Below are positions 1-64,000 of a DNA stretch of 64,000 nucleotides, piece after piece (the stretch's first letter is position 1; each line of letters begins with the position of its first letter). A program made the position numbers and the translations under genes. A model generated the notes under the pieces. That model was given only the letters and a program-made list of their open reading frames with translations, was not told the origin of the DNA and did no database searches. Source of the stretch: an archaeon (GTDB lineage: Archaea > SpSt-1190 > DYHY01). The stretch is from positions 26,017-90,016 of the forward strand of contig JAZDJS010000015.1 of assembly GCA_043803745.1 (NCBI GenBank). Reading direction: 5' to 3'.

Positions 1-896
1 CCAGAGAGGACCTGGCAGGGCATCTCGTAATAGGGCTCGCGCCGCACACTTCGGCAGGGATAGTCGGAAGAATAATAGGATTCAGCAAGGCGCGCGCGGG
101 GTTCGCGCACCCGATGTTTCATGCCGCCAAGCGGCGGGATTGCGACGGCGACGAGGATTCCGTGATGCTCCTCATAGAGGCTTTGATTGACTTTTCAAGG
201 GAATTCCTGCCGAACACGCGCGGTTCCTCGACAATGGACGTTCCGCTGGTCCTGACGACAATCCTCGATCCGACCGAAGTCGACGACCAGGTTCACGAAT
301 TGGACATTGCGTCGGAATATCCGCTTGAACTTTACGAGAAGGCCCAGGAGTATGTTTCCCCCGTGCTTCTTGAAAGACCGATTGAACGCTTGAAGAACCG
401 TCTCGGAAAGCCCGCTCAGTACGAAGGGATGTCATTCACGCACGCCACTTCGAACATATCGGATGCAGTTTCAATAACCCGATACAGGTTCCTTGGCGCA
501 ATGGTGGAGAAGGTCACGGAGCAGCTCGAGCTTGCCGAGCGGGTCACCGCCGTAAACGCCGACGATGTCGCAAACCTCGTTCTTTCGACGCACTTCATAC
601 GCGACATCAAGGGCAATATGAGAACCTTCTGTCGCCAGTCTTTCCGTTGCGTCAAATGCAACGAGAAATACCGCAGGGTTCCGCTGGTTGGACGGTGCTT
701 GAAATGCAGGGGTAAACTGGTGCTGACAGTCTATCAGGGAACGATAGAAAAATACCTTGAGGCATCCAAGAGGATATCCGAAAAGTACAATGTTCCCCCC
801 TACCTGAAGCAGGAACTGCTGATTCTGCAGAAGCGGCTTTCGGCGATGTTCGGAAAGGAAAACCAGAAAAACCTGGATTCGTTCTTTGCAGCCTAG
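1..896 (+). CDS. polC: DNA polymerase D large subunit DP2, C-terminal part (5' truncated by window)
   Basis: HAAKRRDCDGDED catalytic motif, MDVPLVL, C-terminal CxxC..CxxC zinc finger; frame is open from the window start. Confidence 0.95.
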   Translation, partial: REDLAGHLVIGLAPHTSAGIVGRIIGFSKARAGFAHPMFHAAKRRDCDGDEDSVMLLIEALIDFSREFLPNTRGSSTMDVPLVLTTILDPTEVDDQVHELDIASEYPLELYEKAQEYVSPVLLERPIERLKNRLGKPAQYEGMSFTHATSNISDAVSITRYRFLGAMVEKVTEQLELAERVTAVNADDVANLVLSTHFIRDIKGNMRTFCRQSFRCVKCNEKYRRVPLVGRCLKCRGKLVLTVYQGTIEKYLEASKRISEKYNVPPYLKQELLILQKRLSAMFGKENQKNLDSFFAA

Positions 897-1237
897 CCTT
901 TGGGAGGCGCAGGATCGGCGCTTTCCGTGGTCAGGGCAGCCTCAGGTTTGTTGGGTTTTTCCCGCCTAACCGTTCCGCACCTGGGGCAAGCTAGAAGACC
1001 GTCAGCACCTAGCCAGCTGAATTTGCATTCCGGATTCTCGCAATATACCACTTCCTCGCCTTCCCCTTCGGGAAGAGAGCCGCACTGGGAACATTTCAAT
1101 CCTTCACGGAGCTCCCAGCCCCAGCCGCATTTTTTGTTCGAGCAGTAAACCATCCCAAATCGCAGTCGCTCCCTTTGCCGCACCCTCCTTGCCTGTGCAA
1201 TCGCGGCAGAAAGAGGCTTCGTCTTCCGTCTTCCCAT
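893..1237 (-). CDS. small protein with two zinc-ribbon repeats (~114 aa)
   Basis: ATG at 1237 (MGRRKTKP); YCSNKKCGWGW..KCSQCG and YCENPECKFSW..CPRCG; paralog at 16471-16737. Confidence 0.7.
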   Translation of the reverse strand: MGRRKTKPLSAAIAQARRVRQRERLRFGMVYCSNKKCGWGWELREGLKCSQCGSLPEGEGEEVVYCENPECKFSWLGADGLLACPRCGTVRREKPNKPEAALTTESADPAPPKG

Positions 1238-1317
1238 TGCCAAAATGAGAAAATTCCTGTTTTTATTCTTTCCTGCGTGAAACTTTCCTGAGCCTAGGAC
1301 TTCGCCTGATGGCTCAG

Positions 1318-1467
1318 CCGCCTCCTTGAGGCGGAAATATCCGTGCTTAAGCACCGATGCCCAGGGGGACACAGGCGAGCTTCGACCGCAAAGAGAAATG
1401 CGCTTAAGGGGGCTCGCCGCATTGCCCGACATCGCTTGGCTAGTTCAAGTAGTTCAAGTAGTTCAAG
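1318..1467 (+). repeat. structured intergenic element related to the IS200/IS605-like mini-element at 16321; ends in (TAGTTCAAG)x3
   Basis: hairpin CCGCCTC-CTT-GAGGCGG at 1318-1334; TCCGTGC-ttaa-GCACCGA at 1340-1357; CTTCGACCGCAAAGA at 1380-1394; three tandem 9-mers at 1441-1467. Confidence 0.55.
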
Positions 1468-1515
1468 GATTCATAGGTGTTAGCCCGCAGCAATTCAATT
1501 TCTTCGATAAGGCAA

Positions 1516-1773
1516 TTATTTCACGTTTTGCCCGTATGCAGCCGAGTCAACATCATAATCCTGCCTGACTGGTCTGCGCTTGAAGATTTTCATGAAAATG
1601 AAAAGGAGCGCGATCAGTATTATCAGGGGGTCCCTGGAGGCCAGAATTATCGCAAGCAGGGCTGCGAGAAACAGGAACGAGAACACTTCAAGGAAATTCC
1701 CGGTCATGACCGATTCGAAGAAGAGCGTGAAGAACATGAGCGCGGCAATCAGAATCAACCAAATCCACTGCAT
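1516..1773 (-). CDS. small membrane protein
   Basis: 85 aa, mostly hydrophobic helices, divergent from secF. Confidence 0.65.
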   Translation of the reverse strand: MQWIWLILIAALMFFTLFFESVMTGNFLEVFSFLFLAALLAIILASRDPLIILIALLFIFMKIFKRRPVRQDYDVDSAAYGQNVK

Positions 1774-1881
1774 TTCTTGCGACCTTCCGGGAGCATGTCA
1801 GCGCCCCTTAAAATTCCTTTCTATTACCCGGAAATCTTGGGCGCCCAAAAGTTAAAAAACCCCCCCGGAACACCCCCCAGA

Positions 1882-2829
1882 ATGTCTTCTGAACACCCGT
1901 TTGTCGAGAGATTCAAGCAGATTTACTCTCGGAACTACAAGAAGTTCTTCATCGTCCCTGCGCTCGCAGTTCTTTTCTGCCTCGGCGTGATAGCCTGGAA
2001 CTACTATTCAACTGGAGAGCTCGTTTCAACGGGAATAGACCTCAAAGGGGGGATAATAGTTACTGTTGGCTGGAATTTTTCATCCGAGCCTTCGATAGCC
2101 AGCATGAAAACCGCATTGATTTCTGAAAATCTGGAAAAAGACATTTCGATTTCCAGGATAGACGCATTCGCCTCTGGGAAAATCAAACTCAGGGCGCTCC
2201 AGTTCGAAGCCCCGCCGGAGGCGGATCCGGTCAAATTCACCCAATCCGTCAGGACCGTCTTGTCTTCCGAAGGATTCGAGACGGATCCGGTTGAATATAA
2301 CGTAAAGATAGTGGGCCCGGCGGTCGGAAAGGTGTTCCTCTCCAACACCTACATCGCAATGGCCATGGGCTTCTTTTTCCTCGGAGTCGTGATTTTCTTC
2401 ATTTTCAAGAAAAAGGCAGTAATCGCAACAGTCATTTCCTGCATCTTTTTCGATTTTCTAGGAGGGCTTGCAACAATGAATATTCTGGGAATCAAGCTTT
2501 CCCCGATAACTCTCGCATCCCTTCTGATGCTGATAGGCTTCTCAATTGATAGCGACATTCTGATAACGACTGCCGTTCTGAAGAATCGAGAGGGTCCCGC
2601 AATTGACAGGGCAATTTTCGCAATGAAGACGGGCATAACAATGGCTCTTGCCGCATCTGCAAGCCTTACCGCGCTTTACATTCTGTCGGGAACCGCCGTT
2701 CTCAAAGACATGACCGTGATTCTGCTCGGGGGCCTGTTTTTCGATCTTATACACACGTGGTTCACGAACCTCGGGGTGCTTTTTTTGATTGCCGAGAAGG
2801 AATCCGCAACGGGAGCGCAGCACCAATGA
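1882..2829 (+). CDS. secF: protein translocase subunit SecF
   Basis: GIDLKGG, VGPAVG and IGFSIDSDILIT motifs with six TM segments; likely ATG at 1882 (MSSEHP). Confidence 0.92.
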   Translation: MSSEHPFVERFKQIYSRNYKKFFIVPALAVLFCLGVIAWNYYSTGELVSTGIDLKGGIIVTVGWNFSSEPSIASMKTALISENLEKDISISRIDAFASGKIKLRALQFEAPPEADPVKFTQSVRTVLSSEGFETDPVEYNVKIVGPAVGKVFLSNTYIAMAMGFFFLGVVIFFIFKKKAVIATVISCIFFDFLGGLATMNILGIKLSPITLASLLMLIGFSIDSDILITTAVLKNREGPAIDRAIFAMKTGITMALAASASLTALYILSGTAVLKDMTVILLGGLFFDLIHTWFTNLGVLFLIAEKESATGAQHQ

Positions 2830-4124
2830 ACTGGGGAAAGCTTGTGAAAAATTGGCGGGTCGCGTTTGCAATAATCTCGATTGCGGCAGCCCTTTTTTTC
2901 GTCGCTCCACGGGTCGGACCGAACGGATGGGAAACGAACGTCCAGAAGGGGTTCGACATAGAGGGCGGAGTCAGGGCAATACTTTCCCCGGAGAGTACGG
3001 ACAGGCAGCTCGTTCAGGACACAATCGAAATTCTCAGGCACCGGCTGAATGTGTACGGACTGAAGGACATCAAGATAAGCACCGCTAGCGACCTTACGGG
3101 CGAGACGTACATACTCGTGGAAGCGGCGCGGCTCACCGAAGAGGATGTCCGCTCCGTTGTTGCAAAGCAGGGAAAATTCGAGGCGAAAATAGGCAACGTA
3201 ACAATCTTCACAGGACAGGACATCGTCGTGGATTCTTACAAGAACGCAATAAGGCCCGTCAACAACTATTATGAATATTTCATCGCCCTTAGGATAATCA
3301 ATCCGGACGCATCCCAGAGGTTCGCAACGGAAACTTCGCGCCTTTCAATTGCATTCTCCGACTTTACGGCGGAGAGCGCATATCTCAACGAAACGCTTGA
3401 CATTTATCTCGACGGTAAAAGCGTCAGTTCCCTGCAGATAGCATCCGACCTGAAGGGAAGAGTTTTCGACAGCCCGGTTGTGCAGGGCGCTGCCGAGAAA
3501 AAGGAGGAGGCCCAGACCCGTATGGAGCAGATGAAAGCGCTTCTCCAGTCGGGTTCCCTGCCGATGAAAGTCGAGGTTTCCTCGATAGACAAAGTCTCTC
3601 CAGCCCTAGGAGGAACCCTGCTGCAGAACGTCCTGGTCGCCGGGCTCGTAGCAGTCTTGGCGGTCGGGTTTGTAATTTTCCTTCGATACAGGTCCCCCAT
3701 CCTCACCGGGTTGATAATGACAACCGTTTTCACCGAAGCCCTGCTAGTTCTCGGGATTTCTGTCGTGATAAACTGGCAGCTTGACCTTTCTGCGATAGCG
3801 GGAATAATAGTTTCCCTCGGAACGGGGGTCAACCAGGAAATAATAATGGTTGACGAATATTTCTTTTACGGCAAGGATCGCCGCCGGCTTTCATTCAAGG
3901 AAAAAATCAAGGAGGCCTCCTTCATAATCTTCGCAGCGTTCGGAAGCGGGATAGGCGCAATGCTCCCCCTGGTTTTCATCGGTCTCGGGGCTGTAAGGGG
4001 TTTCGCGATAACAACGCTGATAGGGATGGCGGGCGGAGTGTTCATTTCCCGACCGGCATTTTTGGCGGCACTTGACATTCTGACTGAGAACGAAGGGAAG
4101 CCGAACGAGAAAACGTCGGCCTGA
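2826..4124 (+). CDS. secD: protein translocase subunit SecD
   Basis: GFDIEGG, RLNVYGL, LQSGSLP, VSPALG and GTGVNQEII motifs; ATG at 2826 overlaps secF stop. Confidence 0.92.
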   Translation: MNWGKLVKNWRVAFAIISIAAALFFVAPRVGPNGWETNVQKGFDIEGGVRAILSPESTDRQLVQDTIEILRHRLNVYGLKDIKISTASDLTGETYILVEAARLTEEDVRSVVAKQGKFEAKIGNVTIFTGQDIVVDSYKNAIRPVNNYYEYFIALRIINPDASQRFATETSRLSIAFSDFTAESAYLNETLDIYLDGKSVSSLQIASDLKGRVFDSPVVQGAAEKKEEAQTRMEQMKALLQSGSLPMKVEVSSIDKVSPALGGTLLQNVLVAGLVAVLAVGFVIFLRYRSPILTGLIMTTVFTEALLVLGISVVINWQLDLSAIAGIIVSLGTGVNQEIIMVDEYFFYGKDRRRLSFKEKIKEASFIIFAAFGSGIGAMLPLVFIGLGAVRGFAITTLIGMAGGVFISRPAFLAALDILTENEGKPNEKTSA

Positions 4125-4149
4125 AGGGGAACTTCGCGGAATCCTCCGG

Positions 4150-4716
4150 CTAGTGGCGTCCGAAGACTGTCTGCAAGGTCAACAACTTCGAAATGAGGCC
4201 TGCGGAAGTGAGGGGGAGAAACTCATCTTGCACCATCACGAAAAGGAAGGCGAGTTTTTTCGTTGTCAAAGGGAAGCTGAAAATGCGCATAATTCTGATG
4301 GCGTCTGGTTCAGCCAGGAGCGCGCGTAACCTTGCCAAAGATTTGACCGCAGGAGAAGTCAGGCTCTTCTGAGCGGCGCCTAGTTCGTGCTTCCACCCTT
4401 CAAACTTAATGATTGCGGCAGCAATATCCCCGCCAGTTTCCTCAAGAGCCCGTCCAGCTTCTTCTTCTGTCTTACCGGACGCTTCCGCAACAACTCGGGC
4501 GTCATCGGTACTTCTTTCGGGACTCGTCCCGGAACCCGTTTCGGAAACCTCTCCGGAAACTTGGAAAGTTGTCTGCCCCATCACCTGCATTTTCACAACA
4601 GCAGGCCTCTCAACGACGAGTTTTCTGCCGTCCGCGAGGAAAATTTCGACCTTTTCAGCGTCAAGTTCCTCCGTGCTCATCTGTTTCATTATTTTCTGCA
4701 AATTTCGTACGTCCAT
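4150..4716 (-). CDS. nac: nascent polypeptide-associated complex protein with atypical C-terminal extension
   Basis: NAC domain (PAVVKMQVMGQTTFQVSG) and UBA-like end (ALEETGGDIAAAI), followed by ~80 extra residues. Confidence 0.85.
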   Translation of the reverse strand: MDVRNLQKIMKQMSTEELDAEKVEIFLADGRKLVVERPAVVKMQVMGQTTFQVSGEVSETGSGTSPERSTDDARVVAEASGKTEEEAGRALEETGGDIAAAIIKFEGWKHELGAAQKSLTSPAVKSLARLRALLAEPDAIRIMRIFSFPLTTKKLAFLFVMVQDEFLPLTSAGLISKLLTLQTVFGRH

Positions 4717-4721
4717 AAGAA

Positions 4722-5123
4722 TTACCCTTTCTTCCCAGCAGCAACATTTTTTACAATTATGACGGGAATGGGTGAGTTCTCGAAGACAACGCCGCTGGTG
4801 CTGCCGACGACCATTTTTTCAGAACCTTCCTTGTCTGTCGCGCCCATGACGACGTACTCGTATCTTTTCAGGGCTTCCGCCAGAATCGCCCCCGAAATGT
4901 CCTGGTTTTGCACGGAGACGTAATTGACCTCCACCGCATAAGTTTCATCAAGCTGTGAGCGTATCTTGTCGATGAGCTTCCCTTGCTCGAGCGTCATGAG
5001 TTCCGGCCCCTTGACATTGAAAACAGTCACGCTTCCATTGACCTCCCGTGCAAGCAGTCCGGCAACGTCCGACGCTCTCAAGTCGTGCAGGGTTCCCTTG
5101 ACTGGAAGGAGAAGGCGCCTCAT
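4722..5123 (-). CDS. universal stress protein (UspA family)
   Basis: RLLLPV start and VVMGA...VVGSTSGVVFENSPIPVIIV motif; likely ATG at 5123. Confidence 0.85.
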   Translation of the reverse strand: MRRLLLPVKGTLHDLRASDVAGLLAREVNGSVTVFNVKGPELMTLEQGKLIDKIRSQLDETYAVEVNYVSVQNQDISGAILAEALKRYEYVVMGATDKEGSEKMVVGSTSGVVFENSPIPVIIVKNVAAGKKG

Positions 5124-5210
5124 TCCAGGAACATTCACCAGCACATTTTTATTGTTTTCCTTCCAAATGCGGGGGTGGATGATGACTCTGCGCTCCTGAC
5201 CGAAAAAGGG

Positions 5211-6440
5211 ATGAACGGGATTTTGAGTTCTGACACTTGCGAGAACAAGCCCTTCTTGACCGAGCTCCTCCCGGGAACCGGCGGCGAGATAAAAACGTCC
5301 CCCGAGGATTTTTTCGTCGAGGAAATTCCCGCATTCCCATTTTCGGGTGAGGGCGAACATCTGATACTCTTGGTCGAGAAAAGGGGGCTGACTACGCACC
5401 GTGCGGCTGAGATATTGGCCGGAACGGCGGGAGTTTCTTCCGAAAAAGTTGGCTATGCGGGCTTGAAAGATGCGTTCGCCCTTACAAGACAGTTTTTTTC
5501 CGTTCAGACGCCCGGCGGCCCGCCGGAAACCGCCGCGCCCGGCTTGCGCATCGTTTCGGCAACAAGGCACGCGCACAAGCTGCGGGCCGGAATGCTTTCC
5601 GGGAACAGATTCAAAATCCGGATCAGAAACGTCCGGGCGCCCGGGAACGCTGCGGCAATCCTCGAAGTGCTCGGGTCCCGCGGCCTGCCAAATTACTACG
5701 GTTCCCAAAGGTTCGGCTCAATGAGAAGCGTTTCCGCAAAGGTGGGCTTCGCGCTTCTGAGAGGGGACTTCGAACTGGCAGTCAGGGAGTACCTTTCGGT
5801 TTCCGGAGCCCAAGAGCCGGACAAGACGCGGAGCGCGAGAAGCTTGTGCAGCGAGGGAAATTTTTCGGAAGCGGCCAGAACATTCCCTCCCGGATGTTTC
5901 TACGAACTGCGCTTGATATCCCTCTTGGAGGCGCTCGGAAACCCCGAGAGCGCGTTTCGGCGGACTTTCCCGAAGCATCTTCTGCGTCTTTTCGTTTCGG
6001 CGACGCAATCGGAAGTCTTCAACAAGATACTGTCAGAAAGGATCCGGTCGATAGATTCATTCATCGACGGGGATGTCGGGATGTTCGAAAAAGGGGCGGT
6101 TTTCTTCCGGCACGCAGTTCCGGAGGATCCGCGCCTCAAGACGTTCGAGGTTTCCCCATCCGGGGTGCTGGTTGGCAACAAGGCAATTCTTGCGGAAGGG
6201 GCTGCGGGGGAGATAGAGCGGCGGGCGATTTCTTCAACGGGCTTTTCGGAATCCGAAAGCTTCCCCAAATCGCGCCTTCCTTTCCGCCTCGATGGTAGCC
6301 GCCGCCGGCTTCGGGAAAGGATTTCAGAGGCTTCCATTTCCGCAGCGCCCGACGGGACGGAAGACATTTTAATCTCATTTGTCCTTCCAAAGGGAACTTA
6401 TGCGACCGAAGTTCTCCGGGAGGTGACAAAAACCGCTTGA
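5211..6440 (+). CDS. truD: tRNA pseudouridine(13) synthase TruD
   Basis: PEDFFVEE, YAGLKD, GNRFKIRIR, NYYGSQRFG, QSEVFN and LPKGTYAT motifs. Confidence 0.93.
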   Translation: MNGILSSDTCENKPFLTELLPGTGGEIKTSPEDFFVEEIPAFPFSGEGEHLILLVEKRGLTTHRAAEILAGTAGVSSEKVGYAGLKDAFALTRQFFSVQTPGGPPETAAPGLRIVSATRHAHKLRAGMLSGNRFKIRIRNVRAPGNAAAILEVLGSRGLPNYYGSQRFGSMRSVSAKVGFALLRGDFELAVREYLSVSGAQEPDKTRSARSLCSEGNFSEAARTFPPGCFYELRLISLLEALGNPESAFRRTFPKHLLRLFVSATQSEVFNKILSERIRSIDSFIDGDVGMFEKGAVFFRHAVPEDPRLKTFEVSPSGVLVGNKAILAEGAAGEIERRAISSTGFSESESFPKSRLPFRLDGSRRRLRERISEASISAAPDGTEDILISFVLPKGTYATEVLREVTKTA

Positions 6441-7738
6441 GACGAAAGCGAGACTTTCTTTTGATTTTCGTCGTTTTTCTCCTGGGACTGTCCATAAGGC
6501 TCTATTTTGCATTCCAGGGTTCGGGACTGATCGGGGCGGACGGGTTTTTCCACAATTACCTGGTCTCGGAGACGGTTGAACATGGTGCGTTTCCATCCAG
6601 CGATCCGTTTTCCTGGGGCGGCCGCGAAGTAAGATATTTTCCCGGATTCCACCTTCTTCTCTCAACAATCCTCATTTCAACAAAAATTCCCACGAGCCTT
6701 CTCTTTCTTGCGGGACCCGTCTTTTTCTTCATTGCATTCCTCGCAATAGTCTCGATTGCGCGCAAGCAGGGAATCAGCTCATTACCCCTATGCGCCCTGT
6801 TCTCAACGATTCCCGTCCTGATATGGAAAACGACAACGAACCTCCTTCCGGATTCAGCCGTTCTTTTCCTGCTCTTGATTTCGATATTCGTAACGAAGAG
6901 CTCTGAACTCCCGATTTCCGCGGCGATTCTGATCGGCGGTTCCCTTATTCACCCCATTTTCTTCGTTGCGTACGTTCCACGCATAATTGAATCGAAATCG
7001 AGGGCCAAACTGGTCGGTATTTTGGCGACCCTCGCAGTCTCCCTCCTGGTATTGCATTTCGCCGGACTCCGAATCCCTTCGGATGCCCGCCAGAACGTTC
7101 CATCGGCGATGCAGGACGAAATTTTCGAGGGGGTTGATTTTGTCAAGATAACCTACCGGCTGGGACCCTCACTGGTTCCGATGCTTCTTCTTTTCCCGGA
7201 GAACTTCCTGTATTTTGCCGCGCCGCTGGTTCCCGTGCTGCTGAAGGTGATCGAACTTGATCGGGGGCTCTTCATTTCCGCCCTTTTCATGATGCTGGTC
7301 GCGGGAAAGTTCATTTCCCGAAGGAAGACATTCACCCAGGTGCTGGTGATTTCAATCCTTTTTTTCTGGTCATTCTACTCGATTCGCGCCCTCTCCTGGG
7401 CGCCCGTTAGGCAAGGGGATTTCAATTCACTCTTTTGGACGTCCGAGAATACGCCCCGGGAGTCGACAATCATCACGCTTCCCGGCGACGGATATCTCGT
7501 AGCATATGTAGCCAGGCGGAAAAATACGATTGACGGGCATTTCTCCGGGATGTCCAACTCTTCCAGAAGGCTGGCTGATGTGACCGGCGCGCTGTCATCC
7601 CCGGAAAAATACGCCGCAAGCCTGAACGCATCCACATTGGTTCTCACGTCCAGGACTGCGCACGTTGCAATCAGTCCGGAATGGAAGAAGCTGTCCGAAA
7701 CCGGAGCTGCTGGAGGGGTTTTCGTTTATACCGGATAG
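6437..7738 (+). CDS. GT-C/STT3(AglB)-like multipass membrane protein
   Basis: N-terminal TM then ADGFFH; many TM segments; soluble C-terminal domain WTSENTP..S.II..PGDG....ARRK resembling the AglB C-domain. Confidence 0.6.
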   Translation: MRRKRDFLLIFVVFLLGLSIRLYFAFQGSGLIGADGFFHNYLVSETVEHGAFPSSDPFSWGGREVRYFPGFHLLLSTILISTKIPTSLLFLAGPVFFFIAFLAIVSIARKQGISSLPLCALFSTIPVLIWKTTTNLLPDSAVLFLLLISIFVTKSSELPISAAILIGGSLIHPIFFVAYVPRIIESKSRAKLVGILATLAVSLLVLHFAGLRIPSDARQNVPSAMQDEIFEGVDFVKITYRLGPSLVPMLLLFPENFLYFAAPLVPVLLKVIELDRGLFISALFMMLVAGKFISRRKTFTQVLVISILFFWSFYSIRALSWAPVRQGDFNSLFWTSENTPRESTIITLPGDGYLVAYVARRKNTIDGHFSGMSNSSRRLADVTGALSSPEKYAASLNASTLVLTSRTAHVAISPEWKKLSETGAAGGVFVYTG

Positions 7739-7751
7739 ATAATCTTATAGA

Positions 7752-8471
7752 TTGAAAACGGGCCTTTTAGCGGTGGTTTCGAGGGTTCCGAGCAAAAAGG
7801 CAATACTTCTCCTGGCTTTTGCGGTATGTACGGCGACCTATTTCCTCGGGGTTCTCAGCGGGCTTTATGCGAACAAACTGCTCGAAAAAAAAGTCAGCAC
7901 GGATATGGGGGTCATCAAGTACTACATGGATTCCTCCTCGCTTGACATGAAAAACATGCTGCTCCTTCAATTCTTCATGGAGAATATGGGAGATTCCTGC
8001 AAATTCTCCGAACTCTACCTATCCCACCTTTATGACCAACTCCAGCCATATTGGTCGCGCCTTCCGAAGGACATCGAGGCATATGACCGGGAGCAGACCG
8101 GCTCCGCCGAATATATCGCGCTCAAGAGGGAATACACCCGGCTTTCCTTGCGCATCTGGCTTACTGCCGAACGCAACCAGCAGGCCTGCAATTCCACCAA
8201 GTTTGTCCCGATTCTTTACTTTTACTCCAAGGCTTGCGCCAATTGCACGCTGCAGAGGGAAATTCTGGATACCTTCTCCCTTGAGATGAGGCAGAGGGGA
8301 TTTAGCATAGTCATCTTCCCGATAGATGAGACTTTCGAGGACGATACAATATATCTTCTCAAGAAATACTACAATCTGACGGCATTTCCCTCAGTTGTTT
8401 TCAAAAACACCCTCTTCAACGGGGTCGTTGCCGGACAGGGCGATCTTCTTCAGGTCCTGGGCACTAATTGA
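7752..8471 (+). CDS. membrane-anchored thioredoxin-fold protein
   Basis: N-terminal TM, YFYSKACANC (CxxC), FPSVV cis-Pro loop. Confidence 0.65.
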   Translation: MKTGLLAVVSRVPSKKAILLLAFAVCTATYFLGVLSGLYANKLLEKKVSTDMGVIKYYMDSSSLDMKNMLLLQFFMENMGDSCKFSELYLSHLYDQLQPYWSRLPKDIEAYDREQTGSAEYIALKREYTRLSLRIWLTAERNQQACNSTKFVPILYFYSKACANCTLQREILDTFSLEMRQRGFSIVIFPIDETFEDDTIYLLKKYYNLTAFPSVVFKNTLFNGVVAGQGDLLQVLGTN

Positions 8472-9747
8472 CCTTTTCCCAGACGTTCTTTTGATTTCCG
8501 TCGAAATACGCAGGCAGGCAGAAAACGTTCACGATCATTATCGAAAGCCAGAACGGGAACATGAAAGCCAAAGGGATCAAAGTTCTCGGAGCGAACCGCT
8601 TGTCGAATTTCCAGACCGCGTAGACATAGAGCGGATATGACAGGAGGGTGCTTGCTATGCCGACAACATTCAGATAGGTGACCGGTGTTGCCCCTGTGAA
8701 CAGCCCGCCGAACCAGTTGAAAAAGCCGAATATCGAGAGCCATCCGAAAAGGAACCCCGCAACCCCCATACTGGCAAGGACGCCCTTTGAAGCAAAATAT
8801 ATGAAATAGCCGCTGGCAATCTGGTAGACGGTTATCAACCCCATGACTATTGCCTGTATGTAGTTGAACAAAAGAAGGGGCAGGGTGTAAAGATCTATTG
8901 CCGTCTTGGCCTTTCCGGCAAGGTGTTTCCGAAGAATGTACAAAAGACCCTTCCCGAACCGCGCCTTCTGCTTCAGGAACCCCCCAAGGGTCGAGGGCAT
9001 GACCGTCTCAGAAACTGCATCGCTCGAGAACGCGACGGAATACCCCCGCCTTATCAGGCGGATTGTTATGTCAACATCCTCGGAAAAACCGCCTGTGCTG
9101 AACCCTCCGACCTGGATGAGCGCGCGCCTGCGGTACATGCTCAAGGGGCCGGGGGTCACAACATTCGCGTTGGCGTTCGCGAACATCATCCGCGTCAGGG
9201 CGCCGTAAAGTTGTTCAACATGAAGCCACATCCCGATGAAAGTTTTCCGATTTTTCACCTTGACGACGCCCGTTGCGGCGGCAACATTCCGTTTTCCCAA
9301 TTCGTTCGCAAGGAAGCCGAGGGCGCCCGGATCGACAGTCCCGTCCCCGTCAACAATTGCAACGAGCTCCCCGGTTGCCCGTGCGAGACCGACATTGAGG
9401 GAATCCGCCTTGCCGGTATGGGGCTTGCGTATCAGCAGTACTTTCTTGCCGAACCGCCTTCTCGCCAGTTCCGCCCCCCCGTCAGAGCTTCCGTCGTCAA
9501 CGACAATGATCTCCTTCCTTCCCGCAAAGTTCGCCGACAGCACGGACGAAATGCACTCGGCAATCCTCGGCCGTTCATTGTGCATCGGAATTATTACACT
9601 GAGCGTCCGGTACTTTTTTCTCACGGGGGCTTGGGAAAGCTCGTTTTGCTTGAAAATCAGGAGATAATAGTAGGAGATCACAACGCCCAGAAAAACCGTC
9701 GTTATTGCAGAAGGGACGAAGACAAAAAGAACATCCTGCGGCATCAT
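8464..9747 (-). CDS. GT2 processive glycosyltransferase (PgaC/cellulose synthase-like)
   Basis: VVDDGSSD, GKADSLN, DGD, SED and QKARF motifs; C-terminal TM segments; ATG at 9747 or 9744. Confidence 0.9.
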   Translation of the reverse strand: MMPQDVLFVFVPSAITTVFLGVVISYYYLLIFKQNELSQAPVRKKYRTLSVIIPMHNERPRIAECISSVLSANFAGRKEIIVVDDGSSDGGAELARRRFGKKVLLIRKPHTGKADSLNVGLARATGELVAIVDGDGTVDPGALGFLANELGKRNVAAATGVVKVKNRKTFIGMWLHVEQLYGALTRMMFANANANVVTPGPLSMYRRRALIQVGGFSTGGFSEDVDITIRLIRRGYSVAFSSDAVSETVMPSTLGGFLKQKARFGKGLLYILRKHLAGKAKTAIDLYTLPLLLFNYIQAIVMGLITVYQIASGYFIYFASKGVLASMGVAGFLFGWLSIFGFFNWFGGLFTGATPVTYLNVVGIASTLLSYPLYVYAVWKFDKRFAPRTLIPLAFMFPFWLSIMIVNVFCLPAYFDGNQKNVWEKVN

Positions 9748-11003
9748 TCTGATACCAGACTCACATTCGCGGCTTTTGGCGTGCAAAACCAATTTATCTT
9801 CTGATTGAGGACTGCCTTCATGAAAGCGAACGCGTTCGCAAATGCGACAACAAGTCCTATTGTGAACGACATGAAAACGACATCCTTCCATTCCGACAGC
9901 TCGCCCCGCTTATGAAGGGCGATGAAGCCGCCGAACAGGAATCCCCCCGTGACGAGGAGCCTTGAACCGAAAACGAACAGGTCCGAAAGCACGAAGAGCC
10001 GCACTTCTCCGAGGAACCACCCTGCCATTCCCGCGCAGGTCATTATGACCACTGGAACGGTAGGTCCATTGCCAAGGGTGTTGAAGGCCATCATGAACCT
10101 TTGGCGCAATCCGAGGTTGCCTTCGAAGAGAATCAGCCTGAAATTGTCAATGAAAACCCGCGTGTTCCCGTAGCACCATCGCATCTGCTGCTTAAGGAAC
10201 GCCTCAAACGTGTCAGGGACCTCGCTAGGGGTTTCGTAATCCAGGTAAACAGAAGTGTATCCCCGCGCCAAAAGCTTGACGCTTATTTCGCAATCCTCAG
10301 TGACGCTATCCGGATTCCATCCGCCAACTTCCTCGAAATGCGTTCGCCGGAGGGCTCCCGCGGTCCCGCAGAAGAAGACGCTGTTGACTTTGCTGTTTAT
10401 CGGCATTATTATCGAATGATACATTATCAGGAGATATGCCGCGAAACGAGTGACAACATTAGCTTTTCGATTGTAGAAACCCTGTTTCGATTGGACAATT
10501 GCGACTTTTGAATCCGAGAACGGCTCGATTATTTTCCTCAGAAAGTCCCGCTTTGGAATCCAGTCGGAATCGAAAACAACAATGAACTCGCCCCTGCTGA
10601 AGCTCATTGCATTTTTCAGAGCTCCCGGCTTGAAGCCGGTTCTTTCAGACCTGTATACGTATTTCACCTGCCCCGGATTCTCCAGGGAAAGGCCTTCCAT
10701 CATTCTCCGGGTTTTGGGGTTGGTGCTGTCGTCCGCGATGATTATCTCATACCTTTTCCGCGGATAATCGAATTCAAGGCACTTGGAAACGCATCTTGCC
10801 GCAATCGGGTCGTTGAAAACGGGTATTTGCACCGTTATGAAAGGCAAATCCTTTTCCGCGAAGGGCTTCCAGCGAGCCGTTTTTTGCCCTTTGTCAATGA
10901 AAATGCTGATGAAAGAGAGGACTACGAAAAGAGCCGAAAAGAAGACCAAAGGGACAAGCGCCAAGTTGTAGATGAAAAGCGAAATGTCATAAGGGTCAAT
11001 CAT
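9744..11003 (-). CDS. GT2 processive glycosyltransferase (CslA/cellulose synthase-like)
   Basis: VQIPVFND, DDS, GFKPGAL, FDSD, VTED and QQMRW motifs. Confidence 0.92.
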   Translation of the reverse strand: MIDPYDISLFIYNLALVPLVFFSALFVVLSFISIFIDKGQKTARWKPFAEKDLPFITVQIPVFNDPIAARCVSKCLEFDYPRKRYEIIIADDSTNPKTRRMMEGLSLENPGQVKYVYRSERTGFKPGALKNAMSFSRGEFIVVFDSDWIPKRDFLRKIIEPFSDSKVAIVQSKQGFYNRKANVVTRFAAYLLIMYHSIIMPINSKVNSVFFCGTAGALRRTHFEEVGGWNPDSVTEDCEISVKLLARGYTSVYLDYETPSEVPDTFEAFLKQQMRWCYGNTRVFIDNFRLILFEGNLGLRQRFMMAFNTLGNGPTVPVVIMTCAGMAGWFLGEVRLFVLSDLFVFGSRLLVTGGFLFGGFIALHKRGELSEWKDVVFMSFTIGLVVAFANAFAFMKAVLNQKINWFCTPKAANVSLVSE

Positions 11004-11016
11004 TCAAGTCCCTTTC

Positions 11017-11625
11017 CTACTCACCTGCTTCCATCAAATGTTGCCTTAAAACCTTTCGCAATTGGCTATACTCGGGGATGCCAACCAGTTCCGTATTCTC
11101 TCGCCCGGCTCTGCCGACAAGCACCATTGGGAACAGTCCAGGAACGCCGAACCGGCTACATTCCCCTGCCGAACGGAGGAGTTCTTCTGGGATTTCCTGT
11201 CCGCGTGCGCACGCTTCTTCTGACCGCTCGCACAAAGTCGAAAGCGCCGAAATGAACTCGGGAGTCTTCCTCTCAATGTCGAGCAAGGTGAGGTATTCCT
11301 TTTGCAAATATGCGACTTTTCCGCTCTTGAGGAATTCGTTCTCAAGCTTCGGCAGAACGGTTTCCAGGAATTCCCTGCTTCCTTTGTCTCCCGTCCTCAG
11401 GTATGCAACCACCGTGATGCCTCCCTCTCCAGGGGACTGGCCAACGTCTACTCTCCCGCTCAAATAGGAATAAAGGGCTGAGATATTCCCGGCAGAAACG
11501 AACTCGAGAACGTTCGGGTATATCAGGCGTTCCTGACCGACGAACACAAGCGAGGACGCGACAAGCAGGGCTGCGACAAGGAAAGCGAAGGCCGGCAAAG
11601 CCCATTTTTCTCTCGACGACAGCAT
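11017..11625 (-). CDS. membrane-anchored DsbA/thioredoxin-fold-like protein lacking CxxC
   Basis: N-terminal TM; F..TVLPKLENEFLKSGKVAY and GVPGLFP pattern typical of the DsbA fold; ATG at 11625. Confidence 0.55.
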   Translation of the reverse strand: MLSSREKWALPAFAFLVAALLVASSLVFVGQERLIYPNVLEFVSAGNISALYSYLSGRVDVGQSPGEGGITVVAYLRTGDKGSREFLETVLPKLENEFLKSGKVAYLQKEYLTLLDIERKTPEFISALSTLCERSEEACARGQEIPEELLRSAGECSRFGVPGLFPMVLVGRAGRENTELVGIPEYSQLRKVLRQHLMEAGE

Positions 11626-11627
11626 TT

Positions 11628-12179
11628 TCAATCCCGGTAATTGACCGAAGTTCTCAGCATTCTTTGCCCGGACCCGTATTTGACCGACAGGGCGAACAGG
11701 AACGCCGTCCAGACGAGAAGCGCGCCGCCGACAATCGGAATCCAGCCGAACAGCAGGACGGGCGTCAGGGAGAACATTACATACTTCAGGATCTCCACAT
11801 ATTTCGTCCCGCGCAATCTTCTGCCGGAAGCGACGGAACGTGCCGCAAGGCTCGCAAGGAATGCAAGAAAGGTTCCCGCAAAAAGATAGAAAAGGAACGT
11901 CCCGAAGGAAATCCCTATTGCATAATTCGCGAAAATCCAGTAGTTTATGTCCGCTCCGTTGACAAATATCCAATAAGCGGCTTCAGCGGCAAAGAACAGG
12001 AGCCGGCAAATCCCCGCCGCGGTGGCAGTTAGCAGAAGGATTTTCAGATGGCCGAACAGAACCGCCTCGAACTTTTCCTTCCGCAGGTTCGCAAGGGCGC
12101 GTTTCGGATTTTCGAGCCAGCTAATGCGTTCTTTCAAGAGGGTTGCGAGCGGAACCATTTCTCTCCACACTTCAGACAT
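11628..12179 (-). CDS. Yip1-like membrane protein
   Basis: LENPKRAL N-terminus, five TM segments, FSLTPVLLFGWIP motif. Confidence 0.6.
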   Translation of the reverse strand: MSEVWREMVPLATLLKERISWLENPKRALANLRKEKFEAVLFGHLKILLLTATAAGICRLLFFAAEAAYWIFVNGADINYWIFANYAIGISFGTFLFYLFAGTFLAFLASLAARSVASGRRLRGTKYVEILKYVMFSLTPVLLFGWIPIVGGALLVWTAFLFALSVKYGSGQRMLRTSVNYRD

Positions 12180-12215
12180 ACAAATTTAAACTTTGCTGGG
12201 ATTGACGGGCGGGCA

Positions 12216-12794
12216 ATGCTTGAAATAAGGCGGCAGGCGGTTCATCTGATTCTTTTCAGCATCTGCGCATTCCCCGTGATTTACTTCCCTCTGAACGTCT
12301 CAATCGCGATTTTCTCTCTTCTTTTATCCGTTTCCCTGTCCGGGGGGCTCATCCTAAAGTACGACCTGGAAAGATTCCTTCCGAAAAAACTGAGGATAGT
12401 GGAAGTTCTCTCAAGGAAGGCGGAACGCAAAGAAGACGCGGGGAAGCTGCCATTCTATGGGTCAACAATCGGGCTTGTGGGAATCCTCGCAGCCCTTCTG
12501 ATTTCCGGTTCAAAGGCGTTCATTCCGATATTGATTCTCGCGTGGGGCGACAGCACCTCAACGGTTGTCGGGATTCATCTCGGAAAGACCAATCTCTTTT
12601 CAGGGAGAAGCCTCGAGGGGTCAGTTGGATTTTTCTTTGCAGCGCTAATCCCCCTCTTCATTTCAACATCCCTTTCGGACGGGAAAATAGTGCTGATTGC
12701 CCTTGCAGCAACCCTGACCGAGATATTTTCCCCCGTCAATGACAATCTCTCGATACCGATCGTCACGAGCCTGCTGCTCCGGCTGCTCGCGTAG
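12216..12794 (+). CDS. dolichol/phytol kinase (SEC59/DGK1/VTE5 family)
   Basis: RRQAVH, WGDSTSTVVG, RSLEGS and DNLSIP motifs; ATG at 12216. Confidence 0.88.
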   Translation: MLEIRRQAVHLILFSICAFPVIYFPLNVSIAIFSLLLSVSLSGGLILKYDLERFLPKKLRIVEVLSRKAERKEDAGKLPFYGSTIGLVGILAALLISGSKAFIPILILAWGDSTSTVVGIHLGKTNLFSGRSLEGSVGFFFAALIPLFISTSLSDGKIVLIALAATLTEIFSPVNDNLSIPIVTSLLLRLLA

Positions 12795-12840
12795 GACAAT
12801 ACAAAGCAAAAGAAGGACGGTTCTCGCTAAAGCAGCGGTT

Positions 12841-12957
12841 TCAGAGGCCTACCCGCTGTTTCTTCATCCGTTTCATTCTTTTCCGTCTTTTTTTTCTCCA
12901 TTTCCAGCGGCTTTTCTGCCCCTGCCGCTTTTTCCAAGGATGAGATGTTTTAGTCAC
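12841..12957 (-). CDS. rpl41e: ribosomal protein L41e (eL41/eS32), 38 aa
   Basis: manual translation from GTG: MTKTSHPWKKRQGQKSRWKWRKKRRKRMKRMKKQRVGL*; TTTTTATA box ~23 nt upstream; below the ORF-track length cutoff. Confidence 0.8.
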   Translation of the reverse strand: MTKTSHPWKKRQGQKSRWKWRKKRRKRMKRMKKQRVGL

Positions 12958-13029
12958 GAAGACATCCGGTTTTCTTGGGTATAAAAACGTTTGGCATCAG
13001 CCGTAAAAGCATAAAAGCGGACTTGAGGG

Positions 13030-13275
13030 ATGCTTGCCATGTTTCCGGCGGTCCAGATCCCCATCGAGAAAAGGCCCGGCGAAACAAGCGCATACCGTGA
13101 ATATTCGCGGCTCGGCAGGGGCGTTCTGAGAACCGAGGTGCGTGTTGGACCCGGCGCAATAGCGCTTTCATTTAGGGCAATAGAACCTGAAGAGCCCCGC
13201 GATCTCCTCGACCTCCAGATTCTTGACACACCGGCCGCAAGATACTCGTTGCTTCCAACCGGAAGATATGGATAA
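13030..13275 (+). CDS. possible small hypothetical protein
   Basis: 81-aa ORF filling an otherwise empty gap, GAGGG directly upstream; no recognisable motif. Confidence 0.3.
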   Translation: MLAMFPAVQIPIEKRPGETSAYREYSRLGRGVLRTEVRVGPGAIALSFRAIEPEEPRDLLDLQILDTPAARYSLLPTGRYG

Positions 13276-13327
13276 GACGCTAGTTGTTCGTCCGCTGCCG
13301 AACCATTTTGCCAAGCAGAGCCCTAGC

Positions 13328-13519
13328 CCGCCAAAAATTTTCTCTTTTCCCGTGTCCGTGCTGTAGCACCGACGGTCCGAGGACCGAACGGATTTTCTCT
13401 TGGCAAAGAGAAAAGGGGTTCCTGGTGGACTCCTCTGCCGAGGACCTTCGGCCGCCAAAAGCTTCCCTTTCCCCGAGGGATTTTTTCTTTGGAAAAGAAA
13501 AAAGGGGCTCCTGGTGGAC
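13328..13519. repeat. imperfect tandem duplication of the tRNA-Arg 3' end and trailer
   Basis: units 13328-13430 and 13452-13519 both run CCGCCAAAA...GATTTT.TCTT.G.AAAGA.AAAAGGGG.TCCTGGTGGAC. Confidence 0.75.
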
Positions 13520-13588
13520 CCGCTGGGATTTGAACCCAGGTCAAAGGCTCCGCAAGCCCCCATGCTATCCAAGCTATACCACGGGTCC
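13512..13588 (-). tRNA. tRNA-Arg(GCG)
   Basis: cloverleaf: GGACCCG/CGGGTCC acceptor stem, TTGCGGA anticodon loop, TTCAAAT T-loop, encoded CCA. Confidence 0.95.
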
Positions 13589-13643
13589 GTCAGTGAAACG
13601 CGCAACCAACCATTTATAATATGTTTCAGGCGAGGAATCTTGG

Positions 13644-14513
13644 ATGACGAGCCAGATACTTTTCGGACTTGTTTCAATGCTTCTATGGGCGATTTCCGAC
13701 ATAATTGCAGCTAGCGCGGTGAGAAAATCGGGAACCGGACGGGTGCTTTTCTACAGCCAGCTTTTCTCGGTCGTATTTGCATTAATTGCGGCGCCCGCTT
13801 TCCTTGGTGCAGAAGCGGCCCGGATTGATGCAGTATCAATACTCCTTTTGTCCCTTTGCGGGCTTCTTAACGCCGGCGGGTTCCTTTTTTTCTACCGGGC
13901 TCTTGAAAGGGGGAAAATATCAATTGCGGTTCCGCTCGGATACGGATGGTCAATTGTGACGGCAGTTCTCTCTGTTGCGTTCCTTGCAGAGAGACCGAGC
14001 AGGGCTCTTCTATTCGGCTCCGTTCTGGTCGTCCTCGGGGGGGTAATATCCGAGCTCAAACTATTTGGGCACCGCTCGCAGGGGCACCAACCATTTTCCG
14101 ACAAGGGAACCTATCAGGTTGTTCTATCAGTGCTACTTTGGGGAGTTTGCTACGCGCTATTTGATTCGGTTTCGTCGAGAACCGGTTCATGGTTCCTTCC
14201 GGTTCTTATCCTTCGGCTGGTTTCTCTCACGGTAATGGTTCCTTTTTTGTTCAGACCAGACAAAAAAGAGCTCCGAAAGGGGATTCTCGTTGGAACCGCC
14301 CTGATAGGGCTTTTCGAGCTCGGCGCGACGCTTTCGTATTCTGTCGGAATCTCGATTGGCTACAGCTCGGTTGTTGCCCCAATTGCAGCGGGCGCCCCAG
14401 CAATCGTCGTCGCATATTCACTGGTTTTCCTCAAGGAAAAAGTCTCGAGAACGCAGCTCGCCGGAATTATGTTGGTTCTTCTGGGATTGATTATTGCAGC
14501 CTTCGCAGCCTGA
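13644..14513 (+). CDS. EamA/DMT family transporter
   Basis: ten TM segments in two repeats; FYRALERGKISIAVPL and FLKEKVS motifs. Confidence 0.9.
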   Translation: MTSQILFGLVSMLLWAISDIIAASAVRKSGTGRVLFYSQLFSVVFALIAAPAFLGAEAARIDAVSILLLSLCGLLNAGGFLFFYRALERGKISIAVPLGYGWSIVTAVLSVAFLAERPSRALLFGSVLVVLGGVISELKLFGHRSQGHQPFSDKGTYQVVLSVLLWGVCYALFDSVSSRTGSWFLPVLILRLVSLTVMVPFLFRPDKKELRKGILVGTALIGLFELGATLSYSVGISIGYSSVVAPIAAGAPAIVVAYSLVFLKEKVSRTQLAGIMLVLLGLIIAAFAA

Positions 14514-14553
14514 AAGAAGAATTTATAAACCGCTCCAAGAAGCCCAATGTATT

Positions 14554-14727
14554 ATGGCTGAAGAGAGCAAAGCATGCGTTTCCTGCGGCAAAAAAGTCGC
14601 CGCAATTAAGGGCAGTCTGACTTTTATGTGCCCTTCGTGCGGAAACGAGACGATTCGCAGGTGCTTTCCCTGCAGAAAAGCCGGAAGATTGTACACCTGC
14701 AAGGGCTGCGGATTTGTCGGTCCCTGA
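14554..14727 (+). CDS. DUF1610 zinc-finger protein (HVO_2753-like)
   Basis: CVSCG..F.CPSCG..I.RC..CRK....Y.C..CGF.GP; lies upstream of EF-1beta as usual in archaea. Confidence 0.9.
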   Translation: MAEESKACVSCGKKVAAIKGSLTFMCPSCGNETIRRCFPCRKAGRLYTCKGCGFVGP

Positions 14728-14755
14728 TTTTTTGGCTGAGAAGGAGTGTATTGAA

Positions 14756-15079
14756 ATGGAAAACGGACCTGCGCAGCAGGAACAGATGAAAAAGCCGAAA
14801 AAGCCGACCAACGTGATTACCGAAATCCGAGTGATGCCCGAAGGGCTGGAAATCGACCTTGTGAAACTGCAGGAGCAGGTCAAGGCTCTCGGCGCCCAGT
14901 CAATCGAGCTAAGGGACATCGCATTCGGGCTTAAGGCAATCCACGCGGTTTTCGCGATCCCCGATTCTGACGGAGGCGCAATGGAACGCGTTGAACAGGG
15001 GCTTGCGTCAATTCCCGGAGTTGCAGCCATCGAGGTCGTCAGCATGGGACGCGAAGTTGACTTGGACGATTTCAAGTAG
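14756..15079 (+). CDS. ef1b: elongation factor 1-beta
   Basis: IRVMPEG.EIDL, IAFGLKAI and IPGV..IEVVS motifs. Confidence 0.9.
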   Translation: MENGPAQQEQMKKPKKPTNVITEIRVMPEGLEIDLVKLQEQVKALGAQSIELRDIAFGLKAIHAVFAIPDSDGGAMERVEQGLASIPGVAAIEVVSMGREVDLDDFK

Positions 15080-15122
15080 TTCCGGCAACAACCTATAAAT
15101 AAGGAACTCTGCGAACCCTGTC

Positions 15123-15860
15123 GTGGCATATGGGACAGCGGTGGAAATAGTTGAGACGAGGTTCGTGAAATTTGACAAGCCGACGGTAATAGAGGGGTTC
15201 CCCTCGGTTGGATTGGTTGGTTCTATCGCAACCGAATACATCGCCACGAAGCTGGAGATGGAGGAAATAGGGTTCATAAAATCGACGCGGTTGCCTCCGG
15301 TGACAATAGTCAAGGACGGGGTTCCCAAGGCCCCGATAAGAATCTATTCCAAGGACAACATAATCGTGTTTGTTTCCGACACGGCCGTTCCCGAGAGCCT
15401 TACATACGATCTCGCGCGGACGATAGTTGATTGGTGCAAAAAGCACGGGGCAGTGAAAATCATTTCGGTCGGCGGGATTGCACGGGAGGAAAAGCCGTCA
15501 GAAGCGAAGATTTACGTCGTTGGAACCGACCCGGTCGAAATAGCGAAAATAATAGAAACCAAGAAATATTCGGCGATAAAACTCGGTTTCCTCACTGGAC
15601 TTCTTGGGATTCTCATGATGGAATCCGGGGAAGCCGGAATCCCTGCGCACGCATATCTTACTGACGCGCTCCTCGATGCGCCCGACCCCAAGGCCGCCGC
15701 GAAAACGGTTGACGCAATTGTGGACGAGCTCGGACTAAAGCTTGAAACGCAGTCTCTCGTCCAGACCTCGGACAAAATAGAGAAGAAGATTTCCCAGCTA
15801 ATGCACCAGACAAAGCATCACCTGGAAGAAAGCAAGGCATATCCGAGCGTATATGGATGA
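15123..15860 (+). CDS. proteasome assembly chaperone (PAC2) family protein
   Basis: EGFPSVGLVGSIA, PIRIY and PDPKAA motifs. Confidence 0.9.
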   Translation: MAYGTAVEIVETRFVKFDKPTVIEGFPSVGLVGSIATEYIATKLEMEEIGFIKSTRLPPVTIVKDGVPKAPIRIYSKDNIIVFVSDTAVPESLTYDLARTIVDWCKKHGAVKIISVGGIAREEKPSEAKIYVVGTDPVEIAKIIETKKYSAIKLGFLTGLLGILMMESGEAGIPAHAYLTDALLDAPDPKAAAKTVDAIVDELGLKLETQSLVQTSDKIEKKISQLMHQTKHHLEESKAYPSVYG

Positions 15861-16320
15861 GGCAGAACTTTGCCGAATCGCAGCTGAGATAGTTGGACGC
15901 GCGATTGCACTCAAGGACTTTCTGACAGATGAGAAAACCGCGTCGGTAGGCTACTGTTGCATATACTGTCACGACCCGGAGGAATACCGGGCTCGTCTGA
16001 CAACTGCCGCCGGAATAGGGAAAATTGTCAGGGAAACGCCAACCGGACCGTTCATACTTCTGCGTGAGCCGATTCAAACAGCCGCCGGAAGCTTGCATAT
16101 ACTCAAAATAAGGGCTCCCGATCCGACTCATCCTGAGCTAGGGCATGCGGATTTCACCGCGGCCGACTATCGGAAACTTAAGAAGTGGGCACTTGGACGG
16201 GAAGGATTCAAGCTAATAGTTAGGAAAGAGCACGAAATGATTGAGTTAAAGTCTCCAGAGTTCAAGGACGTCCGGGCATATTTTCCGGACCCGCCCATAG
16301 AAACAATCTTAGGAATTTAA
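15853..16320 (+). CDS. hypothetical protein, possibly VOC/glyoxalase-like fold
   Basis: 155 aa, coupled to the upstream gene; GHADF motif. Confidence 0.6.
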   Translation: MDEAELCRIAAEIVGRAIALKDFLTDEKTASVGYCCIYCHDPEEYRARLTTAAGIGKIVRETPTGPFILLREPIQTAAGSLHILKIRAPDPTHPELGHADFTAADYRKLKKWALGREGFKLIVRKEHEMIELKSPEFKDVRAYFPDPPIETILGI

Positions 16321-16470
16321 CCCTTTCCGCGCAAATCTCCCATCCTTTCAGGGCGGAGATACGCGTGATCTTCGACCGCGAAGATAGGCTCGCTCCAAGG
16401 ATTTCACACCATTGGCCGGCTTTGCCGGCCCATCTTAGGAATCCGCGGGCTTGAGCCCGCGGTAGTTCAA
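16321..16470 (+). mobile_element. non-autonomous IS200/IS605-type mini-element (PATE/MITE-like), 150 bp
   Basis: preceded by TTTAA; left hairpin ATCTCC..CCTTTCAGGGC.GGAGAT; right hairpin CCGCGGGCT-TG-AGCCCGCGG then TAGTTCAA; no ORF. Confidence 0.7.
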
Positions 16471-16737
16471 TCAGGCGCGCCCGCCTCGCCAAAGCTCCAG
16501 GTTTTCCTTGCTAGGGGTTTTTGACAGGAGTTTTTTTGCCTCTCTTAGGCTTTCCTGGTCGGGATATTTTCCGCATTTCGGGCATTTTTCGCTCTCGGAG
16601 ACGTTCCAACCCCAGCCGCAGCGCTTGTCGGAGCAGTAGACAATTCCCGCAGATTCAACCCCGCGCCCAAGCTCGAAAGTTTTCCGGTTCGCCTCAATCA
16701 TCTTTCTGTTCGGCCTGAAATAGTTCGACTGTGCCAT
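16471..16737 (-). CDS. small zinc-ribbon protein, paralog of 893-1237
   Basis: VYCSDKRCGWGW..KCPKCG. Confidence 0.7.
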   Translation of the reverse strand: MAQSNYFRPNRKMIEANRKTFELGRGVESAGIVYCSDKRCGWGWNVSESEKCPKCGKYPDQESLREAKKLLSKTPSKENLELWRGGRA

Positions 16738-16785
16738 TGTAGGACCTTCGCCAACGGCGACCTTTTTTAGAGTTTTCCCGCCCCA

Positions 16786-17538
16786 TCACGCAACCAAAGG
16801 CACCGTGGAATATCCCCCGCTGCTTGAAAGGTACTGCTCGTGGAAAATCGGCGGCTTGCCCATGTTCCGGAGAAGCTCCGCGGTTATCTGTCTGACGAAA
16901 AGCTCCTCTCCCCCGCCGAGAATTTGGTGGACCTTTTCGTGAAGCCCGATTTCGAATTTTCCTGCGGGCGACTCTTCCTTTTTCACACGTATCTTTCTTG
17001 TTCCGAGTTCGGCCGTTCCAAGAGTATCTTTCCCCAGCATATGCCCCGGAACCTCGCGTATGTCAAAATTGCTATCCGCAAGCACTTCCGGGCGCGCGTA
17101 TATCGAATCAGCGACGACCTTCGCAGCCGACTTGTGCGGAGTCCGTCCGTGCCCGTATCTGGGGTCTTTCTTTGAAGAGCCATAAACACCTTGCCTTGCG
17201 CCATATTTCTTTGGCCCCGCATCGTAAATTTCGACGGCAGTAACTTTCCCGGAAGAAGTTGCAAGGATTCCGTATGCCCCGGCAAAAGGGTCCGGTCCCG
17301 CTAGAACGCCGGGCAAGTCTGTTGCCGCGTCCATGACCGTCCTGTCAAGCACCTTGTAACGGGGATTCTCCTCAGGAGTTTCGATTCGCCCAAGGACATA
17401 CGCGACAAACGCGCCGGGCTTTTCAGTTCCTGCAACGATGTGCCCGCGCGTCCCGAAAAGAAGGGAATCCGTTTCCGGCGAAAGTACAAGGACTGCAAGC
17501 TCCTCAATCGGAAGATTTGCATAGTTCGCAGTCAACAT
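16786..17538 (-). CDS. hypothetical protein with C-terminal HExxH zincin-like domain
   Basis: LG.....RKIRV..., GLHEKVH and downstream GEE. Confidence 0.55.
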   Translation of the reverse strand: MLTANYANLPIEELAVLVLSPETDSLLFGTRGHIVAGTEKPGAFVAYVLGRIETPEENPRYKVLDRTVMDAATDLPGVLAGPDPFAGAYGILATSSGKVTAVEIYDAGPKKYGARQGVYGSSKKDPRYGHGRTPHKSAAKVVADSIYARPEVLADSNFDIREVPGHMLGKDTLGTAELGTRKIRVKKEESPAGKFEIGLHEKVHQILGGGEELFVRQITAELLRNMGKPPIFHEQYLSSSGGYSTVPLVA

Positions 17539-17602
17539 ATTCTCATTCCCAGGTTTTGCTACTTGGCAATTGCATTAGGGGTTTATCAAGCTTTCCCTCA
17601 AA

Positions 17603-18115
17603 CTATTCAATCCGGTCGATGTATTTTACCCAATCCTTCTCCGAAAGCTGGAACACTTGCGCGCCATTTGCCTGCGCAATCATAAGCTCCTGCCCGAACT
17701 GCGTCTTGGTGGTTCCTTTGTAATTGTCCTTTCCAACAACCAACTGCACGCTTGACTCTTGGGCCGAGCCGCAGGGCGAGCAGACAATTCCGATGATTGC
17801 AGTGTCCTTGTCAGCAAGGCCCTCAAGCTTAATGCTTATTTTTGGCGGGCTCGCGGTGAATCCGGTATAAACAAGGAACGCGCCCCCCAGAAGAAGGAGA
17901 ATTGCGAGGATGTAAAGTATTTTCTTCTGCCCGCCTCCGACATCTTTGCCAATCTGGAAGCTCCCGCCCGAGGAAGGGATTGAGTAGCCTCTCTGAGGAG
18001 ACGGCCAATATGAAGGGGAAGCTGCCCCGTAATATCCCCGCCGTTGCCCGCCCGGAGAGGGCCAGTTCTGTTGTTGTCCCCCCAGTCTTTGCGGAGTTCC
18101 CAAAGTCACTGCCAT
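17603..18115 (-). CDS. single-TM hypothetical protein with low-complexity N-terminus
   Basis: Q/P/S/G/Y-rich N-terminus, one TM segment, small beta-rich C-domain. Confidence 0.6.
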   Translation of the reverse strand: MAVTLGTPQRLGGQQQNWPSPGGQRRGYYGAASPSYWPSPQRGYSIPSSGGSFQIGKDVGGGQKKILYILAILLLLGGAFLVYTGFTASPPKISIKLEGLADKDTAIIGIVCSPCGSAQESSVQLVVGKDNYKGTTKTQFGQELMIAQANGAQVFQLSEKDWVKYIDRIE

Positions 18116-18642
18116 TTTCCTAACGTGAACCTCTCAATTGTTTCATGTACTGCGCCGGTCTCACCCAACCTGCTTTCTTTTAATAATATCTCCTTTGCGA
18201 TAAAGGAGCCAAACTCGAGTTCTCCGAACTTGTCAAAAATCCCCCCGAAATTTCCCTTCAGGAGCTTTACGCGCCCGATAGTTATGTGCGGTCTGAATGC
18301 CCCCGGTCCCGCCTCTGGGACGCCCAATCTTTCCAGTTCATACGCGCCCCGGCACTGCGCAAAGACGACCCGCGGGCTGGCTTGGTTCGGGAAAGCGGAA
18401 ATTCCCCTGACATTGATGGGGAACGGCAGTGTTTTCTCGGAGACACGTCGCCATCTTTCCGAAATCCCTCCTAGCGCATCCGCGGCAACATCCCCGAGAA
18501 ATTCCAGATTGATGTGGTACTGGGTCGGCTCGACATAATTCATCGGAACCCCGAATTGTTTCAGTTCCCTCGAGACGAGGGCAATATTGTTTTTGACCGC
18601 GCTGTCCGGCTCAATGCAGACGAAACATCGTTTGGTTTCCAT
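18106..18642 (-). CDS. thpR: RNA 2',3'-cyclic phosphodiesterase (2H family)
   Basis: RCFVCI, YHINLEFLG, PRVVF and FRPHITIGR motifs. Confidence 0.9.
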   Translation of the reverse strand: METKRCFVCIEPDSAVKNNIALVSRELKQFGVPMNYVEPTQYHINLEFLGDVAADALGGISERWRRVSEKTLPFPINVRGISAFPNQASPRVVFAQCRGAYELERLGVPEAGPGAFRPHITIGRVKLLKGNFGGIFDKFGELEFGSFIAKEILLKESRLGETGAVHETIERFTLGKWQ

Positions 18643-18702
18643 TCTAGGGTGAATGCTTTAAAGGAGTACAAATCATTTTCCTTTTTGGAGCGCAGACTAG
18701 AA

Positions 18703-19377
18703 ATGCAATCGGCAAAGAAAGGTGTCGTCGTCTTAAAGGTCGGAGGTTCAGTGGCTTTCCCGGGAAAGCCGGACCCGGAGGTGATAAACAAGCTTGTCGA
18801 ATACATCAACCAGTTCAAAAGCCAGGGGAAGCGGGTTGCCGTTATCGTCGGCGGAGGGAAGCTTGTCCGTGATTATGTTTCAGCCTTAAGGGGAACTGGG
18901 ATGAACGAGGCATTCCTCGATGAATTGGGAATCCTGATAGGGCGGCTCAACGCGCGGGTCGTTGCAAAAATGGCGGACGGCCGGTTTGTCGAAACCCTTG
19001 AACAGGCAAGATATGTTGTCGAGGAGGGCATCGTCCCCGTGATGGGCGGGATGATTCCGGGACAGAGCCACGATGCCGTTGCCGCGGTAGTCGCGGAATA
19101 TTTGGAGGCCGAACATCTATACATCCTCACCGATGTCGGCGGCGTTTACGACAAGGACCCGAAGATTAGCTCCGACGCCCGGCTTTTGCCAAATCTTTCC
19201 TTTTCCGAGATGATACGCCTCTGCGAAGGGCTCGAGAGCAAGGCAGGAAACTACCCTATATTCGATTTCGTCGCCGCAAAGGTAATTTCCCGTTCGAAGA
19301 TAAGAACCACCCTGTGCAAATTCGAGAACCTTACCCTTGCAACGGAAGGAAAGTCAGGAACTTTGGTTGATGGCTGA
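18703..19377 (+). CDS. pyrH: UMP kinase
   Basis: VLKVGGS, VGGG, PGQSHDAVAA and TDVGGVYDKDP motifs. Confidence 0.93.
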   Translation: MQSAKKGVVVLKVGGSVAFPGKPDPEVINKLVEYINQFKSQGKRVAVIVGGGKLVRDYVSALRGTGMNEAFLDELGILIGRLNARVVAKMADGRFVETLEQARYVVEEGIVPVMGGMIPGQSHDAVAAVVAEYLEAEHLYILTDVGGVYDKDPKISSDARLLPNLSFSEMIRLCEGLESKAGNYPIFDFVAAKVISRSKIRTTLCKFENLTLATEGKSGTLVDG

Positions 19378-19921
19378 ACCGGAAGCGCGGAAGGTAATAG
19401 CGGTCGTCGGAATGCCGGGTAGCGGCAAGGGGACTTTTTGCGAGGTTGCGGCAGAGCTCGGATGGATGGTGATAACTTTCCGGGAAGTCGCAGTCGAAGC
19501 AACAAAAAAGCACGATGCAAGCAACGACGCTCTCGCAATCCACCGTGTGGCGGACCGCCTTCGGAAGGAAATAGGTCCCGATTGGATAGCGCGAGAAATT
19601 GCGGGAAGGATGAAATCTCTCAGCGGGAAAATATGTCTTGATGATATGCGCACCCCCGAGGAACTCCGTTTTCTCAAAGGCGCCTTTCCCGAACTGAAGG
19701 TAATAGGAATCTCGGCCCAAAAGGAAGACCGGTTCGACAGGCTGATAAGACGGAACAGATGGGACGACCATGTGGACCGGGAAACATTGGAGAAGAAGGA
19801 TTCCGGCGGGGGCGCGTGGGGAATTCCCTCTCTTCTGGAAAAGTCGGACTTTCTGGTCGAGAACGCCGGGGCTCTGGAAGAGTTCAGATCGGCGTCGAGG
19901 AAAATCTTGGAGGGCGTTTGA
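19370..19921 (+). CDS. UPF0200 P-loop kinase (dephospho-CoA kinase-like)
   Basis: VVGMPGSGKG Walker A, DDMR..EE, RFDRL..R.R.DD. Confidence 0.85.
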   Translation: MAEPEARKVIAVVGMPGSGKGTFCEVAAELGWMVITFREVAVEATKKHDASNDALAIHRVADRLRKEIGPDWIAREIAGRMKSLSGKICLDDMRTPEELRFLKGAFPELKVIGISAQKEDRFDRLIRRNRWDDHVDRETLEKKDSGGGAWGIPSLLEKSDFLVENAGALEEFRSASRKILEGV

Positions 19922-19926
19922 AAAAA

Positions 19927-20370
19927 ATGTCCGGAATCATCCTGAAAATATCCGCCGAAATCAACCCGACAGAGTCCGAGGAAAAACTCCGCACAGCGCT
20001 GTTTGGCCTGTTTGAGGACGTCCGGTTCGAGCGCGTGAGAAATAATCTGTCCGGAACCTCGGAAAGCAGCCAAGACCTTGAAAAACTCCGCGCAAAAATA
20101 TTCGAGAAACGGATTATCGACACGGTGCGTTCGAGGCTTTTCCGGAATTCAGCAGGCACCCAGACAACTATCCTTCTCCACAAGCAGGCTCTCGCCGCCG
20201 GGAGAATCGCTGTTGTTGACTTGCCCGATGAAAGTCCCCTCGGTGCAGTGGAACTTTCCGTTTCCGCTCCGTCTTCCGAAGAATTGGAGAATTTTATAAA
20301 CTGGTTTTCCCCTGAGACTAGGGAGGGGGTTGTTGTTTCGATTGAAGGGAAGGAAAAGGACCGCTACTGA
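19927..20370 (+). CDS. UPF0201 RNA-binding protein
   Basis: INPTESEEK, I.DTVRS.L, LHKQA and ESPLG motifs. Confidence 0.85.
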   Translation: MSGIILKISAEINPTESEEKLRTALFGLFEDVRFERVRNNLSGTSESSQDLEKLRAKIFEKRIIDTVRSRLFRNSAGTQTTILLHKQALAAGRIAVVDLPDESPLGAVELSVSAPSSEELENFINWFSPETREGVVVSIEGKEKDRY

Positions 20371-20998
20371 AGCTCTTTTGTTCCTGAACACCCTCGATTC
20401 CGGAGGGCTTGCCGCCGGTGCAATACTCTCAGCACTCCTGATTCTTTCCGGCGTGCGCTATCTTGCGCTTCTTTTGGTTTTCTTCGTCCTCGCCGCGGTT
20501 TTTACAAAACTCGGCTCAAAGAGGAAGGGAAATCACAGGCCGCGAGGATGGCGCAACGTTCTCGCGAACGGAATCTTTCCGACATTCGCAGCAGTTGTGG
20601 GCAGCCCGCAATTGTTTGTCGGAGCGCTTTCAGCAGTGACCGCCGACAAGCTTGCGGGAGAAATAGGGCAGCTTTCCGACAGAAAGCCTATTTTGATAAC
20701 TGACTGGGAAACGCAAGTTCCCCGTGGAACGAACGGGGGGATAACCCTTCTCGGGGAAAGTTCGGCCGTTTTAGCGGGATCAGTCATCGGCGCGGTTTCA
20801 TTCGTTCTTCTGGGCAGGTTCGCGCCTCCCCTGTACCTTTTTGCCGGAGTTGTTAGCGGTTTCCTCGGGGCCAATTTTGACAGTATCCTAGGGGCCGTTT
20901 TTGAAAACAGGGGACTCCTTGACAAGCACGGGGTGAATTTCCTCGCATCCGTTTTCGGCGGCATTGTTTCATTGGCAATTTTCAGGTTTTTCCTCTGA
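20330..20998 (+). CDS. DUF92 (TMEM19-like) membrane protein
   Basis: RGWRNVLANG, ADKLAGEIG, GTNGGITLLG and DSILGA motifs. Confidence 0.88.
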   Translation: MLFRLKGRKRTATEALLFLNTLDSGGLAAGAILSALLILSGVRYLALLLVFFVLAAVFTKLGSKRKGNHRPRGWRNVLANGIFPTFAAVVGSPQLFVGALSAVTADKLAGEIGQLSDRKPILITDWETQVPRGTNGGITLLGESSAVLAGSVIGAVSFVLLGRFAPPLYLFAGVVSGFLGANFDSILGAVFENRGLLDKHGVNFLASVFGGIVSLAIFRFFL

Positions 20999-21156
20999 AA
21001 ACAAGCAATTTGTAGAAGTTAAGGGGCGGTGCAGTCTTGATCGGCGGTTCCCGTGGCGAGCCTTTTGGAAGCCCTAATTCGCCTGAAAACATTTATATAA
21101 CAGCGCAGACGTTTATTTCATCAATTACACTGATTGGAGAAGGTGAAAAAACCAAA

Positions 21157-21438
21157 ATGGCAGCACTGGGGCAACAACAAAGCGAAGAAATGCAGAAACA
21201 CTCGAGAACGCTTCTTGGAAAGGTTATTGTAAGCAAGGAAGGGCGCAAGTTCGGGGAGGTCGGCGACATCCGATTCGACCCAAGAACCGGCGAGCTGATA
21301 GACCTATTGATAACCAAGCCAACCGAATATTGCCGGAGCGTTGTTGCCGGAGACAAGTCCGGAATTTTCCGCGTTCCGTTCTCAGCAGTCATTTCCGTCG
21401 GGGATTTCTTGATCGTCTCCGAAGAGGACATTGTCTGA
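21157..21438 (+). CDS. PRC-barrel domain protein (CdpB-like)
   Basis: LLGKVIVSKEGRKFGEV.DI.FD..TG and VPF.AV.SVGDF.IV. Confidence 0.88.
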   Translation: MAALGQQQSEEMQKHSRTLLGKVIVSKEGRKFGEVGDIRFDPRTGELIDLLITKPTEYCRSVVAGDKSGIFRVPFSAVISVGDFLIVSEEDIV

Positions 21439-21447
21439 TAGGAACGG

Positions 21448-22851
21448 TCAGAGATCCGCGGCAATTTCGGGATAGCGGACGAGTCGTTCCCTGAAAACGG
21501 CGACTATTCTCTTCAACTCCACTTCGGTCCTTCCCTCGAACCTCATTGAGAAAACAGGCTCCCCATTCGAAACGCGCACAAGCCCCCAGCCATAGCCGAA
21601 ATCCACCCGCGCGCCGTCTATGCCCAAGACGCGCGAACCCCATTCTTCTTTGAAATCGGCGACAATCCGGTCCATCAATTCGAATTTCTTTTCCTCGGGC
21701 GTTCCGGTATATGCGAATCTGAACTCCTGAGTTGAATGGTACTTTGGGATGTCCGAGAGAAGTTCGGACAGTTTTTTCCCGCTCTCCGACACGATTCGGC
21801 AGATTCGTCCGGCTGCGTAAAGCGATTCGGAAAGCCAAGTCCGCCCGTCCGGAAGGACGAAGAACATGTGCCCGCTCATTTCCCCGGCGAGAACAGCCCC
21901 CTCCTCAAACATCTTGTCCTCGATTTTCGTCCTTCCAGTTTTCCAGAGTATTGGGACGCCTCCATGCGCCTTTATGTCATCGAGTACGGACTGGGAGCAT
22001 TTTATCTCAACAACGACCTTCGCGCCGGCGTTCTTTCCAAGCAAGTCTCTTGCGTAAAGAATCAAAAAACCGTCCGCCCAGACGATTTTTCCGGCTTCGT
22101 CGACCCCCGCAATCCGGTCCCCGTCCGCGTCAAACATCAGGCCAAGATCGCATTTTTTCGCCCTCACAGCCGCAATTAGCTGGGGATAATACTCCGGTTT
22201 CACAGTGTCTGGAGGGTGGTTCGGATAGTTCGGGTCGCTCTTGCAGTTTATTGGAACAACCACATGCCCTAGCTTTTTCAGATAGGGAACTATGAATTTC
22301 CCGACGACCCCGTTTCCGCAGTCGACGGCAACTTTCAGCTTCTTTTTGGGCCTCAGTCCGGCTGCAAGCGCAGCGAGGTAGCTTCTGAAAATGTTCTTCT
22401 TGACAACCTTTCCCCTGCGCACTCCCCTTTCGAAATTTCCCGCCAACGCGAAATCCCTTACCGTTTCTATCGTTTCCCCCCCGCGGTCGCGCCCATCCAT
22501 CACGAATTTTACCCCGTTGTATTTCGCCGGGTTGTGGCTTGCCGAAACAACGAGCCCTGCGCGTATCTTTAGATGCGCGCATGCGAAAAGTATGCAAGGG
22601 GTTGTGATTTCCCCGACATTGACAACGTCAAGCCCGCTCCACGCAAGTCCCCTGATTAGCGCCCCGGTCAAGCTTGGCGAACTTTCCCTATTGTCGCATC
22701 CGACAGCAATTTTTTTTGCACCCATTGAAATGACATATCTCGCGAAAGCCTTGCCAAAAAGTTCCATTCTTTCGGGATCAAGGTCCTCACCGACCAGGCC
22801 CCTAATGTCATATGCCCTGAAGATTGCCGGATTGACCTTCGAGTCTGCCAT
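21448..22851 (-). CDS. phosphomannomutase/phosphoglucomutase
   Basis: FRAYDIRG, SASHNP, FDADGDR, GEMSGH and DGARV motifs. Confidence 0.95.
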   Translation of the reverse strand: MADSKVNPAIFRAYDIRGLVGEDLDPERMELFGKAFARYVISMGAKKIAVGCDNRESSPSLTGALIRGLAWSGLDVVNVGEITTPCILFACAHLKIRAGLVVSASHNPAKYNGVKFVMDGRDRGGETIETVRDFALAGNFERGVRRGKVVKKNIFRSYLAALAAGLRPKKKLKVAVDCGNGVVGKFIVPYLKKLGHVVVPINCKSDPNYPNHPPDTVKPEYYPQLIAAVRAKKCDLGLMFDADGDRIAGVDEAGKIVWADGFLILYARDLLGKNAGAKVVVEIKCSQSVLDDIKAHGGVPILWKTGRTKIEDKMFEEGAVLAGEMSGHMFFVLPDGRTWLSESLYAAGRICRIVSESGKKLSELLSDIPKYHSTQEFRFAYTGTPEEKKFELMDRIVADFKEEWGSRVLGIDGARVDFGYGWGLVRVSNGEPVFSMRFEGRTEVELKRIVAVFRERLVRYPEIAADL

Positions 22852-22884
22852 AGTAATACACTGTAATACATTTTCTCGTTTCAT

Positions 22885-23562
22885 TTATAAAACTGACACA
22901 AGCCCTGCCGCCTTAAGCCCTTCGGCAAGCCCTTCGGCAAGCCCTTCGGCAAGCCCTTCGGCAAGCCCGTTGAAGACGAATTGAACTGCAATCGCGGCAA
23001 GAACAAGCCCCATTACGCGGACAACAACCTTCACCGCAATTGGCCCCGTCTTTTCAAATACGCGCGCCCCGAGCTCGATGGCAAACCAGGACAGCAGGAA
23101 CGCCGCGAGAATCGCGACAAGCACAAGCGGTTTTTGTACGAGAGTCGCCGAATCGAAAAGAACAATCGCGGTGGTTATCGCGCCTGGGCCGGTAAGGAGC
23201 GGAATTGCCATCGGCGTCACGACGACATCTTCGATTTCCCTTGCAAGTTTGTGTTCTTCGTCGCTGTATTCGGTTTTCGTGTGCTTCCCGAAAAGCATCT
23301 CGAGCGAGATTATGAAAAGGAGAATCCCCCCAGCAACCTTGAATGAGTACATCGAAACTCCTAGCGCATCGAAAAAGAACTTTCCGGCAACGGCAAGCGT
23401 CATAAGCACGCTGCACGCGATAATCAGCGCCTGCCTGACCATCTTCTTTCTTGCCCGGGCCTTCCGCAAGTGCAAGATTGAGCCAAATATGGGGATGTTC
23501 GCGACGGGGTCTATTATCAGAAAGAGGGTGATTGTGCAGTAAGCGAAGAAGCCAAAGTCCAT
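22885..23562 (-). CDS. MarC family membrane protein
   Basis: IIDPVANIP, AGGILLF, PMAIPLLTGPG and RVMGLVLAAIAVQ motifs. Confidence 0.92.
   Translation of the reverse strand: MDFGFFAYCTITLFLIIDPVANIPIFGSILHLRKARARKKMVRQALIIACSVLMTLAVAGKFFFDALGVSMYSFKVAGGILLFIISLEMLFGKHTKTEYSDEEHKLAREIEDVVVTPMAIPLLTGPGAITTAIVLFDSATLVQKPLVLVAILAAFLLSWFAIELGARVFEKTGPIAVKVVVRVMGLVLAAIAVQFVFNGLAEGLAEGLAEGLAEGLKAAGLVSVL
22915..22968. repeat. 12-bp tandem repeat (AAGCCCTTCGGC)x4.5 in the MarC gene 3' end
   Basis: perfect copies encoding (GLAE)x4. Confidence 0.95.
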
Positions 23563-23570
23563 CAGTTTCC

Positions 23571-24164
23571 TCAGTCAACCGTCTTATTTATCCCTTTTTC
23601 CCTGGACGTCAGTCTCATCCAGGAGAGCCAAACCAAGAGTATTAGGGAAATCATCCCGAATTTCCAAAGAACGGAATGAACGACCTCTGTAAATGCGGGG
23701 ATTCTCACAGCAACAAAAAGAACGGTCACTAGCCGGGCGAGGTTTGCCAGATACATTACAAGGGAACCCACAATAATTCCGAACGCCTTTTCTTTCGCGC
23801 TTCTGTTCGGCACGGCTATTACAAGGGCGATGAATGCGAAAACGTCCTTCCAGGCAACGCAAGCCTCAATGACCTCGAGTATCACATTGGAGCTTTTCAC
23901 GAGATACCCTTCAGCGACAGCGGGATTCCCAAGCAGCCTGGAAACCGCCGCAACCTGCCCTGCAACGGTCTCCTGCGCGAAGCGGAAGTCCGCCTTCAAA
24001 TATATCAGCAGGTAGAGCGGGATTGCCATCGCGAAAAAAACCGCGAAAAAACCGGCGAAGGAAACCCAGTTTTCACCCAGCCTAACGAGAAACGAACGCA
24101 AGATATTCTCGCGCCCATGCCTTTTCACTTTCCTTTCCAATTTCGAGCGCCGTCCTGTCAACAA
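23571..24164 (-). CDS. archaeosortase/exosortase family protein
   Basis: Cys (IEAC), Arg (NLAR) and His (VVH) triad in a multipass membrane protein; start uncertain. Confidence 0.8.
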   Translation of the reverse strand: MLTGRRSKLERKVKRHGRENILRSFLVRLGENWVSFAGFFAVFFAMAIPLYLLIYLKADFRFAQETVAGQVAAVSRLLGNPAVAEGYLVKSSNVILEVIEACVAWKDVFAFIALVIAVPNRSAKEKAFGIIVGSLVMYLANLARLVTVLFVAVRIPAFTEVVHSVLWKFGMISLILLVWLSWMRLTSREKGINKTVD

Positions 24165-25092
24165 GGACGAACTCCCCGTTAAATATACTTTGCCCAGACA
24201 CTTTGACTATTTTGCACGGCAGATTGGTGCGTCCCGTTTCGCAAACAACGACTTTTATCCTGTTTCGGAAAATATCGCTTTCCGACAGCATGCTGCAATC
24301 TCCGACGTAAACGCATCCGTTTGCTGGCGCGCCCTTTTCCAGTATCGTCAGTTCTCCGCCGGCAAGGGAGCGCACGATTCTTTTCGCGTTTTCAAGTTCG
24401 AAGGAAACGGCGCGCACAGTTTCTCGGTTCTCAACGGAAACCTTTTCAATCACCCGTGCCCGAAGATTTAGCTTTTTGCCCAAAGCAATTTCAAGTTCCC
24501 CGTTTTTGGCTCTCAGGCGCAGCAGGGAGTTCTCGAGGAAGCGCACCCTCTCCGAGAGGATTCGCATCTTGAGCCGGATGGGAATTTCCGGCCCTTTCCG
24601 CCCGTCCGTTTTCTCAAGCGCCGCAGCCTCCTCAAAACTCAGGTTTGGAAGCGCGCCCTTCAATATCTGGAAAACGCGGGTTTCCCACTTTTCGCCCGAT
24701 TTTTTTCTCGCTCGATCAAAAAGCCCGGAATACGAGCCGAGGCAGAAAAGTGCGGCCGCAAGCGCATCCCGTTCATGCACGTCAAGCTTCCTGCCGGAGA
24801 CAATTTCCCGTTTGTCGGCAACGCCGAGGGAAAGTTCAGGACACCAGGTTCTGCAGGAGAATGCGCCCGCAAGTTTTCTTGTTGCCCCCTGGACGGGAAA
24901 AACGTCCGAAGCGAAAACGGCTGGAATGCAATAGTCTCCGACAATTTTCACGCAATCCTCAAACGATGCGCCTTTGATGCTTTTCACAAAAACGACATTG
25001 CCTTGGAAATCCACAATCCCGATTGCGCAGGTGTTCCCGGGGTCAAATCCAACAATTCCATAGGTTTCTTTAGGCATCTTTTTCGGACACAA
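24082..25092 (-). CDS. DUF460 domain protein
   Basis: IVGFDPG, ASDV.P and HERDALAAA motifs, followed by a coiled coil. Confidence 0.85.
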   Translation of the reverse strand: MCPKKMPKETYGIVGFDPGNTCAIGIVDFQGNVVFVKSIKGASFEDCVKIVGDYCIPAVFASDVFPVQGATRKLAGAFSCRTWCPELSLGVADKREIVSGRKLDVHERDALAAALFCLGSYSGLFDRARKKSGEKWETRVFQILKGALPNLSFEEAAALEKTDGRKGPEIPIRLKMRILSERVRFLENSLLRLRAKNGELEIALGKKLNLRARVIEKVSVENRETVRAVSFELENAKRIVRSLAGGELTILEKGAPANGCVYVGDCSMLSESDIFRNRIKVVVCETGRTNLPCKIVKVSGQSIFNGEFVLVDRTALEIGKESEKAWAREYLAFVSR

Positions 25093-25594
25093 TCCTTCGC
25101 GCGAAAGCTCTCCTTTTACTGTCTATTTCTGAAACGCAGGATCCCCTGCCCGGAACACCGTAAACTAGAATTGTTCCATCGGGCGCAAGGGCGCTTATTG
25201 CAAGGGCCGCAAGATCCTCTTCCCCCTCGACAAAAACCATTGTCCTGCGCTTCAGGGCCATTTTTGCAGCCGCCCACAAAGCAAGAGTTATTTTTCCCCT
25301 AGGGTTTTCGACGGAAATCCGCGTTTTTATCGGAAGTGCCCTTATCCGTTCAAGCAGATTTTCCGAAATTTTTCTCCTTCGGGTCCTGCCATCATAGAAA
25401 ACGCTGAATATGCTTCCCGAAGGAACCTTCAGGGCGCAAGAATCACCGACGACAACAATCTTCTTGCGAGCCGGAAAAAAAGACTCTGGAAAGCGTCCTC
25501 GAAAAACCCTTCCAGCGGGTTTCCTGAGGCGTGCGACAGCCTTCCTTTTCATGCAATATTCCTGTTCCGTTTTGTGTCGCCCCCTCCGGCCCAT
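25070..25594 (-). CDS. DUF359 family (GTP-dependent dephospho-CoA kinase)
   Basis: VVGD, DGRTRR, NPRG.I, V.GEEDLAAL and YGVPG.G motifs. Confidence 0.85.
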   Translation of the reverse strand: MGRRGRHKTEQEYCMKRKAVARLRKPAGRVFRGRFPESFFPARKKIVVVGDSCALKVPSGSIFSVFYDGRTRRRKISENLLERIRALPIKTRISVENPRGKITLALWAAAKMALKRRTMVFVEGEEDLAALAISALAPDGTILVYGVPGRGSCVSEIDSKRRAFARRIVSEKDA

Positions 25595-26424
25595 TTCCTC
25601 GCAGTTTCAAGGCAGTTTCTGAACGTTTTGTCGGAAACTTTCCTGACCCGTCCTTTAGACTCCTTCATAACCTCTATTAGCGTATGGCCCGCCCGGGCAC
25701 CCTTAATCAGCTGTTTGAATTGCCGCCTAAGCTCAGTGTTTCCGGAACTGAAAGGATAATGGTCGCCTAGCCCTTTAACAGCGTGCAAATGCAGTGCCCT
25801 TATCCGCTTTCCATATGTCCGGCCCCAATCCTTCGGCGACCGGTCCTCCCTTTCCACCGCTTTTCGCGAAAGTTTGTTCACAATCGTCGAGTGCCCAAAA
25901 TCGAAGCACAAACCGATCCCGGTTGCTTCCAGAATGAAATCGTTGTTTGACGCGAGTCCGAAAATCGGGTCTGGAGTGTTCTCGAAAGTTGCCGGAATCC
26001 CGAGTTTTTTTGAAAACCTGCCAAGTTCAAAGCAGCTTTTTCTTGAAGAATTTAGGACTGCTGAAAGCCAAACGAGGTTGTCCGCGCCGAGGGTCTCGCC
26101 GCAATCTCCGTGGAAGTTGAAATATGCCGGCTTGAATTGCTTGGTCCATTTCAGGAGATTTTTCAGGAAATTGACCGAACTAATCCGAAGCTCCTGCCAG
26201 GGACTTCCTATTTCAATCCCTTCCGGCGGGGCATGAAAAGCGAATTCGATTCCTTCTTTCCGCGCTGTAAAAAGTATCTTTTCAATATCCCTTTTTCCAA
26301 GGAGTTCAGGCCAGGGATAGTCGAGGGAAACCTCGACATAATCGAATCCGAGGCTTGCAGCCCGTTCAATCTCGTCCTCGATTGATGAAATGTTCCCGTA
26401 CCATACAGGCAAACCGAACTTCAT
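25549..26424 (-). CDS. sugar phosphate isomerase/epimerase (AP endonuclease 2 TIM-barrel family)
   Basis: GFDYVE, FHAP, FEN, CFDFGH, LHLH and DH motifs. Confidence 0.85.
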   Translation of the reverse strand: MKFGLPVWYGNISSIEDEIERAASLGFDYVEVSLDYPWPELLGKRDIEKILFTARKEGIEFAFHAPPEGIEIGSPWQELRISSVNFLKNLLKWTKQFKPAYFNFHGDCGETLGADNLVWLSAVLNSSRKSCFELGRFSKKLGIPATFENTPDPIFGLASNNDFILEATGIGLCFDFGHSTIVNKLSRKAVEREDRSPKDWGRTYGKRIRALHLHAVKGLGDHYPFSSGNTELRRQFKQLIKGARAGHTLIEVMKESKGRVRKVSDKTFRNCLETARKWAGGGDTKRNRNIA

Positions 26425-26516
26425 TTCAGGAAAGGCTCCCTAGTCAGCTATTTAGTTTTTCCCGGGGTTTTTAGGGAAAACACCTCTAGAAACGCTATTG
26501 TTAAATCCGACCTCTG

Positions 26517-26534
26517 TTGTACTATATTGGACAA
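26517..26534. promoter_or_regulatory. imperfect palindrome upstream of the Lrp gene; possible autoregulatory site
   Basis: TTGTACTATATTGGACAA, 14/18 self-complementary, immediately before ATG 26537. Confidence 0.4.
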
Positions 26535-26536
26535 AC

Positions 26537-26977
26537 ATGCACAGAGGCGCAAGCGAGAGAATACTTGATTTGCTTGAGCGCGATGCTTCCCTGACAAACC
26601 GCGAAATAGGGGAAAAACTTTCGCTTCCCACGACAACAGTCCACAACATAATAAGGCGTCTTGAGAAGGACGGTACAATAAGAAAATATTCGATTTTGAT
26701 AGACAAGGAGAAGCTCGGATATCCGATACAGGCAGTAATTTTAATTAACACAACCTTTGCCGGAAGCAAGTTGCCTGCACACGCAGAAATAGCCGCCAAA
26801 ATAAAGAAAATCGGAAAGGTTGATTGCATACATTCGATAACTGGCGAGTTTGACCTCCTTGTACGGGTCGCAGTCCGAAGCACAAGGGAACTTGGCGAAT
26901 TTGTTACAAAAGTGCGCAAAATTGACGGAGTAGTTAAAACGGTAACCTCAGTGGTTCTTGAGGAACTCAGCATTTGA
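26537..26977 (+). CDS. Lrp/AsnC family transcriptional regulator
   Basis: HTH (REIGEKLSLPTTTVHNIIRRLEKDG.I) and RAM domain (ITGEFDLL). Confidence 0.92.
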   Translation: MHRGASERILDLLERDASLTNREIGEKLSLPTTTVHNIIRRLEKDGTIRKYSILIDKEKLGYPIQAVILINTTFAGSKLPAHAEIAAKIKKIGKVDCIHSITGEFDLLVRVAVRSTRELGEFVTKVRKIDGVVKTVTSVVLEELSI

Positions 26978-27172
26978 CCTACGTGCAGTGAACTTATGTA
27001 ATTGTTGCGACGGAAAAAAGGTGTTCGGCGAAGCCCATTTGAGATTAAACAGATTCCTGCGCCTATTCAGCCTGTTGAAGACTGAATAAACAACCTTTCA
27101 CTTCAGTTGGGCTGAAAAAAGAACGCATTCTTCTTGAAATTGGCGAAAAAGACAACTCAATTCAAATTAGAT

Positions 27173-29923
27173 TCACTTGCTGTCGGCATTGTTCCAATAA
27201 ATCCTCGTTCTTGCGAAGGTTTTCTCCGCTTTTAGTATTTCAGAAATCAGCTCCGTGTAATCTCGCAAAGCTGATTTGGCAAGAACCCTTGCAGCGGTTT
27301 CCGGGCCAATTCCATATCCTGCAAGAACCAGGAACGTTTTTTGTCCATAGCTCAGGTAAAGATTTGCCGTTCTTTTCGATTTTTCAAGAATGCTCGCGTC
27401 CGCCTTGCTCAATGGGCCTTTCGCTGAAAGTATCGGGAGGTTTTCCCGTTTAAGAATCCCAAGTAGCTTTGAATTGCAAATAGGGCAGGCAAAATCAATG
27501 CTTTTTGCAGTAAAAATTCCCAAACCCTTCTTGCAATTAAGGCAGGCTAACTGGAATTTTTTCCTTTCCAGCCGTTTTTTGACCATTTCCCGAACTTTTC
27601 CCGCCGGAAGACCGGAGAAAACGAGTTCGGGACTATATCTTTCGATAAACCTCATTGAAAAAGGCGTCGGCGCCCCAAGTATCTCAATTTTCAAAACGCC
27701 GGATTTTATCCGTTTGACAAGTTCCCGGGTTTTTTCAATATCCAGTTTTTCGAAGAAATGTTCGTTAATTGTCTCTTCGAAAACCGGAGTCTCCGAATAA
27801 ACGTCAACAAGCCTCTGTATCGACATTTTGGAGAATACCGCATCTTTCGAAACAACCCCGAATTTCTTTGCAATCTGAATGAAACGCTGCTTGAATTGCG
27901 GACTGTTCCTGACAATTGTTCTCAGAGTCTGCCCGATTTTGTCCTCTTTAATTGAAAGAATGGTTTCCTTGATGCTTTCCTTGGAATAAGTTCCCGGAAA
28001 CTTTATGAAAATCCTATATGCATCTGTGCGAAGCCCAATCGAATCGCCATATTTTAGCGAAAAATATGCTGAAAGGAGCCTCCCAAGGGTTTCGTTGACC
28101 TTGTTTCCGAAAAAGCTCCGTATTACCACAAAGTTTTCGCCGCATTCAACCCCCAAAATAGTCTCTTGAAAGTTTCCGCACAGTTTCAGGTCATTTTCTA
28201 TCTTCTTGGCGCAATTGGCGTCGATTATCTTCAAATAGTCGGTTTTCTTCGAGGGCCAACCAGATCTAAGGCAATTAACCTCAATTGCAATGGAATAATC
28301 AACAGGCATAAGCTCTCCCGACCATTCGGGCACATTATATGCAACAGAAGTCTCCTCTACGAAAACTTTGTTGCCTTCTTTTGAAATGACCTTCCAATAC
28401 GCGCCCCGACAAATAAATGAAGCACCCAGTTCAAGTTCCGACGAGAATTCTTCATCGATTTGGGCTATTTTTTCCTTGCTCTCGAACTTTATGACGTCAA
28501 ACTTCCGGCTGTCCTTAATCATTGACAAATTGGAGAAGAAGAAGCTGAAAGCAGGCTTTTTAATCGAGATGACCCCGTTTTCGAGGATTCTCAGGATTCT
28601 GAGGTTGATAAGAAGATTGAGGATTTCAGTGAACTCCTCCCACGGAAGATTTTTGAAAGGAACCGCTCTTTTTATTGTAGCGAACGCGTTTTCAACGCTA
28701 TAGCAGCCTTCAAAGCCAATTCCGGTTAATTGATTGGCAACAACATCGAAGGAATTTTCAATAAACTCCATTGGCTCAAGGCGCTTTGAAAGGGCAAGCT
28801 TTGCAATAACCGCGGCTTCTAATGCATCATCCTCATCAATAACAACAATTTCTCCCCTTGAAATTTCCGAAAGCCGGTGCCCGGCCCGTCCAATTCGTTG
28901 AACAAGGGAATCAACACGTCGTGGAGACATATATTGGATTACCAAATCAATATGTCCGATGTCAATGCCAAGGGCGAGAGAAGATGTTGCGACAACAGCT
29001 ACAAGATCCTTGTTTTTCAGCTCTTTTTCAGTTTTTAGGCGAGATTCTTTTGACAAAGAGCTGTGATGGATACCGAATTTGCTGCTAATCGCTTTCAGCT
29101 TAGAACCGAGAATTTCTGCACTATCTCTGGTATTGACAAACACCAAAACGCCCGCATTTTCCTTTACGCGCCGCGCTATGAAGTTTATTTTTGAGTAGAA
29201 CCAATCTTTTTCCTCAGGTTCTTCAGTGTCTTGGACTTCCTCTTCAGGCCAAACAACCGATATTTCAGTCTTCTTTTGGTCTTTTGACTCTATTATCAGG
29301 ACTTCAGATTCATTACTTCCTTTTAGAATCTCTGCAACCGTCTTTGGATTAGAAATTGTTGCTGAAAGGCCGATTCTTACAAAATCTCGTCCGAGTTGAT
29401 TCTTTAGGCGTTCTAGACAAATTAACAGCTGTTCTCCTCGCTTTTCCCCTATTATTTCGTGTATTTCGTCAATTATGACGAAATCAACGTTTTTTAAATG
29501 TTCTTTGATTTTTTTCCCAATAATGATTGCTTGAAGGCTCTCAGGAGTTGTTATGAGCACGTTTGGCGGATCCTTTGTTTGCAAGGTTCTTTGGTTAGTT
29601 GGGGTGTCGCCATGGCGGATGTCAATGTCGATTCCAAGATCGTTACCAATTTCAATGATGCGTTCGAAAAGATTTCTATTCAATGCTTTCAATGGAGTTA
29701 TGTAAAGGCAAGAAATTCGTCTTTCCGGGTTTCTCGACAAAATATCAAGGATTGGGAGCATAACTGCTTCTGTTTTCCCGCTTCCAGTTTCGGAAACAAC
29801 TAAGACAGACCTTTTTTCAAGTATGTGCTTTATAGTATCTTTTTGCACATTTGTTGGTGTTATGAAGCCCCTTTTCGAAAGAATTTGTACTAGTTTTTTT
29901 GAAAGAAGTTCGAAAGACACCAC
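27173..29923 (-). CDS. lhr: Lhr-family ATP-dependent helicase
   Basis: TGSGKTEA, YITPLKALN, TTPESL, DEIH, LSAT and QRIGRAGH motifs; C-terminal zinc finger and HhH-like end. Confidence 0.92.
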   Translation of the reverse strand: MVSFELLSKKLVQILSKRGFITPTNVQKDTIKHILEKRSVLVVSETGSGKTEAVMLPILDILSRNPERRISCLYITPLKALNRNLFERIIEIGNDLGIDIDIRHGDTPTNQRTLQTKDPPNVLITTPESLQAIIIGKKIKEHLKNVDFVIIDEIHEIIGEKRGEQLLICLERLKNQLGRDFVRIGLSATISNPKTVAEILKGSNESEVLIIESKDQKKTEISVVWPEEEVQDTEEPEEKDWFYSKINFIARRVKENAGVLVFVNTRDSAEILGSKLKAISSKFGIHHSSLSKESRLKTEKELKNKDLVAVVATSSLALGIDIGHIDLVIQYMSPRRVDSLVQRIGRAGHRLSEISRGEIVVIDEDDALEAAVIAKLALSKRLEPMEFIENSFDVVANQLTGIGFEGCYSVENAFATIKRAVPFKNLPWEEFTEILNLLINLRILRILENGVISIKKPAFSFFFSNLSMIKDSRKFDVIKFESKEKIAQIDEEFSSELELGASFICRGAYWKVISKEGNKVFVEETSVAYNVPEWSGELMPVDYSIAIEVNCLRSGWPSKKTDYLKIIDANCAKKIENDLKLCGNFQETILGVECGENFVVIRSFFGNKVNETLGRLLSAYFSLKYGDSIGLRTDAYRIFIKFPGTYSKESIKETILSIKEDKIGQTLRTIVRNSPQFKQRFIQIAKKFGVVSKDAVFSKMSIQRLVDVYSETPVFEETINEHFFEKLDIEKTRELVKRIKSGVLKIEILGAPTPFSMRFIERYSPELVFSGLPAGKVREMVKKRLERKKFQLACLNCKKGLGIFTAKSIDFACPICNSKLLGILKRENLPILSAKGPLSKADASILEKSKRTANLYLSYGQKTFLVLAGYGIGPETAARVLAKSALRDYTELISEILKAEKTFARTRIYWNNADSK

Positions 29924-29965
29924 TATGCTTCCCTTAAACTAGTATAAAATCATATGTTTTTGCTG

Positions 29966-30388
29966 TTGATATCATTGACATCAATGATATCAATCTCATA
30001 TTAGTGACATTGGATTGAATCTCGGGTAACAAAAGACCCCTCACATACCACCCTCTCGAAAATTGTAGTGGTTACACATACCTAACATACCTATATGCCC
30101 ACAAGCTATCGCAACTTCAAACACATAAAAAGTCTCTAACATTTCATCTGTTTTTTTCGTATTTGTACTGCTTTCAAGGCCAAATGATGGGTTGACGGGC
30201 AGTTGATTGATTGTTTGCGGGCATTCCCTCAAGTTAGTATTGATATCATTAATGTCATTCATTTTATTGATGTCAATAACCTCATTGACTCAGAAAAAAG
30301 GCAAAGTATAAATACTTTTCCACATTTTTAATGTCAATGACCTCATTGATATCAAAAACTTTTTGATGTTGAAATAGGATTAACCTCA
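29966..30388. repeat. array of phased 9-bp repeats (consensus WTRAY(A/G/C)TCA) in AT-rich non-coding DNA
   Basis: TTGATATCA-TTGACATCA-ATGATATCA at 29966; TTGATATCA-TTAATGTCA at 30240; TTGATGTCA-ATAACCTCA at 30267; TTAATGTCA-ATGACCTCA-TTGATATCA at 30328; TTAACCTCA at 30380. Confidence 0.85.
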
Positions 30389-30403
30389 ACAACAACAATT
30401 AGC

Positions 30404-30751
30404 TTAAATTCTCTCAAAGGATAGCCCCCTACCGTTACGGAAATCGACATAAACGCGGTTCGCTCGTTTTTTTAAGCTTTCCTTGTCGAAAATGACCCTT
30501 TCGCAGCCGGGCTTCCCTTCGGAAGCCCGTTCAAACACAATCTCTCGAAAAGAAGCACATTCTGGAACTATGTGTTTGGAAGCAATATCTTTTTCAATGA
30601 AGAGCTGCGAATGAAGGAAAATAAGATCCTCCACAAAATTGCCACCGATGCAGAAACATGATTTTCTAAACCATTTGGGCGCTTTGGGAGCGAGTTCACG
30701 TTCTTTCATCCAATCAGTCAATTTCCGAGCTTCCAAACTAAAGAAAGACAA
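30404..30751 (-). CDS. hypothetical protein (possibly a remnant)
   Basis: 115-aa ORF with TTG start, no motif. Confidence 0.35.
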   Translation of the reverse strand: MSFFSLEARKLTDWMKERELAPKAPKWFRKSCFCIGGNFVEDLIFLHSQLFIEKDIASKHIVPECASFREIVFERASEGKPGCERVIFDKESLKKRANRVYVDFRNGRGLSFERI

Positions 30752-30896
30752 CGGGAGGACTCAAACCGACGGGTCCCTGATGTGTTACTTCAAGAAAAGT
30801 AAGCGTTTTTTCAGTTCCAACAGTTTCGTCCAATCAGATCGCGTTTCGACAGAATAACAGCCCTTTTTATAGTCGTCTTCAGACCTTGAAAGCAAA

Positions 30897-30972
30897 TGGT
30901 AGCCCCAGGCAGATTCGAACTGCCGTCCCAGGCTCCAGAGGCCCGTATCCTTGACCGCTAGACGATGGGGCT
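30897..30972 (-). tRNA. tRNA-Gln(CTG)
   Basis: AGCCCCA/TGGGGCT acceptor with the archaeal A1-U72 pair, CTCTGGA anticodon loop, TTCGAAT T-loop, encoded CCA. Confidence 0.95.
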
Positions 30973-31385
30973 TTCCCAGATTTCGCAAGGCGCCAACCTC
31001 TTTAATAAATCTTTGCCCCAGTCAAGACACATATTCGAAAACTTCGTTTAGTATTGGAGAGGGGTGGCCATAATATATGTTTGGAAAATGTCAAATGAAA
31101 CTAAGCATCCCTTGACAATTAACGTAACCATTGTATCGGAGCCGACAGGTTGCAAATAATTCAACAACAAACTGTTATAATTTACCCTAGTATGGTATAA
31201 AAAAATATGGTTTTCCAGTCCTAATAGGGCGAAATATCTACCTTCAAGCACCTGAAGGCGCTGTTTATTTGTTTTGTGGGCTAATATCTTGACCCTTGGG
31301 TTGGTTCGTGTCACTCAATAACGGCCTCCCTTAGATACCCCGAGGCCTGCCCCCGGTTGGAAGCTTCATTTTGGATGAGAACCCA

Positions 31386-31757
31386 TCATCCCCGCGCAAA
31401 TCTGCGCCATTTCTCAGCTTTTTCTTCAAGTTTATTTGCGAAATTATGACTTAGGAAATATCCGGAATATTTGCTTTCCCGGTCAATTAACCCCCCACGC
31501 TCAAGCGTTGAAACAATTCGATATATTGTCGCCCTTGGCCCCTGAACCTTGAGCTCCGAAGCAAACATTTGTCTGCCTGATCTTGAGTAGCATCCCGCAG
31601 CTTTCATTTCAAGTATTATCTGTATTGCAATCTCAACCTGGCTTTTTGCAACGAAATCCTCCAGAAGCAGTTTCAGGAAGTCTCGATTTCCTGAAAAGCC
31701 ATCCGTATCGGTTTTCTGAGACGAACGTTCAGTTTCCAAGAAAACACCCTCTTCCAC
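31386..31757 (-). CDS. winged-helix DNA-binding protein
   Basis: PRATIYRIVSTLERGGLIDR..Y.LS pattern. Confidence 0.7.
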   Translation of the reverse strand: MEEGVFLETERSSQKTDTDGFSGNRDFLKLLLEDFVAKSQVEIAIQIILEMKAAGCYSRSGRQMFASELKVQGPRATIYRIVSTLERGGLIDRESKYSGYFLSHNFANKLEEKAEKWRRFARG

Positions 31758-31972
31758 AAACAGACCATTTCCATATTTTTGAGACGAATATATATGTCTG
31801 CAGTTGAAGCCCCATCATTTGCCAAACCCTCCTGAAAAGAATGAAATCGCCTGTTTTTCGAGCATCGTCTCAGCTAACCGGGATTGGACTATTTATTCAT
31901 TGACCAGAGCATTCCTCTAATATTTCAAAAAAAGAAAAAGCCTAAAAGCAACAACTTGTCATAAAAAGCAAC

Positions 31973-32401
31973 ATGTCAACAACAGATTTGCCAATTTCTG
32001 AAATAACCATCAGGAAGTTCGAACGGCCCGAGAATATTGACAAAAAAGTGCTAATAAGGCGATTTTGCATTTCCCTTGGTTTGATAAATTCAGGAGATAA
32101 TCGTGCTGGCTGCGTTGACGTTTTTGAGGTAATTTTCAATTCAAAAGAACCTTTAAGTGCCGAAGAAGTGTTTGAATCGCTTGGGAAGAAACTTGCACTC
32201 TCAGGAATACGTCGGCATTTGCGGAGGCTTGAAAGAATAAGGATTTTGGAACACCGAAACTCCAAATATCAGATAGCGGAAGGTCGAAATCTCTCTTATT
32301 GCCTGAAATACGTTGTGAAGGACTACTTGATTGAAGACATTTTTAATCGGATATCAGAATACGGCGAAAAGCTTCAAAATTTGCTCGATTCGGAGAAATA
32401 A
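31973..32401 (+). CDS. winged-helix (ArsR-like) protein
   Basis: FCISLGLI, LSAEEV..., SGIRRHLRRLERIRILE. Confidence 0.75.
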   Translation: MSTTDLPISEITIRKFERPENIDKKVLIRRFCISLGLINSGDNRAGCVDVFEVIFNSKEPLSAEEVFESLGKKLALSGIRRHLRRLERIRILEHRNSKYQIAEGRNLSYCLKYVVKDYLIEDIFNRISEYGEKLQNLLDSEK

Positions 32402-32403
32402 GG

Positions 32404-32691
32404 TCACAGTTTGTCGAATGAGATATATATCCCTTCCATAGAATGTGCTATTTCTTCCCCGAATTTCGTCAAAATAACGTGTTTTATGCGCCCTTTTTTC
32501 TCGAATTCAACAAGCCCCAGTTTCTTCATATCCTGGAGAATCCGGACGCAATGGGAATACGTGCAATCAGCTTCCTTCGCAAGAATCGAGGCATATTTCT
32601 TCAGCCCCTTCAGTTTCGTTATGATTCTCGCCGGTTTGTCATGCAGAAACATTAGCTCGAGATCTTTTCTTGCCCCCATTGCCATTTTCAA
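32404..32691 (-). CDS. MarR-like winged-helix protein
   Basis: YASILAKEADCTYSHCVRIL...GLVEFEKKGRIK.V.LT..G. Confidence 0.82.
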   Translation of the reverse strand: MKMAMGARKDLELMFLHDKPARIITKLKGLKKYASILAKEADCTYSHCVRILQDMKKLGLVEFEKKGRIKHVILTKFGEEIAHSMEGIYISFDKL

Positions 32692-32793
32692 TAAACCCCC
32701 AAATTCTCCTATATTCTAAAAGATTGTGACAATCACTATATAACCGTTTTGATGCAACCATTGAGTTAGTATATTTTTACTGCAAGGATGATA

Positions 32794-33852
32794 TTAAAAA
32801 TACCACTTCAGCGCAATGTTCTTTATTATCTCCATCAAAAAGGTGAAGATTAGTCCCATAATCACAGAGGTAACAAGATTTGTCAACCCAAGAGTGGGCT
32901 CTAAAAAGTAGCTCGCAGCAGACTTAAGGACCCAAACGGAAACCCCGACAAGCACCCCTGTGTTGATGTAATGGAGCATAAGAGAGAAATTTGGGAAGGA
33001 ATCAATCGTTTTCCCGGAAACAACTGAAATGGCCGCCATCAGGAAGAAGAACAGCGAGCCGTAGAGGAACGAGAAAACCGTGTTGACAATGCTGGTGCTC
33101 CCCGCCATCTGCTCGAGTCCTTTGTAAATCGCGACGCCAACCATTACAAGGGAGACAACATACGTAAGCAAGGAAAACCTCATGAACTTGAAGGATGTCT
33201 TGAAATCGTTCACGAACCCGAGAACCGCGCTTTCAAGCTGGAAACCGCGTAGGAGCAGATAGCCGCCGACAACGGCAAAAATTATCCGCCAGCCGGACAT
33301 TCCGAAAAGGGCAAGCATTATTGCGACAATTCCCGGAACGCCAAGGACAAGCCGCGCCATTTCCTTGTCCTTCGTTATCTTCTTCAACCAATCCATTGCC
33401 GTGTAATAGGTGTTTTCAAGCCGCTCCGCCTGTTTCACTACAAGACGCCGTATCCCAGTTATCTTAATCCTCGACTGCAGGAGCGGAAGGACCTGGTCGT
33501 CCTCGGCGCCGTCAGTCACGAGGATTGCGCCGCTGTATTTTCCGCCTTTCAGAACGTGTTCAATTTGCTCGGAAACGATTCTGTCAGAAGCAACCCCGAC
33601 CTTGACCGAGCCAGTGACAACCGCAACCTCGCCCTTGACCTCCTTTGCGACCCGGACCGCCTCAAACATTGTGTTTGAATCGTTGTCAGCGGGGTCCGCC
33701 AGGGAAAGGGCAATAGCAGCTTCAAGAACCTTTCTTTCCCCGACAATTGGGCCGTCAAACTGGGTCTTCCTGCCGAGATCGTCGTCCCTATCGACGCACA
33801 TTACAATGAGCCGGTCGCTGATTTTTTCACTCTGTTGCCGCAAAATTAACAT
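32794..33852 (-). CDS. DUF373 family membrane protein
   Basis: CVDRDDDLG.K, DP.D.DSN, VTDGAEDD and VVKQA..LE.TYY motifs. Confidence 0.9.
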   Translation of the reverse strand: MLILRQQSEKISDRLIVMCVDRDDDLGRKTQFDGPIVGERKVLEAAIALSLADPADNDSNTMFEAVRVAKEVKGEVAVVTGSVKVGVASDRIVSEQIEHVLKGGKYSGAILVTDGAEDDQVLPLLQSRIKITGIRRLVVKQAERLENTYYTAMDWLKKITKDKEMARLVLGVPGIVAIMLALFGMSGWRIIFAVVGGYLLLRGFQLESAVLGFVNDFKTSFKFMRFSLLTYVVSLVMVGVAIYKGLEQMAGSTSIVNTVFSFLYGSLFFFLMAAISVVSGKTIDSFPNFSLMLHYINTGVLVGVSVWVLKSAASYFLEPTLGLTNLVTSVIMGLIFTFLMEIIKNIALKWYF

Positions 33853-34060
33853 CCTCTTTGGTTATAGTTTTCCGCTTGCCAATCCCGGCGAGCACCCCGG
33901 ACTTTGCAGCCAGCCTCTTCGCAGTTTGTTCAAGGAAGTTGTGAAGTTCCTCGACGGATTCCCGTTCGAACCGCGCCCTGCCCGCCTTTCTCATGAGCCT
34001 CACGACGCCCGCTCTTGGAAGAAGTCCCTTTTCTCTTGAATCGGAAGAACCGCCAGCCAT
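33827..34060 (-). CDS. archaeal histone (HMf-like)
   Basis: LP.A...RLMRKAG..R... and A...KRKTI..EDV histone-fold pattern. Confidence 0.85.
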   Translation of the reverse strand: MAGGSSDSREKGLLPRAGVVRLMRKAGRARFERESVEELHNFLEQTAKRLAAKSGVLAGIGKRKTITKEDVNFAATE

Positions 34061-34173
34061 TCCGCCTCTGTGCAGGCCTTCTTTTATTTAATTTTGTGTT
34101 TTCTGGCGATTTTATCGGAAAACCGTCCAATTGACGGTCACCATTATAAAATAGTCCTTCGATTCATACGGCA

Positions 34174-35016
34174 ATGCCTGTGATTTCCCCTCCAACGGAC
34201 CGGGAAGAATATCTCCGCGCCTATTACAACGCCATGAAACCCGAGGAAGTTGAGTTTCTCGAATCCCTTGAACAGACCGGAGACGGCGACCCAATAGACG
34301 TCCGGAACGCAAAGCTAGCATTTATTGCGAACCACTACTTCAATTTCGAGTTCAGGACTTGCAGCGCATTCAGACGGGGATATTTTCTTCTCGAGGAGTT
34401 GGACGAGACGGTAAAGGGAATTGACCTTGCCCCTTTTTTGAGAAGAAATAAAAAAGACGGTTTCAAGCCAGATTACCCCAAATACTCTATCACGTCAATT
34501 CGGGTTTCTCCGGAAGGGCGCAAATCCGATGACTGCTGGAAGGGTCCCAAATGCCCCGACCGGGTGCAAATCCTGCCAGACGGGACACACCTCGTCCACA
34601 AATATTACATCGACGCGCCAGCGGGATTCGAGGTGTGTTTTTCCGGAGAGCCGATATGCTACGCTTCCTTTTTTCCCTCAAGCGAAGATGCCCTCACAAT
34701 AAGGCAGCTCCAAGGCGTTCGGTTCATTGACGCCTCTCGGAGAATTTTCCGCGGAACGCGCCCCCTTGTCCCATTCAACTACAAAGGGATCCTTCTCGAT
34801 GTTTCAACCGAAATAGCAAGAGCCCTCGGATATTCCCAGATAGGAATCCAGACGGGACAGGCGCATCCCTCAACAAGGCTATTCTATCCGGAAACCGGCG
34901 CACCCCACCTCCCTCTTGAGAACGCTCTGCGAATATACGATGCCTTTGCCGAAGCAAATGGTTTCGAGCAGGGACCGGATTCCAACTGGTACAGATCCCT
35001 TGCACAAACGGGCTAG
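34174..35016 (+). CDS. hypothetical protein, C-terminal half VirK/YbjX (DUF535)-like
   Basis: L.I.QLQG...RP...LL.....A...G...I......H....YD.F....G......WY pattern. Confidence 0.45.
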   Translation: MPVISPPTDREEYLRAYYNAMKPEEVEFLESLEQTGDGDPIDVRNAKLAFIANHYFNFEFRTCSAFRRGYFLLEELDETVKGIDLAPFLRRNKKDGFKPDYPKYSITSIRVSPEGRKSDDCWKGPKCPDRVQILPDGTHLVHKYYIDAPAGFEVCFSGEPICYASFFPSSEDALTIRQLQGVRFIDASRRIFRGTRPLVPFNYKGILLDVSTEIARALGYSQIGIQTGQAHPSTRLFYPETGAPHLPLENALRIYDAFAEANGFEQGPDSNWYRSLAQTG

Positions 35017-35091
35017 CGGCCAAGCCCTCCGGGAATTTGATGCTTTTACAGGAAACCTCCAGAAAACAGATAAAAAGGCTGAGAACGGTCG

Positions 35092-36126
35092 GTGCCCATG
35101 CAGGCAGATTTCGAATCGGTTGTTAGGAAGCTTGTGGAGGATTCCCAGCTTCCGAGGGAAGAGATACTCTCATTAATCGAGGGGAAGAAAAAAGAGCTCC
35201 CCGGGCTGATTTCGGATCTCGGGGCAGCCCATATTATCGCTAACGAACTCGGGATACAGACGCTCCCCTCATTGAAAACAATCCAGAAAATAGAGGATCT
35301 AAAGCCCGGAACCCCCTCGGTCGAGCTCATTGCCCGTGTTTTGCGCGTTTATGAGAAGCGGGAATTCGACAAGGGAGGTCGAAAGGGACAGGTCGCTTCC
35401 CTGCTGATCCTTGATGAAACGGGCACAACCCGCCTTGTCCTCTGGGGAGTTCTCGCAAACCTGGCTGAAACAGTTACACAAGGGGACATTCTCAAGGTTT
35501 CCAACGCATATGTGAAGCAGGATCTGCAGGGGCGTTCCGAGCTTCACGCTTCGAACAGGACAAGAGTTGCGCTCAACCCGGAAGGGGAGGGAAAGGATCT
35601 CCCTTCAGCGTCTTCAGGACTGGCAAGCGCGGGAACATTTTCAGCAAAGGAGAAATACATTTCCGAGCTTTCAGAAAACGAGACGGCTCAGGTAACCTTC
35701 CGCGCAACAGTAATGAAGGTTTTCGACACGCGTTCGCCCTTCTACGAAACCTGCCCGACTTGCAGCAAGTCAATCAACACCTGCGCCGAGCACGACCACG
35801 CGACAACGAAGCGCGCGCTGATACTGAACATCCTTGTCGACGACGGAACCGGGGTTATCCGGGCAACCCTTTTCAAGCAGGCTGCGGAAGCGCTCCTTGG
35901 GATGAAAACGGAGGAAGCTGAGAAGCTGGCCGACCTTGCCGGCAACCCGCTTGTAATCTATGCTGCAACGAACAAGCTTATCGGAACAGAGAGGGTTTTC
36001 ACCGGTCGCGCCCGCTACAATTCGGTTTTCGAGCGGATGGAGCTTGTCGCAAACTCCGTCCTGAACGTCGATGTCGCCAGGGAAGTCGAGAAGCTTACGA
36101 AGGAACTGGAAGCAACGGCGAAATAA
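35092..36126 (+). CDS. rpa: replication protein A (OB folds plus zinc finger)
   Basis: GLISDLGAAHIIA, DETG..RLVLW, CPTC..C..H and DDGTG.IRATLF motifs. Confidence 0.9.
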   Translation: MPMQADFESVVRKLVEDSQLPREEILSLIEGKKKELPGLISDLGAAHIIANELGIQTLPSLKTIQKIEDLKPGTPSVELIARVLRVYEKREFDKGGRKGQVASLLILDETGTTRLVLWGVLANLAETVTQGDILKVSNAYVKQDLQGRSELHASNRTRVALNPEGEGKDLPSASSGLASAGTFSAKEKYISELSENETAQVTFRATVMKVFDTRSPFYETCPTCSKSINTCAEHDHATTKRALILNILVDDGTGVIRATLFKQAAEALLGMKTEEAEKLADLAGNPLVIYAATNKLIGTERVFTGRARYNSVFERMELVANSVLNVDVAREVEKLTKELEATAK

Positions 36127-36150
36127 GTGAGAAGGGTCATTAACTGAAAA

Positions 36151-36852
36151 ATGGGCTTGTCCGACGAAATGCGCGAACTTCAGGACCAGATTTACTCGGA
36201 CTACCGGCTAGGCAGCGACCTAGCAACATTTGAAAGAAGATTCCTTGGAAAAGACCGAGAAGTCGTGAAATACGGACAAGAATGTCTTTGCATAACTGCC
36301 CTGGGAAATGCAGTGGGATATCGCCCCGAAGTTCCCAGCGGCGACTTCCTTCCGGAAGTAACCGCGCTCATAGATGCAGTTGAAGAATACCGCAAGCCAA
36401 GGGAGATAGACCGTTCCGAGATGGATTTCTCATCTTCGTTGATATGCGCTCTCGTCCATGCCGTTCACGCAGCAAACGCAGATGCGGCCTACTGGATCGA
36501 ACTGCAAGATGCCCGGGGAGTGGGCCGGACAATACAGCGGGCAAAAAACTTTCAGGGACGATATCCTAATGAGTTCAGGGAAATGAAGGAAGACGGTGGT
36601 TGGGAGGAAATAGGTTATTTTGATTTCGACAAATATTTCTATGCGCTTGCACGAATATGCGCAACGGACTCAAGGAAACTACTTGCAAGCGGATCTAGCG
36701 ACCGCACGGAAACGGCCCAGAAAGCTCGGGAGCCCACCGAATATTTCAGAGCAATTGCAAAGACGGCGGAACTGGAACCTCCCGCGGATGCGGTCGCCCT
36801 CGTATCAACAGTTGAAGCGGAAATAGCAAAATATCAATTCGCCGGCTTGTGA
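36151..36852 (+). CDS. hypothetical alpha-helical protein
   Basis: 233-aa ORF with ATG start, between rpa and radA. Confidence 0.6.
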   Translation: MGLSDEMRELQDQIYSDYRLGSDLATFERRFLGKDREVVKYGQECLCITALGNAVGYRPEVPSGDFLPEVTALIDAVEEYRKPREIDRSEMDFSSSLICALVHAVHAANADAAYWIELQDARGVGRTIQRAKNFQGRYPNEFREMKEDGGWEEIGYFDFDKYFYALARICATDSRKLLASGSSDRTETAQKAREPTEYFRAIAKTAELEPPADAVALVSTVEAEIAKYQFAGL

Positions 36853-37094
36853 AGACCGAACTCCGTTCCCGCCGGTTGAGCAAAAGCCGAGTAACGGGCG
36901 AGGCCTGGCATCTCCGAGCGCGTAGCCCCTCCGCAGAGAGTCCGTGCCGAAAATAGAATTTTTCCAAAAACTATGCACCGAAGAGGTCGCTATTCCGGAA
37001 AATATACTGTTCTCCGGCAAATCGGCTGAGCAATCATGCAAAGTCGGTATTCGCAACCAAACGCCAGACAAAATGCGAATACCGGAAAGGCGCC

Positions 37095-37120
37095 CTCAGT
37101 CTCTATAAATAGAGATTGAG
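37095..37120. promoter_or_regulatory. 26-bp palindrome enclosing the radA TATA box
   Basis: CTCAGTCTCTAT-AA-ATAGAGATTGAG, arms match 11/12, contains TATAAATA. Confidence 0.65.
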
Positions 37121-37136
37121 CCCAACCAAAGTTAAC

Positions 37137-38219
37137 ATGGCGAAGAAGACAGCAACATCGAAAGACGAAATAATCGAAACGGTTCCTTCAACGGAAAAAG
37201 AGGAAACTGTAGCCGCATCCGAAACAAAGCCCGAGGCAAAAGCGGAAGCCAAAGCATCCAAAAAGTCGAAAATAGAATCGGTTGCTGAGCTCCCAGGAGT
37301 CGGCGACAAGACAGCCGCGAAGCTTGCGGCGGCTGGGTATGTAGATCTTCTTGCGGTTGCTGCGGCATCTCCGGCAGAGCTTGCAGCAATAACCGAAATA
37401 GGGGACGCAACCTGCGCGAAAATAATTAACTCCGCCCGCGAACAGCTTGAGATAGGATTCGAGCCGGCCAGCGAGCTTCTTGAGAAAAGGAAGCTTGTCG
37501 GGCGGATAAAGACCGGGTCCAAAACTCTTGACGACCTCCTTGGCGGAGGAGTCCAGACACAGGCAATAACGGAATCATTCGCAGCATTCGGGTCTGGCAA
37601 GTCCCAGCTAGGGTTCCAGCTCGCGGTTAACGCAACCCTTCCGGTTGAGAAGGGCGGGCTTGCGGGACAGGTTGCTTTCATTGACACTGAGAACACCTTC
37701 CGCCCGGAGAGGATCATCCAGATAGCCGAAGCAAGGGGGGTTTCCCAGGATGAAATCCTTTCCAAGATAATAATCGCCCGTGCATATAACAGCGATCACC
37801 AAATGCTCCTCGTCGACCAGATTGAGGATATGATAAACAAGGGGAAGAAAATCAAGCTCATTGTAGTAGACTCCGTCACAAGCCATTTCAGAGCGGAATA
37901 CCTGGGTCGCGGCACGTTAGCCGACAGGCAGCAGAAGCTGAACCGCCACCTCCACAGGCTCCAGAGGCTTGCGGACGTCTACAATCTTGTCGTTTACATC
38001 ACAAACCAGGTTTCCGCAAAGCCGGATTCTTTCTGGGGACCCTCAATCGAGGCAATCGGGGGGAACGTCCTGGCCCATGCCGCGACATACCGGCTCTTCC
38101 TAAGGAAGTCGAAAGGAACGAAGCGGGTCGCGAAGCTGATAGATTCTCCCGACCTCCCCGAAGGAGAAGCGGTTTTCCAGGTTACTGAAAAAGGCGTCGA
38201 GGATGCGGAAGAAGAATAG
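37137..38219 (+). CDS. radA: DNA repair and recombination protein RadA
   Basis: Hh[44 protein letters not shown] and [10 protein letters not shown] motifs. Confidence 0.97.
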
Positions 38220-38286
38220 TCAGGAAGAGAAGATTGCAAAGCCAACAAGCAACCATCGAGATGCTAGAAGGTTTCCGCAAGCATGA

Positions 38287-38991
38287 CTACTGATCCGGCG
38301 ACGGGACAGGATTCGCGCTTTCATCCGTTTTCTCGCCGGAAGAAGCAGCCGGAACCGGCTCGCTTTCTTTCAGGACCTCTTCAGAGAACGGATTTCCCGG
38401 AGTCGGAGGCTCCTCGAAAGGTTCCTGCGGGATTTCCGGAGCCTCTTTCGCACCTTCCCCAAGCCGCGTGTACTTGTACTTGTTTGTGACAGGATCCCGG
38501 AGGCGCGCGACCTTTCCGATTGACCGGAGATGCCGCAGGCGCGCAGCGGTATACCCGTAGCTTTTCCTGATGTTGTCGGAAATCTCCTCAATTGATTTCG
38601 GATAGTCAAGGAACTTGATTACTGCGTTGTCAATGTCAAGATCCTCTATTGTCTTCCGCGCAAGCTCCCGTTCGTACGGGGTCAGGTTCTCAAGAAGGAG
38701 CTGGAGCCGTGAAACACGCGTCCCGTCGTCCGCGAGCGGCTTGAGTTCCTCGTAAATTGAGAAAACCCCCTGGAGAATGTAATTTATTTTTTCGGAATCT
38801 GAAAGGAACCTCAAATCCTCCCTCGGGAGGCGCCAGTCAGATGGCTTTTGGAATTTCGGAGGGGTCTGCAGGTGAGGTGGGATTGCGGGCTTTTCAGTTC
38901 CCGTAGAAGTAAAAGTGCCGGGTTCACCCTTTCCAGCTCCAGCAGGTTTCTCTTGCGCCTTCCTCAGACCGAGCCATTCGAGGATTCCCAT
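38287..38991 (-). CDS. hypothetical protein with wHTH-like domain
   Basis: KSIEEISDNIRKSYGYTAARLRHL...GKV.R; disordered termini. Confidence 0.6.
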   Translation of the reverse strand: MGILEWLGLRKAQEKPAGAGKGEPGTFTSTGTEKPAIPPHLQTPPKFQKPSDWRLPREDLRFLSDSEKINYILQGVFSIYEELKPLADDGTRVSRLQLLLENLTPYERELARKTIEDLDIDNAVIKFLDYPKSIEEISDNIRKSYGYTAARLRHLRSIGKVARLRDPVTNKYKYTRLGEGAKEAPEIPQEPFEEPPTPGNPFSEEVLKESEPVPAASSGEKTDESANPVPSPDQ

Positions 38992-39047
38992 ATATTCCCA
39001 AATAAGCCCCCTCTGGCTTTTTATATTGTGTCGTTCCTGAAGCTTTC

Positions 39048-39716
39048 ATGGACCGCCTCCTTTCCGAAGCAATTTTTCTGATGAAGCTGAAGACAATAAG
39101 GCGGGCTGGTTGGGTGAGGGCCGGGATTCCCTACCCTGAATCTGTCGCAGCCCATTCCTACGGAGCCGCCGCCCTCGCGCTGCTGTTCGGAAAGTTTTTC
39201 CCAGATGTTGACGGACACAAGCTCCTGAAAATGGCGGTTTTCCACGACATCGGGGAAGCAGCCACAGGGATAGATTTCGTCAAGGATCGGGGTCGGGAAA
39301 TCAACTGGGAAAAGCGGGTTTCGACAGCGGAAAGGGAGGCTGCCGCCCTCGCTGGCAAGGTAAGCAAACGCATCCTCAAGATTTTCGTTGAAATGGAGAC
39401 GCAGAAAACCCCCGAAGCAAGGGCACTTAAAGAAATCGAAAAATTCGACATGGCCCTGACCGCATTCATCTACGAGCGGCACAAGACCGGAAAGAACCTC
39501 CAGGAATTCTACGATTCTGCGGCAGTCTGGATAAAGAACCAGAAATTGAAGAATCTGTTCGAAGAGCTCCTTTCCAAAAGAACAAGAAGTCACTCCGCCC
39601 GGAAAGCCTCGACAGGGTCAAGGCCAGCTGCCCGCCTTGCCGGAAGTATCCCGCCAAGAACACCGAGGAAAAGCGCGAAGAAGAACGCCTCGACAATCGT
39701 GAAAACGCCCACATAG
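39048..39716 (+). CDS. HD-domain phosphohydrolase (HDDC2/YfbR-like)
   Basis: LK..RRAGW, ESVAAHSY, FHDIGEA and T.EAR..K..EK.DM motifs; 3' end overlaps the convergent gene. Confidence 0.88.
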   Translation: MDRLLSEAIFLMKLKTIRRAGWVRAGIPYPESVAAHSYGAAALALLFGKFFPDVDGHKLLKMAVFHDIGEAATGIDFVKDRGREINWEKRVSTAEREAAALAGKVSKRILKIFVEMETQKTPEARALKEIEKFDMALTAFIYERHKTGKNLQEFYDSAAVWIKNQKLKNLFEELLSKRTRSHSARKASTGSRPAARLAGSIPPRTPRKSAKKNASTIVKTPT

Positions 39717-40771
39717 GGGACAAACGTCCCTCCGACAAGCTTCGGAAGGAGCCCGTAGGAAACGAAAAGACCAAGCCCAATGCCCATAAGCGCCCCGAAG
39801 CTGCTTATTATCAAACATTCCGTAATTACAAGGAGGACAATTTCCGAACTTTTCCACCCGACCGCCTTGAGTATCCCGAACTCTTTCGTCCTCTCGGCAA
39901 CCGACATTATCATCGAGTTCGCAATCCCAATCCCCCCTATTATCGCGGCAAGCCCGGCAATGACCCACGTTGCGACGCGGAGCGTGTCGGTGAAGCTTGA
40001 AAGCTGTTTTACAACCATGCGGCCGAAGCTCGGGTCAACCCCGGGCACGAGCATCTTTATCTTGCGCTCGATTTCCTCGCTCTGCGCGGGATTCTCCGGG
40101 ACCGCCCTTGCGAATGAAATTTTGTAGGAAGGCATTGAAAGCATTTTCCGCGCCTGCTCAATGTCGATCACAAGGTCGTTCGCTCCCGAAGATCCCAGTT
40201 CGTAAATCCCCACAACATTGAACTCGTAGACTTCCCCCTTGTTCTCACCGTTCACGAGCTTGACGTTTATCGTGCTTCCGACTTTTATGTCGCTGTCCCG
40301 GACAATGTCAATCCCTACAAGAACGCCATCAGTTTCTCCGGACTTTAGGGATCTTCCAGCAACAACCTTGGTATATTCGCTGCTGGACCGTCTCTCCTTG
40401 TCCGGGTCGACGCCGATTATTCCCGCGATTCCTCCGACAAAAGGTATCGAGCTCCTATAATCCTCTATCTCGACGGTTCCGACGACAAGCGGAGTTGCGA
40501 AAAGGACTCCCGGAATTTTCTCAATATTGTCGATTACTTTCGCATCAAGCTCCCCGTATCCCCCGGTTGCCGGGTTCACGCCTTTCTGGATCACAAGTAT
40601 GTTTGTCCCCATCGTCCTCGAAAGGTCGTCGGTAAGCCTCTGGAGCCCGTCCGAAACCGAGACAAGGGAGACAATCATCGCAATCCCGAGGAGAATGCCG
40701 AGGGCGGAAAGAGATGTCCTGATCTTCCTTTTCGAAAGGTTCCGTAGGGCGAGCGTGTGGTAGAAAATCAT
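39590..40771 (-). CDS. ABC transporter permease (MacB/FtsX-like)
   Basis: RT.LS.LGI..G, GIANSMIMSV.ERTKEFGILKAVGW and PARRAA.LDPVEA motifs. Confidence 0.92.
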   Translation of the reverse strand: MIFYHTLALRNLSKRKIRTSLSALGILLGIAMIVSLVSVSDGLQRLTDDLSRTMGTNILVIQKGVNPATGGYGELDAKVIDNIEKIPGVLFATPLVVGTVEIEDYRSSIPFVGGIAGIIGVDPDKERRSSSEYTKVVAGRSLKSGETDGVLVGIDIVRDSDIKVGSTINVKLVNGENKGEVYEFNVVGIYELGSSGANDLVIDIEQARKMLSMPSYKISFARAVPENPAQSEEIERKIKMLVPGVDPSFGRMVVKQLSSFTDTLRVATWVIAGLAAIIGGIGIANSMIMSVAERTKEFGILKAVGWKSSEIVLLVITECLIISSFGALMGIGLGLFVSYGLLPKLVGGTFVPYVGVFTIVEAFFFALFLGVLGGILPARRAAGLDPVEAFRAE

Positions 40772-41502
40772 TTTTCCGAGCCACCGCCGCTGACAATCAG
40801 GCCATCCTGGAGGCGAATCTTCCTCCTTGCATAGCTTGCGATGTTCGGGTCGTGGGTGACCATTATTATTGTTGTCAAATCATTCTCGTTGATATCTGAG
40901 AGGAGGGAAAGGATTTCCCCGCCAGTCTTGCTGTCCAACTGGCCCGTGGGCTCATCGGCAAGGACGATGTCAGGGGAATTTATCAAAGCGCGGGCAATCG
41001 CGACCCGCTGGTTCTGGCCTCCTGAAAGTTCGCTCGGTCTCCTTTCAAGCTTGTCCCCAAGGTCAAAGCGCTTAAGGAGCGAAATAGCCCTTTCCCGATA
41101 GCCGTCCTCGACATCGCCAAAGGGCATTACCGGAACGAGGACGTTCTCAAGGACATTCAGCGTCGATATCAGGTTGAACGTCTGGAAAATTATCCCAACG
41201 TTCTCCCTCCTGAACTCGGAAAGTTCGTCATCTTCAAGCTCCCCGAGATTCTTGCCGCAGACGGAAACCCGTCCTTCGGTCGGCCTGTCAACCCCCCCGA
41301 CAAGGTGGAGGAGCGTGCTTTTCCCGCACCCAGAAGGGCCCATTATCGTCACGAATTCCCCTTTCTTCACAGTTATGTCAACCCCCCCGAGAGCCCAGAC
41401 TTTTCCGACTTCGTAGAACTTTTTCACCCCCGAAACAGTTACAATAATCTCAGGCTTTTTCGTTTTCTCAGTCGACAACCCTAAACGCCTCCACAGGTTC
41501 AA
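40768..41502 (-). CDS. ABC transporter ATP-binding protein (LolD/MacB-like)
   Basis: GPSGCGKST, LSGGQNQRVAIARAL, LADEPTG.LD and VTHD motifs. Confidence 0.95.
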   Translation of the reverse strand: MNLWRRLGLSTEKTKKPEIIVTVSGVKKFYEVGKVWALGGVDITVKKGEFVTIMGPSGCGKSTLLHLVGGVDRPTEGRVSVCGKNLGELEDDELSEFRRENVGIIFQTFNLISTLNVLENVLVPVMPFGDVEDGYRERAISLLKRFDLGDKLERRPSELSGGQNQRVAIARALINSPDIVLADEPTGQLDSKTGGEILSLLSDINENDLTTIIMVTHDPNIASYARRKIRLQDGLIVSGGGSEK

Positions 41503-42643
41503 GCGATGCGGCTTTTCTTGCGGGAATCAATCCTCCAACAAGTCCGAGGAAAATGGCAAAACCAACTGCCTGAAGAACAATCTGCCAGGTCAGTACGGGC
41601 GTCAGCGCGCCCTTGAATACCTGGGGAAGCGCTATCTGCGTTGAGAAGAGCCCGACTGCAAGCCCCATCGCAGCACCTACAACGCTTATCCCAACGCTTT
41701 CGGCAACGATAAGCTTCATTACATCTCCGTTGAGCCAGCCGACAGCCTTGAGAACTCCGATTTCCTTCGTCTGTTCCATAACGGACATTATCATTGTGTT
41801 GAGTATCCCGACGCCACCTATGAATGCAGCGATCCCGGCAATCACCCAGGTGACCGTCTGGAGCGTTGACGTGAATGTCGAAAGCGTTGAGACAAAAGCC
41901 CTTGCATAGCTAGGGTCTGCGTTGTTAATCAGGAGTTTAATCTTCCTCTCAAGGAGTTCTGTCTGCCCCGGGCTTGTTGGGAGGACCTGCACAGCGTTTA
42001 TCCTGTAGTTCGGAAGGTTCCCCACGCTCTGGACCTCTGCGAACGGAACAACAAGGTTGTCAGATGTTTCGCCGCCGCTTTCACTCTCGTAAATCCCGAC
42101 AACATCGTAATCATAATCTTCCCCTTCAAAAGAGAATGTTACCGAATCCCCGATTCTCTTGTTCATGGCATTGGCAAGGACCCTCCCAATTACCGCGCTC
42201 CCCCGCTCATCTTCCTTCAGGAACCTGCCTGCAACTATCTTCGTATATGTGCTCGAGAGCCGCCTCTCCTTGTCCGGGTCGACGCCCACAAGCCCAGCCG
42301 CGCCGCCCCCGCCGCCAAAAATCCCGCCCCCGCTCCGATATCCCTCAACGGTTCCGATTAGGAGGATCTGCGGAGCTGCAAGCTGCACACCCGGTATTTT
42401 CTCAATATCCTCGATAACCGAGATGTCAAGGTTGCTTGTGCTGGGAGGTCCGAATGTCCCTTCAGCAACAACGTAAATAGTGCCCCCTATCGAGCTTGCG
42501 AACTCGTCAGTTGTCCTTTTCAATCCCTGGGAAACCGAAACAAGGGAAATGATCATTGCAACGCCTATCATTATCCCTAGGGCAGAAAGGAAGGTCCGAA
42601 GCTTCCTCTTGGTAAGGTTGCGTATTGCGAGGGTATAGTACAT
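41468..42643 (-). CDS. ABC transporter permease (MacB/FtsX-like), paralog of 39590-40771
   Basis: same architecture; shares the GVDPDKERR motif. Confidence 0.92.
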   Translation of the reverse strand: MYYTLAIRNLTKRKLRTFLSALGIMIGVAMIISLVSVSQGLKRTTDEFASSIGGTIYVVAEGTFGPPSTSNLDISVIEDIEKIPGVQLAAPQILLIGTVEGYRSGGGIFGGGGGAAGLVGVDPDKERRLSSTYTKIVAGRFLKEDERGSAVIGRVLANAMNKRIGDSVTFSFEGEDYDYDVVGIYESESGGETSDNLVVPFAEVQSVGNLPNYRINAVQVLPTSPGQTELLERKIKLLINNADPSYARAFVSTLSTFTSTLQTVTWVIAGIAAFIGGVGILNTMIMSVMEQTKEIGVLKAVGWLNGDVMKLIVAESVGISVVGAAMGLAVGLFSTQIALPQVFKGALTPVLTWQIVLQAVGFAIFLGLVGGLIPARKAASLEPVEAFRVVD

Positions 42644-42645
42644 GT

Positions 42646-43884
42646 CTACTTCTTCATCGATCCGCGCCGCTTCCGGAAGAAAAAGAACCAGACTGCGATT
42701 GCAATCCCGGCCACTACAAGGATGATCGTCGTCACCGAGGGACCGCCTGCCGCGGCAATCCCGACCTCAACAGTTATCTCGCCGTTTTCAGTGAAGGAGT
42801 GCTCGCCGAAATCGTCGGTATATGTTACCCTGAACGCAACCGGGACGGTTGTTTTGGCAAGGACCGGTCCGGCATATGTCATCTCGAACAGGGCAACATC
42901 CTTGTCGCCAGCCTTTATCGTCCCAAGATATGCGCTTTTCTGCCCGGAAATCCTGCCGTTCTCGCCTATGAATTCGACAGTAACGCTCTTGCCCTCATTC
43001 TTTCCTGTGTTCTCGACCGTTGCGGAAAGAAGGAATGCCTTGTCAGGGATTACGTTTACCGGGTCTGTCTGCACCTTGGGCAGGGTGAGAAGCGCCTTTG
43101 AAACAACGACAAGCCCGATTCCGCTTTCCGAGGTTTGCCCGGAGTAGGTTATCTCAAGCGGGAAATTGTAAACGCCAGCTTCGACATTCTTGTCAGTGGC
43201 GAGCCTGAAAACGAATTCCTTCGCCTCCCCGACCCCGAGGCTTCCAATCGGGAATTCCGTTCCGGAGCCTATTACCGAGAATCTTCCCTTCGTATCTCCA
43301 GTAAGGACGGGAATTGTTAGCTTTGCCGCGCCGTTCAATGCCGGAGCGCTTCCAATGTTCTTGACAACCATCGTTACAGTCGCGGTTTTCCCCGGCTCTA
43401 TTTCCTCCGGAGCGTATGAGACGAAGGTGACGACAACTTTGGGGCTTCCCTGGACCGAGACGGTGAACTCCTTTTCCCTTGAGCCCCCGCTCCATTCCGC
43501 AACGACCTTGATCAGGTAATCCCCTGAAATCGCCTTTTCATCAACCTTGATCGAGTATTTCGTTTCAAAGTTGCAGATGGCGCAGATCGGGCCGACGTTC
43601 TGGACGGCCATGTCGGTGTTCTTCAGGACAAAATCGTCCGGAAGGATGATTTTGACAATCACCTCGCTCGCGGGAGTCGTTGCCCAGTTCTGGGTGATTA
43701 CGTTGAAGTTGAGGTTCCCTCCGGGAGTCACCGCAGCCGGATCGATCCGGCTTGAAATGAAAATTATGTCCGGGTTGCTTGATGGCGGCGCAGCAGCAAG
43801 CCCCCCGGCGACAAGCCCGCACACGAAAACCGCGAAAAACGCAAAAAGCAAGCCGGCAATCTTTCTTTTCTCAACGAAGCTCAT
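42646..43884 (-). CDS. COG1361 S-layer/CARDB-domain protein
   Basis: signal peptide, Ig-like repeats (V.N.G...A, G.Y...L.ITY), C-terminal TM plus RKRR. Confidence 0.8.
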   Translation of the reverse strand: MSFVEKRKIAGLLFAFFAVFVCGLVAGGLAAAPPSSNPDIIFISSRIDPAAVTPGGNLNFNVITQNWATTPASEVIVKIILPDDFVLKNTDMAVQNVGPICAICNFETKYSIKVDEKAISGDYLIKVVAEWSGGSREKEFTVSVQGSPKVVVTFVSYAPEEIEPGKTATVTMVVKNIGSAPALNGAAKLTIPVLTGDTKGRFSVIGSGTEFPIGSLGVGEAKEFVFRLATDKNVEAGVYNFPLEITYSGQTSESGIGLVVVSKALLTLPKVQTDPVNVIPDKAFLLSATVENTGKNEGKSVTVEFIGENGRISGQKSAYLGTIKAGDKDVALFEMTYAGPVLAKTTVPVAFRVTYTDDFGEHSFTENGEITVEVGIAAAGGPSVTTIILVVAGIAIAVWFFFFRKRRGSMKK

Positions 43885-45116
43885 TTCCTTGTTTCACTCC
43901 CTTTTTTCGATTTAGTTCTCCTGAATTTAAAAAAGAGGCCTATTGCCAGGACAACTCCTGCAATCCCGAAAAACAGGTAGTTTGCCGGGAATCCCCCCAC
44001 GACCGAAACTCGCACCTCGAGAATCTCCGATTTCCTCTGGGCCTGTTCCTCGAAGCTCGCGGCAATTTGCACCGGATAGTCCTGGAGGGCGCCCTTGGAA
44101 TCCACATCAACGGTGAAAAGCGCAACGCGCTCCTCTCCCGGAGGAAGGGACTCTATTATCGAACTCCGCCCGGACGGCGTAAGCGGATAGTCGGTTATCA
44201 GGGAAAGCCGAACGTTTTCCGCAGCGGAATTCCCGACGTTCCGTATCCGCACTTCAAGTTTCTGTTCGTTTTTCCCGGAGACAAGCTTCCCAGAAGTCCC
44301 GGAAATCTCAAGGTCTGCCGTTTTCCCGAGGAAGACCATTTCATGTTCGGAAAGGACCCCCCCATCGAAGCTGACTTCAATTGGAAGCACGAACCCGGTT
44401 CTTCCCGGAACTTTGTCAGGGGAGAAACTCACCTGGAACGCCGATTTTCCATTCGGCAATAGCTCCCCGATGAAAATCTCCCTTGATGCAGAGCTTATGT
44501 CAACAGCTTCCGGCTCGGCAATCTTCACATGGACGTTCCGCGCAATATCGGTCCCGTTGTTATGCAGCTCGAACGAAAGCAGCGTTTCCCTTCCCGCTTC
44601 AATGATTCCAGGAACGGATGACTTTTGGGTGAGAACAAGCGAGGGCGCGCCCGAAACCTCCACATAGAAATAGTCCGATGCTGAAAGCGTTTGCAGGGAA
44701 TTGACAACGCTTCCGGAAAAGCTTGCCCCGCTAAGGGTTTTTGATTCGCTCGTTATGGTGACGGGTATTGAGTAGACCCCGGCAACAAGGTTGTCGTCCG
44801 CCCTGAATGAAAGCGCCCCGGGAACGGCGGAGTTCCGCTCAACCTCCCCGTTGCTTGACCAGGTGTCCCCGCCGACAGGCATGAAATTGCTCGAGGAGGC
44901 GGCTTTCACAACAACGTATCTCAGGCGGTCGTTCAGCGTGTTATGCACCTGGAAGTTCACTGAGAACACCTCCCCGGCCCCGACTTGCCCGACTCGCACG
45001 TTCTCAATCTGCGCAAAGCCCGCCGGGAAGCCGGCCGCCAAGGTCAGCATCAACCCGATAAAAGCCACCGCAACAAAGCCAATTGTCCTTTTTCCATAAG
45101 TTCTCATTTTTACCAT
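43881..45116 (-). CDS. COG1361 S-layer/CARDB-domain protein
   Basis: start at MVKMRT with GGAGG upstream; Ig-like repeats; C-terminal TM plus basic tail. Confidence 0.8.
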   Translation of the reverse strand: MVKMRTYGKRTIGFVAVAFIGLMLTLAAGFPAGFAQIENVRVGQVGAGEVFSVNFQVHNTLNDRLRYVVVKAASSSNFMPVGGDTWSSNGEVERNSAVPGALSFRADDNLVAGVYSIPVTITSESKTLSGASFSGSVVNSLQTLSASDYFYVEVSGAPSLVLTQKSSVPGIIEAGRETLLSFELHNNGTDIARNVHVKIAEPEAVDISSASREIFIGELLPNGKSAFQVSFSPDKVPGRTGFVLPIEVSFDGGVLSEHEMVFLGKTADLEISGTSGKLVSGKNEQKLEVRIRNVGNSAAENVRLSLITDYPLTPSGRSSIIESLPPGEERVALFTVDVDSKGALQDYPVQIAASFEEQAQRKSEILEVRVSVVGGFPANYLFFGIAGVVLAIGLFFKFRRTKSKKGSETRK

Positions 45117-45415
45117 TCCTCCTTGTTTGAATATCCTATCCGGCCGCCAGTTTCTCTGCTGTTGTTCTTGAAGAACCCGCTGACGAAGCCCAGCGCCGCG
45201 CCAACAGTCGTCAAGTCGGTCACCGGGAGGCCGAGCTGGCCGAACCCCGCCCGGACTGCGGGGCCTATTACCGGTGCAATCTGCACGAACCATCCTGCAA
45301 CAGCCCCGAACAGGGCGCCCAGTATTGCATAGACGAACAGAAACACGAGCCCAGTCATCGCAACCGCGGCGGTGACGAGGCTCTCCAAGAAAAACCACTT
45401 CATTTTCGTTGCCAT
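45110..45415 (-). CDS. small membrane protein
   Basis: 101 aa, hydrophobic, inside the operon. Confidence 0.7.
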   Translation of the reverse strand: MATKMKWFFLESLVTAAVAMTGLVFLFVYAILGALFGAVAGWFVQIAPVIGPAVRAGFGQLGLPVTDLTTVGAALGFVSGFFKNNSRETGGRIGYSNKEEW

Positions 45416-45419
45416 TTTT

Positions 45420-46502
45420 TCATTCCACGCTCCGTTTGAAGGACTTTATTCCGAATATCAGCATGCCGAGCCCGAGAAGGGCAAGTATGCTGAGGTCGAA
45501 CGATACAGATGAGATTGTGAAACCCCTTATCATTATGTTCCGCGCGGCTCGGGTCGCATAGGTGAGTGGGCTTATTGCAGCCAAGGGCTTCAGCCACCAG
45601 ACCATTGATTCAATCGGATAGAATGTTCCGCTGACGAACCAAAGCGGCATGATTATCAACTGCATTGTCATCATCCAGGCCTGGAAATCGTTGATATACG
45701 CGGTCATCGCAATCCCTAGACCTATGAAGCAGAACGCAATTAGGAACATCAGAATGACGAGGAAAGCGAGCCCGACAAGCCCGGTCTTTATTTTCGCCCC
45801 AAGGAAGAATGCTATAACTACAGCAGTGAGCCCGCTTGTCATGGACATCGTCACGGCCGAGAGTATTTTCCCGAGTATTATCGAGGTTTTCGAAATCGGC
45901 GCAACAAGGAGCTGATTGAAAACCCCGAGCTGCTTTTCGAAGAGCAGGCTCACGCCCCCGGAGAAGAGCGCGCCCATTGCAATCGTCTGGATTATGACGC
46001 CCGGAGCAAGGAAGTCAAGATAGCTTGCGCCCCTTGCGTAATGCACGTCCTTCCGTATCTCGAGGGAGACCCTCCTTTCCGAAAGGGCCGAGTTCACGAC
46101 GCCCACTATGGCGGATGAAACCGCAGGGGAAGACTGGTCAACAAGTAGGTTGATCTGCTGGACGCCTGCCGGGATAACCACAACCGCGTAAACTTCCCGC
46201 GCCTCGAACATTTCAAGGGCGCGTTCGTAGCTCGGGACCGCGGCAATCCTGACGACGTTCCCCACTTGCAGGGCGTTCGTTATCTGGAGCGCCTGGCTCC
46301 CTCCGTCAAGGTCGACGACCGCGACCGGCAGGTCATATATTGACCCTCCAAAGGCGTTCGCGAAAATCAAGAGGTAAATCAGCGGGAAGATAAGCGCTCT
46401 TGAAATTACGACAAAGGGTTTCTTCAGCCAGACCCTTGTGTCCTTCTCCCAGACCGTGAGGACGTCCTGCAGAATCGCCCGCCAGCCTTCCGGGTTTCTC
46501 AT
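45420..46502 (-). CDS. ABC-2 type exporter permease
   Basis: LPVAVVDLD, YLDFLAPG, LLVAPIS, SG.FYP and PLTYA motifs. Confidence 0.92.
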   Translation of the reverse strand: MRNPEGWRAILQDVLTVWEKDTRVWLKKPFVVISRALIFPLIYLLIFANAFGGSIYDLPVAVVDLDGGSQALQITNALQVGNVVRIAAVPSYERALEMFEAREVYAVVVIPAGVQQINLLVDQSSPAVSSAIVGVVNSALSERRVSLEIRKDVHYARGASYLDFLAPGVIIQTIAMGALFSGGVSLLFEKQLGVFNQLLVAPISKTSIILGKILSAVTMSMTSGLTAVVIAFFLGAKIKTGLVGLAFLVILMFLIAFCFIGLGIAMTAYINDFQAWMMTMQLIIMPLWFVSGTFYPIESMVWWLKPLAAISPLTYATRAARNIMIRGFTISSVSFDLSILALLGLGMLIFGIKSFKRSVE

Positions 46503-47500
46503 CAGCTCCCTTTCAGCCTCCTTGCAAGGGCATGCGTAAGCTGGAGCCCGTCGGACTTTTCATCCCTGACTTCCCTTCCGGTATAATGGAGGAAAACGTC
46601 CTCCATTGTCGGCTTGCGTTCGTAAATTTCGGAGATTTCGGCGCGCGCAGTCCCCGCAATGTGCGCAATCTTTTTCACGGCTCCGGTTTTGCCTGAGGAA
46701 ATCCTTATGCGCCCCTTTGAAAGCAGCTCGGGCGAGAAGCCCCCTTTCTCCAGGAGCGTGACAAGCAAATCTTCCCTTCCGGAAACCACCTCGAACTCCA
46801 CTATCTCGGAGATACCAATGCTTTTCTTGAGCTCAAGGGGCGTGCCAATTGCGATTATCTTCCCGTGGTCCATTATCGCAATCCTGTTGCAGAGCGCCTC
46901 AGCCTCCTGCATGTAATGCGTTGTTATGAAAATCGTTATTCCTCGGCTCCTCCCGATTTCGAAGATTTTCTTCCAAATCATCTCCCGCGACTGCGGATCG
47001 AGCCCTATTGTCGGCTCGTCTAGAAATATTACTTCCGGGTCGGAAATGAAGACCTTGGCAATTTCCAGCCGCCGCTTCATCCCCCCAGAGAAAAACCTGA
47101 CCTGAATCTTCCTCTTCTCCGTCAGGTCGACGAAATCAAGTGCTGCGCCAATGCGCCTTTCCAGCGAACTTTCCGGAACATGATAGAGCTTTCCGTAGAA
47201 GCGGAGGTTTTCTTCGGCAGTCAGGTCCCCGTCGGCGCTCCCTTCCTGGGAAATGAGAGAGATTCTCTCCCGCACCTTTTCCGGATTTTTAGACACCTCC
47301 GCCCCGGCAACGAACGCAGTTCCTTTCGATGGGGAGAGAAGGGTTGTCAGCACGTTTATTGTCGTGCTTTTTCCGGCTCCGTTCGGCCCGAGGAAACCGA
47401 AAATCTCCCCTTTCCTGACCGAGAAGGAAATCCCATCGACTGCGGTGAAGCGTCCGAACTTCTTGACCAGATTCTCCGCGGACACCGAGATTCTGCTCAT
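46502..47500 (-). CDS. ABC exporter ATP-binding protein (DrrA-like)
   Basis: GPNGAGKST, FSGGMKRRL, LDEPTIGLDP and TTHYM motifs. Confidence 0.95.
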   Translation of the reverse strand: MSRISVSAENLVKKFGRFTAVDGISFSVRKGEIFGFLGPNGAGKSTTINVLTTLLSPSKGTAFVAGAEVSKNPEKVRERISLISQEGSADGDLTAEENLRFYGKLYHVPESSLERRIGAALDFVDLTEKRKIQVRFFSGGMKRRLEIAKVFISDPEVIFLDEPTIGLDPQSREMIWKKIFEIGRSRGITIFITTHYMQEAEALCNRIAIMDHGKIIAIGTPLELKKSIGISEIVEFEVVSGREDLLVTLLEKGGFSPELLSKGRIRISSGKTGAVKKIAHIAGTARAEISEIYERKPTMEDVFLHYTGREVRDEKSDGLQLTHALARRLKGS

Positions 47501-47877
47501 CTGCTCTTTACCGCGCTCCCGTTGAAAAGCTCCGGCACGACCTCGCGGAAGAACATCATAGCGCTCGAGAAGCGCCCCTTCGCGGTCTTAACAACCGTTT
47601 TGCCCTTGGCCGTAAGGGAGAATATCTTCTTGGGCCTTTTGCCGCTTGTCCAGGACGACTTCAATATTTTCCCCTCTTCGAGAGCGGATAGGACGGCGTA
47701 GAATTCCCCGACCCCGAGTTTCCACCCGCCAAGGAAGCGGTAGGCTTTGCTGTTGAACTCCTTGAGGAGCGCATAGCCGTGCATTTCCTTCTTCACAAGG
47801 GAGAACAGGATGAAGAGCTTCAACATCCCCTTGCACATATGGTTTCTAATGCCTGCGTCGTCAATCTTCCAGTCCAT
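47497..47877 (-). CDS. PadR family transcriptional regulator
   Basis: IL..L...EMHGY.L, G..Y..L..LEE..., KK.FSLT.KG. Confidence 0.9.
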   Translation of the reverse strand: MDWKIDDAGIRNHMCKGMLKLFILFSLVKKEMHGYALLKEFNSKAYRFLGGWKLGVGEFYAVLSALEEGKILKSSWTSGKRPKKIFSLTAKGKTVVKTAKGRFSSAMMFFREVVPELFNGSAVKSR

Positions 47878-47924
47878 ATTCGGGTTCCTGAGTATTCATG
47901 TTTCCGAATAAGGGGGTATAAAAA
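47877..47924 (-). promoter_or_regulatory. TATA box and two overlapping palindromes; candidate PadR operators
   Basis: TATTC-N8-GAGTA at 47877-47894 and TATTC-N8-GAATA at 47893-47910, between the ATG and the TTTTTATA box (47917-47924). Confidence 0.65.
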
Positions 47925-47929
47925 CGTTT

Positions 47930-48649
47930 CTAAAGGTCAAGATACGGCAGGACGTCTCGCAGATTGTTGGTTTCGACGGAGACTCCGCCGAGTTCCTTTA
48001 CCCGCTGCACGAGCTCCGGATGGGCGTTCAAGGCTATCCGGTGCGACACCGCCTCCATTATCTTACTGTCGTTCCTGCCATCTCCCGTGAAACACCCGCC
48101 GTCAGGCAGGGGTATCCCGTATTTCTTCGCAATCTCGCGGAGAGAGGTCACTTTCCCCGCGTAGTCGTATTCCTTGAGGTCCCAACCGCAAAGAAGGCCA
48201 GTTTCTGGATCGAATCGGTATTTGCAGGCAGCCCTAATCTCATCAACGTAAGAAATACCTGGGAGACGCTCCAGCCGATTCTCGAAGCCTCCCGAGATTA
48301 TCGCAATGCGGTTCTCCGGGTTTGCTTCCTTTATTCCGCGGAATGTTTCCTCAACGCCGCCTATGAATGGCACGCTTGCAAGAACGCCCGCGAAAACTTC
48401 TTCGGTCAGGCCGTGCATCCGGTGGATTTCAATTGTCTGTCGCATAAAATCAATATAACTCCCCACGAGGAGCTCGCCGGTTCTCTGCTGCTCGTTCCAG
48501 CGGGCAGTCAGGGCGTCCTCCTCGGCAAGGCATGCGGGTCCGAGAGCGTTCGCAATAAGAGGCCAATCGCTAGGATAGCGGCCTTGCGCGCTCGCATGCG
48601 TCGTGAGGGTGCCCTCAGAGTCAAAAGCGTAAATTCTAGGAGGTTTCAT
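47930..48649 (-). CDS. HAD-superfamily hydrolase (phosphoserine phosphatase-like)
   Basis: FDSEGTL, IISGG, GK and GDGRND motifs; likely ATG at 48649. Confidence 0.85.
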   Translation of the reverse strand: MKPPRIYAFDSEGTLTTHASAQGRYPSDWPLIANALGPACLAEEDALTARWNEQQRTGELLVGSYIDFMRQTIEIHRMHGLTEEVFAGVLASVPFIGGVEETFRGIKEANPENRIAIISGGFENRLERLPGISYVDEIRAACKYRFDPETGLLCGWDLKEYDYAGKVTSLREIAKKYGIPLPDGGCFTGDGRNDSKIMEAVSHRIALNAHPELVQRVKELGGVSVETNNLRDVLPYLDL

Positions 48650-48765
48650 TTGGGAAGCTTTCCAGTTTTCTTTATAAGAGTTACTTTTCCATCGGAGTAT
48701 CGGCAATCAGATTACCGGCAAATCCGCGGGAAAGCCAATAAAAACCCCCCTTTCCAGCGGAAGGC

Positions 48766-50970
48766 ATGCCCGATTACTTTTCTGGAGAGTTCATCCGGGA
48801 TGGGAAGATCGAGCGACGGCTTTACCAGGAGCTCATTTCCGCGAACGTCCTCAGAGGAGGCAACACGCTGGTTGTCCTGCCGACCGCAATGGGGAAGACC
48901 GCGATTGCCGCGGTCGTGATTGCCGCAAGAATCTCGAAACTCGGAGGCAACGCAATCCTGATTACGCCCACAAAGCCCCTTGCCGAGCAGCATGCGAAAA
49001 CCCTTTCGGAATTCCTCAACATCCCCGCAATTGCGATAACCGGAGAGATTCCCGCCGAGAAACGGAGGGAGGCATACAAATCAGCCAGGGCAATATGCGT
49101 TACCGCGCCGGCAATCAGGAACGATATCCTTACCGGGGTTTTTTCCCTTTCGGACACTGTTGTTGCGGTTTTTGACGAGGCGCATCACTGCGTCAAGAAC
49201 GATTCCTATGTAATGATCGCGTCCGAATACCAGAAAATAGCCAAGAATCCCATGATTCTGGCCCTGACTGCTTCTCCCGGCCACACCAACGAAAGGGTTG
49301 ACGAAATCTGCCGGAACCTCAGCATTTCCCGGGTCGAGGCGCGGACGGAATCAGACCCTGACGTTTCCCAGTACGTTTCAAAGGTTTCCCTTGATTTCGT
49401 CCAGGTCGAACTTCCCCCGGAATTCCTGAAAGTGCGCGAGCTTCTCTTCTCAGTCCTCCGGGGATACTTGCGGGGGCTGAAAGCAGCGGGGCTGATAGAA
49501 TCAGCGGACTCGGGGTTCATAACCAAGCGCGAACTCCTTGCGGCGAAATCCCGGGCAGCCGCACTGCGCGACTTCAGCTCAATTGCCGGGACGGCGGGCG
49601 CGATAAAAATACTCCACTCAATAGAGCTTTTGGAAACTCAGGGGATTTGTTCCCTTAATGAATTCATCGGCAGGATGAAGGTCGACGGCTCCAAGTCGGC
49701 CAAGCAGATTTCGGCACTCGAGGATTTCCGCCAGGCCGAATCGATTTCAAGGCATCTCCAGGCAAGGGGCATCGACCACCCGAAGCTCGACAGGCTTGTT
49801 GCGCTGGTTTCCGGTAACAAGGCCCCCTCAATAATTTTCGCGCACTATCGCTCCCAGGCGAAGAAAATATCAGAAATCCTCTCTTCGGCGGGAACAACCT
49901 CGCGCATTTTCCTCGGGCAGAAGGAAGGGTTCACTCAGAAGAAGCAGAAGGAAACGATAGAGGCGTTCCGCAAGGAGGAATTCCAGGTCCTGGTGAGCAC
50001 CTCGGTCGGGGAGGAAGGGATCGACATCCCCTCTGTTGACCTGATAATTTTCTACGAGCCGGTCCCGAGCGCGATAAGGCACATCCAGCGCAGGGGGAGA
50101 ACGGGGCGGAAGGGCGAGGGCCGCGTAGTTGTCCTCTACGCGAAGGGCACTCGGGACGAGGCATACAAGTGGATTTCCCACAGGAACGAAAAGGCAATGC
50201 GGGAGATAATAAAGTCGGCCAGGTTTGCGAAGAAGGAGGAGCGGGCCGCGAACAAAACTCTTTTCCCTTTCATCAAAACGGATGAGGACGCGCAAGAGCC
50301 AGTCCAGCCGAAAATCCTCGCCGATTCCCGAGAAATTCCCTCCGGACTTGTCGCAATCCTGAAGAACCAGAACTTCGCGCTCGAGATTTCCGCTCTAAGC
50401 GTCGGGGATTTCATAATTTCCGATTCAATTGCGATTGAACGGAAGACCGCGCTTGACTTTGTTTCATCGATAATCGACGGGCGGCTTTTCGAGCAGGCTG
50501 CCGAGCTTTCCAGGAACTTCGACCGTCCCCTCATCATTCTCGAGGCCGAGAACGGTCTTTCTTCGGTTTATTCCGTCCGCAACATACATCCCAATGCGAT
50601 AAGGGGGGCGCTCGTCTCCATTGCGCTCGATTTCGGAATCCCCATTATTCTTTCATCCGGAATCGAGGAGACTGCGGCAGTCATATCGGTGATAGCCAAG
50701 CGGGAGTTTTCCGAGGGCAATCCCCCCCAGGTAAAGGGCAAAAGGCGGGGGAAAAATCTTCTCGAACAGCAGGAGATTTTGGTTGCGGCTCTGCCCGACA
50801 TAAACCTGACCCTTGCGCGCCGCCTCCTGGCAAGGTTCGGAACTCCCGCGCGCGTATTTCTCGCCTCTGAGAAGGAGCTTTGCGAAGTTGGCGGAATAGG
50901 CAAGGTCACTGCCTCGAAAATAAGGCAGCTCCTGCTCGGGGAAACCGGTGCGCATGATGGAAAAGAATAA
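48766..50970 (+). CDS. hef: Hef helicase/ERCC4 nuclease
   Basis: PTAMGKT, DEAH, LTASPG and QRRGRTGR helicase motifs; DSRE..GDF..ERKT nuclease; HhH end. Confidence 0.95.
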   Translation: MPDYFSGEFIRDGKIERRLYQELISANVLRGGNTLVVLPTAMGKTAIAAVVIAARISKLGGNAILITPTKPLAEQHAKTLSEFLNIPAIAITGEIPAEKRREAYKSARAICVTAPAIRNDILTGVFSLSDTVVAVFDEAHHCVKNDSYVMIASEYQKIAKNPMILALTASPGHTNERVDEICRNLSISRVEARTESDPDVSQYVSKVSLDFVQVELPPEFLKVRELLFSVLRGYLRGLKAAGLIESADSGFITKRELLAAKSRAAALRDFSSIAGTAGAIKILHSIELLETQGICSLNEFIGRMKVDGSKSAKQISALEDFRQAESISRHLQARGIDHPKLDRLVALVSGNKAPSIIFAHYRSQAKKISEILSSAGTTSRIFLGQKEGFTQKKQKETIEAFRKEEFQVLVSTSVGEEGIDIPSVDLIIFYEPVPSAIRHIQRRGRTGRKGEGRVVVLYAKGTRDEAYKWISHRNEKAMREIIKSARFAKKEERAANKTLFPFIKTDEDAQEPVQPKILADSREIPSGLVAILKNQNFALEISALSVGDFIISDSIAIERKTALDFVSSIIDGRLFEQAAELSRNFDRPLIILEAENGLSSVYSVRNIHPNAIRGALVSIALDFGIPIILSSGIEETAAVISVIAKREFSEGNPPQVKGKRRGKNLLEQQEILVAALPDINLTLARRLLARFGTPARVFLASEKELCEVGGIGKVTASKIRQLLLGETGAHDGKE

Positions 50971-50997
50971 AACCGCGCGGCAGAGGTTTGCCAGCTG

Positions 50998-51669
50998 ATG
51001 CAATCCTCGATAAGGCACCTCGGGCTTATTCCTGACGGAAACCGCCGGTTCGCCAGGGGGAAAAGCAAGCCGCCCTGGTGGGGACATGAAGCGGGCGTCC
51101 GGAACATGCGGGAGTTCTTCCACTGGGTTTTCGAGGGCTGGAAAATACCCGTACTTACTGTCTACGGGCTTTCATCCAAGAACCTTTCGCGGGCGCCGGT
51201 TGAGGTTTCAAGGATATTCTCCCTGATAAAGCTCGGTCTGAAGGACGCCGAGAAGAAAGACTTCTTCATGATGAACAACGTAAGGCTCCGCTTCATCGGC
51301 CGCCTGCATCTCCTTCCGAAGAACTTCCAGTCAGCCCTCCGGTCGGCTGAACGGGCAACCGAGGCAAACAAAAAGTTCTTCCTGAACATTGCGTTCGCAT
51401 ATGACGGTCAGGCGGAAATTGTCGACGCTGTTGCAAAGGGAGCGAGAACCGAGGAGGAAATCAGCCAGAAAATTTACCTCGGAGGCTTCCCCCCGCCCGA
51501 CTTGATAATACGGACGAGCGGCGAGCAGAGGCTTTCCGGATTCCTTCTGTGGGGCTCGAGCTATTCCGAGTTCGCGTTCTGCCGGAAGAAATGGCCGGAA
51601 TTCGTGCGCAAGGACCTCGACTCAATCCTGCGGAACTACGAGGCAAGGAATCGGCGTTTCGGCCGGTAG
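50998..51669 (+). CDS. uppS: cis-prenyltransferase (polyprenyl diphosphate synthase)
   Basis: HLGLIPDGNRRFA, DLIIRTSGEQRLSGFLLW and RRFGR motifs. Confidence 0.93.
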   Translation: MQSSIRHLGLIPDGNRRFARGKSKPPWWGHEAGVRNMREFFHWVFEGWKIPVLTVYGLSSKNLSRAPVEVSRIFSLIKLGLKDAEKKDFFMMNNVRLRFIGRLHLLPKNFQSALRSAERATEANKKFFLNIAFAYDGQAEIVDAVAKGARTEEEISQKIYLGGFPPPDLIIRTSGEQRLSGFLLWGSSYSEFAFCRKKWPEFVRKDLDSILRNYEARNRRFGR

Positions 51670-51677
51670 CCGCCAGT

Positions 51678-54600
51678 CTAGAAGAACAGCAGCAGGAGTG
51701 CAGCAGCCCCTATGGCGACGATGAACCAAGTGCCTACCCCGAGCCCGTCCTTCACAATGATTTCCTCGCACTCGCTTGAGAGGAGGTTCCCCTTCCAATT
51801 CGTCAGGTTCGCGCAGGCGAGGTATTCTCCACTCTGCAAGTTCGCGGATATGGTCCCGTTCGTCGGGAGGTCGGATGTCGCCGACGAGGAAACGCTGACA
51901 GTTCCATTGGAATCCTGCAGGCTGTCGTTGACGAGCGCATTGGTTGTCCGTCCGAGGAGTATGTACGGGATTGAGACGGGTCCCTTGTAGAACACGACTC
52001 TCGGCCAGATTATCTGGAACGGGAGAACGTCCACAGAAACGTCCTTCTTAAGGACCCGTTTCCCGAGGTCGGTCACCTCAAGCGGGACAGTCCGATCTTC
52101 CGTTCCAATTACCGTGAAGGAAACTTCGGCGCTCGAACCGGGGGAAACTCTTGCCGTTCCGCTCTCATCCCCGAACTTCACAAGAGCCTGCCCTTCGGCA
52201 GTTCCCTCGTTCTTGACCGTAACCGAGAAAAGCGCCTCCTCAAACTTGTAAACTTCGATCATTTCAGGAGCGGAGGCAGTTATCTTCGGCGCGTTCTCAA
52301 CCGGAACTGTTGTGGTCTGGCCGGGCGAAGTTGTCGATGTTTCAACTCCCCCGCCGATTGTCACCTGCTCGCTGTCCGAGGCAAAAAGCCTGCCATCGTT
52401 GAGGTTCGCCCAAATGGTATGGGTTCCCGGGGAAAGCTCCTTTGGAACCTTGAAGAACCCGTTGTCCATCCTTTCGTAAACATACCTGCCGGAATCAATT
52501 GCATATGCAAGGCTTCCGTTGGCAGAAGTGCCGTCCTCATATGTCCCGACGAACGAAATCTCCCCCGAACCGTATCCGATCGAGAGTCCCATTGAATCGT
52601 GTATTCTTGTGCAGACCTGGACCGACATGTTCCTCGCGCTTACAAGGTCGCAGCTCTCGGAAGAGGGCGAAAGCAAGGAAACGTCATAGATCCCGTCCGA
52701 AGGGGCTGCAGTCTTCCTCGTTGCCCGGTATGTCACTATGAATGGCTCGCTCGCGGGAATCCCCCCGACGAACCATTTGCCTTCTGCGGAGAAAAGGGAG
52801 TTCGGCTTGACGATTGCGGGAGCTTCGAGAGTAAAGTCTTCGTTTCCGTTGCCGGAAGGATTGACGGTCAGGATCGCGCTCGCCCAGCCGACCTTGTCCT
52901 CCTTTTGGGCATGCGCGGTGATGTTGTTGTTTCCGTACCACGAGGTTGTCCAAATTTCCTTTGAGAATTCCCCGAACGTGTTCGTCGTGAGGATTTCCTT
53001 GCCCCAGGGCATCCTGAGCTCGACGGTCGCGGACCGCACGGGAAGCGTCCCATCGCTGACTTTTCCGGAGATTATGCTGGTTTCCCCGGCGAGAACTGTC
53101 ATCGGCACGGCCTGGACAGTCACTTTCAGGTTGTTCGGCTCAAGGATGAACCATTTGCTTGCATATGCAGTGACGGGACCCGTCGCGCTCGCCATCGCCT
53201 TGGCGGATATTTCATGGCTTCCCTCGGGCGAGTTGTAAATGGTCAGGTAATAGCTTCCAGTAAAGTCCGTGTAAGTTGTCCATTTGCCGAAAGTCGTCCT
53301 GACTTCGACGAAAGTGTCGGCAGACGTTTCGGACGGGCAGGCCTTGTTGTTGACGGTCCCCCGGACCCGTATCTCCTCGCCCGGCGCGTAGAAATATTTG
53401 TCAGTCTCAACAGTCATTCCATAGACCCCGCAACTTCCGCTTGTTTCGGAAGTTCCGGTCACTGAATATTTGCAAACCCCTTCTGAGCAGAAATAACTCC
53501 TCTGTTCGGCGGCGGGCCCGTTGCAATAGCCTCCGCTCCTAAGCGAGCAGTAGTAGCTTTCGCAAACTGGCGTGCCCTCGGTATGCCCGTTGTAGCAATC
53601 GACGCGCGCAACATCGAACCCGTAGTTTGCGGCAACCGGATCGCTGTTGAAGAGCAGTTTGGATTTCCAAGTCGGGTAGTATTCAGTCCAGCCATATTGC
53701 CCGCCGTTGAAGTTCTTTTCAACAACGCCAATGAGCCTGTTCCCGGCGGTCCCGTCATAGACAAGTAGCTTGTCCCCGCTTTCAGCAGAGAGCTTGAGAT
53801 AGAAGCGCATCTTGGTCGTCCCGTTCGGGCAGGAGAAATACCCCGAATCCGTCTGGATTTTCGTCCGGTAGGGATGTTCGGTTCCGTAGCAGGTCTCCGT
53901 GTCCCCCCCGTTGAAGAATTGGTCCGTACTGCAGGAGGGATCTTGCGCGTCAATCAATCCGTCATTGTCGTTGTCGGCCCCGTCGCAGCAGATTTCCCGC
54001 CTGCCCCATTGGGCCGGAGTGAGGCAGCCGTAGGTAGTGGAAGTGGTTGCCGTTCCGACATCATAGGTTTCCTTGGCAACGCAGAACCCCTTCGAGCACT
54101 TGAAGTCGGTCGGACAGACATGCCCGCAGAATCCGCAGTTGAAGCTATCGCTGTTGAAATTTCCCGAACACACAGATTCGCAGAAGTTTCCGACCTTCAC
54201 ATAATCTACCCTGAGCGAGCTCCAGTCGGCAGTTGTCGTGTAATAGGTGTAGTTTCCGAACCATATTGTCTTGGGAGCCGCTGTCGAGGTCCCCGCCGAA
54301 TACATTACGCCATCGAAATAAATCTTATACTGGCCGGAAATGGACTCCATCCTGATGACATGCCAGTTGAGGTCGTACGAACCGGAGTAAACGGGCTCTC
54401 CGAAAGCGGTTACGTTAAGGAGCCCCGTCACAGTGTCGGACTTTACGGAAAGGAAGTCTTCCCTGTCGAAAGCCCCGACGTTGTCAGGCATGCGCGTTGC
54501 TGCGCTAAATGGCGAGAAAGTCCCGATGAAAATCCCAGAAGAGCGCTCCCGCACCTGCGGATACTGGAAGCGTATTTCAACGTAGTATTTGGAGCCGATT

Positions 54601-55391
54601 CCCGAGAAGGCATTGCTCCTTCCCACGAGAGGGAAATCATTGTCAAGCCCGTTCGAGGAAAGGAAAAGGTAGCTGCTGCTCTCGGAGAACTCTGCGCGTC
54701 CCCCGGACTGGTCGAAGGACCATCCGTTCGGCACGCCAACCGAAAAAGTGTCCTCGAAAACGTTTCCCGGAGTGCACGCCTCTGTCGGAGTGTCCGTCAT
54801 GCAGAACCCGCTCGAGCAATAGTACCCGGTCGGACAGGCATGTCCGCAGGCCCCGCAATTCTCCCTGCTGTTTTTCAGGTCAATCCCATAACAGTCGATT
54901 GAAGTGCCCGGAATATCCGAAACGCACATTCCGCTCGAGCAATAGTACCCGGTCGGACAGGCATGTCCGCAGGCCCCGCAATTGCTTTCATCAGTTTCAA
55001 TATCGGCTCCGTTGCAATAAGGCGCAGTTGTGCTTGTCGTGGTTTGACAAGAGATGCAAGAAGGAATTGTCGTCGCGGTTGTAGTGGTTGTCGGCCAAAC
55101 ATAGTTCCCGCAAATGCAGGTTCCGCCAGTCTTGAGAAGTTCCTTGCATGCAGTGTAGCAGTATCCGCTCTGCGAAAGGGGTTTGCACGGACCCAGCGGA
55201 TTGCACCACTGGATTTCCCCGGGCCCGCAAGTGACCCCGTTAAACGAACATCCTCCGCCGCAGCCGTTGTTAGCTCCGGGGCTGCTGCAATGGCAGTTCC
55301 ACGAAAAGCCGGTTGACAGAATAATGGAGAGAAACAGCGCAGACAAAAAAAACGCAGCCAGAACAAATCCAAACAGTTTTCCCTTTACCAT
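51678..55391 (-). CDS. large Cys-rich modular cell-surface protein (1237 aa)
   Basis: signal peptide; three NCG.CGH.CP...CS.G.C repeats; lectin-like beta-sandwich; CDGADNDNDGLID motif; Ig-like domains; C-terminal TM. Confidence 0.85.
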   Translation of the reverse strand: MVKGKLFGFVLAAFFLSALFLSIILSTGFSWNCHCSSPGANNGCGGGCSFNGVTCGPGEIQWCNPLGPCKPLSQSGYCYTACKELLKTGGTCICGNYVWPTTTTTATTIPSCISCQTTTSTTAPYCNGADIETDESNCGACGHACPTGYYCSSGMCVSDIPGTSIDCYGIDLKNSRENCGACGHACPTGYYCSSGFCMTDTPTEACTPGNVFEDTFSVGVPNGWSFDQSGGRAEFSESSSYLFLSSNGLDNDFPLVGRSNAFSGIGSKYYVEIRFQYPQVRERSSGIFIGTFSPFSAATRMPDNVGAFDREDFLSVKSDTVTGLLNVTAFGEPVYSGSYDLNWHVIRMESISGQYKIYFDGVMYSAGTSTAAPKTIWFGNYTYYTTTADWSSLRVDYVKVGNFCESVCSGNFNSDSFNCGFCGHVCPTDFKCSKGFCVAKETYDVGTATTSTTYGCLTPAQWGRREICCDGADNDNDGLIDAQDPSCSTDQFFNGGDTETCYGTEHPYRTKIQTDSGYFSCPNGTTKMRFYLKLSAESGDKLLVYDGTAGNRLIGVVEKNFNGGQYGWTEYYPTWKSKLLFNSDPVAANYGFDVARVDCYNGHTEGTPVCESYYCSLRSGGYCNGPAAEQRSYFCSEGVCKYSVTGTSETSGSCGVYGMTVETDKYFYAPGEEIRVRGTVNNKACPSETSADTFVEVRTTFGKWTTYTDFTGSYYLTIYNSPEGSHEISAKAMASATGPVTAYASKWFILEPNNLKVTVQAVPMTVLAGETSIISGKVSDGTLPVRSATVELRMPWGKEILTTNTFGEFSKEIWTTSWYGNNNITAHAQKEDKVGWASAILTVNPSGNGNEDFTLEAPAIVKPNSLFSAEGKWFVGGIPASEPFIVTYRATRKTAAPSDGIYDVSLLSPSSESCDLVSARNMSVQVCTRIHDSMGLSIGYGSGEISFVGTYEDGTSANGSLAYAIDSGRYVYERMDNGFFKVPKELSPGTHTIWANLNDGRLFASDSEQVTIGGGVETSTTSPGQTTTVPVENAPKITASAPEMIEVYKFEEALFSVTVKNEGTAEGQALVKFGDESGTARVSPGSSAEVSFTVIGTEDRTVPLEVTDLGKRVLKKDVSVDVLPFQIIWPRVVFYKGPVSIPYILLGRTTNALVNDSLQDSNGTVSVSSSATSDLPTNGTISANLQSGEYLACANLTNWKGNLLSSECEEIIVKDGLGVGTWFIVAIGAAALLLLFF
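54808..54983. repeat. identical 53-bp direct repeat inside the surface-protein gene
   Basis: 54808-54860 equals 54931-54983, 123 bp (41 codons) apart; encodes NCGACGHACPTGYYCSSG. Confidence 0.95.
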
Positions 55392-55547
55392 GTTTTCACC
55401 ATTTATGCGTAGTCAATTATTTATAAGCTTTCCCGTCAAATCCCCTCAGGAACCCCTTGAGGAACCACTCAGGAACCCTCGGTACATGCCCCTTTCCGCC
55501 CTTGATTTAAAAATCCACTCTAATAAACTTTTCCGGAGAATAACCCA

Positions 55548-56603
55548 ATGTACCACGTAGTTGGAGGCGGTCCTGTAGGGCTTTGGGTTGCCGGAAAGCT
55601 CGGCAGGGAGGCGGTTCTCCACGAGGAGCACGCGGAAATAGGAAGGCCTGAGCATTGCACCGGGCTAGTCTCCAACCGGCTTGAGACAATCGTCCGGGTG
55701 CCAGAGGAGCTGAAACTTAACCGCGTCGCCGGCGCAAAATTCTTCTCAAGGAACGGGAGCTTCACGCTAACGCGGGGAAGAACCGAGGCAAACGTGATTG
55801 ACCGGGCCGGATTTGACAAATACCTTTCCGAGCTTGCCGAATCGGCGGGAGCGGAAATCCTGAAGGGGCGAAACGCGAATCCTTTCCGGTTTCCGAGAAA
55901 CAGGACGGTTTTCGTTGCAGAGGGAGTTTCCTCAAGGACGACGCGCGCGCTTGGCGGTAAAATGGAAACGCTTCCAGCCGTCCAATATGTCATCAGGACA
56001 AGGGAACGGCTCGATTCCGGGTTCGTTGAACTCCACTTCCTCCGGAGCGAGTTTTTCGCATGGGTTGTCCCGGAAAGCGGGCATCTAGCGAAAGTCGGCG
56101 TTGCCGCCGGGGAAAAGCCGAAGGAGCTGCTTGATCTCTTTCTGAAACGCAGGTTCTTCGGATCCGGCTTCCGCACAATCTGCAGGCAAGGAAGCCACGT
56201 TGTTGTTGGAGGACCCGTCAAAAAGACGGTCCACGGCAACCTCGTGCTTGTTGGCGACTGCGCAGGGCAGGTAAAGGCAACTACCGGCGGGGGAATCGTC
56301 ACTGGGCTGATTTGCGCAGGAATCGCAGCTGAGAACGCCGGAAACCCTCTGAAATATGAGTGTGAATGGCGGAGGAAAGTCGGAGGGGAACTGGAGGCTG
56401 CCCGCCTGGTCCGGAAGGTCCTCTCAAGGCTTTCTGCGGAGGAATATGACGGACTCATTGGTTTTGCCAAGCGCAATTCGTCCGCGCTCAGGCGCTCGGG
56501 AGACATGGATTTCCATTCGAAAACCCTCTTGGAAATCTTCTCAAAGCCCCTGAATTGGGGTTTCCTCTTGAAATATCTCGGAAAACTTTTCCTTCATGGC
56601 TAG
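55548..56603 (+). CDS. geranylgeranyl reductase family FAD-dependent oxidoreductase
   Basis: VVGGGPVG, C.GLVS, IDR..FD, FFAWVVP and GDCAGQVKATTGGGI motifs. Confidence 0.9.
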   Translation: MYHVVGGGPVGLWVAGKLGREAVLHEEHAEIGRPEHCTGLVSNRLETIVRVPEELKLNRVAGAKFFSRNGSFTLTRGRTEANVIDRAGFDKYLSELAESAGAEILKGRNANPFRFPRNRTVFVAEGVSSRTTRALGGKMETLPAVQYVIRTRERLDSGFVELHFLRSEFFAWVVPESGHLAKVGVAAGEKPKELLDLFLKRRFFGSGFRTICRQGSHVVVGGPVKKTVHGNLVLVGDCAGQVKATTGGGIVTGLICAGIAAENAGNPLKYECEWRRKVGGELEAARLVRKVLSRLSAEEYDGLIGFAKRNSSALRRSGDMDFHSKTLLEIFSKPLNWGFLLKYLGKLFLHG

Positions 56604-56863
56604 AATTTGGTCGAAAGGTTGGTGCAAACCTGCCGGATTGCGTCGCCGTTCAGCTGTCCGACCGCCCAAGTGCGTCCCTCGAGCTTCAGGACGGGCGTGC
56701 TCAAGAAATTCATCCGGAGGAGCTCCGTCTGCGCTGCGCTTTCAGCATCAACATCCTTTACAACGACAGCCCGCGAGAATTTTTCGCCGAGAATCACCCG
56801 CATCTCCTCAACAACCTTCCTGCAAAATTGGCAATCCGTTGAAACGAAAAGTTCTGCTGACAT
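56600..56863 (-). CDS. thioredoxin/glutaredoxin-like protein
   Basis: LFVSTDCQFC and STPVL motifs. Confidence 0.82.
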   Translation of the reverse strand: MSAELFVSTDCQFCRKVVEEMRVILGEKFSRAVVVKDVDAESAAQTELLRMNFLSTPVLKLEGRTWAVGQLNGDAIRQVCTNLSTKF

Positions 56864-56946
56864 ACCCATCCCGAATCTGCGAGGCAAGTCAGGTATAAAT
56901 GCAAAATGACACGGCGAAACAACCATTGGAAAGCAATAATCGTTTT

Positions 56947-57390
56947 TTAAACTCTTTTAAACGGGAGTTTTCTTGCCCCAAGGCCAAAAAAGGAGATTCC
57001 GGAAACAACAAGAGCAACCGAAACGCTGTTAAGGGGCATCTTGAGGATTATTGAAAGAACGGTTGTCGCCGACACGACGAGCCCTATGCTTACCGCAACC
57101 GAAAGTACGAGGCGTTCAGTGAGATCGGCGGAGGAAGCCTTTCTGGAAAGGACATCAAGCCACAAATATCCGGGGCAAAAGAGAACTGCCGCGAGCCCGA
57201 GAGGCACCTGCAAGACGTTGTTTCTAGCGAAAAGGACGTTAGCAAGATGAAGAAGGGCCAAAAGCGCCGCGAAAAAGACACCTGCCCGGCTGTCCGAGAG
57301 AAAAGCGCGGAATCCGGAGACGAAAGTGCCCTTTCCAGTGTAGGAATATCCCTTTTTTGCCGCTTTCTTTTTCCCGATTAGTAGAGCCAT
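56947..57390 (-). CDS. DUF1616-like membrane protein
   Basis: LGL..VLF.PGY and ERLVLSVAVSI motifs. Confidence 0.75.
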   Translation of the reverse strand: MALLIGKKKAAKKGYSYTGKGTFVSGFRAFLSDSRAGVFFAALLALLHLANVLFARNNVLQVPLGLAAVLFCPGYLWLDVLSRKASSADLTERLVLSVAVSIGLVVSATTVLSIILKMPLNSVSVALVVSGISFFGLGARKLPFKRV

Positions 57391-57445
57391 ATTCCGCCCT
57401 CGGAACAAGCTACCATCTTAAAAACTTTGGCTGGAAAGGGCGGGA

Positions 57446-57511
57446 ACCAGATGATGAAGTGAACACACGCTGACTCTAAACGGATGAGGAACAGGAGTAG
57501 CTTCTGATGGT
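57446..57511 (+). ncRNA. box C/D sRNA (2'-O-methylation guide)
   Basis: box C ATGATGA at 57451, D' CTGA at 57470, C' TGAGGA at 57485, D CTGA at 57504; 12- and 13-nt guides; terminal stem ACCA/TGGT; intergenic. Confidence 0.85.
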
Positions 57512-57524
57512 GCGCAGCTGCCTG

Positions 57525-57854
57525 CTATTTTTTCCGCCGGCTGATTAGCGCGTCGTTTATTTCCCTTACAATTGCATCAAGCTCTTTCCCGGCCAGCCCG
57601 TGTACCTGAGCCCCCTGCTCAAGAGTTTCGAACGGGCTCACATGGCAGCCAATGCAGTGGAAGCCCCGGGAAAGCAGGATTTCAACGGCTTCCGGGTGTT
57701 TTGAAACAAGTTCTCCGATGAGGATTTTCTTCGTCACACTTCCTTTGGAAGAGGAGGATGCGGAAGCTTTTTTGTTCGCTCGCCTTTTTGCAAGAGCCTT
57801 AGGCACCATATCTCTCCCGGACGAGAAGTCCCCTTTTATCCCTTTCCGCCTCAT
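57525..57854 (-). CDS. DUF1858 domain protein
   Basis: IGELV..HPEA..IL...GFHCIGC.....ETLEQGA.VHG. Confidence 0.88.
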   Translation of the reverse strand: MRRKGIKGDFSSGRDMVPKALAKRRANKKASASSSSKGSVTKKILIGELVSKHPEAVEILLSRGFHCIGCHVSPFETLEQGAQVHGLAGKELDAIVREINDALISRRKK

Positions 57855-58291
57855 TTCAGAACGACGTGGTATTCGAAGAAGGCTCCGAGGAGGAGCGCCA
57901 GAACGGCAAGCACAATGCCGCTTCCCCTTGCGGCAACCACATAAGCGAAAACCTCAAGTGAAACGTGCGGAAGCCTCCTCAGGAATTCCCCGGCAGAAAC
58001 CGCTGCGGTTGTCCCGAAGAAGCCAAGCACGAAGCCGACCGTCCCTATCAGGAGCGCGGCGAGGTTCTTGTGTTTCGGGAATTTCGGGGGAAGATAGTGA
58101 AGGAGCCCTGCAATCAGGAGATTCCCAAGAAAAATCCGTCCGATAGTCACAGGACCGAATCCCTTCAGGAAAGTAACATATCCTATTTTCAGGTTCATCA
58201 GGGAAAGGATGATGTTTGCAATAGGCCCCGCTCCAAGCCCAAGGAGGAACCCTCCTACAAGTCCGAAGACGGTTTTCTCAAGGCGGAGCAT
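57851..58291 (-). CDS. SpoIIM-like membrane protein
   Basis: IFLGNL, LPH..LE..AY and LL.GA..E motifs; likely ATG at 58291. Confidence 0.65.
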   Translation of the reverse strand: MLRLEKTVFGLVGGFLLGLGAGPIANIILSLMNLKIGYVTFLKGFGPVTIGRIFLGNLLIAGLLHYLPPKFPKHKNLAALLIGTVGFVLGFFGTTAAVSAGEFLRRLPHVSLEVFAYVVAARGSGIVLAVLALLLGAFFEYHVVLK

Positions 58292-58357
58292 TTCCCGCTT
58301 TTTGTCTCCCCATGCCACATGCCAGCCAGGCAAACTCCTTTCTTAAATCCTTTCGTT

Positions 58358-58430
58358 CAGGAACCCTTTTGCTGATGCAAAAGCGTTTGGTCCTCAGACC
58401 ATCGGTGCTGCAGCACGGACACGGAAAAAA
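58358..58430 (-). repeat. interspersed structured repeat homologous to 13344-13424
   Basis: reverse complement reads CCGTGTCCGTGCTGCAGCACCGATGGTCTGAGGACCAAACG...AAAAGGGTTCCTG. Confidence 0.85.
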
Positions 58431-58450
58431 ATGTAAAATGGAAACCTGCG

Positions 58451-58640
58451 CGCTCAAGAACCCCTTGAAAATATCAGGTGGGTTGAGACATCGGCCAAAG
58501 TCCACTAAATGCGATTGAACGCAGAAAACGTGTTTAGTGGGACTGACGAAGGGATTTCCTCAAGCTACAGCTTGTGAGACCTCGCTAAAACGCTCGGGAA
58601 CCCTTGACAAATCTAGGTGGGTTGAGGCGTCCGCAAGGAC
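58451..58640. repeat. two imperfect ~45-bp direct repeats 140 bp apart, downstream of tRNA-Ile
   Basis: CGCTCRRGAACCC(C)TTGA..AAT...AGGTGGGTTGAG at 58451 and 58591. Confidence 0.8.
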
Positions 58641-58683
58641 AAGCCGAAATCCAACAGCGCCAAAGTCAAATCAAGCTTGGCGC

Positions 58684-58761
58684 TGGTGGGCACGAAGGGA
58701 TTTGAACCCTTGACCTCTGCCTTATCAGAGCAGCGCTACTACCGACCTGAGCTACGCGCCC
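58684..58761 (-). tRNA. tRNA-Ile(GAT)
   Basis: GGGCGCG/CGTGCCC acceptor stem, CTGATAA anticodon loop, TTCAAAT T-loop, encoded CCA. Confidence 0.95.
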
Positions 58762-58819
58762 GCGGGAGTGCCCCGCGCACCCCTTTTTTAAAAGCTTGTT
58801 TGTTGCATTGTGCCGAGCG

Positions 58820-59080
58820 CTACTTCCGTCTCCTCTTTTTTTGGGCAGCAATTGTCTTGGGTTTTTCAGCCGGGCCGGTGTTAATCCCGAGGACTGCGTA
58901 AAGCGGGCAGAAGCCGATTATTGCGGTTGTTGCGAGTATTGCCGAGATAACATATGCAATTGTTTGGAGCCCCTCTTCCAGGAAGAAGAATCCTGCAATA
59001 AGGAAAACTCCGGATGCCAGCGCCCGGACCATCCTGTCAGTCTCTCCCTCGTTCCTTTTCAGACAAGTGCATGAGCACAT
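58820..59080 (-). CDS. DUF2892 (YgaP-like) membrane protein
   Basis: N.G.TDR..R and TA..GFCPLY..LGINT motifs. Confidence 0.88.
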   Translation of the reverse strand: MCSCTCLKRNEGETDRMVRALASGVFLIAGFFFLEEGLQTIAYVISAILATTAIIGFCPLYAVLGINTGPAEKPKTIAAQKKRRRK

Positions 59081-59188
59081 AATCGTTCCTGCCCGCCCAA
59101 GAATTTAAGCTTATTGAGGTTTTCGGCTTTGCCCAACAAGTCAAAAAGTAGGGTGACTTTATGGGCAAAATGAGGACTTTTTGGGCAA

Positions 59189-59821
59189 TTAGAACTGTAC
59201 GGTTGGGTCGCCTGTTTGAATAAAGCAATCTAGGTCGTTTTTGAGCCAGACTAACTGATCGAATGAACCCGGTTCGAAGCTACCTTCTGCTTTAATTATG
59301 GCGCTTTCGAAGGCTTTAATGGCTGATTGATAGACATCTCCTACAGTATTTCCTTTTAGCAAAGAGACCGCTATCCTATTTGTTATGTTCATAAATGGCA
59401 TAGCTTGTGGATCTTCTGTAGGTGTAAACCCTAGGCCAGGGTCCATAGGAAACCCAAAAACTGAAGTGAATCCTAGAAATGCTTTGGTTTTTGTTGGGTT
59501 TTCTTCAAAAGCTTGCCCAACAAAGCATACTCTGGCGAAGATAATTGTGCTCTTCAAATCATCAGACGTTTTAACATTAATTAGCTCTTCTTCAGCTTTC
59601 CCTAAGATACTGGTGGGGGTGCCGTGACAATTGAAAACTATTAGTCCCGGACTTCGCGCAAGGCTTGCTTTGAATCTTTCTTTTGCAGATTCTTTGAAGC
59701 CTAAATCGTCAATATCGATTCCATTGCCCTTAGCGAATTCAAGTATCTCTGAACTCCATTGAGACAGATAGTTTAGTTCGTCTTTGTCATCTGGGCGGAC
59801 AACTAAGACGCGTTTACTCAA
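59189..59821 (-). CDS. caspase/gingipain-fold (peptidase C25/CHAT-like) cysteine protease, stand-alone catalytic domain
   Basis: LIVFNCHG (His66), IIFARVC (Cys99), AFLGF, L.KG.TVGD and terminal GDP; TTG start with GGTGA RBS. Confidence 0.7.
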   Translation of the reverse strand: MSKRVLVVRPDDKDELNYLSQWSSEILEFAKGNGIDIDDLGFKESAKERFKASLARSPGLIVFNCHGTPTSILGKAEEELINVKTSDDLKSTIIFARVCFVGQAFEENPTKTKAFLGFTSVFGFPMDPGLGFTPTEDPQAMPFMNITNRIAVSLLKGNTVGDVYQSAIKAFESAIIKAEGSFEPGSFDQLVWLKNDLDCFIQTGDPTVQF

Positions 59822-59824
59822 AAA

Positions 59825-60043
59825 TTATTCACCTTTTTTGAATGATCGTATTCCCTTCATATAGACGGCGGTTACTAGTTTGCCTATCTCGTCTTGTAAC
59901 TGTACGTGTTCAATTAATTCTTCCTTAGAGAAAGTACCGCTACTGCCCATAAATGTCTTCATAGTTGAGGGCATTATTTGAAGTCTAGCTAGGACGAGGT
60001 TTATTTCATCTTTACTTAATTGGGTTTCGGGGTTTGTTTCCAT
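59825..60043 (-). CDS. small hypothetical protein (72 aa), operon partner of the protease
   Basis: ATG with GAGG upstream; stop 3 nt before the protease start. Confidence 0.75.
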   Translation of the reverse strand: METNPETQLSKDEINLVLARLQIMPSTMKTFMGSSGTFSKEELIEHVQLQDEIGKLVTAVYMKGIRSFKKGE

Positions 60044-60061
60044 GTTGTCATTCCTCTGTGA

Positions 60062-60256
60062 TTATATTATACCCATCGTTACTAGCTTTTCTGCTATTTT
60101 TATACCTATCTCAGTACCTCCTAATATCTCTTTGTATGCCCTATCCCAGCTTATTGGACCATAGGGCTCTAGAACGACAACTGGGTTCAGTCGTTCTGAT
60201 GGAGGTAGACTATCGAAAACCTTCAAGAATCTGACCTTGTTTGGATTCTCGACCAT
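60062..60256 (-). CDS. small hypothetical protein (64 aa), first gene of the protease operon
   Basis: ATG ~23 nt downstream of a TTTTAAATA box; similar pattern to 59825-60043. Confidence 0.75.
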   Translation of the reverse strand: MVENPNKVRFLKVFDSLPPSERLNPVVVLEPYGPISWDRAYKEILGGTEIGIKIAEKLVTMGII

Positions 60257-60320
60257 CTCTCTGTTTTGATTATTTCAAGTATTTAAAAGCGTTACTTTTA
60301 AGGGCCATTTATCAAAGATT

Positions 60321-61337
60321 TTAGGAGTGCTGTTTGTTTTCAAAGAAATCCGGCGTAATCCCTATCTCGTGCATCTCTTGGATTATGACGCATAGATTGT
60401 GACAGAGGACCTTGCAGAGTATCTCGTTCTTCTGCCCGATCTCCGTCTTGTTCCTCAGCCGGTTCCCGAACTTGGCTTTTATCATCGAGAAGCAAGTCTC
60501 GATATTGCTTCTCTTGTGGTAGTGCTGAAGGAACTCGTCCCGGTTGAGCTGGAAATAGTAATACATACGTTTCCAGATAGGCGAACCAAGGGCGCGCCCT
60601 TTGCTATTTGATTTGAAAGGAATGAACGGTGTCGCTCCAAGAGACTCTACAGTCTCAAGGTTTCGCCGACTCAGATATGCCTTGTCGGCGGAGACCTCAA
60701 GCACTCGAAAACCCTGTGCGGTTTCCTCTACAAGCTCTTGGAACTCAACAACATCGGCAGAGTGCCCGCCGGTTACCTTGACCGCTGTGATTATATTGGT
60801 AGTCGTTCCGCAACAGGCGTGAGCCTTCATCCACTTCTGCTTGTAGGTTTCCTTTCCCCATTTATGGTCGAACCACCGTGCGAACTGGCTGCTGCCGAAG
60901 CCAGTGGAATCAATGGCGAAGGATGTCTCGACTGTCGCGAGGGGAAGGGAAGACTTGCGGATTAGTTCTTCTAGAAGGTCGGTGAGTTCCCAGCTGTTGA
61001 AGCCATTGATTACGCTGTTGTAGCAGGGCCTCTTTGTCAAGTATCCTTTCTCGCAAGCGAAGCGTATATCTGAATCTGTCCTCCGACTTGACGCTCCAGA
61101 GAAGACCTTGAGGGCGCAGCAGAAGGCTAGTTCTCCAAGATTCAGCTTCGGTCTTCCGAAGTTTTGCTCTTGCTCGAAGGTTGTGATGTCCTTCAGGAGA
61201 CGAAGGAATAGTTCCTTCTCGATGGTCTGTGCCCGGTTGTAGGCGGGCCAGTTTTGGGAGTAGTTTTGGCGCTGCGGATTCGAAAGTGTTTTATCCTCCT
61301 CGTGCGTTATTTCCCCCGCAGGGGTGTGTTCTTCCAT
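60321..61337 (-). mobile_element. DDE transposase (IS5/IS4-like)
   Basis: NWPAYN, AIDSTGF, ADKAY and YHKRSNIETCFSMIKAKFG motifs; no terminal inverted repeats recognised. Confidence 0.85.
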
Positions 61338-61391
61338 AGGGCACCTCTTGTGTCAAGCAGGACAGGCCTCGAAACTTGCCTGCTTGGCGAT

Positions 61392-61477
61392 TGGCGCGGA
61401 GGTCGGGACTCGAACCCGAATGTCCTGGAGGACGCTCGCTCTTAAGGCGAGTGCGTTTGCCGTTCCGCCACCTCCGC
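61392..61477 (-). tRNA. tRNA-Leu(TAA), long variable arm, G73 discriminator
   Basis: GCGGAGG/CCTCCGC acceptor stem, CTTAAGA anticodon loop, GTCC-TCCA-GGAC variable arm, TTCGAGT T-loop, ends G-CCA. Confidence 0.9.
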
Positions 61478-61603
61478 GCTGATTACTAATTATTACTACT
61501 TTCTACTATTTAAATGTTACTATTTGTATCTAGTCCTTACTTAGAAGGGCAACGACGCACAGTAGTAAGATTTATAAGAGGGAATAGGGTTATTACATAG
61601 AAA

Positions 61604-62302
61604 ATGGGAAAACTCGGACAATACGACTATCCTGATCTGAGCTTTACGCTCGCATTGCAGTCCGTAAAAGAGCTTGATTCAAAACTCAAAGGAGACGAGA
61701 TGACTCTCGAAGGTATGTCCTCGGCTCTTGGGCACGGAACGCACAAGAGCGGCGGCTTTCTTATGAAGATTGCCGATTTGAGGCGTTTTGGGCTTCTTTC
61801 TGGGCGAGGCAAGATGACTCTTTCGGATCTGGCCAAGCGCATCTTATATCCTACAAACCCAGAAGAAGAACGCGCAGCGCTCACTGAAGCGTTTATGAGC
61901 GTGCAGCTATTCAAGGAGATATACAACCGGTTTGGAGCAACCGAGCCGTCAGAGAGCGACATAAACACCTTTCTCCTTAATTTCACTAAACAGGACCGAG
62001 GAATCATCGCTAAAAAAGCAGTTAACATTAGGAAGTCTTATATTGAGGGTATGAGCAGGATTGGTAATATGGCAAATACACCAGGTCAAGTTATTCCTGC
62101 AAGCAGGTCCTTCTCTCCCTCAGCGATTCCTGGACGCACAGTCTCTGGGAATCCCAATGTGTTTGAAAAGAGTTTCGGGGATATCTTTATCAGCATCCCA
62201 AAAACGAAAGCTGCTCTCGAAGAGCTCAATGCTCTCTATCCGATAATAAAGAAACAGATAGAGCGAGAAGTTTCCGAGGCTACAGAAAAGAAAGAGAATT
62301 AA
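61604..62302 (+). CDS. winged-helix domain protein (DUF5343-like)
   Basis: YP..S...AL, ALGH....SGGF..KIA.LR.FGLL and LSDLA..IL.P pattern. Confidence 0.6.
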   Translation: MGKLGQYDYPDLSFTLALQSVKELDSKLKGDEMTLEGMSSALGHGTHKSGGFLMKIADLRRFGLLSGRGKMTLSDLAKRILYPTNPEEERAALTEAFMSVQLFKEIYNRFGATEPSESDINTFLLNFTKQDRGIIAKKAVNIRKSYIEGMSRIGNMANTPGQVIPASRSFSPSAIPGRTVSGNPNVFEKSFGDIFISIPKTKAALEELNALYPIIKKQIEREVSEATEKKEN

Positions 62303-62303
62303 G

Positions 62304-64000
62304 TCACTTCATAGACGCTTCAACAATATTCCGTTCCCCTTCGGTTAAACCGTAGATATCATAGACGAGGCGGTCTATCTCGGCATCTGCGCGCTTGATC
62401 TCGTCCTCCAGCCTCTGGCGCTCGGAGGTCTGCTTGTCGCCGAAGGATTGGAGTTGTTTGTTTAGGGAGAGCAGTTTATCTACGAGGGCGACTACTTTAT
62501 CTTGAGTATTGTCAGATTTTATTGGCAGTTCTAAAAAGGCGTTTTTTGCTACGCTCAGTACCTTATACTTTTGAAGGTAGTAATAGTTCAAAACTTTTGA
62601 ATTGATTAGCGCAACAAGATATTTCAAAATATGTGAGTCTTTGTTCTTGAGCAGAAGTGCGTCCTTTATGTAATATCCTTGATCGTCAAAAGTACACACC
62701 AGCTTCTTGGCTATATCCATTATTACTATCTTGGGTTCTTCGAATCGTTGTGGCTCCCCGGGGCGAGCGGTATTTTTGTTTTTTCTCATTAACTCAGGTT
62801 TGTAAAAAACGTATTCATCTTTGAACTTAACGTAGTACCTTCCGAAATCGCTTCTTCTCAATAGTTTTTTGTATTCGGTACCATTCTTTGGGGCAAAAGT
62901 CAAAAACTTATCATCATCGGCAGTTTTTAGTCCATAAAAGAAATCCACACGGTCTTTCAGCTTTGTTGATGAGGTATCTATTTTCTTAACAAGTTTCTCA
63001 GAAGGTCCAGTACTCAAATCGAATATGCCTTCTTTATCCAATACAGCTTGTTTCTTTATTCCTAGTTTACTGATTTTTGAGTTCTCATCTATACTGAGGA
63101 GTTCTACAGAGTTTCTTTTCCTTGCTTCCTCGGAGCTACACCGCTCGAAAACAAATATTAAGGTTTCAACCGTCGCATCTTGGAATACTTTTTTTGGAGC
63201 AATGGTTATAGAAGTTATCTTACATTTTTGATTGATATAGGAGCGCAAATCTTCAAAACTTTCTAATGAGAGCCAGGTATGAGGAACTATAAGCGAGATT
63301 TCTCCTTTTTCTTTCAATAAATCTATTCCCCTCTCAATAAATGCAGCATACAAGTCTCCTTTGGCTTTGACTACCTTGCTGTGCTTCCACAAGTATCTTT
63401 TCGTTCTTTCATCAATCTTATGAGGACGAACATATGGCGGATTCCCAATTATCACGTCAAACCCGCCCTCATTCATTATCCCAGCGAACCTCTCCTCCCA
63501 CTTGAAAGCCGTCCCGGGGGCGACCTTCTCATCATCGATGAGGGAGTTGCCGTGCTGGATATTGTCCTTGAGGAGAGGCAGCCTGTGCCTAGTCTCGGCC
63601 GTCTTCAGGAGGAGGTTCAATTGCGCTATCTCCACCGCCTTGGCATCCAAGTCGACTCCGAAAATGCTGTTCTGGAGTATCTGGGCTTTCTTCTTGATGT
63701 TTATGTCCTCATCGGAGCTGCCCAGTTTAGCCTGTGCCACTCTGCCCTGCTTCTTAGCGTAATACTCATCGAAAACCTCGAACGCCTTCAGAAGGAATGA
63801 GCCGCTCCCGCAAGCCATATCTAGGACCTTGATCTTGTCCGCGTCCTCCGGCTTCTTCAGCCCTTTCAAGACCTCCCCTAACGTGTTCCTGACGATGTAA
63901 TCGACGATGTAGCCAGGGGTGTAGTAGATTCCCTGCTCCTTCCTATGAGACTGTATTCTCCCTATGTATTTCTCATACATCGAGCCGAGGATGTCAGCCG
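62304..64000 (-). CDS. type IIG/Eco57I/TaqI-like N6-adenine DNA methyltransferase with TRD (5' truncated by window)
   Basis: GIYYTP, LDMACGSGSFL, FDVIIGNPPY, YL.ALINS and IDRLVYDIYGLT motifs; frame is open to the window end. Confidence 0.93.
   Translation of the reverse strand, partial: ADILGSMYEKYIGRIQSHRKEQGIYYTPGYIVDYIVRNTLGEVLKGLKKPEDADKIKVLDMACGSGSFLLKAFEVFDEYYAKKQGRVAQAKLGSSDEDINIKKKAQILQNSIFGVDLDAKAVEIAQLNLLLKTAETRHRLPLLKDNIQHGNSLIDDEKVAPGTAFKWEERFAGIMNEGGFDVIIGNPPYVRPHKIDERTKRYLWKHSKVVKAKGDLYAAFIERGIDLLKEKGEISLIVPHTWLSLESFEDLRSYINQKCKITSITIAPKKVFQDATVETLIFVFERCSSEEARKRNSVELLSIDENSKISKLGIKKQAVLDKEGIFDLSTGPSEKLVKKIDTSSTKLKDRVDFFYGLKTADDDKFLTFAPKNGTEYKKLLRRSDFGRYYVKFKDEYVFYKPELMRKNKNTARPGEPQRFEEPKIVIMDIAKKLVCTFDDQGYYIKDALLLKNKDSHILKYLVALINSKVLNYYYLQKYKVLSVAKNAFLELPIKSDNTQDKVVALVDKLLSLNKQLQSFGDKQTSERQRLEDEIKRADAEIDRLVYDIYGLTEGERNIVEASMK

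Follow-up and report, generated by a model that had tools for sequence, protein, structure and literature searches.

A three-gene cassette joining a predicted stand-alone clan CD protease to two small proteins in DPANN-type archaea and CPR bacteria, a candidate mobile and capped protease switch

What does a caspase-type protease of only 210 residues do when it is encoded behind two very small genes in an archaeal genome, and what would hold it in check? The question is raised by the minus strand of the window, the 64,000-nucleotide stretch of DNA analyzed here, in which an earlier note made from the sequence had read a tight three-gene operon with its own TATA box as a possible new defense system. 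The three minus-strand ORFs were confirmed at 59189-60256, behind a single TATA-like box. Gene A (60062-60256) and gene B (59825-60043) start with ATG and encode small proteins of 64 and 72 aa, respectively, and gene C (59189-59821) starts with TTG and encodes the 210-aa protein. The gaps are 18 nt between A and B and 3 nt between B and C. The putative box, TTTAAATA (60280-60287, minus strand), was read by eye from the reverse complement; it precedes the first ATG, that of gene A, by 24-31 nt and is presumed to be an archaeal TATA-like element and the sole promoter of the cassette. Across loci, a 4-nt overlap between A and B recurs in 10 of 19 cases, judging from locus coordinates, and B and C range from overlapping to being no more than 13 nt apart. 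None of the three proteins matched Pfam, NCBIfam, PHROGs or PADLOC beyond chance level (E > 0.1), and in PADLOC-DB 2.0 each matched zero families at E ≤ 1. No published description of the trio was found in the literature either, which agrees with the earlier claim that no described system has this layout.

On the basis of its AF2 model (pLDDT 96.6, pTM 0.92), protein C can confidently be assigned to the clan CD cysteine proteases, the caspase-hemoglobinase fold that had been proposed from its motifs. The best structural match was the gingipain RgpB (4ief_D; VIA Z 15.6, rmsd 2.9 over 174 residues), and SAVED-CHAT (8tl0) was the top Foldseek match (E 7.7e-6, probability 1.00) with a VIA Z of 15.5. 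Other VIA matches included legumain (Z 13.3), 1cvr (Z 13.2), Kgp (Z 12.9), metacaspase 9 (Z 12.8), caspases (Z 10-11.5) and separase (Z 10.3-11.4), and the alignments to clan CD members spanned about 160-187 residues. The motifs that had been picked out are all legible in the translation: FNCHG with His66, FARVC with Cys99, AFLGF at 114-118 and a terminal GDP at 204-206. Strands 60-63 and 93-96 of the AF2 model finish just ahead of His66 and Cys99, and the predicted placement of His-Gly and Cys at the ends of two consecutive core strands is that of clan CD. The two residues stand 33 positions apart, a spacing that we take to be the same as that of His211 and Cys244 in RgpB. His66, Gly67 and Cys99 were invariant in 130 of 130 aligned relatives, which upholds the proposed catalytic dyad, and Asp137 was kept in 129 of them. 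The catalytic fold fills all 210 residues (model range 1-210) with no signal, sensor or TPR region, as had been claimed, and the N terminus, MSKRVLVVRPDD, is not hydrophobic; C is presumably cytoplasmic.

Because a word-index homolog search with the single C protein retrieved C alone, an exhaustive search was needed, and it identified 384 representatives at E ≤ 1e-3, nearly all of 205-219 aa. PDB sequence searches with the single protein and with the C profile gave no meaningful match. C did not match PF01364 (C25) at E ≤ 1, weak matches to that family being present in 8 of the 130 relatives (best E 7.2e-7), and it has none of the secreted multidomain architecture of C25, namely signal peptide, pro-domain, Ig-like domain and C-terminal domain. 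Likewise, PF12770 (CHAT) did not match C and gave weak matches in 3 of the 130 relatives (best E 0.0098). Considering the high structural likeness and the missing PF12770 match, C is best described as a CHAT relative by fold and not as a member by profile. No C14 (caspase/metacaspase) family was listed for C, and the 130 relatives matched 60 families, of which the 25 listed did not include C14; the structural Z to C14-type folds (10-12.8) lies below the C25 and CHAT values. To judge by its sequence, the window C is a divergent member of the family: of the 29 positions conserved at 80% or more it departs from the consensus at 7, and it sits on the longest branch in a quick tree, and on both counts the window copy may be drifting. 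The tree left out the damaged copies (L022, L025/L029, L026, L030 and L073-L077) as well as L051/L052, which come from the same genome as L053-L055.

A and B are themselves probable paralogs. Profile-profile comparison with hhalign aligned A and B over 38 columns (probability 65.8%, E 5.7e-5), covering the LP, ISW-versus-FSK and EIG stretches, exactly those in which a shared pattern had been named, and so gives that pattern moderate support. Within A, residues R22, W37 and L58 were invariant in the 40 archaeal and CPR copies, and F10, P18, A40, E43 and I54 were kept in at least 90% of them. Conservation in B is centered on G54 (43/43 copies), R20 (42/43), G33 (40/43) and a K-x-S-I-G-x-x-G hairpin at residues 29-36, in which position 29 is Lys or Arg in 27 of 43 copies and not basic in the other 16. 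B has a predicted alpha-beta-beta-alpha-alpha secondary structure, and its AF2 model (pLDDT 82.9) found no solved counterpart, with no Foldseek match at E ≤ 1e-3 and a best VIA Z of 4.6. No recognizable DNA-binding or antitoxin fold was seen in A or B, and a search of a weak kind for fused forms of B among longer proteins found none.

In order to be more than a local arrangement, the trio should recur elsewhere, and it does so in both archaea and CPR bacteria. Sampling of 401 archaeal and 401 CPR-bacterial genomes found the cassette in 18 and 21 of them, respectively. The whole trio was present at 17 of the 22 archaeal loci, and one more held B and C with A lost at the contig start. Profile matches to A and B were obtained at 19 and 20 of these 22 loci, respectively; among the 23 CPR loci, B matched at all and A at 21, both misses lying at contig ends. 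The small genes were found wherever upstream sequence exists. Carriers are scattered, with 2 of 17 genomes in the phylum of the window and no cassette found in a 94% complete genome of the same genus, and they have small genomes of 0.8-1.6 Mb. Three copies were present in each of two genomes (G252 and G401) and two copies in each of two others (G030 and G309). The trio is a conserved, self-contained cassette across two domains, patchy in distribution and multi-copy. Partly decayed loci also follow a pattern, as C was damaged and A and B were whole in five of five (G116, G310, G792, G649 and G702), and no locus among the archaeal and CPR sets carried a whole C without B. By our own arithmetic, damage to C alone in all five has a chance of about 0.09 if hits scale with gene length, and the same order of decay would arise if C activates harmless pro-proteins.

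The surroundings of the window cassette are those of a foreign island. After a tRNA-Ile(gat) at 58684-58761, which marks the island boundary, a low-GC segment reaches to the contig end (58762-64000) and houses, outside the cassette proper, an IS5-type DDE transposase assigned by family match (60321-61337), a tRNA-Leu(taa) with anticodon UAA (61392-61477), a 232-aa ORF with no family assigned (61604-62302) and an Eco57I/N6 methylase, type IIG-like, truncated by the contig end (62304-63998). The transposase, extra tRNA and restriction-modification gene noticed earlier are accordingly present; the tRNA-Leu(taa) is the second copy in the genome and, apart from two tRNA-Met(cat), the only tRNA found twice. 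GC content is 0.405 in the trio, 0.453 in the island and 0.539 in the genome, and the share of TTA among Leu codons is 14% for the island genes, as against 0% for six core genes that were sampled. The composition of the cassette is foreign here. No convincing direct repeat of the tRNA end, of the att-like kind, was found around the island. Beyond the window, no neighbor besides the trio was conserved within 5 kb of C at the 20-21 archaeal loci examined. The 148 archaeal neighbor ORFs included four MNT-type nucleotidyltransferases, two AbiEii, two DDE transposases and two Bro-N genes, and most neighbors elsewhere are housekeeping genes such as those for tRNA synthetases, PfkB, HAD hydrolases and SecDF. 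A Roizmanbacteria trio adjoins a HEPN+MNT-like pair, a HicAB-like pair and an AAA ATPase, according to translations read by eye. SAVED, TPR, CRISPR and cyclase families were absent among the 25 most frequent of 172 neighbor Pfam families. The description of the locus as a defense-type island in the earlier note thus stands for the window genome only; elsewhere it does not, the neighbors being housekeeping genes mixed with some toxin-antitoxin and mobile genes.

A physical link between the three products is supported by modeling. The A-B-C co-fold scored 0.85 (runs of 0.85, 0.84 and 0.85) compared to 0.00 for the best of three controls, the partner pLDDT was at least 89, and the runs had at least 95% of contacts in common. 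In the calibration, the mark was reached by 58 of the 80 solved complexes and by 2 of the 110 mismatched pairs; it holds only roughly here because the alignments were made for this analysis. The predicted interface joins C residues 66-68, 99-100 and 121-130 to B residues 27-37, and it takes in several of the most highly conserved residues of C (Y18, H66, G67, C99, F122, A140 and L193). In the model, B 28-32 runs antiparallel to C 123-127 and B 33-37 sits at His66 and Cys99, placing the B hairpin in the predicted active-site cleft, and A contacts C through residues 18-21 and 24. This position of the hairpin on the catalytic residues backs the proposed role of a small protein as inhibitor or substrate of the protease, and the modeled pose suits either role equally well. 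Separately, Lys29 of B was considered as a P1 residue for an Asp137 pocket and dropped, as 16 of 43 B copies have no Lys or Arg there and position 29 lies, by the strand register of the co-fold, several residues ahead of the catalytic site.

Taken together, we consider the cassette to be a mobile toxin-antitoxin or abortive-infection-like protease switch, kept capped by its small proteins, with a probability of about 0.5. The trio would form a single autonomous, horizontally mobile cassette of ultra-small archaea (DPANN-type) and CPR bacteria, in which C would be an active clan CD cysteine protease that itself carries neither a sensor nor a regulatory domain. B, with its paralog A, would bind C and cap the catalytic cleft, the B hairpin running along the substrate-binding loop 123-127 onto His66 and Cys99 in pseudosubstrate fashion. 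As long as A and B are made, C would be silent; if they were lost, displaced or degraded, for example upon loss of the element or infection, C would be freed to cleave cellular or invader proteins, so that the protease would be the toxin. The complex and the position of B in the active site have the support of the model, and we further infer that B would inhibit C and not be cleaved, that free C would be toxic and that the cassette may serve in defense or addiction. With somewhat under even odds, the trio may also represent an undescribed class of module, in which a heterodimer of tiny paralogs, their fold unmatched, would cap a minimal caspase-like protease; CPR bacteria and DPANN archaea, possibly along with their viruses, would exchange the module.

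The same co-fold could be read in the opposite direction, with B, and perhaps A, as the substrate: C would cut the B hairpin, and the product or the freed A-B fragments would act, following the logic of gasdermins or Csx30. The antiparallel pose with residues 33-37 at the dyad, the conserved K-x-S-I-G-x-x-G hairpin with its G33 and frequent Lys/Arg at 29, and the nearly invariant Asp137, which could form an acidic pocket, are all compatible with cleavage, and damaged C beside whole A and B fits harmless pro-proteins equally well. However, A and B are soluble proteins of 60-90 aa with no membrane segment and no nuclease or other effector match, C has no sensor domain to set off cleavage, and a strict P1 is not evident with 16 non-basic residues among 43 at position 29; we regard cleavage as the function of the pair as unlikely. 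It is more doubtful still that the cassette has an accessory role outside conflict, as a regulated cytoplasmic processing protease with small adaptors or cofactors, perhaps linked to CPR/DPANN episymbiosis. Named carriers are all CPR or DPANN organisms with small genomes (0.8-1.6 Mb), many neighbors are housekeeping genes, and the invariant dyad argues for sustained selection on catalysis. Such a role is hard to reconcile with carriage by only about 5% of sampled genomes, the lack of a detected cassette in the same-genus genome, multi-copy genomes and pseudogenized copies, the foreign composition in the window and the lack of any partner pathway conserved nearby.

A further reading is a viral origin, in which the cassette would be borne by viruses or integrated elements of CPR/DPANN hosts, for example for counter-defense or processing of their own proteins, and cellular copies would be proviral remnants. 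Uroviricota is the commonest phylum label in the nearest Atlas clusters, yet these taxa are based on few labeled members. The island with its own tRNA-Leu(UAA), methylase, transposase and low GC, the many loci within about 1 kb of contig ends and the two Bro-N genes among the neighbors point the same way. On the other hand, neither IMG/VR scans with four different members nor a tblastn search against 50,697 GenBank phage records found a relative, both reaching close relatives only, and the 25 most frequent neighbor families, out of 172 matched, included no capsid, terminase or integrase. We therefore consider this origin improbable.

The capped switch can be compared with several known systems, each of which it resembles in part. 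The gingipains RgpB and Kgp (MEROPS C25, PF01364) are closest in fold and dyad arrangement, His-Gly and Cys following consecutive strands, and entry 4ief is, by its title, the mature RgpB domain in complex with its pro-domain; the partners of C are instead separate small genes, and C has no pro-, Ig-like or secretion domain. CHAT proteases, as in SAVED-CHAT (8tl0) and Csx29/TPR-CHAT with Csx30 (7zoq, 8eey), share with C the clan and a small partner encoded adjacently. However, C lacks the SAVED, TPR or sensor domain of these proteins, no CBASS or CRISPR genes lie nearby, and no relation of the type III-E protein Csx30 to A or B could be detected; the fused sensor with CRISPR or cyclase genes that marks type III-E Craspase and CBASS SAVED-CHAT is thus not found here. 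Separase also belongs to clan CD (5mz6). Securin, its small separately encoded partner, fills the active site as a pseudosubstrate and keeps separase inactive. This is the pose of B in the co-fold, a likeness of logic only, as separase is eukaryotic and very large, and securin is disordered and unrelated to B. Resemblance to type II toxin-antitoxin systems lies in small upstream genes tightly coupled to a larger downstream gene that decays first, a patchy and multi-copy distribution, and location in foreign or variable regions beside other toxin-antitoxin pairs. Binding of the small upstream product to the downstream product of the same operon, which defines such systems, is seen for the cassette in silico only. 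It differs from them in having three genes, two of them small paralogs, a clan CD protease as the presumed toxin and no antitoxin DNA-binding fold recognizable in A or B. Finally, bacterial gasdermin operons also place a caspase-like protease beside its presumed target protein, but there is no gasdermin here, and A and B have no Pfam or PADLOC match. The proteases of gasdermin operons carry sensor or repeat domains.

Caspase-type proteases serve as switches in several prokaryotic immune systems, where they are fused to a large sensor, whereas the whole putative switch described here amounts to about 350 residues over three genes. Neither Pfam nor NCBIfam nor PADLOC has a model for the C family, and the partners of C match no solved fold. 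The accessory biology of CPR bacteria and DPANN archaea is little known, and these organisms are hard to culture. Since A, B and C are small, soluble and confidently predicted, a heterologous host would allow direct tests of the central questions: the role of the partner as inhibitor or substrate, the toxicity of the protease and its specificity. If the proposal is true, no regulated caspase-type switch smaller than this cassette would be known, and it would be common to ultra-small episymbionts of both domains; if borne out, it would provide a minimal model for the trans-regulation of clan CD proteases.

The three genes lie on the minus strand as A (60062-60256, 64 aa), B (59825-60043, 72 aa) and C (59189-59821, 210 aa, with a TTG start), separated by 18 nt between A and B and by 3 nt between B and C. 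A candidate promoter box, TTTAAATA, was read by eye on the same strand, 24-31 nt upstream of the ATG of A. The translation of C contains all the motifs from which the earlier note had proposed a caspase/gingipain-fold protease, namely FNCHG with His66, FARVC with Cys99, AFLGF and a near-terminal GDP. None of the three proteins matched Pfam, PADLOC, NCBIfam or PHROGs at E ≤ 0.1, and only chance-level rows were returned above that value.

An exhaustive HMMER search identified 384 representative relatives of C at E ≤ 1e-3 and 152 at E ≤ 1e-10, and since almost all are 205-219 aa long, C is a stand-alone protein. His66, Gly67 and Cys99 were invariant in all 130 aligned relatives. The AlphaFold2 model built from this alignment reached a pLDDT of 96.6 and a pTM of 0.92, and a Foldseek search of the PDB with this model placed SAVED-CHAT first (E 7.7e-6), followed by Csx29, C11 peptidase, caspases and gingipains. 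Re-alignment with VIA gave Z scores of 15.6 for RgpB (rmsd 2.9 over 174 residues), 15.5 for SAVED-CHAT, 13.3 for legumain, 12.9 for Kgp, 12.8 for metacaspase 9, 12.1 for MALT1, 11.3 for GPI8, 10-11.5 for caspases and 10.3-11.4 for separase. The structural matches together with the invariant residues thus confirm the proposed fold and His/Cys dyad. Judged by profile, the family lies outside every curated family: weak matches to Peptidase_C25 and CHAT were found in 8 and 3 of the 130 relatives, respectively, and C14 was absent from the matches listed for the window protein or its relatives. The window copy itself is a divergent member, being at most 34% identical to any other, sitting on the longest branch of a quick protease tree and departing from the consensus at 7 of the 29 positions with at least 80% conservation (T8V, D13K, G65C, Y95F, L105F, G106E and Y118F).

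The small proteins had been suggested to share a sequence pattern, and profile-profile comparison of A and B aligned 38 columns in the proposed register (probability 65.8%, E 5.7e-5), with the A profile also weakly matching one B protein (E 0.0014); they are probably distant paralogs. Among 43 copies of B, which carries a K-x-S-I-G-x-x-G hairpin motif, R20 was kept in 42, G33 in 40 and G54 in all. The 40 copies of A showed invariant R22, W37 and L58, and F10, P18, A40, E43 and I54 were kept in at least 90%. B is predicted to adopt an alpha-beta-beta-alpha-alpha fold (pLDDT 82.9) that had no Foldseek match among solved structures at E ≤ 1e-3 and a best VIA-wide Z of 4.6.

The three proteins were co-folded from custom alignments with C as the scored partner, giving scores of 0.85, 0.84 and 0.85 compared to 0.00 for the best of three controls; in the calibration of the tool, 58 of 80 solved complexes passed the mark, as did 2 of 110 mismatched pairs, and with custom alignments this calibration is approximate. 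Partner pLDDT was at least 89, and at least 95% of contacts were common to the runs. The predicted interface comprises residues 18-21 and 24 of A, residues 20, 23-25, 27-37, 56, 60-61, 63-65 and 67 of B, and residues 14-15, 18, 66-68, 73, 99-100, 121-130, 139-140 and 179-198 of C, which include many of its most conserved positions. In the most confident pairs, B 28-32 runs antiparallel to C 123-127. The hairpin conserved in B is accordingly predicted to lie in the catalytic cleft of C, in contact with His66 and Cys99. The model supports binding of A and B to C. The small proteins had been proposed as substrate, inhibitor or sensor, and the predicted pose would fit inhibitor and substrate alike.

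A and B profiles built from five loci were run on every archaeal locus that the protease profile had identified, and they detected A in 19 and B in 20 of the 22. Read frame by frame, 17 of these loci hold the whole trio, and one more holds B and C, with A lost at the contig start. C is damaged next to whole A and B in genomes G116, where its first ~22 residues are missing, and G310, where it ends after ~90 residues; G309:C20 holds a lone fragment of C. In CPR bacteria, B was present in 23 of 23 loci and A in 21, both misses falling at contig ends, and in three loci (G792, G649 and G702) C is damaged but A and B are whole. The trio that had been singled out in one genome is therefore found together elsewhere. 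In 10 of 19 archaeal loci the A and B genes share a 4-nt overlap, and B and C overlap or are separated by no more than 13 nt. None of the loci examined had a whole C without B, and all five partly decayed loci had lost C and kept A and B, a pattern with a chance of ~0.09 by our own arithmetic if hits scale with gene length. Another of the 22 archaeal loci (L049; G138:C16, ~124200-125300) has a complete trio with each gene frameshifted into two pieces; either the cassette has decayed or the assembly is rich in errors at this place.

The names attached to the relatives place the family in archaea (among them Woesearchaeota, Nanoarchaeota, Diapherotrites, Micrarchaeota and archaeon GW2011_AR17) and also in CPR bacteria (among them Patescibacteria, Parcubacteria, Daviesbacteria, Microgenomates and Roizmanbacteria). 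The protease was found in 18 of 401 sampled archaeal genomes, all of 0.8-1.6 Mb, and in 21 genomes among 401 relatives of a Roizmanbacteria genome. Within the phylum of the window it occurs in 2 of 17 genomes, and it was not found in a same-genus genome that is 94% complete. Several genomes hold more than one copy (three in G252 and G401, two in G030 and G309). In a quick tree of 38 whole proteases with an unresolved backbone, archaeal and CPR copies clustered, the labels changing twice compared to a shuffled mean of 13, and the protease may have had one origin per domain. The Candidatus Roizmanbacteria MAG G401 (1.1 Mb; L051, L053-L055) carries three whole cassettes, two of them 89% identical; these two adjoin genes that look, by eye, like HEPN+MNT-like and HicAB-like pairs.

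The genome of the window (1.23 Mb, 51 contigs, 90% complete) is archaeal, since the window encodes a Hef-type ERCC4 helicase, Lhr and DUF373. A low-GC stretch runs from just past tRNA-Ile(gat) (58684-58761) to the contig end (58762-64000), with a GC content of 0.405 for the trio versus 0.539 for the genome. Its IS5 transposase is single-copy in the assembly, and its type IIG-like methylase is broken off by the contig end. Its tRNA-Leu(UAA) at 61392-61477 differs greatly from the other copy in the genome, on another contig (G000:C42:16462-16550), and this is the only duplicated anticodon in the genome besides two tRNA-Met(cat). Of the leucine codons in island genes, 14% are TTA, compared to 0% in the six core genes that were sampled, as though the tRNA-Leu(UAA) had arrived with the acquired DNA. 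The low GC, gene content and TTA usage show the cassette in this genome to be part of horizontally acquired DNA; a repeat search found no att-like repeats of the island. Between the tRNA-Leu and the methylase gene, a 232-aa ORF (61604-62302, plus strand) abuts the latter tail to tail and could be its partner; Pfam, NCBIfam and PADLOC gave nothing for it, and PHROGs only a row at chance level (E 0.12).

Other features of the window were also recorded. An 86-aa YgaP-like membrane protein (PF11127, E 8e-18; 58820-59080, minus strand) is encoded in the low-GC stretch between tRNA-Ile and the trio. Just before tRNA-Ile, imperfect direct repeats at 58354-58634 comprise two 34-nt units, 139 nt apart and 76% identical, and three 15-nt units. 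Further acquired DNA may lie at 26000-33800, a second low-GC stretch (GC 0.43 versus ~0.53 on both flanks) that encodes an Lhr-type DEAD helicase (27173-29923) and tRNA-Gln(ctg) (30897-30972) and has several short ORFs without assignment. The 1237-aa product of 51678-55391 (minus strand) has a hydrophobic segment at its N-terminus, carries Cys-rich repeat units (NCGACGHACPTGYYCSSG-like) and is probably a large protein of the cell surface.

At 21 archaeal loci, nothing but the trio recurs up to 5 kb from the protease gene, and an IS5-like transposase is nearby at three. A Pfam scan of 148 neighboring ORFs from 20 loci gave a mixed picture of housekeeping genes, including tRNA synthetases, PfkB, HAD hydrolases and SecDF, along with four MNT-type nucleotidyltransferases, four AAA_14, two AbiEii, two DDE transposases and two Bro-N; PADLOC matches were few. 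Roizmanbacteria trios adjoin, by eye from translations, a HEPN+MNT-like pair, a HicAB-like pair and an AAA ATPase. Many trio loci lie within ~1 kb of a contig end (e.g., G021:C5, G252:C29, G005:C4, G365:C31, G793:C6, G587:C48, G737:C24, G502:C31 and G758:C22). Assemblies thus tend to break beside the trio, which hints at adjacent repeats or strain-variable DNA.

The best-supported reading of the trio is a mobile and self-contained cassette: two small paralogs would bind an active clan CD protease that lacks any sensor domain, one of them occupying its active site. We give a probability of about 0.5 to a toxin-antitoxin- or abortive-infection-like switch, in which B would sit in the active site of C as a pseudosubstrate cap. 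This reading draws on the scattered, multi-copy occurrence, the foreign composition, neighbors of toxin-antitoxin or mobile type at some loci and the way the loci decay, the last being only suggestive. Loci that lost C and kept A and B fit equally well a protease that activates a pro-protein, and it is conceivable, if rather doubtful, that B or A are cleaved substrates or pro-effectors of C. An accessory role in processing, unrelated to conflict, in ultra-small symbionts seems unlikely. Least probable is a function carried by an element or virus; Atlas taxon labels hint at it, but viral searches, whose reach was limited, gave it no support.

Compared to known systems, C is nearest in fold to gingipain (C25) and CHAT proteases, but it fails both family profile tests and does not have their extra domains. 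In logic, the trio resembles separase-securin, Csx29-Csx30 and type II toxin-antitoxin pairs. The earlier note knew of no described system with this layout; we likewise found no PADLOC match and no description in a full-text literature search whose reach ended before the large protein-family tables of CPR/DPANN surveys. The known principle here would be the trans-regulation of a clan CD protease through a small partner, and what is new is the protease family, the partner families and their inter-domain distribution across CPR and DPANN.
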